Below are positions 1-22,116 of a stretch of 22,116 nt of DNA, piece by piece. The DNA is taken from positions 1 to 22,116 of the forward strand of contig JAZGAD010000057.1 in the NCBI GenBank assembly GCA_036444275.1, written 5' to 3'. A model generated the notes under the pieces. That model made no database searches. It was not told where the DNA came from and saw only the letters and a program-made list of their open reading frames with translations. A program made the position numbers and the translations under genes. This DNA is from Candidatus Hydrothermarchaeales archaeon (GTDB taxonomy: Archaea > Hydrothermarchaeota > Hydrothermarchaeia > Hydrothermarchaeales > JAZGAD01). Position 1 is the first letter of the stretch, and every line of letters starts with the position of its first letter.

Positions 1-1
1 A

Positions 2-808
2 CCCGTCATGATAAGCGCCACCCCCTTCCAGGAGGACGAAAGCGTCACGAGCATCCTGTTAGTCCTCGTCGACATAACAGAGAGCAAAGCAAGGGAGACG
101 AAGATCAAAGAAGAGATGCTCAAATACCGAGTACAAAATGGGAACGTGTATCTGGTGGAGGAGAAGAGCCTGAGCATGGGAATGGACGTCTTCCAAGACC
201 TCACGGCATGCGGCTGCAGAGGCTTAATCCTCACGAGAACACCCCCCAACACCATCCACGAGAAGTGGAAAACCGATGCCCAAGTCATATGGCTGAGCAA
301 AAGCGAGACAAGCGAACCCACAGTCCCCCCAGAGTTTAGAGACATTGAGAGGTTGATAGAGGACTTCCTGATGAGGGACAGCGTCGTACTACTGGATAGA
401 ATCGACTACTTGATATTCCAAAAGGGCTTCAACGAGTGCCTGAACTTCATCCAACACCTCGCAGAAGTATTCTACCTGAGCAAAGCCATACTCATCATAA
501 CACTAGACCCAGATGTACTTGACGCCAAAGAAATAGCCCTACTAGAAAAAGAAACCATGGAGGTGAAGCCAAAGACAGAGCCACTCTTCCCAGAAAATAC
601 ATTCGAAGTCCTAGAGTACATCTGGGAGCAGAACAGAGAAGGCAAAAAACCCCGTATGCAGCTCGTCCAGAAGATATTCGGGATCAGCAGGCCAACTGCA
701 AGCAAGAAAATAAAAATCCTGAAAAACATGGGAGTAATCACAGACACCAAGATAGGACGCACCAGACTCCTAGAGATCACAGAAAAAGGCAAACTCCACT
801 TCAAATAA
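2..808 (+). CDS. PAS-associated (PAC) / DUF835 / C-terminal winged-HTH signalling protein, 5'-truncated by the window edge
   Basis: The frame is open to the window start. 'SILLVLVDITE' is a PAC end. 'GLILTRTPP..VIWLS..SVVLLDRIDYLIFQKGF' is DUF835-like. The C-terminal 'FGISRPTASKKIKILKNMGVI...LLEITEKG' is wHTH-like. Confidence 0.8.
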   Translation, partial: PVMISATPFQEDESVTSILLVLVDITESKARETKIKEEMLKYRVQNGNVYLVEEKSLSMGMDVFQDLTACGCRGLILTRTPPNTIHEKWKTDAQVIWLSKSETSEPTVPPEFRDIERLIEDFLMRDSVVLLDRIDYLIFQKGFNECLNFIQHLAEVFYLSKAILIITLDPDVLDAKEIALLEKETMEVKPKTEPLFPENTFEVLEYIWEQNREGKKPRMQLVQKIFGISRPTASKKIKILKNMGVITDTKIGRTRLLEITEKGKLHFK

Positions 809-925
809 CAACATACACCTCACGCAAAACAATCAAAAAACACCTACTCGCCATACACCACTATTACGGCCATAAAATAAAAAGAAAGTCTGATAATGGC
901 TTCTAGCGCTTAATCCCTAACATGT

Positions 926-958
926 TTCTATTTTTTAACCTGTTTTTTACGTTTTTTT
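926..958 (+). terminator. Oligo-T tracts, probable archaeal terminator
   Basis: Three T6-T7 runs about 120 nt downstream of the DUF835 gene. Confidence 0.4.
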
Positions 959-1186
959 AGTCTATTTTGATATCCATGTAAAGCCTAGTTAAGTTCAATA
1001 AAAAAAGCCAGAGTGATTGTAAATTATGAATAAAACAAGACACGGTGACAATAGAGGTGAAGATTAAACAATGATATTTCAAGGGCGAAGCATCATCGCG
1101 TGGGGGGGATTGGCACTCCCAGTTCTTGAGTCCTTCCAACAATCCCCCCTTAAAGCTTCTCCCAAATGGGGGAGGGGGTCTTCATT

Positions 1187-1936
1187 ATGATGGAAAGGAT
1201 TAAGACCGGTATACCCAAACTCGACGACAAACTAGGCGGAGGAGTGCCAACGGGAAGGACCCTCTGCTACTACATTGAGCCAGGTGCCGCAGGCGAAGTA
1301 TTCGGGATGCAGACCTTGGCAAGTGCTCTCAAGGAAGGGAGAGAAGGTATTTTCGTGAGCACTCACATGGAACCCAACATAGTTAGAGAACAGTTCAAAG
1401 AATATGGTTGGGGCTTTGAGGGATATGGAGATAGGTTCTTTATCCTAGATGCTTACTCGGGTTTAATGGGATTGAAATCCGATGAGGGATACCTAGTGGA
1501 AAACCCAAACGATATCGACAGCATAAACGATACTATTACCCAGGCCATAGAGGACCTCAGCCCAGGCGGCGTGATTTACGCGTCACTCTCACAAATCATG
1601 GACTTCACCGGAGCTGATATCGAAAAATACGTGAGTGAATGGAACAAACGCATCATGCATAAGAACGCCGTGGGAGTCTACAACTTCACAGCCTGGCCCT
1701 ATCCCAAGGAGATCCTCGCGAAGGCAAAGGAAGAGTTCTTCAACTGCGTCGTCCAACTGAGAAGCATAGGAAATGGTGTACCCCTTGGGCAGTACTACGA
1801 GGTAGCGAAGGCCGATTGGTGCGATGCAGTAGGAGAGCATGTCTTGTTCAGAACGATGAAGCCGGGCGGGGTTAAGACATACGAGCCGACGCTCAAGAAG
1901 GAACGTCTCAAGCTTTTGATAAGTGCGATGGTATAA
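1187..1936 (+). CDS. KaiC/RAD55-family RecA-like ATPase with degenerate Walker A
   Basis: N-terminal 'ERIKTGIPKLDDKLGGGVP' signature. The Walker A position reads 'IEPGAAGEVF' with no GKT. GGAGGGG RBS at 1171-1177 favours ATG 1187/1190 over 1166. Confidence 0.85.
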   Translation: MMERIKTGIPKLDDKLGGGVPTGRTLCYYIEPGAAGEVFGMQTLASALKEGREGIFVSTHMEPNIVREQFKEYGWGFEGYGDRFFILDAYSGLMGLKSDEGYLVENPNDIDSINDTITQAIEDLSPGGVIYASLSQIMDFTGADIEKYVSEWNKRIMHKNAVGVYNFTAWPYPKEILAKAKEEFFNCVVQLRSIGNGVPLGQYYEVAKADWCDAVGEHVLFRTMKPGGVKTYEPTLKKERLKLLISAMV

Positions 1937-2102
1937 AAGTGAACTAAGGCTCCCCCCTTAAACCTTCTATCTCAAATCCCTTTCATTTTTTACGTATTCT
2001 TAACATTTCCTTGACTTATCTTGATATTACTGTAAAGACCCATCTAAGGACAAGCAAAGTAGCAAGCTCTGCTTTGTTGAGAAAAAAAAGGAGGAGTGTG
2101 AC

Positions 2103-2375
2103 ATGAGGTGGGAAGCAAGCGCTAAAGAGGAGGAATCCAGCACGGATTTGGGGATAGGCACCACGGACTTTGGTAAGCCCATACCCCCCAAAGCAAGTGC
2201 CCCAATGATAACTCTAGAGGATATCCCAAGCCTCGGAGAAGCAGAACTGACGAGGCTCCAAGGAACTATCAGCGTACAACTGGCCCAGAAGAGAAGAGAA
2301 CTAGATACAATGCTACAGAATATAGACAATCCAACTAGAGAGATACGTGAACAGCGCGAGCGACGGAATAAATAA
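2103..2375 (+). CDS. Hypothetical protein with C-terminal coiled coil
   Basis: 90-aa ORF with a GGAGGAG RBS just upstream and a charged helical C-terminus. Confidence 0.55.
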   Translation: MRWEASAKEEESSTDLGIGTTDFGKPIPPKASAPMITLEDIPSLGEAELTRLQGTISVQLAQKRRELDTMLQNIDNPTREIREQRERRNK

Positions 2376-2619
2376 GAGACACTAAGCCTACGCAAAGAGC
2401 CGGATATCTGAGGGAACTGTGAGCTTATGAAATTAAAACGGGGTATGAAGATCTACAAGGTATTTGAGGCCGTACTTACCCACACCCACCCATCTATCGT
2501 AAGAGGATACGGCTTCATCTCAATAAAGCAAAATGAGGGGGGACGTCCAGTTCACCAAAGCAACTGCTTGTCCCTGTATATTGTATAAAAGAAATTAATG
2601 GCTGAGGAGGTAGTAATAG

Positions 2620-5289
2620 ATGAATCTAAATGTATTTAAGGATATGAAAATAGGCAAGAAACTACTGCTTGGTTTTATGATACTCGCCTTTTTAGTAGCA
2701 GTAACCGGTGCAATCGGCATCACAAGCCTGAACAGCGTGGGAGGCGCTACAGACGTCATCCTAGACGAAAAAGTACCAGTTGCAGACGCAAGTATGGAGG
2801 CGACGATTGCGGTGATCTCAGGCAGAGACGCCATGGGCGAATACCTACTAACTGAAGATCAAAAAGAACTCGCAGAAATCGAAGCAGAATTCAACGAGTA
2901 TGTCGGCGACTTCGACATGTGGCATGACGCAATCCTATATGGCACTGACAGCACCCAGTTCAAGAGTAGCGCCTCTGGTGCGATGTGGATAAAAGACGGA
3001 CTCCAAGGCAATACTATACTCGCTGTGGCAGCAGACTCAGAGATAGCTACGCTGACAAGAGAAGCCGGTGCATACCACGAAAAATACGCCGACGCTGCAC
3101 TAAACCTAATGGAAGCACAGCAACAGCAAATAGAGGCCAAGCCGAAGGCCGGGGCGAAGATGGAAGAAATGGACGCCGCCGGAGTAAAAATGCTGGAAAA
3201 AGCAACCGCGAAGAGCTTCTCCAACAACGACATGAACCTCATCTGGGAACAACTAATGACAGTGAACGACTACCTGATAACAGGGAGTCAAGAAGAGATC
3301 ACTGCATTCCAAGAAACAAAGGTAGAGGTAGAAGCCCTCCCGAACTACGACGCAATCCAGGCGGAACACACGGAAACCGTCAGACTAGGACAAGAAGCCA
3401 TAGGATACTACGAGGATTATCTCAAGTATACAGCGGCAGGGAACGAGGATGCTGCCCTTGAAGCCAACGTGAAGGCGGGGGAGAAGATGGAAGAAATGGA
3501 CGCCACCGGAGTAAAAATGCTGGAAAAAGCAACCGCGAAGAGCTTCTCCAACAACGACATGAACCTCATCTGGGAACAACTAATGACAGTAAACGACTAC
3601 CTAATAACCGGGAGCCAAGAAGAGATCACTGCATTCCAAGAAACAAAGGTAAAAGTAGAAGCCCTCCCGAACTACGACGCAATCCAGACGGAGCACAAGG
3701 AAACCGTCAAACTAGGACAAGAAGCTATTGACTTTCACCAGGAACACCTCGGATATGTGGCGGAAACAAGAGCCCAGATGGAGCTGGTTGACGAGTACAG
3801 CGTTAAAGCAGACGAGACAATGGACAAGGTAGAGTTAGCCGCAGGAGCCGACATGGACGCAGCAATGATAGCCGCAGATTCAGCGCAGTCCACGGCTAAT
3901 AGACTATTGGTCCTAGCAACTGTAGTAGCTATAGCACTAGGTATCGGGATCGGGATCTTCCTTGCCCGAAGTATTACCAAGCCATTACAGGAACTGGTCG
4001 GCATAGCAGGCTTAATCGCCAAGGGAGATCTAACCCACGATATAGAGGAAAAGGCCACGGACGAGATAGGGCAACTCTCCAATGCCTTCAGGAATATGAC
4101 ACTAAACCTGCGCGACATCGTGGGCAAGGTACAGTATACCGCTGCACACGTAAGTGCTACAAGTGAAGAACTAGCTGCTTCCAGTGAGGAGATGAATGCC
4201 ACAACAGAGGAGGTCTCTTCAGCTGTACAGCAGATCTCCAGTGGTGCTCAGAACCAAGCTGCAACTGTAAGGGATGCTGCTAGTACGATGGAAAACCTCT
4301 CAGCCTCAATACAGCAGGTATCGTCTAGTGCAGAGTCAACGTCTGAAGCTGCAGATCAGGCTAGCAAGACCGCCGAGGAAGGTGGAAAGGCAGCTGAAGA
4401 GGCTGTTAAAAAGATGGACGAGATCCGCAGTGTGGTGGCCGAGTCATCTGAGTCAATCAAGACGCTTGGCGAGAGGTCGAAGGAGATCGGTGATATCGTG
4501 GACTTGATTGACAGCATTGCAGAGCAGACCAATCTACTTGCGCTTAACGCTGCTATTGAGGCGGCGAGGGCAGGTGAGCATGGACGAGGTTTTGCTGTCG
4601 TTGCTGAGGAAGTCCGGAAGCTGGCCGAGGAGTCGAAGTCAGCTACAGAGAATATAGCCAACATAATCAACGAAATACGATCAGAGACAGATAAAGGGGT
4701 GCAGTCTATGGAAGCAGTGACCAAGGAAGTCGACGAGGGAACCGAGGTAGTGAATAAGGCTGGAGAGTCCCTTGCACAGATTATGGACATGGTGCAGAAC
4801 GTGACTAATATGGTCACTGAGATATCAGCTGCGACTGAGGAACAGGCAAGCAGCAGCCAGGAAGTGGTGAAGTCCATAACCGATGTAGCCAGCATAGCCG
4901 AAGAGACTGCTAGCGCGGCTGAGGAATCCTCGGCATCCACCGAGGAGCAGACAGCAAGCATGCAGGAGTTGTCTGCCTCAGCACAGGAGCTCGCTGACAT
5001 GGCGACGGAACTACAGGGGACAGTAAGCCAGTTTAAGATACGGAGAGCAGAAGAGCTAGAGCCTGTTATAGAGCGAAAAGCTGCAGGGCCTGTTAGGGTA
5101 GAGAAACCGGCACAAGTACGGGCACGGAAGATCCAGGAACCAGCAACGCTACAGGGCAATGGAGAAGATGAAGAGCAGATAGATGCCCAAGAAGCTACAG
5201 CGCAGGGCAATGGAGAAGATGAAGAGCCAGTGAAGAAAGTGGTCGGGAAAAAAGTCAAAGCAGTAGTTCGGAGGCAGGCAAAAAAGTAG
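2620..5289 (+). CDS. Methyl-accepting chemotaxis protein (TM - helical sensor - TM - HAMP - MA domain)
   Basis: GAGGAGG RBS, two TM helices, HAMP ('ITKPL...GDLT...DEIGQL') and the hairpin tip '[38 protein letters not shown]'. Confidence 0.97.
3145..3729 (+). repeat. Intragenic duplication in the MCP sensor domain (3145-3402 and 3472-3729, period 327 nt)
   Basis: Two 86-aa copies differ at 6 residues; the DNA is near-identical. Confidence 0.95.
5152..5227 (+). repeat. 25-nt perfect direct repeat (QGNGEDEE x2) in the MCP C-terminal tail
   Basis: CAGGGCAATGGAGAAGATGAAGAGC at 5152-5176 and 5203-5227. Confidence 0.9.
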
Positions 5290-5304
5290 GGAGTGGTTGT
5301 CGTA

Positions 5305-5326
5305 TGGGGGGACTCACCTCCCCCCA
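5305..5326 (+). other. GC-rich intergenic stem-loop between MCP and cheW
   Basis: TGGGGGGA-ctcacc-TCCCCCCA, an 8-bp perfect stem. Confidence 0.7.
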
Positions 5327-5360
5327 CACCCACACCAATATTATTTGGAGGTTGTTGTGT

Positions 5361-5861
5361 ATGCATGAAGAAATGTTTGCTACAGATGGTGAGGTCCAGC
5401 TCGTGGTGTTCGATCTTGGCAACGAAGAGTTCGGGGCAGAGATAAGCCAAGTGCGGGAGATTATTAAGATGGCCAAAATTACTAGAATGCCGAGGGCACC
5501 TGAGTTCGTAGATGGGGTGATCAACCTTAGGGGGAAGATCATCACGGTTATAAACCTTAGTAAGAGATTCGACCTGAGCATAGGAGAGCGGGGTGAGGGT
5601 ACGCGCATCGTGGTCATAGAGGTGGGAGACACTACTATGGGCATGGTTGTCGACTCTGTGACCGAGGTCCTGCGCATAGATGCCGCAGACATTGAGCCTC
5701 CATCGTCAGTGATGATGGGTGGTATAGATGCCGCTTATCTGCAGGGCGTAGGTAAACTGGGTGATCGGCTCTTGATCTTGCTGGATCTGGGTAAGATATT
5801 CACAGAGCGAGAACTAACCCAAATCGAGACCGTGACAGAGAAAGGTATGTTAGAAGTCTAA
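5361..5861 (+). CDS. cheW: Chemotaxis coupling protein CheW
   Basis: 'QLVVFDLGNEEFG..VREII...PEFVDGVINLRGKIITVINL...GMVVDSVTEV'. The GGAGG RBS points to ATG 5361 rather than 5304. Confidence 0.95.
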   Translation: MHEEMFATDGEVQLVVFDLGNEEFGAEISQVREIIKMAKITRMPRAPEFVDGVINLRGKIITVINLSKRFDLSIGERGEGTRIVVIEVGDTTMGMVVDSVTEVLRIDAADIEPPSSVMMGGIDAAYLQGVGKLGDRLLILLDLGKIFTERELTQIETVTEKGMLEV

Positions 5862-6272
5862 GAAAAGGCACGAGCATAGCGATAAAGACATGGATAGCAT
5901 CACCGCTATGGCGAGGGTATAGATTGGGTGGCTGTCGTTATTACCCCCTAGAAAGACTTCCACAATGAAAGTAGGAAGGAAGAACTCCGCTTAGCCTTCT
6001 TCTTAGCACAGCCACACGTTTTTCTCCTCGATCCCAAGGACAATGACTCCGGGGTAAATATATCGCATCTATCCAGCTCAGAGGATGAGAGTGGAGAGTT
6101 AGAGGCATGACCAGTGTAATTTTAATCTATCGGAAATTATAATTAAATCTCTCTCTAATTCTGAAACTTTATGCTAAATTAGACTTGAATATTTTTTATC
6201 CAACCGAAGAGATATAAATATTTTAGATATAAGTTTAAGTATAAGTTGAAATGTCCTTAAGGTGACGCGGGG

Positions 6273-6398
6273 GTGAATGTTCTGAGCAGATTGAGCCTGG
6301 GAACCAAGTTCATGTTTATCGTTGGTTTAGTTATAGCAGTGGTTACCTCCTCTATTTTTGTCTGGCAATACAGAGAACGTCTCCCAGATAACAGTTAA
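6273..6398 (+). pseudogene. 41-aa single-TM ORF resembling the truncated N-terminus of a chemoreceptor or sensor
   Basis: AGGTGA RBS (6260-6265) then GTG. The product MNVLSRLSLGTKFMFIVGLVIAVVTSSIFVWQYRERLPDNS resembles MCP/kinase N-termini (compare '[10 protein letters not shown]' in the upstream MCP). Confidence 0.5.
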
Positions 6399-6436
6399 AA
6401 ACGTTATAATAGGAAAAAACACATCAGGGAACTAAC

Positions 6437-8065
6437 ATGAAGAAATTGCTGATACTAGGGATTGTCTTCGTAGTCCTATTTGTCCAGGGTACGTGTGAAG
6501 CCGCCGGCGCAGAAGACTATTCCGGCATGTACTATCTCCACGATGAACTCCCGAGGTTTGGGCAGAACATCGGGAACCTGCACGATGTCGGTGAACTCCG
6601 CAGGTCAAAACCATCCCACCACGATGAGAGGTACTGCTCGAAATGGGTCCAGTTCGATTTCGATGAGCCTGCGCTGAGCGGGGTAAACGCTACCGAGGAG
6701 TTCAATATAACCTCGATTTACTATCACATCTGGTGGAAGACTGTCAGTGGAATCGCCCTCATAGGTTACCAGACCGTTCCCACTTACGACACTACAATGA
6801 AGGATTTTTTTTCCGTGGACTCTAACGGGTCCCGCTCGTACTTGGAAAGCAGTGGGTACTGGCTTACCACTTACAAGCAGGATGCCAACGCAAGTGGGAA
6901 GGATATTCATGATTTCACAATAAAGATCGTCGAAAATGATAACCTCCCCTCGGTAATCTCTGGGCCGGACCACCCATCGTTTATCATCATCAACCCGGAG
7001 GATGACGATGTGCTGAAAAAGACCGACATGGACAACGATACCTTAAGCGATTATGACGAGATGTACGTATATTACACAAACCCCTATGACAAAGATACGG
7101 ATTCTGACGGGCTTTTAGACCCTGAGGAGATAATTGAAGGGAACGACGAGCGGATAACAGACCCGAACAATTTCGACACCGACGACGACGGGCTATTGGA
7201 CGGGGAGGATTCGGACCCGGTAGTAAGCAGGTATAAGAAAGTATACGGTGACTGGATAGTAACTGGGGCAGAAAACGTGTCAGGAGAGTATCTCCAGGTA
7301 GAAGGCAACATCATAGTCCCAGACGGAAGTAGCTTGACCATCACCGACAGCAGTATAAAAATAAACACTCGCAGCGAGCAACACAGGATACTGGTCAAGA
7401 AAGGCGGTACTCTGAATATCTTTAACAGCAAATTAAGGACAGACACTCCAGGGCATTGGTACAGCGCAATGACGAACACAAGTCACTGGCACGGAGAGAC
7501 GAATATCGACATCTTCGGCAAAGCCGTGATAAAAGACAGCACAATAGAATATGGGAGCGAAATCCAATTTGAGAGAGGCAGCGATGTCACGCTGGACAAC
7601 AACGACATACTCTATTACCGATACGGCGTAACAGTCCTTGCCGCCTCCCCGACTATAACAAATAACCGGATAACCCCGTATGTGGGAAACGGCATCCTGT
7701 TATCGCATGCCTCCCCTGTAATAAAAAACAATAATATAACTTCGTATATCGGTTCGGGAATCGTCCTGATAGCTTCGTCTCCAACGATAGTGGGGGGAGT
7801 AATACAAGGCGGCAGCAGCGATTTATATCTGACAGAAGATTCACACCCTGTTTTGGATGGCGTCGCTTTTCATGAAAACAAAAATATAATAATAAAGGAC
7901 GGTCTTTCTTCGGTTGTGTATGCCCAAGAGACTGTCAACACTTCTGAGACCGTCACAGCCCCATCTTCCCCTCCATCAAGTCATTCTCGATTTCCAGCCT
8001 ACACGCCGGCAGTTATCGTTCTGCTGGGAATACTTGCCTTAATCCTAATAAAACGCAAAAGATGA
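6437..8065 (+). CDS. Secreted, C-terminally anchored surface protein with Ca-binding DxDxDG (TSP3-like) repeats and a right-handed parallel beta-helix
   Basis: Signal peptide; repeats 'DMDNDTLSDYDE', 'DTDSDGLLDPEE', 'DTDDDGLLDGED'; beta-helix rungs 'ASPTITNNRI/ASPVIKNNNI'; S/T/P linker, TM helix and KRKR tail. Confidence 0.8.
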   Translation: MKKLLILGIVFVVLFVQGTCEAAGAEDYSGMYYLHDELPRFGQNIGNLHDVGELRRSKPSHHDERYCSKWVQFDFDEPALSGVNATEEFNITSIYYHIWWKTVSGIALIGYQTVPTYDTTMKDFFSVDSNGSRSYLESSGYWLTTYKQDANASGKDIHDFTIKIVENDNLPSVISGPDHPSFIIINPEDDDVLKKTDMDNDTLSDYDEMYVYYTNPYDKDTDSDGLLDPEEIIEGNDERITDPNNFDTDDDGLLDGEDSDPVVSRYKKVYGDWIVTGAENVSGEYLQVEGNIIVPDGSSLTITDSSIKINTRSEQHRILVKKGGTLNIFNSKLRTDTPGHWYSAMTNTSHWHGETNIDIFGKAVIKDSTIEYGSEIQFERGSDVTLDNNDILYYRYGVTVLAASPTITNNRITPYVGNGILLSHASPVIKNNNITSYIGSGIVLIASSPTIVGGVIQGGSSDLYLTEDSHPVLDGVAFHENKNIIIKDGLSSVVYAQETVNTSETVTAPSSPPSSHSRFPAYTPAVIVLLGILALILIKRKR

Positions 8066-8094
8066 TTTAGATTCATCTCTCGCAAGATTAGGGT

Positions 8095-8300
8095 AAAGGC
8101 GGCGAAGGGAGGAGATTCATGTTTACGCTGCCTATCGGATGGGAATAGGAGGCGTAGTAGACCTCCCTCGAAGCTATCCCTTAAATAAGAAGCAGACGAG
8201 GGATATGGCGGAGAGGATCCAGAGGGTATCAGCGAGCACCACATCTGTTGCTGAGATGGTTGAGAATGCCAACAGACTGCCAAAGAGTGCAGTGACTCAG
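8095..8300 (+). pseudogene. Possible degraded chemoreceptor fragment
   Basis: 'DMAERIQRVSASTTSVAEMVENANRL' resembles the MCP methylation helix '[26 protein letters not shown]'. A one-base frameshift would join 'FMFTLPIGW' to 'GIGGVV', a Cache-like GW motif. Confidence 0.35.
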
Positions 8301-8340
8301 GTCTGCTATAGCTGTGAAGAAATTCAAAAAAAACAGACAG

Positions 8341-8592
8341 TCATCTAGTGGCTATTTCTATAAAGAGTACCAAGGATATTATCATTCTAATCTCTATAGG
8401 TATGCCTATCGAGTGCCTTCGTTCAAAGTGATCAGTGAGCCAGTATGCTGAGGCAAGATATATCAAGCTGGCTAGAAGGGTGAATGGATTAAACACCAAT
8501 ACCAATACTAGCGCTATAGTGAAATTTGCTAATATCAAGAAACGTCTAAGAAGTAATGCCCCAAGTTTTCCTACATTCCAATCCCAATTCAT
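8341..8592 (-). CDS. Small multi-pass membrane protein (~83 aa, 2-3 hydrophobic segments)
   Basis: Hydrophobic ORF divergent from the recombinase. Start taken at MNWDW; the frame is open to 8637. Confidence 0.5.
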   Translation of the reverse strand: MNWDWNVGKLGALLLRRFLILANFTIALVLVLVFNPFTLLASLIYLASAYWLTDHFERRHSIGIPIEIRMIISLVLFIEIATR

Positions 8593-8782
8593 TTTCTCTT
8601 GAAGTAAACACATGCTATACAATACGGATATTATCAAAGTATTTACTACAATATTATACTACGTTTAATTATACTAATAAGATAGTTAATTATTACGAAG
8701 TAATAAGTAAGTGTAATACCTATACAAACATCTCTTTGCTTTCGGGCTGGAAAAACCGGTTTATAGGGGGGGCTGATTTGCT

Positions 8783-9844
8783 ATGCTAAAGCCCTTGGAT
8801 GATAGGCCGGCTACCATGGAAGAGGCTTTAGTAGAACTCAGGCTCCTTCGACAGGAAAACGAGTTTCTAAGACAACAGCTAGAAGTCGCTCAGACGTTCC
8901 AAGCTAAGATGGGACTAACACTCAATAAGATCACAATCAATGATCTCTTTGAGAAGAAGCTGTTAGAATGCCGTGCTAGAGAATTAGCAAGAACCAGTAT
9001 TTACAGCTATATTATAGGGAAATATTACTTCCTAATATTCTGCAAAAAGTACGGGCTAGAATATGCAGACGAAGTAACACAGGATCATACTCTTGAGTTT
9101 TGGGAATGGTTGAAAGTAACACCCGGAATCAAGGGGTATATACTCAGCAACTATTCAAGAATTCATATGCAGAAATCAATAAAGGCGACCTTCCAGTATG
9201 CGGAGGAACGGAACAGCATCATAAGGAATCCCTTTAAGAACCGTGTACTACCCCATAGCCCGATTAATGACTGGTGGACAGATGAATACTACGAAGAGCT
9301 TATACAGGCTATTAGGACGCATGTAAGGCCATTCTATCAGCATAGGTACGAGACGATAGTAAGATGCCTATATACCACAGGATTAAGAGTAGGTCTTTTC
9401 CTCGGTGCAAAGCATAGCGGAGTAAGAATCACAGAGGACGGACGGGTCTATATTACTACGAAGCGGAAAGTGCCTAAGAGTTCAGCTATCCAGGAATTTA
9501 CATGTGAACTGTTTAATGAGAAGGCTAAAGAGATGTACCGGGAATACTATCGGGAAGGAGCCGAGGGATACGTCCTAATAAACAACAAGACAACACCAAA
9601 AGGAGCATACGACAGTTTTATGACAACACTAAAAAGAGCCTGCAAGAAAGCAGGAATACCCTTTAAGACTCCGCATAAGGCTAAGCATGGGTTCATTACT
9701 AAGATGTTGCTCAATGGATATACTGCGGAACAGATCTGCAAAATGACAGGCAATCTTACGCCGAGCTTGATAAACAAGGTTTATAACCACATACAGGCTT
9801 CAGACTTTCGGGAGCAAGTTAAAGCAGACATAGCAGACATCTAG
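8783..9844 (+). CDS. Tyrosine recombinase/integrase family protein
   Basis: SAM-like core ('RTSIYSY', 'IIRNPF'), box I 'LYTTGLRVG', box II 'TPHKAKHGFITKML...MTGN...VYNH', and an N-terminal coiled coil. Confidence 0.9.
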   Translation: MLKPLDDRPATMEEALVELRLLRQENEFLRQQLEVAQTFQAKMGLTLNKITINDLFEKKLLECRARELARTSIYSYIIGKYYFLIFCKKYGLEYADEVTQDHTLEFWEWLKVTPGIKGYILSNYSRIHMQKSIKATFQYAEERNSIIRNPFKNRVLPHSPINDWWTDEYYEELIQAIRTHVRPFYQHRYETIVRCLYTTGLRVGLFLGAKHSGVRITEDGRVYITTKRKVPKSSAIQEFTCELFNEKAKEMYREYYREGAEGYVLINNKTTPKGAYDSFMTTLKRACKKAGIPFKTPHKAKHGFITKMLLNGYTAEQICKMTGNLTPSLINKVYNHIQASDFREQVKADIADI

Positions 9845-10220
9845 AGAGGCTATGTTATTTATGAAGTTTCTTGTTTATCCATCCTACTAGGTAATTTATT
9901 TATCTATTGTCTTTATTGTGAGTTTGTAAAACCTCCTTTGGTTTTACCTTGCTAGGTGGATGTTCTGATACTTCTTTGAGGAATTTAAAAACTGGCTTAT
10001 TGTTTCTGGTGGGGTTTTTTAAATTTCGTTACTGGGAGAGTAGGTGTAACTATTTCTGAGTTTAGGGATTAAAACCCTTTTTAAAGGGGTTTATCTGGCA
10101 AGAGTTTGAGAAAGGAGCGGATCAGCGGGTTCTCAGCGGGAGTTTGAGGGCTGGCCTTCAAGGTATACTCGTTTTAGATGCTGCAAAATTTTTTATGGTG
10201 ATGAAAGTAGAATAGGAAGC

Positions 10221-10823
10221 GTGGATAAAAAAGAATTTTTAGAGTTTTTAAAAAAGGCGGATAAAGTCTCGGATAAGGAATTTGAAGAATATGTAAAAAG
10301 GAGTGATCAAGAATTTGAAGAATTCTTAAAAAAGAATAAGCTAACAGCTAGAGAATATCTTTCTAAGGTGCTTAAAGCCGATGAACGGGAACGTAAAAAA
10401 AGAGACCTTAAAGACTATATTATTACCGTGAAGATACACCCACAGGGTAAAATTGTCTTGGGTAAGAGTTTTTTAAGAGCTCATGGTTTGGAAGAAGGAG
10501 ACGAAATAATCATCTTTATCCAGGATGTTATTGAAAAAAGCAAAATTATTAAATTGATAGGGCATCTCTATAATCGGGAACTAAAGAAAATTGAATCTTA
10601 TAAAAAGGAACGTAAAAAAAGAGATCTCAAGGACTTTGTTATTAAAGCAAAAATATATCGGCCTGGTAGAATTACCTTGGGTAAGAGTTTTTTAAGAGCT
10701 CATGGTTTGGAAGAAGGAGACGAAATAACTATGTTTATCCAAGATGTAATGGAATACACCGGAGTTATTAAAGGGCTAGACTATTTACTCAGTCGCGAAC
10801 TCGGAGAAGAACCACTCTTATAA
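10221..10823 (+). CDS. Protein with two tandem AbrB/SpoVT-like (swapped-hairpin) DNA-binding domains
   Basis: 'VKIHPQGKIVLGKSFLRAHGLEEGDEI' and 'AKIYRPGRITLGKSFLRAHGLEEGDEI'; GTG start. Confidence 0.75.
   Translation: MDKKEFLEFLKKADKVSDKEFEEYVKRSDQEFEEFLKKNKLTAREYLSKVLKADERERKKRDLKDYIITVKIHPQGKIVLGKSFLRAHGLEEGDEIIIFIQDVIEKSKIIKLIGHLYNRELKKIESYKKERKKRDLKDFVIKAKIYRPGRITLGKSFLRAHGLEEGDEITMFIQDVMEYTGVIKGLDYLLSRELGEEPLL
10389..10748 (+). repeat. Intragenic duplication of the AbrB unit (period 219 nt)
   Basis: 53-nt perfect identity at 10457-10509 and 10676-10728. Confidence 0.92.
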
Positions 10824-10850
10824 TATTGGGGGGATGGGGGGTAATGGGGT

Positions 10851-10863
10851 AAATACTTATATA
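10851..10863 (+). promoter_or_regulatory. Archaeal TATA box for a leaderless transcript starting at the small ORF/rep operon
   Basis: TTATATA at 10857-10863 begins 29 nt before ATG 10886. Confidence 0.55.
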
Positions 10864-10885
10864 GTCTCCCGTCTGAATATACTCT

Positions 10886-11011
10886 ATGAGCGATGATCTA
10901 GAAAACGAACTAATGGGTCATTTCGTAGTAGGCTCGATTTTTACATTTGTTTTCATTCTAACCTTCATTCGAGCGTGGAAAAAGAATAAACTTGCTGAGG
11001 GAGGCGGATAG
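10886..11011 (+). CDS. Unannotated 41-aa single-TM peptide (acidic N-terminus, hydrophobic core, basic C-terminus)
   Basis: MSDDLENELMGHFVVGSIFTFVFILTFIRAWKKNKLAEGGG. It has a TATA box at leaderless spacing and its TAG abuts the rep GTG. Confidence 0.65.
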   Translation: MSDDLENELMGHFVVGSIFTFVFILTFIRAWKKNKLAEGGG

Positions 11012-12067
11012 GTGATTGCTGAAGTGTCGCCTATGACTCGTATTCCTCAGGCTCACGGCGACCGCTACAGCGATTCTAGTTGGAAGGACCAGCGTAAGCT
11101 TGTTTTTGGCGTGAGCCGTGAGGAGATCGCCAGGGAGCTAGAGAACAGCGGCCAATTTAGTCATGCTTCTAGGCTTTTGGGCTGTGGGAGCAGGTATCAC
11201 CTCTGCCAGTGCGAAGGCTGTGATGAAATCGTGCTCAGTGGTAGTCGTTGCGAGAGCCGGGTTTGTTTTGAGTGCGGCGAGAAAAAACTAATCCGGCTGA
11301 TAGCTAAAGAGAAAGATTTTTTGAAAGGATTGCCTACTGATCCTCGGGGTAAGCATAGGGCAACTATTTTGACGTTGACGTTGAAGAACGTTCCTGACAA
11401 GAATTATGGTAAACACGTCTACAAGGAGTTCTTGCAATTTATTAGGCGGTTTTTTACTCATCCTGAGATAAAAGGCCGTATCCGTGGAGGCATCCGTAGT
11501 ATTGAGACCAAGCGTCCAAAAGAGGGATATGTCTACCATAAAAAAGACGGCTCGACTTATGTTGTTCCTCCAGGCCGGGGTTGGAATATTCATATGCACA
11601 GCTTGATTGACGCTGACTATATACCAATTCGAAAAATAAGCCGAGTTTGGCGTGAGATATCAGGCTCATATATCGTGGACGCTAGAGCAGTAAAAGCGGG
11701 CATTCCTGCCCTTATTGAAATTTTGAAGTATACGATTAAGCCCCCGAATCTCGGCGATGCCAAGAGCTACGCCCGATACTTATCGGTCACGAAGGGGCTT
11801 AGGCTCTTTAATACGTTCGGGAACTGGAGAGAAGACCATTTCGGAGTCTTTGTGAGGGGGGATAAGCGATGCTCGGTTTGTAGGTCACGGATGGCTTATC
11901 TCTTCTCGGTTCCAGCGAAGGAGGGTCTCCGCTGGAGAGAATATTTGAAGGGGCCTCCTAAAGATATTTTTGGGGGCTATATACACTTCTTGGGACCGCC
12001 TCACACCTTGCAGCTCGTCAAAGACCATGGTACGGGTCATATAGGCCAAATTGTTGTGGAGGCTTGA
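11012..12067 (+). CDS. rep: HUH rolling-circle replication initiator (pC194/pUB110 Rep_1-like) with Zn-binding Cys motifs
   Basis: Motif I 'LTLTLKN', motif II 'NIHMH', motif III 'EILKYTIK'. N-terminal 'CEGC...CESRVCFEC', then 'KGLRLFNTFG' and C-terminal 'CSVC'. Confidence 0.88.
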   Translation: MIAEVSPMTRIPQAHGDRYSDSSWKDQRKLVFGVSREEIARELENSGQFSHASRLLGCGSRYHLCQCEGCDEIVLSGSRCESRVCFECGEKKLIRLIAKEKDFLKGLPTDPRGKHRATILTLTLKNVPDKNYGKHVYKEFLQFIRRFFTHPEIKGRIRGGIRSIETKRPKEGYVYHKKDGSTYVVPPGRGWNIHMHSLIDADYIPIRKISRVWREISGSYIVDARAVKAGIPALIEILKYTIKPPNLGDAKSYARYLSVTKGLRLFNTFGNWREDHFGVFVRGDKRCSVCRSRMAYLFSVPAKEGLRWREYLKGPPKDIFGGYIHFLGPPHTLQLVKDHGTGHIGQIVVEA

Positions 12068-12369
12068 TGATTATGCGGGAATTGACGGAAGAAGAGATAG
12101 GGTTTGTGAGGGATCGTCTTTATTTCGTCTGTGCGAGCTGTAATAATGAAGTCGGTAACGCCGAAGTAGTGGTTCCTTTTGAGAATATCGATTTTCTTGC
12201 TAATGAGGGTGGGGATAGAGATATAGAAGAACTAGACAAGGACCAGTACAAGGCCTATGGGGCAGTTATTATCGGTATCATCGGCGATGAAGGAGAGGAC
12301 TTGCATTTTCTCTATAAGGGGAAGTGCCCTCGTTGCGGCTCTTTTAATATTACTTTTAGATTTGTCTAA
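12067..12369 (+). CDS. Zinc-ribbon hypothetical protein
   Basis: CASC ... CPRC pairs. The start overlaps the rep stop (TGATG); ATG 12073 is an alternative. Confidence 0.7.
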   Translation: MIMRELTEEEIGFVRDRLYFVCASCNNEVGNAEVVVPFENIDFLANEGGDRDIEELDKDQYKAYGAVIIGIIGDEGEDLHFLYKGKCPRCGSFNITFRFV

Positions 12370-12390
12370 GGAGAAGGAGGACTGATCAGG

Positions 12391-12693
12391 ATGGAAGAAG
12401 ATATAGGGAAGTCTCCGGTTACAGGACTAGAAGAGCTTTTGAATAAGGATTTTCTGGACTTTTTTAAGGCATTAGAGCGTATGGACGGCGTAGGCACAGA
12501 AGAAAGAATCGCTAGGATAATATATTGTGAACTTACACCCTTGCTTGAAGCTCTCGATGAGGCTTGTGCTCCTATATTTAGCGATTCTTTTAAAAACTGG
12601 ACGGATACGCTTTTTGCGCACGGTGAAGAAAATAAAAAAACTAAAGAATATTCTAAGTATGTCTTTAAAGTAGAGGGAACGAAGAGTAAATAG
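12391..12693 (+). CDS. Hypothetical protein
   Basis: 100-aa ORF with a GGAGGA RBS, co-oriented with rep. Confidence 0.65.
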   Translation: MEEDIGKSPVTGLEELLNKDFLDFFKALERMDGVGTEERIARIIYCELTPLLEALDEACAPIFSDSFKNWTDTLFAHGEENKKTKEYSKYVFKVEGTKSK

Positions 12694-12812
12694 AGGGAAT
12701 AAAGAAGCTAATAGGATGGTAGTATAGCAATGGAAGCTCTAGGCGTAAACGGAGGAGGTAGCGAGCTCGTGAATGCTGCTGGCTATGGTCTGGTGTATCC
12801 GGATTGGACGGC

Positions 12813-12894
12813 GGCCCGCCGCAGGCGGGCCAACGGACAACCTGCTAGCATTTATGGCTGTTTACAACTTGCTGGCATTCCTAGCTGTTTACTT
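12813..12894. other. GC-rich hairpin followed by a 27-bp imperfect tandem repeat (candidate replication origin or terminus)
   Basis: GGCCCGCC-gca-GGCGGGCC at 12813-12831. Repeat copies at 12841-12867 and 12868-12894 share GCTGTTTAC. Confidence 0.5.
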
Positions 12895-12911
12895 GAAGTT
12901 AAATGATTAAG

Positions 12912-13169
12912 TTACTTATGCTCTATTTCAATCTCAAGCATCTTTCTTATCTCTGCGATCAGCCGAGGATTTAAGGATACTTCTAGACCATAAGAAGTCG
13001 GCTTAGGGAGGATATAACCTTCTCTTATTAAAGCCTTCAAAGCTTTTTTGATGTCTCCTCTAGCATGCTTTGGAAAGCCTTTAGGCACATTGCTCTCTGA
13101 GGTATGTCTCCCTCCTACATATCTAAGTTTGTAGAGTTTCTCAAGGATCGCTTTCTTATATACCTCCAT
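12912..13169 (-). CDS. Small basic archaeal protein, probable winged-helix fold
   Basis: 'KLYKLRYVGGRHT...KGFPKH..G..KKALKALIREGYILPKPTSYG..VSLNP' recalls a recurrent archaeal hypothetical family (recognised from memory). Confidence 0.7.
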   Translation of the reverse strand: MEVYKKAILEKLYKLRYVGGRHTSESNVPKGFPKHARGDIKKALKALIREGYILPKPTSYGLEVSLNPRLIAEIRKMLEIEIEHK

Positions 13170-13299
13170 CTAAACAAGGTCTGATAAGGCGCTATTTAAA
13201 GTTTGCTATATCTGCCTAATTAGTATAATAATCATACTTGATGGTAAAATTTATATACTATATAGAAAACAATCTACTATTCAAGTAGGTGATATTAAG

Positions 13300-13656
13300 A
13301 TGGAAATCTTCCAAGAGAATCCGTTACAGGCTATATTTGGATCCCACCCACAAGTGAAGATAATAGAAACCCTACTTCTTCATTCAGACTTTGAGTATAA
13401 CCTCACCGAGTTGGCGGAGAGCGCTGAAGTATCAAAGGCTAGCGTCTTCGAGTTAAAGGAGAGGCTTTTGCATTATGGAATTCTTAAACCTACAAAAAAA
13501 GTGGGGCGAATTCAGCTATATCGATTCAACAAAGAGAGCCCCGTAGGAAAACTGCTCAATACTCTGTCCTTCAAATTAGCCGACATAGACATAGAAATGC
13601 TACTAGAGGACAAGCTAATACAAGAGGGAGAAAAGGGAGAAGCAGCTCTTGCATAA
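13300..13656 (+). CDS. Winged helix-turn-helix transcriptional regulator
   Basis: 'FGSHPQVKII...EYNLTELAESAEVSKASV...GRIQLYRFN'. AGGTGA RBS and TTTATATA box upstream. Confidence 0.85.
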   Translation: MEIFQENPLQAIFGSHPQVKIIETLLLHSDFEYNLTELAESAEVSKASVFELKERLLHYGILKPTKKVGRIQLYRFNKESPVGKLLNTLSFKLADIDIEMLLEDKLIQEGEKGEAALA

Positions 13657-13699
13657 CTCTCGATTTTAACATTAGATCCCGTAAAATGTTCCTTACTGC

Positions 13700-13723
13700 T
13701 ATAGTAACCTTTGGTTATTAAAA
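13700..13723. promoter_or_regulatory. Phr/HSR1-type heat-shock operator upstream of grpE
   Basis: TATAGTAAC-CTTTG-GTTATTAAAA contains the TAAC-N5-GTTA palindrome. Confidence 0.65.
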
Positions 13724-13757
13724 TATTTTATCTCGTTAGAAGGCTCACTGAGGTATA

Positions 13758-14273
13758 ATGGCGAGTACGAAGGGGAAAAGAGCAAGTAAGGACACATCAG
13801 CTAGAGCAGACACAAAAGACGAGCTCAAAAAGGCTGTAGAAGAGAAAGATAACCTGGCAGAGGAATACCTAACTAAACTTAAATATCTCCAGGCAGAGTT
13901 CGACAACTATCGCAAGAGCGTGACAAAAGAGAAGGAAACTCTCGTCAGATATGCCAGTGAAAACCTCCTCCTTGAGCTTCTCGACATCTATGAAAATCTA
14001 GAGCGGACGCTGGAGAACGGAAAAAATGATAAGAAATCCCTCCTACAAGGTGTGAAGATGACCCAGAAAGAGTTCAAGCGCTTATTAGACAAAGAAGGAG
14101 TTACCATTATAAAGGCAGTTGGCGAGAAATTCGATCCATTTAAACATGAAGCGTTAATGCTGGATAATAACACAAAATTGGAAGATAACACTATAGTAGA
14201 GGAGTATCGGAGGGGCTACATGTTGAGGGATAAGGTACTCCGTTATTCTAAAGTTAAAGTTGCAAAGAGGTGA
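13758..14273 (+). CDS. grpE: Nucleotide exchange factor GrpE
   Basis: '[10 protein letters not shown]', '[11 protein letters not shown]', '[11 protein letters not shown]'. Confidence 0.96.
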
Positions 14274-14278
14274 TTGTA

Positions 14279-16186
14279 ATGTCTAAAGAAAAGATTCTAG
14301 GCATAGACTTAGGTACGAGTAATTCAGCTGCAGCAATACTGCAGGGAGGCAAACCTGTAATAGTGCCCAGTGCAGAGGGGACAACACTCTACGGCAAGGC
14401 CTTTCCGTCAGTAGTTGCCTTCACGAAGGACGGCCAGATGCTTGTCGGCGAACCAGCGCGGAGGCAAGCGGTAAGCAATCCAGAGGGCACTATTGTAGCA
14501 GCGAAGCGGAAGATGGGAACACAGCATAAGTTCAAGGCCCATGGGAAGGAGTACACACCCCAAGAGATCTCGGCGTTCATTCTACAGAAGATAAAGCGGG
14601 ACGCAGAAGCCTTCGTAGGCGAGCCCTTGAAGAATGCCGTGATTACTGTGCCTGCCTATTTCAACGACAACCAGCGGCAGGCAACGAAGGACGCAGGCAC
14701 TATAGCTGGATTAGATGTTGCGAGGATAATAAATGAGCCGACAGCTGCATCACTCGCCTATGGCCTAGACAGGAGCGAGAAGGAACAGACGATACTTGTC
14801 TTCGACTTCGGGGGAGGAACCCTAGACGTTACGGTAATGGAATTCGGCGAGGGTGTATTCGAGGTCAAGAGCACCAGCGGGAACACTCAACTGGGCGGCA
14901 CCGACATGGACGACGCATTAGTGGACTACCTAGTAGAGGAATTCAAGAAGGACACTGGAATAGACCTCACAAAGGATGCTGCAGCTATCCAGCGTGTCCG
15001 CGAGGCAGTTGAGAAGGCAAAGATAGAGTTGAGCACTACATTAACAACCGAGATAAATCTGCCCTATATCACTGCTGACGCCAGCGGTCCAAAGCACCTC
15101 ACTATGAGTCTAAACCGCGCTAAGCTGGAAGAGCTAGTTAGACCAGTAGTCGAGAAGTGCACAGAACCAATGCGCCAAGCCCTAGCAGATGCAGAACTCC
15201 AGCCAGGGGACATAGACAAGACAATACTTGTGGGCGGGCCGACGAGGATGCCCCTAGTAAAGGAACTCGTCAAGAAGTTTACCGGTAAGGAACCTGAGAG
15301 AGGCGTCGATCCGATGGAATGTGTTGCAGTAGGAGCGGCTATACAGGCCGGCGTACTAGCAGGGGAAGTAACAGATATCCTCTTACTGGACGTTACGCCT
15401 CTGTCCCTGGGAATAGAGACACTAGGCAGCGTCTTTACCAGACTCATAGAGCGGAATACTACGATACCAACGAAAAAGACCCAGACCTTTTCTACGGCAG
15501 CCGACTTTCAGACCAGCGTGGATATCAACGTCCTCCAAGGAGAGCGCCCAATGGCCCACGACAATGTACCCCTAGGCAGGTTCAGCTTGGTAGGCATACC
15601 CCCTGCTCAGCGAGGCATACCTCAAATAGAGGTTACATTTGACATCGATGCCAATGGCATGCTCAACGTCGCAGCCAAAGACCTTGGTACCGGGAAAGAG
15701 CAGAAAATAACCATTACGGCCCCTCATAAACTTTCTAAGGAGGAGATCGAGCAGAAGATCAAGGAAAGCGAAAAGTATGAGGAGAAGGACAAGAAACTGA
15801 AAGAAGAAGCAGAGCTGCGCAACGAGGCTGACTCCATGATCTACACCTCCGAGAAGACCCTAGAGGAGTTAAAGGACAAGATAAGCGAGGACAACAGGAA
15901 GAAGGTAGAGGATACAGTAAAAGGGCTGAAAGAGGCTTTAGCTACCGAGGAGTCTGCTGACGTCAAGCTCAAGCTTGAGGAACTGAGGAAGGCCGTGCAG
16001 GAGATAGGAGCGATTATCTACGAGCAGGCTGCAAAGGAGCAGGCAGAGAAACAGGCACAGGAAGAAAAGGGAAAAGGAGAAAAAGAAGAAGAGGAAGGGA
16101 AAGAGAAGGTCGTAGATGCTGAATACAAGGTGGTAGATGAGGAAGAGGAGAAAGAGAAAGATAAAAAGAAAAAGAAGAAGAAATGA
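14279..16186 (+). CDS. dnaK: Chaperone DnaK (Hsp70)
   Basis: 'GIDLGTSNS', 'TVPAYFND', 'DFGGGTLDV', '[13 protein letters not shown]'. GAGGTGA RBS precedes ATG 14279. Confidence 0.99.
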
Positions 16187-16216
16187 AACAAGTAAGTCAA
16201 GATTGAAGGAAATAAC

Positions 16217-17359
16217 ATGGCAAAGCGCGATTACTATGACATCTTGGGGGTACCTAAGGACGCTTCGAAGGATAATATTAAGAAGGCGTATCGAAAGCTG
16301 GCAAAACAGTACCATCCAGACAGGAACAAAGAGTCAGGCGCAGAGGAGCAGTTCAAGGAGATATCAGAGGCCTACGGCGTTCTGAGCGATGGCACCAAGC
16401 GTAGTCAATATGATCAATATGGGCATGCCGGCATAGACAGCAGGTACAGCGCGGAAGACATCTTCAGGACCATAAACTTCGAGGATATCTTCAAGGATAT
16501 AAACTTCAGCTTCGGGGGCTTCGACAGCGTCTTCGACATATTCTTTGGCGGAAGGAAGAGGCGTAGAGCCGGTCCAAAGAGGGGGGCTGATCTGAGATAC
16601 GACTTAGAGATAACGTTGAATGAAGTCTACTCTGGGTCAAAGAAGAGGATACGCATACCAAGGAGGGGGACATGCCCTGCCTGCAATGGTAGCAGGAGCA
16701 AGCCCGGTAGCAAACCCAAGGAATGTATTTCTTGTCAAGGCACAGGGGAGCTCAGAATTACAAAGAGAACCCCCTTCGGGCATTTCACCAGCATCACCAC
16801 CTGCGGTAAATGCAGGGGAGAAGGCAGGGTAATAGCTGACCCCTGCCCGGAATGCAGAGGAAAGGGTGTAGTGCGTAGAACCAAGGAGTTAGAGGTGAGG
16901 ATACCACCGGGAGTTGAGTCTGGGTCCAGGCTGCGGATGTCTGGTGAAGGTGAAGCTGGAGAAAAAGGAGCCCCACCGGGCGATTTATACGTCCTGCTCC
17001 ATGTCAAGCTCCATGAGGTCTTCGAGAGACATGGCGATGATATAGTCTGCGAATTACCTATAAGCTTCCATCAAGCTGCCTTAGGCGATGAACTTGAGGT
17101 GCCGACACTGAATGGACGGGCAAAGATGCGTATACCGCCTGGCACTCAAACAGGCACAATATTCCGCCTTAAAGGCAAAGGACTGCCAAATCTAAATAGC
17201 AGCCCCAAGGGTGACCAGCATGTACATGTCATCGTGGAGACCCCTACTGACCTAACGAAGGCGCAGAAGGAGATATTAAAGGAGTTCGCTAAATTAGAGG
17301 ATACAAAAAAGGGTTTCCTGGGTAGAATGACCGAAGGAATAAAAGACGTCTTAAGTTAA
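16217..17359 (+). CDS. dnaJ: Chaperone DnaJ
   Basis: J-domain with HPD, G/F region, four CxxCxGxG-type motifs and C-terminal domain. Confidence 0.99.
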
Positions 17360-17365
17360 GATTCA

Positions 17366-17389
17366 TATAGTTACTGTTACTTATACAAA
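17366..17389. promoter_or_regulatory. Degenerate second heat-shock operator upstream of the thermosome gene
   Basis: TATAGTTAC-TGTTA-CTTATACAAA is similar to the grpE site. Confidence 0.4.
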
Positions 17390-17428
17390 GATTCCAAATA
17401 ACAGAAAAAAAAGAGGAGGTACATAGAA

Positions 17429-19087
17429 ATGGCAGCCCAGATGAGTGGTCAACCTATATATATATTATCAGAGGGAAGTCAGCGCTATCTCGGGAGAGAC
17501 GCTAGGAGGATGAATATATTGGCGTCTCGCGTAATAGCTGAAGCGGTTAAGAGCACATTGGGACCGAAGGGTATGGATAAGATGCTTGTGGATAGCACTG
17601 GTGAGATAGTAATCACTAACGATGGTGCAGCAATCTTGAAGAAAGTCGACGTAAAGCATCCTGCAGCGAAGATGATTGTCGAGATAGCTAAAACCCAGGA
17701 AAAGGAAGTAGGAGACGGAACTACAACCGCAGTCGTGCTGGCCGGCGAACTATTGAAGCGTGCTGAAGAGCTCTTGGAGCAGGAGGTGCACGCTGCAAGT
17801 ATAGCCAAGGGATACAGGCTGGCAAAAGAGGAGACCATAAGGATCCTGGAAGACCTGAGTAAGAAGGTGAAGGGCACCGAGGATGAGCTGAAGAAGGTCG
17901 CCATGACCAGCTTAAGTTCCAAGGCCTCTGGCACACTCGCAAGGGAGCACATCGCTGCCTTGGCCACAACTAGTGTAAAGCGGATAGCAGAGAAACGTGA
18001 TGGGAAGTTTACGATAGACAAGGACAACATAAAGATCCAGAAGCAGGTGGGCGAGTCCACTAGCGAATCAAGACTCATAGAAGGCATAGTCCTCGACAAA
18101 GAGCGGGCTCACACTGGAATGCCCAAGGTAGTAACAAATGCTAGGATAGCTCTCTCAAAAGTCGAGATAAAGATAAAGAAGACCGAGACCGATGCAAAGC
18201 TCGATATCAGTTCTCCAGAGCAACTTCAGTCCTTCATGAAAGAGGAGGAAGAAACCCTGAAGGAGATGGCCATGAAAATAAAGAAGAGCGGCGCCAACGT
18301 GCTATTCTGCCAGAAGGACCTAGACGACATAGCTCTGTACACCCTGTCCAAAGAAGGAATCCTAGTTGTGAAGAGCGTTGCCGAGAAGGATATAAAACTG
18401 ATTGCAAAGGCAACAGGTGCGAGTATAATCACCAGCCTCGAGGATATCAATGCAGGGGATCTAGGCAACGCCAAGCGTGTGGAAGAAAAAAAGATAGGGG
18501 GCAAGGAATTCATCTTCATAGAAGGCTGCTCGAAACCCAAGGCGGTTACCATATTCTTGAGGGGTGGAAGCGAACACGTCCTAGACGGGGTGGAGCGCAG
18601 CTTAGATGACGCAATCAGTGTTGTACGCAATGTTCTGGAGGACTCATCTGTATTACCCGGTGGAGGCGCTTCTGAAGCCGAAGTCGCTAGACAACTGCGA
18701 AAGTTTTCCACCAAGGTAAGCGGACGAGAGCAGTTGGCACTATTAGAATTCGCTAACGCCCTAGAGGTAGTACCTAGAACACTGGCAGAGAATGGCGGTT
18801 TAGACCCTATCGATGCTATGATTGGACTTCGCACCCAGCATGAAAAAGGCAACGTCAACTATGGCATAGACCTAGCCAGTGGAAAGCCAAGAGACATGTA
18901 CAAGCTGGGCATCGTGGATTCCCTTAGAGTAGTACAACAGGCTGTGAAATCAGCTACCGAGGTAGCGAATATGGTCCTACGCATAGACGACGTCATAGCA
19001 GCCAAGGGAGCGCTAGGTGGGGGAGAAGAAACTCCTTCAATGCCGCCTGGTGGGATGGAAGGAATGGGAGGAATGGGAGGAATGTAG
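17429..19087 (+). CDS. ths: Thermosome subunit (group II chaperonin)
   Basis: 'STLGPKGMDKML', 'GDGTTT', 'LRIDDVIA' and a GGM-rich tail. Confidence 0.98.
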   Translation: MAAQMSGQPIYILSEGSQRYLGRDARRMNILASRVIAEAVKSTLGPKGMDKMLVDSTGEIVITNDGAAILKKVDVKHPAAKMIVEIAKTQEKEVGDGTTTAVVLAGELLKRAEELLEQEVHAASIAKGYRLAKEETIRILEDLSKKVKGTEDELKKVAMTSLSSKASGTLAREHIAALATTSVKRIAEKRDGKFTIDKDNIKIQKQVGESTSESRLIEGIVLDKERAHTGMPKVVTNARIALSKVEIKIKKTETDAKLDISSPEQLQSFMKEEEETLKEMAMKIKKSGANVLFCQKDLDDIALYTLSKEGILVVKSVAEKDIKLIAKATGASIITSLEDINAGDLGNAKRVEEKKIGGKEFIFIEGCSKPKAVTIFLRGGSEHVLDGVERSLDDAISVVRNVLEDSSVLPGGGASEAEVARQLRKFSTKVSGREQLALLEFANALEVVPRTLAENGGLDPIDAMIGLRTQHEKGNVNYGIDLASGKPRDMYKLGIVDSLRVVQQAVKSATEVANMVLRIDDVIAAKGALGGGEETPSMPPGGMEGMGGMGGM

Positions 19088-19161
19088 TAGACTTCGAATG
19101 TCGTTTAGCGCGCTGGAGTTAGCTAGAAAGTCTTATATTGCGTAGAGCCGAGGGATTAACT

Positions 19162-20112
19162 ATGAGGCTCTTGTTTTTCCTCCTCGTTTTGTTTTTGACT
19201 ATGGGAAGCTTGGGTTCACAGTACGATGTGATAATTGTAAGGAGCGATGTTCCTGCTGACTGGATAATCGCCCAGGCATATTCCCATAAATCCGGAATAC
19301 TTATAGTCGCGACTTCCCCAACGCATTTGGATTCCACAGTGAAGACACAACTCTCGGGCTACCGTAACTTCGGCTTCGAGGACGTGATCATAATAGGCGG
19401 GGAGAATGCGATATCGCGAGAGGTGCAGCAGGAGCTAGATGACATGGGCTTCGTCACCCATCGAATAAGCGAGGCCAACCGCCATGGTACCTCGGCTACA
19501 ATGGCTATCAAGCTATTCCCAGATTCTAAGACCGCTATCTTGGTGAATGGAGAAGCACTGGAAGCTCTCCTTGTCGCCGGGAGGCTAGCATCAAGCACAG
19601 GCGACCCTGTCCTCTTCGTGAAGCGGGATAGCATACCGCCTAGCGTCTCAGCCGCTCTCAAAACTATAGGAGCAGAAAAGATCCTACTCGTGGACTACGA
19701 GTTATCAGACGAGATGAAGCGTTCTCTTGCCTCCCAAGGCTATGACATCGAAGTCATAAAGAGTATCGAGGGTTTTGAGGTTAAGCGTGACATGCCAACC
19801 GAATATGCATATTTAATTCTGGGCATCGCCCTGGGTGTCTTCGCCCTATTCACCACTTTGAGGCTGAGGAGACTTAAGGAGAGGGTGCCATATACCCTCC
19901 TAACAGGAGATGAAGAGAAAATAGTAAAAGTGATTCTAGAGAACAGTGGGGAGATAACCCAAGACCAGCTCCCAGAAAAGACCTCTTTCTCAAGGCCCAA
20001 GATCAGCAGGGTGATATCAGAGTTAGTGGGGCGGGATATACTATCTAAGGAGCCCCATGGTAGAACCCAGAAATTAGTGGTTAAGAAGGAATTCTATGAA
20101 AAAAAGAAATAA
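19162..20112 (+). CDS. Membrane-spanning protein: signal peptide, cell-wall-binding repeat 2 (CWB2)-like domain, TM helix, C-terminal wHTH
   Basis: 'VIIIGGENAIS', 'RISEANRHGTS' and 'PVLFVKRDSIP' are CWB2-like. A TM helix follows, then 'GEITQDQLPEKTSFSRPKISRVISELVGRDIL'. Start taken at ATG 19162. Confidence 0.8.
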   Translation: MRLLFFLLVLFLTMGSLGSQYDVIIVRSDVPADWIIAQAYSHKSGILIVATSPTHLDSTVKTQLSGYRNFGFEDVIIIGGENAISREVQQELDDMGFVTHRISEANRHGTSATMAIKLFPDSKTAILVNGEALEALLVAGRLASSTGDPVLFVKRDSIPPSVSAALKTIGAEKILLVDYELSDEMKRSLASQGYDIEVIKSIEGFEVKRDMPTEYAYLILGIALGVFALFTTLRLRRLKERVPYTLLTGDEEKIVKVILENSGEITQDQLPEKTSFSRPKISRVISELVGRDILSKEPHGRTQKLVVKKEFYEKKK

Positions 20113-20308
20113 TATCCACCTTTTTTGATTCTGGACTCTTTTCACCCATAGTTGTAATAACTATTCTTATTCCTATCCTTAGGAAAGGTAGGGAATGGTT
20201 ACAGCCCATATTATCTTAAAAAACGGTTGTGGGAGAACACTGCTTATAGTCCCTGAAACGTTTTCATAGGAAAGCTTAAAATAGGCGTCTTTTTCTTAAT
20301 CAGAGAAC

Positions 20309-21637
20309 ATGAATGTCTGGGAGGACCTAAGGAAGAAGATTCTGGATAAATCCTGCAGGATAGGTGTCTTCGGCTTGGGATACGTCGGCTTACCCATGGC
20401 TGCCTTATTCGCAGAGACGGGTTTTTCAGTATTAGGCGTGGATATCAATCCCGATGTTGTGGAGGCGGTAAACACTGGTAGGAGCCCAGTCGCTGAACAG
20501 GGACTGCAAAAGCTCATTGCCAAGGTAGTCGCTGAAGAGCACCTCTCAGCTACGACGGATACGGCAGAAGTGCTCGCCAGAAGCGACGTGATATTTGTGA
20601 TCGTCCAGACCCCAATCGATGAAGACAAAAAGCCGGACTTAGGTGCATTGAGAAAAGCTTGCGCAACAATAGCCAAATGCCCTGCTGGAAAGCTCATCGT
20701 CATAGAAAGCACCCTACCTCCTGGAGCCACAAAGGATGTAATCGTCCCTGCTCTTGAATCCGGTGGATATAACGTTGGAGAGGATTTCTACCTTGCTTAT
20801 TCTCCTGAGAGAGCAATGCCCACGAGGCTTTTACAGGAGATCCAGGAAAACCCCAGGATAATCGGCGGTATAAACCAAGAGAGCTCTCAGCTTGCTGAAT
20901 TATTATACGGAGATATCACCTCCGGCGAGCTTGTCACTAGCGACATAGCTACGGTAGAGATGGTGAAGATTATAGAGAATACCTATCGGGATGTAAACAT
21001 AGCCCTGGCCAATGAGATCGCCCTATTGTGCGAAAAACTCGGTGTTGACGCTGTAGAAGCCATCGAGATCGCCAATAAACACCCCAGAGTACACCTCTTA
21101 TCTCCAGGACCTGGCGTTGGAGGCCACTGCATCCCGAAAGACCCGTATTTCGCCTTAGACAGTGCTCGGAAACATGGGCTTGAGTTGAAGGTGATAAGTT
21201 CTGCTAGGAGGGTAAACGAGGATATGCCTAAGCACATGCTCAGGATGATAGAGAAGGCTCTGGGAAGTGCTGGGAAGAAGCTAGAGAATTCTAAGATAGC
21301 CATTCTTGGAGTAACGTATAAGGGTAATACCAATGATATCAGGGGGTCTCCATCGAAGGATATAATCAAGGCGTTACTACCTCTCTCAGAAGTGTTCTCC
21401 CATGACCCCCTTGCGTCTCAGGATTTTGGTGGAAAATTCTCTAACAACATGGATGACGCTGTGAAAGACGCCGACTGTGTTGTTGTGGTAGCAGACCACG
21501 CGGAGTATATGAATTTAGACCTCGACAAGCTTTCCAAACTAGTGAAGAAGCCAGGTGTGATCGTGGACGGGAGACGTATATTAGATCCTGGTTACGCAAG
21601 GGAAAAAGGATTTACTTATTTTGGAGTCGGATATTAG
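20309..21637 (+). CDS. wecC: UDP-N-acetyl-D-mannosamine/glucosamine dehydrogenase (nucleotide-sugar dehydrogenase)
   Basis: 'GLGYVG', 'ESTLPPG', 'YSPER', 'KIIENTYRDVNIA', 'PGPGVGGHCIP'. Confidence 0.9.
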   Translation: MNVWEDLRKKILDKSCRIGVFGLGYVGLPMAALFAETGFSVLGVDINPDVVEAVNTGRSPVAEQGLQKLIAKVVAEEHLSATTDTAEVLARSDVIFVIVQTPIDEDKKPDLGALRKACATIAKCPAGKLIVIESTLPPGATKDVIVPALESGGYNVGEDFYLAYSPERAMPTRLLQEIQENPRIIGGINQESSQLAELLYGDITSGELVTSDIATVEMVKIIENTYRDVNIALANEIALLCEKLGVDAVEAIEIANKHPRVHLLSPGPGVGGHCIPKDPYFALDSARKHGLELKVISSARRVNEDMPKHMLRMIEKALGSAGKKLENSKIAILGVTYKGNTNDIRGSPSKDIIKALLPLSEVFSHDPLASQDFGGKFSNNMDDAVKDADCVVVVADHAEYMNLDLDKLSKLVKKPGVIVDGRRILDPGYAREKGFTYFGVGY

Positions 21638-21747
21638 CTGGCGACTTATATCAAGTGCCCATGGATGAGCAAGTGCAAACTCACAAGAAGGACATCTTCT
21701 GACAGCACAGCTATTTTTATCTCCCATGAATTCTAATCATAATCCCA

Positions 21748-22116
21748 ATGAACGTCTTCCTCTTCGAATATGCGACATGCGGAGCCTTCCCCGAGCTCGA
21801 TCCATCAATCACCGTCGAGGGGCTGGGGATGTTCAAGACGCTGCTGGGAGGCTTCAAAGAAGTCACAACCTTCGTTGATAAGAGGATACCCCTGAAGGGC
21901 TACCCAAAGGTGGATAACTACAGGGAGATGTTTTCAAAGTGCCTTGAAAGGGCAGACGCAGCCCTCATAATCGCACCTGAGCGGGAGATGGAATACTATA
22001 ACTTGGTATTGGAGTTGGAGAAAGCTGGATGCGCCAATCTCGGTTCCTCGTCAGAAGCCGTTAGGGATACCACTGACAAATACGTGACCTTCAAGAAATT
22101 AAAAGGCGTACGCACA
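21748..22116 (+). CDS. ATP-grasp protein, MfnD (tyramine--L-glutamate ligase)-like, 3'-truncated by the window edge
   Basis: My translation: MNVFLFEYATCG...VEGLGMF...LIIAPE...NLGSSSEAVRDTTDKY. TTTTTAT lies ~30 nt upstream, consistent with a leaderless start. Absent from the ORF track because there is no stop. Confidence 0.75.
   Translation, partial: MNVFLFEYATCGAFPELDPSITVEGLGMFKTLLGGFKEVTTFVDKRIPLKGYPKVDNYREMFSKCLERADAALIIAPEREMEYYNLVLELEKAGCANLGSSSEAVRDTTDKYVTFKKLKGVRT

What the first reader, a model, noticed from the sequence alone, without database searches (positions are those of the whole stretch)
8341..12906. Compact integrated archaeal rolling-circle element: tyrosine recombinase + HUH Rep + coat-like peptide, no packaging ATPase
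Seen: within ~4.5 kb lie a small membrane protein, a tyrosine recombinase, a hairpin-rich spacer, a double-AbrB protein, a 41-aa TM peptide, a Zn-binding HUH Rep, two small ORFs and a hairpin plus repeat, with no tRNA nearby. Known: Rep_1-type initiators generate ssDNA circles, and recombinase+HUH pairings occur in ssDNA proviruses and some IS91-like elements. Inference: this is an undescribed minimal plasmid, satellite or provirus. With no Zot/pI ATPase and no pleolipovirus spike gene, it would need a helper virus or be a remnant.
Basis: partly seen in the sequence, partly recalled or inferred. Interest (0 to 1): 0.85.

Follow-up and report, generated by a model that had tools for sequence, protein, structure and literature searches.

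The report
Small mobile integrated rolling-circle plasmid
A 4.3-kb self-integrating mini-plasmid sits in the chromosome of an uncultivated deep-sea archaeon, with exact ends, an empty site in a related population and a second insertion site, so it is a live mobile element and not a viral remnant.

Summary
It is bounded by a direct repeat, CTTGAAG. The joined ends would form a 19-nt near-perfect palindrome, as expected for a tyrosine-recombinase core site.

Three lines of evidence show mobility:
- A contig in another public run skips exactly 8598-12891, giving an empty site.
- The same MAG holds a second right-end junction inside an XPB helicase gene, plus an uninterrupted allele of that gene.
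- A related 11-kb element shares the integrase (44% identity), the Rep (52%) and the same core, and splits an OGG gene that is intact in a reference genome.

Rep has a Rep_1 (pC194/pUB110-type) HUH core with an IS91-like zinc domain. The integrase is a divergent subfamily in which Arg-II is Lys and His-III is Asn.

The 98-aa membrane ORF belongs to the host, not the element. The "coat-like" reading of the 41-aa peptide is untested, and the spacer is not unusually structured. The host is an archaeon of the order Hydrothermarchaeales.

Best reading: an active integrative rolling-circle plasmid. This is a known kind of element in a new variant.

The parts
8598..8604 (.). attL core CTTGAAG (host | CTTGAAG | TAAACA of the element)
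   Evidence: Direct repeat of the attR core. The same 11-mer, CTTGAAGTAAA, sits at the left junction of L024, L025 and L026. The empty-site contig breaks at 8597.
8783..9844 (+). Tyrosine integrase, 353 aa, of a divergent subfamily
   Evidence: Pfam Phage_integrase 3.5e-12; PHROG 1 integrase 6.6e-24; aligned to XerA 5hxy. In a 17-sequence family alignment R202, K229, K301 (the Arg-II position), N324 (the His-III position) and Y334 are invariant. It is 44% identical to the L026 integrase.
9845..10220 (.). Largest non-coding spacer, with one perfect 8-bp hairpin (9926-9947) and an inverted copy of the core (10156-10162)
   Evidence: Sequence. The DNA fold is not better than shuffles, z -0.75. 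Core copy found. Function unknown; a promoter, operator or single-strand origin is only inferred.
10221..10823 (+). Tandem double SpoVT/AbrB-domain protein, 200 aa, a likely transcription regulator
   Evidence: Pfam MazE_antitoxin 8.2e-8 with 2 stretches, and AbrB-like 6.6e-6. Internal 211-nt duplication at 76% identity. No toxin gene lies beside it.
10886..11011 (+). 41-aa ORF with one hydrophobic segment, ending 1 nt before the Rep start; it may not be a real gene
   Evidence: ORF list. No family hit. No homologue in L024, L026 or L039.
11012..12067 (+). Rolling-circle initiator: N-terminal Cys4 zinc domain, Rep_1-type HUH core and a C-terminal Cys pair
   Evidence: Pfam Rep_1 above the gathering score, and Zn_Tnp_IS91 3.4e-5; 16 of 17 family members hit both. 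H194, H196, K239 and Y240 are invariant. AF2 model has pLDDT 82. HUH nucleases are among the top VIA rows at Z 4.8-6.7. 117 BFVD hits; the named ones are microvirus initiators and HRPV-1 protein 1.
12064..12369 (+). 101-aa protein with two CxxC pairs (zinc ribbon); its start overlaps the Rep stop
   Evidence: ORF list and sequence. Only weak zinc-ribbon Pfam hits, best E 0.0024.
12391..12693 (+). 100-aa protein of unknown function, preceded by GGAGG
   Evidence: ORF list and sequence. No family hit.
12813..12831 (+). GC hairpin GGCCCGCC-GCA-GGCGGGCC, a candidate part of the replication origin
   Evidence: Sequence. 17 of 18 nt match a hairpin about 200 nt downstream of the Rep gene of G020 (L039/L003), the only other locus where the hairpin pattern matched. 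The stretch folds at z -2.39. The origin role is inferred.
12837..12890 (+). Two 27-nt tandem repeats, each ending in GCTGTTTAC; the second one runs into the att arm
   Evidence: the repeat finder family D4, 81% identity. A TGTTTAC motif also lies about 24 nt after the L039 hairpin.
12892..12898 (.). attR core CTTGAAG (TGTTTA of the element | CTTGAAG | host)
   Evidence: Direct repeat of attL. The same TTTACTTGAAG sits at the right junction of L026. The empty-site contig resumes at 12892. A second junction with another host flank is at G000:C47:1-68.
8341..8589 (-). Host-side 82-aa hydrophobic ORF next to attL; not part of the element
   Evidence: It lies outside the att core. The X1 empty-site contig covers 8340-8597 with 5 differences in 258 nt. 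No homologue in 40 relatives, so it may not be a gene.
12912..13656 (.). Host genes to the right: an 85-aa gene (minus strand) and a 118-aa wHTH gene (plus strand), a divergent pair
   Evidence: The 85-aa gene has homologues in 7 of 40 relatives at E <= 0.01. The same divergent pairing is seen in G025 and G005.

Best explanation
Window 8598-12898 is one copy of a 4,294-bp integrative rolling-circle plasmid, a 'cryptic integrated element', in an archaeon of the order Hydrothermarchaeales.

Shown:
- It is a discrete insertion bounded by a 7-bp direct repeat, CTTGAAG.
- The host site exists unoccupied elsewhere.
- The same element end is joined to a second chromosomal site in the same MAG.
- A related element with a homologous integrase and Rep uses the same core.

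Inferred mechanism:
- The element's tyrosine recombinase binds the inverted arms TGTTTAC / GTAAACA around the core on the circular form. It exchanges strands within CTTGAAG with chromosomal sites that share little more than that core. It can therefore land in intergenic DNA or inside genes.
- After excision, the Rep_1-type HUH protein nicks an origin and drives rolling-circle replication of the circle. The origin most likely lies in the hairpin, repeat and palindrome block at the joined ends.
- The double-AbrB protein most likely regulates transcription of the ring. All six ORFs point the same way.
- The element carries no virion or transfer genes, so it persists by integration and plasmid replication. 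Any cell-to-cell spread would have to be passive or helped.
For: 1. Ends. CTTGAAG lies at 8598-8604 and at 12892-12898. The flanking 11-mers are mirror images, so the joined ends give a 19-nt palindrome with one central mismatch.

2. Empty site. In run X1, one 339-nt contig (depth 14.6) matches 8340-8597 with 5 differences. It then continues at 12892, skipping 4294 nt. Six letters are shared across the joint, and 37 nt fit on the right.

3. Second insertion.
- G000:C47:1-68 is 100% identical to window 12831-12898.
- It then runs into an XPB/Rad25 helicase ORF: ResIII 3.8e-32, ERCC3_RAD25_C 1.2e-15.
- The end of contig C44 holds an uninterrupted allele carrying the XPB_DRD domain (2.6e-16). It is 98% identical at the protein level, and the site there reads CTGAAG.

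4. Related element.
- L024, L025 and L026 carry an integrase (44% identity) and a Rep (52-54%) with the same core at both junctions.
- L026 splits an OGG gene. G019, whose flanking protein is 99% identical, has that gene intact with ...GGCAAG CTTGAAG CCTTTCC....

5. Not a host gene set.
- The integrase was found in 1 of 38 genomes of the phylum at E <= 1e-8.
- Rep was found in 3 of 38, one of them a weak fragment.
- Rep is single-copy in G000.

6. Rep looks catalytically complete.
- Rep_1 scores above Pfam's gathering score.
- The HUH histidines and K239-Y240 are invariant in 17 of 17 sequences. E236 is invariant in 10 of 10.
- Fold matches to HUH nucleases.

7. The integrase is under selection. 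R202, K229, K301, N324 and Y334 are invariant in 17 of 17 sequences.

8. A hairpin conserved with G020 lies downstream of Rep.
Against: - No circular (attP) junction was seen. The assembly has no contig with the joined ends, and the one laid run showed no back-joint.
- The empty-site contig is short. After 37 nt on the right it diverges from the window (44 unlike letters from 12928). It comes from a related strain, not the same one, and it was laid at a likeness threshold of 85.
- No left junction for the XPB insertion was found. C44 and C47 differ by about 5% in nucleotides, so the two insertions may be in different strains rather than in one cell.
- The integrase lacks two canonical catalytic residues: Arg-II is Lys and His-III is Asn. 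Its activity is inferred only from the junctions.
- The origin is not identified. The hairpin match to L039 is 17 of 18 nt with E 0.36 in a small database, and L024/L026 lack that exact hairpin.
- No RNA run holds the stretch, so expression is unknown.
Confidence: 0.72

Rival explanations
1. Satellite or hitch-hiker of a virus. The element is a plasmid that relies on a larger relative for packaging and spread. That relative would be like the 11-kb L026 element, which carries the same type of integrase, Rep and att core plus membrane proteins and a P-loop NTPase. (From recall, this is how satellite plasmids of the spindle-shaped Sulfolobus viruses behave.) This reading is compatible with the best explanation rather than exclusive of it.
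For: - The Int-Rep module and the att core are shared with L026.
- L026 carries five predicted membrane or secreted proteins and a Walker-A protein between Rep and attR. One of them hits phrog_5952 at 1.2e-5.
- The host of L026 is in the same order as the window's host.
- The window element has no structural genes.
- The 41-aa ORF has an acidic N-terminus, a hydrophobic middle and a basic C-terminus.
Against: - No homologue of the L026 secreted protein was found in G000, and the L026 NTPase gave only one marginal hit (E 0.029). G000 is 81% complete.
- The L026 proteins have no match in deposited phage and archaeal-virus genomes. They have no Pfam family, so L026 itself is not shown to be a virus.
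- Only Int and Rep are shared between the two elements.
Confidence: 0.18
2. Decayed remnant of a larger provirus that lost its structural module and is now fixed in the chromosome.
For: - The relatives L025 and L026 are about 11 kb and have extra genes.
- The G020 Rep is followed by a 977-aa ORF.
- The element has mixed composition: GC 0.35-0.42 for 8501-11000 and 0.48-0.49 for 11001-12000.
Against: - Both att sites are intact and the joined-end palindrome is near perfect.
- All six ORFs are open.
- There is a second insertion with an identical 68-nt end and an empty site.
- The integrase points the opposite way relative to Rep compared with L026, and no accessory gene is shared. It is therefore not a simple deletion derivative.
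Confidence: 0.06
3. IS91-like rolling-circle transposon. On this reading the Rep, not the integrase, inserts the element next to a CTTG target.
For: - Rep has an IS91-type zinc domain: Pfam E 3.4e-5 and NCBIfam transpos_IS91 E 0.0079.
- The core begins with CTTG. From recall, not from any call, CTTG is an IS91 target tetranucleotide and part of the pC194 nick site.
- The element has more than one insertion site.
Against: - A 7-bp direct repeat flanks the element, and the joined ends form an inverted-repeat core site typical of tyrosine recombinases.
- No Y2_Tnp catalytic domain was reported for any of the 17 family members.
- The NCBIfam IS91 score is 15.3 against a cut-off of 125.
- An integrase of matching phylogeny travels with Rep and with the same core in L026.
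Confidence: 0.04

Closest known systems
Archaeal cryptic integrated elements / integrative plasmids with a tyrosine integrase and a rolling-circle Rep (e.g. the thaumarchaeal element NitAQ6f-E2; PMC6563490, passages read)
   Same: A small integrated element with an integrase, a rolling-circle initiator and a few small DNA-binding or unknown proteins, and no virion genes.
   Different: - The host phylum here is Hydrothermarchaeota.
- Rep here is Rep_1-type by Pfam. The thaumarchaeal one is described as SNJ1/IS91-like, and I could not compare the sequences.
- The target is a 7-bp core in intergenic DNA or inside genes, not a tRNA gene.
- The integrase has Lys at Arg-II and Asn at His-III.
Rep_1 (PF01446) initiators of pC194/pUB110-type rolling-circle plasmids
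   Same: - Pfam score above the gathering cut-off.
- HUH motif, and a Glu four residues before the Lys-Tyr of motif III.
- Weak tblastn matches to Rep genes of 2.2-2.6 kb bacterial plasmids.
   Different: - There is an extra N-terminal Cys4 zinc domain of the IS91 type and a C-terminal Cys pair.
- The host is an archaeon.
- The Rep is linked to an integrase.
- No solved structure of close kin was found.
Marine pleomorphic viruses ('Thalassapleoviridae') of Geoglobus and alphapleolipoviruses (PMC10919331, passages read)
   Same: - Proviruses that combine a tyrosine integrase with an HUH rolling-circle endonuclease in hydrothermal archaea.
- The fold search lists HRPV-1 protein 1 among the matches (rank 33).
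   Different: - The window element has no VP4-like spike, membrane-protein or NTPase genes.
- There is no sequence match to deposited viruses.
- Those proviruses use tRNA-linked att sites of 27 nt. This element uses a 7-bp core.
SNJ2 / Rep-Arvir replicons (PMC13107129, abstract and passages read)
   Same: The layout is similar: the rep operon is followed by a conserved hairpin next to a palindrome. There the replication unit is only complete after excision and circularisation.
   Different: Rep-Arvir is not an HUH protein (it is Rep_trans-like, DUF7845). The window's Rep had no such Pfam hit. The origin function here is only an analogy.
IS91-family transposases
   Same: An N-terminal zinc-binding domain (16 of 17 family members at E <= 0.01).
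   Different: There is no Y2_Tnp catalytic domain. The element is flanked by direct repeats. It carries an integrase. Rep is single-copy in the assembly.

Membership tests
Integrated mobile element (site-specific) | Direct repeats (att) at both ends | tested here: met
   CTTGAAG lies at 8598-8604 and 12892-12898, with mirror-image arms.
Integrated mobile element (site-specific) | Unoccupied target site in a related genome or population | tested here: met
   An X1 contig skips exactly 4294 nt, from 8597 to 12892. The evidence is short: 37 nt on the right side, from one contig in one run.
Integrated mobile element (site-specific) | More than one insertion site, or an excised circle | tested here: inconclusive
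   A second right junction lies in an XPB gene (C47), with an intact allele on C44. No left junction and no circular junction were found.
Tyrosine recombinase (Phage_integrase, PF00589) | Pfam gathering score | tested here: met
   46.9 bits against a cut-off of 27.1.
Tyrosine recombinase (Phage_integrase, PF00589) | Nucleophilic Tyr, Arg-I and the beta-hairpin Lys | tested here: met
   Y334, R202 and K229 are invariant in 17 of 17 sequences. Their positions come from the alignment to XerA 5hxy.
Tyrosine recombinase (Phage_integrase, PF00589) | Arg-II (HxxR) and His/Trp-III | tested here: not met
   The motif H-K-A-K-H has Lys301 where XerA has Arg. G-N-L has Asn324 where XerA has His. Both are invariant in 17 of 17 sequences. 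This is a divergent subfamily, not a decayed copy.
Rep_1 (PF01446) HUH rolling-circle initiators | Pfam gathering score | tested here: met
   41.1 bits against a cut-off of 33.2. 16 of 17 family members hit Rep_1.
Rep_1 (PF01446) HUH rolling-circle initiators | HUH metal motif and catalytic Tyr | tested here: met
   H194-M-H196 and K239-Y240 are invariant in 17 of 17 sequences. E236 is invariant in 10 of 10.
Rep_1 (PF01446) HUH rolling-circle initiators | HUH nuclease fold | tested here: inconclusive
   VIA Z is 4.8-6.7 to many HUH nucleases over residues 110-280, but Z under 8 is common background. BFVD gave 117 hits at E <= 1e-3, including named initiators. Foldseek against pdb found nothing at E <= 1e-3.
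Rep_1 (PF01446) HUH rolling-circle initiators | Nicking at a double-strand origin; ssDNA intermediates | not testable with these tools
   This needs biochemistry or Southern blots.
IS91-family transposon | Y2_Tnp catalytic domain; no target duplication | tested here: not met
   No Y2_Tnp hit in 17 members. NCBIfam IS91 scores 15.3 against a cut-off of 125. A 7-bp direct repeat is present.
Pleolipoviridae / Thalassapleoviridae provirus | VP4-like spike, membrane protein and NTPase module | tested here: not met
   No such genes lie within 8598-12898. No ORF there is longer than 353 aa, and there are no Pfam or PHROG hits of that kind.
Inovirus-like filamentous provirus | Zot/pI assembly ATPase and a major coat protein | tested here: not met
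   There is no ATPase gene. The 41-aa ORF has no family hit.
Rep-Arvir (DUF7845) replicons | DUF7845 / Rep_trans-like initiator | tested here: not met
   The Pfam scan of all ten ORFs reported no DUF7845 hit.
pGT5/pTP1 plasmid Rep family | Sequence similarity to Rep75-type proteins | not tested
   No reference sequence was on hand. The plasmid collection gave only two weak bacterial hits.

The most novel reading that the evidence does not exclude
The element is a minimal 'replicative tyrosine-recombinase transposon'.
- Its atypical integrase (Lys at Arg-II, Asn at His-III) needs little more than the 7-bp core CTTGAAG. It therefore hops among many chromosomal sites, including DNA-repair genes (XPB here, OGG for its larger relative).
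- The hairpin, the TGTTTAC repeats and the att palindrome would form a complete Rep origin only when the ends are joined. Excision would then switch on rolling-circle amplification, and integration would switch it off.
- The 4.3-kb circle may also ride in particles of the related 11-kb element.
Probability: 0.15. Interest if true: 0.75.

Novelty: new variant of a known kind. Interest (0 to 1): 0.55.

Why it matters
- It gives a precisely bounded, apparently active, very small replicon-plus-integrase cassette for Hydrothermarchaeota. This uncultivated phylum has almost no described mobile elements.
- It defines an integrase subfamily with two non-canonical active-site residues that still leaves clean junctions. 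It also defines a 7-bp target core that lies outside tRNA genes.
- It links a plasmid-sized element and an 11-kb virus-like element through one shared Int-Rep-att module. That is a direct case of module exchange between archaeal plasmids and putative viruses.
- The cassette (Int, attP, Rep, origin) is the kind of part from which shuttle or integration vectors are built.

Tried and rejected
- **Empty site in reference relatives.** The nearest genomes are too distant (GrpE at most 60% identical). The 82-aa left-flank ORF has no homologue in 40 relatives. Synteny beyond the 85-aa/wHTH gene pair is not kept. The empty site therefore came from a sequencing run instead.
- **Viral collections.**
  - Rep as a single protein and as an alignment, and the integrase as an alignment, found no relative in IMG/VR.
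  - Rep had no tblastn match in deposited phages.
  - The integrase had only four distant bacterial-phage matches at 23-25% identity.
- **GTDB contig scan.** The scan found nothing with the single Rep. With alignment A5 it found only the G020 contig.
- **Solved structures by sequence.** There is no relative of Rep.
- **Rfam.** No match at E <= 0.1 in 8000-13800.
- **Promoter/terminator scan.** It uses bacterial consensus sequences and did not exceed shuffles, so it is not informative for an archaeon.
- **pC194-type nick motif CTTGATA.** There are 7 copies in the window against 3.4 expected, and 5 of 100 shuffles reach that number. None lies in a telling place, so I dropped it.
- **Leader ORF fused to Rep by read-through.** The 41-aa ORF and Rep share a frame and are separated by one TAG. 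However, the upstream ORFs in L024/L026 are unrelated, and there Rep has its own GGAGGTG followed by CTG. I rejected this as coincidence.
- **Whether L026 is a pleolipovirus.** This could not be settled. Its putative secreted protein has only 3 homologues, there are no phage matches, and the Atlas would not take the sequences. I ran no further search on a 3-row alignment.
- **Sequencing runs.** One run was listed, with a small share of words (0.05). No RNA holder was listed. The parts of the element without cover in X1 say nothing.
- **Helper genes in G000.** There was no match to the L026 secreted protein, and only a marginal one (E 0.029) to its NTPase. The genome is 81% complete, so this is not evidence of absence.
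- **Literature.**
  - Search of pleolipovirus + rolling-circle + integrase + provirus: 9 papers.
  - Search of Hydrothermarchaeota + virus: 51 papers, of which 12 were listed.
  - Search of SNJ1/IS91/rolling-circle/archaeal plasmids: 14 papers.
  - I read abstracts and matching passages only, and none described this element.
  - Supplementary tables were closed. Those of PMC13573593 (archaeal proviruses, which include a few from Hydrothermarchaeota), PMC10919331 and PMC13107129 could list related elements.

Full report
**What is in the window**

The window is a whole contig, G000:C57, of a 1.49-Mb MAG that has 61 contigs and is 81% complete.

- The left flank is cellular. It holds DUF835, a KaiC-like ATPase, an MCP, CheW and a beta-helix surface protein.
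- The right flank holds an 85-aa gene and a 118-aa wHTH gene. They are followed by grpE (protein used as the query), two large ORFs that I read as dnaK and dnaJ from their translations without a family scan, and a Cpn60/TCP-1 thermosome-type chaperonin.
- One relative, G020, is labelled 'same order' by the tool. It is the contig that one search returns with the record title 'Candidatus Hydrothermarchaeaceae archaeon'. The host therefore belongs to the order Hydrothermarchaeales.

**Checking the observation**

- The integrase scores above Pfam's cut-off.
- Rep scores above the Rep_1 cut-off and has an IS91-type zinc domain.
- The 200-aa protein has two SpoVT/AbrB domains made by a 211-nt duplication.
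- There is no tRNA in the window.
- The GC hairpin (12813-12831) and the 27-nt tandem repeat (12837-12890) are real. That stretch folds better than 199 of 200 shuffles.
- The Int-AbrB spacer does not fold better than chance, z -0.75.

**Finding the ends**

The repeat finder reported an inverted pair at 8593-8610 and 12886-12903. Read in the sequence, this pair is as follows:

- a direct repeat, CTTGAAG, at 8598-8604 and 12892-12898;
- the arm TAAACA just inside the left copy;
- the arm TGTTTA just inside the right copy.

Joining the ends would give a 19-nt palindrome with one central mismatch. This is the usual design of a tyrosine-recombinase core site: inverted binding arms around a 6-8 bp overlap. 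That statement is general knowledge of the family. The element is 4,294 bp long.

**Independent tests of the ends**

1. Related element with the same core.
   - A scan of public metagenome contigs with a Rep alignment returned three loci: L024, L025 and L026. All three also encode a homologue of the integrase.
   - The L026 integrase is 44% identical and its Rep 52% identical.
   - The three records have similar names and may come from one campaign. L025 and L026 are near-identical in layout, so they are not three independent observations.
   - The same 11-mers stand at their junctions.
   - In L026 the roughly 11-kb element splits an OGG-type glycosylase gene.
   - G019, whose flanking protein is 99% identical to L026's, has that gene intact. 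The left and right host flanks abut on a single CTTGAAG.
2. Empty site in another run.
   - One public run (X1, kept as contigs) holds a 339-nt contig at depth 14.6.
   - It matches 8340-8597 with 5 differences and then continues at 12892, skipping exactly 4294 nt. Six letters are shared across the joint.
   - This is the empty site I had predicted before laying the run.
   - Its weakness is length. Only 37 nt fit on the right before the contig departs from the window, and the run was laid at a likeness threshold of 85.
   - Low-depth contigs (2-3x) about 90% identical to parts of the element are also in X1.
3. Second insertion in the same MAG.
   - A DNA search of the phylum's genomes with the element found that G000:C47 begins with 68 nt identical to 12831-12898.
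   - After CTTGAAG it continues into an XPB/Rad25 helicase ORF.
   - Contig C44 ends with an uninterrupted allele of that helicase. It is 98% identical at the protein level and about 95% at the nucleotide level. It includes the XPB damage-recognition domain, and the site there reads CTGAAG.
   - The same element end is therefore joined to two different host sites in the sampled population. I found no matching left junction.

- The 98-aa 'membrane protein' runs across attL on the minus strand. Its first 13 codons are element DNA and the rest is host DNA.
- An internal ATG gives an 82-aa host ORF. It has no homologue in 40 relatives and may not be a gene.
- The 85-aa/wHTH pair to the right recurs as a divergent pair in G025 and G005, so it is cellular.
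- The 58-aa ORF over the hairpin is probably not a gene. What is conserved with G020 is the DNA hairpin (17 of 18 nt), not a protein.

**The proteins**

*Rep*
- A family alignment of 17 sequences keeps the N-terminal cysteines, H194 and H196 (HUH), K239-Y240 and a C-terminal Cys pair. E236 is invariant among the ten closest.
- 16 of 17 members hit both Rep_1 and Zn_Tnp_IS91. None was reported with the IS91 catalytic domain.
- HMMER against 1.84 billion representatives found 1,711 proteins at E <= 1e-3, but only 6 at E <= 1e-30. The broad family is large and the close kin are few.
- The closest homologues sit on contigs of 1.7-10.8 kb.
- An AlphaFold model has pLDDT 82 and pTM 0.77. In the viral library it matches 117 viral proteins at E <= 1e-3. 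The named ones are microvirus replication initiators and HRPV-1 protein 1.
- The wide PDB search lists many HUH nucleases at Z 4.8-6.7 over residues 110-280. Z values in this range are not decisive on their own.

*Integrase*
- Aligned to XerA and across 17 family members, it keeps Arg-I, the Lys and the Tyr.
- It has an invariant Lys in place of Arg-II and an invariant Asn in place of His-III.
- It was found in no other genome of the phylum (1 of 38), so it is not the host's Xer recombinase.

**Mechanism**

*Shown*
- A discrete insertion with defined ends.
- An unoccupied site.
- A second junction.
- A relative that uses the same core.

*Inferred*
- The integrase carries out integration and excision at CTTGAAG with relaxed choice of flanks. 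The three known targets share little beyond the core. The core occurs 9 times in this 22-kb window alone, against 3.9 expected.
- The excised circle replicates by the rolling-circle mode from an origin in the block of hairpin, TGTTTAC repeats and palindrome that lies after the Rep operon.
- The AbrB protein controls transcription.

All six ORFs point the same way, as is common in rolling-circle plasmids. The layout of rep operon, hairpin and palindrome resembles the origin described for SNJ2. There, excision completes the replication unit (PMC13107129, abstract and passages). That Rep is of a different, non-HUH family, so this is an analogy only.

**Rival readings**

- *Remnant of a larger provirus.* This is unlikely. 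The ends and ORFs are intact, and the end sequence is identical at two sites. The integrase is inverted relative to L026, and no accessory gene is shared.
- *Rep-driven IS91-like insertion.* This is unlikely because of the 7-bp duplication and the recombinase-type core.
- *Dependence on a helper.* This is open. The L026 element has membrane proteins and a Walker-A protein, but I could not show that it is a virus.

**Comparison with the known**

- Integrated archaeal elements that pair an integrase with a rolling-circle endonuclease are in print. Examples are a thaumarchaeal cryptic element (PMC6563490) and the Geoglobus pleomorphic proviruses (PMC10919331).
- What differs here:
  - the host phylum;
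  - the very small size;
  - the Rep_1 core with an IS91-type zinc domain;
  - the altered integrase active site;
  - the short non-tRNA core with insertions inside genes.
- I therefore rate it a new variant of a known kind, of moderate interest.

**Limits**

- One run and one contig support the window's empty site.
- No circular form was seen.
- Nothing is known about expression.

Noticed in passing
L026:6869-18054 (also L025; L024 is a cut variant): A roughly 11.1-kb element in a Hydrothermarchaeales genome of genus g3 splits an OGG glycosylase gene at CTTGAAG. It carries an integrase, a wHTH protein, Rep, five predicted membrane or secreted proteins (one with a long Lys/Arg/His-rich tail) and a Walker-A protein. 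The gene is intact in G019. It may be an undescribed virus of this phylum.
   Followed up: partly
L026:9986-11023 and L024:2562-3605: The Rep ORFs of these loci have no ATG, GTG or TTG start. A strong GGAGGTG/GGGGGTG lies 6 nt before a CTG codon, which suggests a CTG start.
   Followed up: partly
G000:C47:1-1286 and G000:C44:25365-26018: Two contigs of the MAG carry alleles of one XPB helicase gene that are about 95% identical in nucleotides. One is interrupted by the element and the other is intact. The bin therefore mixes at least two strains.
   Followed up: partly
G000:C47 (XPB) and L026/L045 (OGG): Both protein-coding targets seen for this integrase family are DNA-repair genes. This may be chance, as there are only two cases.
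   Followed up: no
L039:1040-3973: In G020 the Rep gene and the conserved hairpin are followed by a 977-aa ORF with a Cys-rich stretch. It had no Pfam hit when scanned from the internal Met at 1187.
   Followed up: partly
window 12912-13656: A divergent pair, an 85-aa gene and a 118-aa wHTH gene, recurs in other Hydrothermarchaeales (G025, G005). In this window it lies directly upstream of grpE and the two ORFs read as dnaK and dnaJ. It may be a heat-shock regulator pair.
   Followed up: partly
window 10231-10337: The N-terminus of the double-AbrB protein holds three copies of a roughly 11-residue repeat (K/D-E-F-x-E-F/Y-L/V-K-K). They are encoded by 26-33-nt direct repeats.
   Followed up: no
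window 1-8065: The left flank encodes DUF835, a KaiC-like ATPase, an 889-aa MCP, CheW and a 542-aa secreted beta-helix protein with a C-terminal anchor. This is a chemotaxis and surface gene neighbourhood.
   Followed up: no
window 8000-13500 in run X1: Low-depth contigs (2-3x) about 90% identical to parts of the integrase, the 101-aa and 100-aa genes and the hairpin region occur in the same run that holds the empty site at depth 14.6. A diverged variant of the element seems to circulate there.
   Followed up: no
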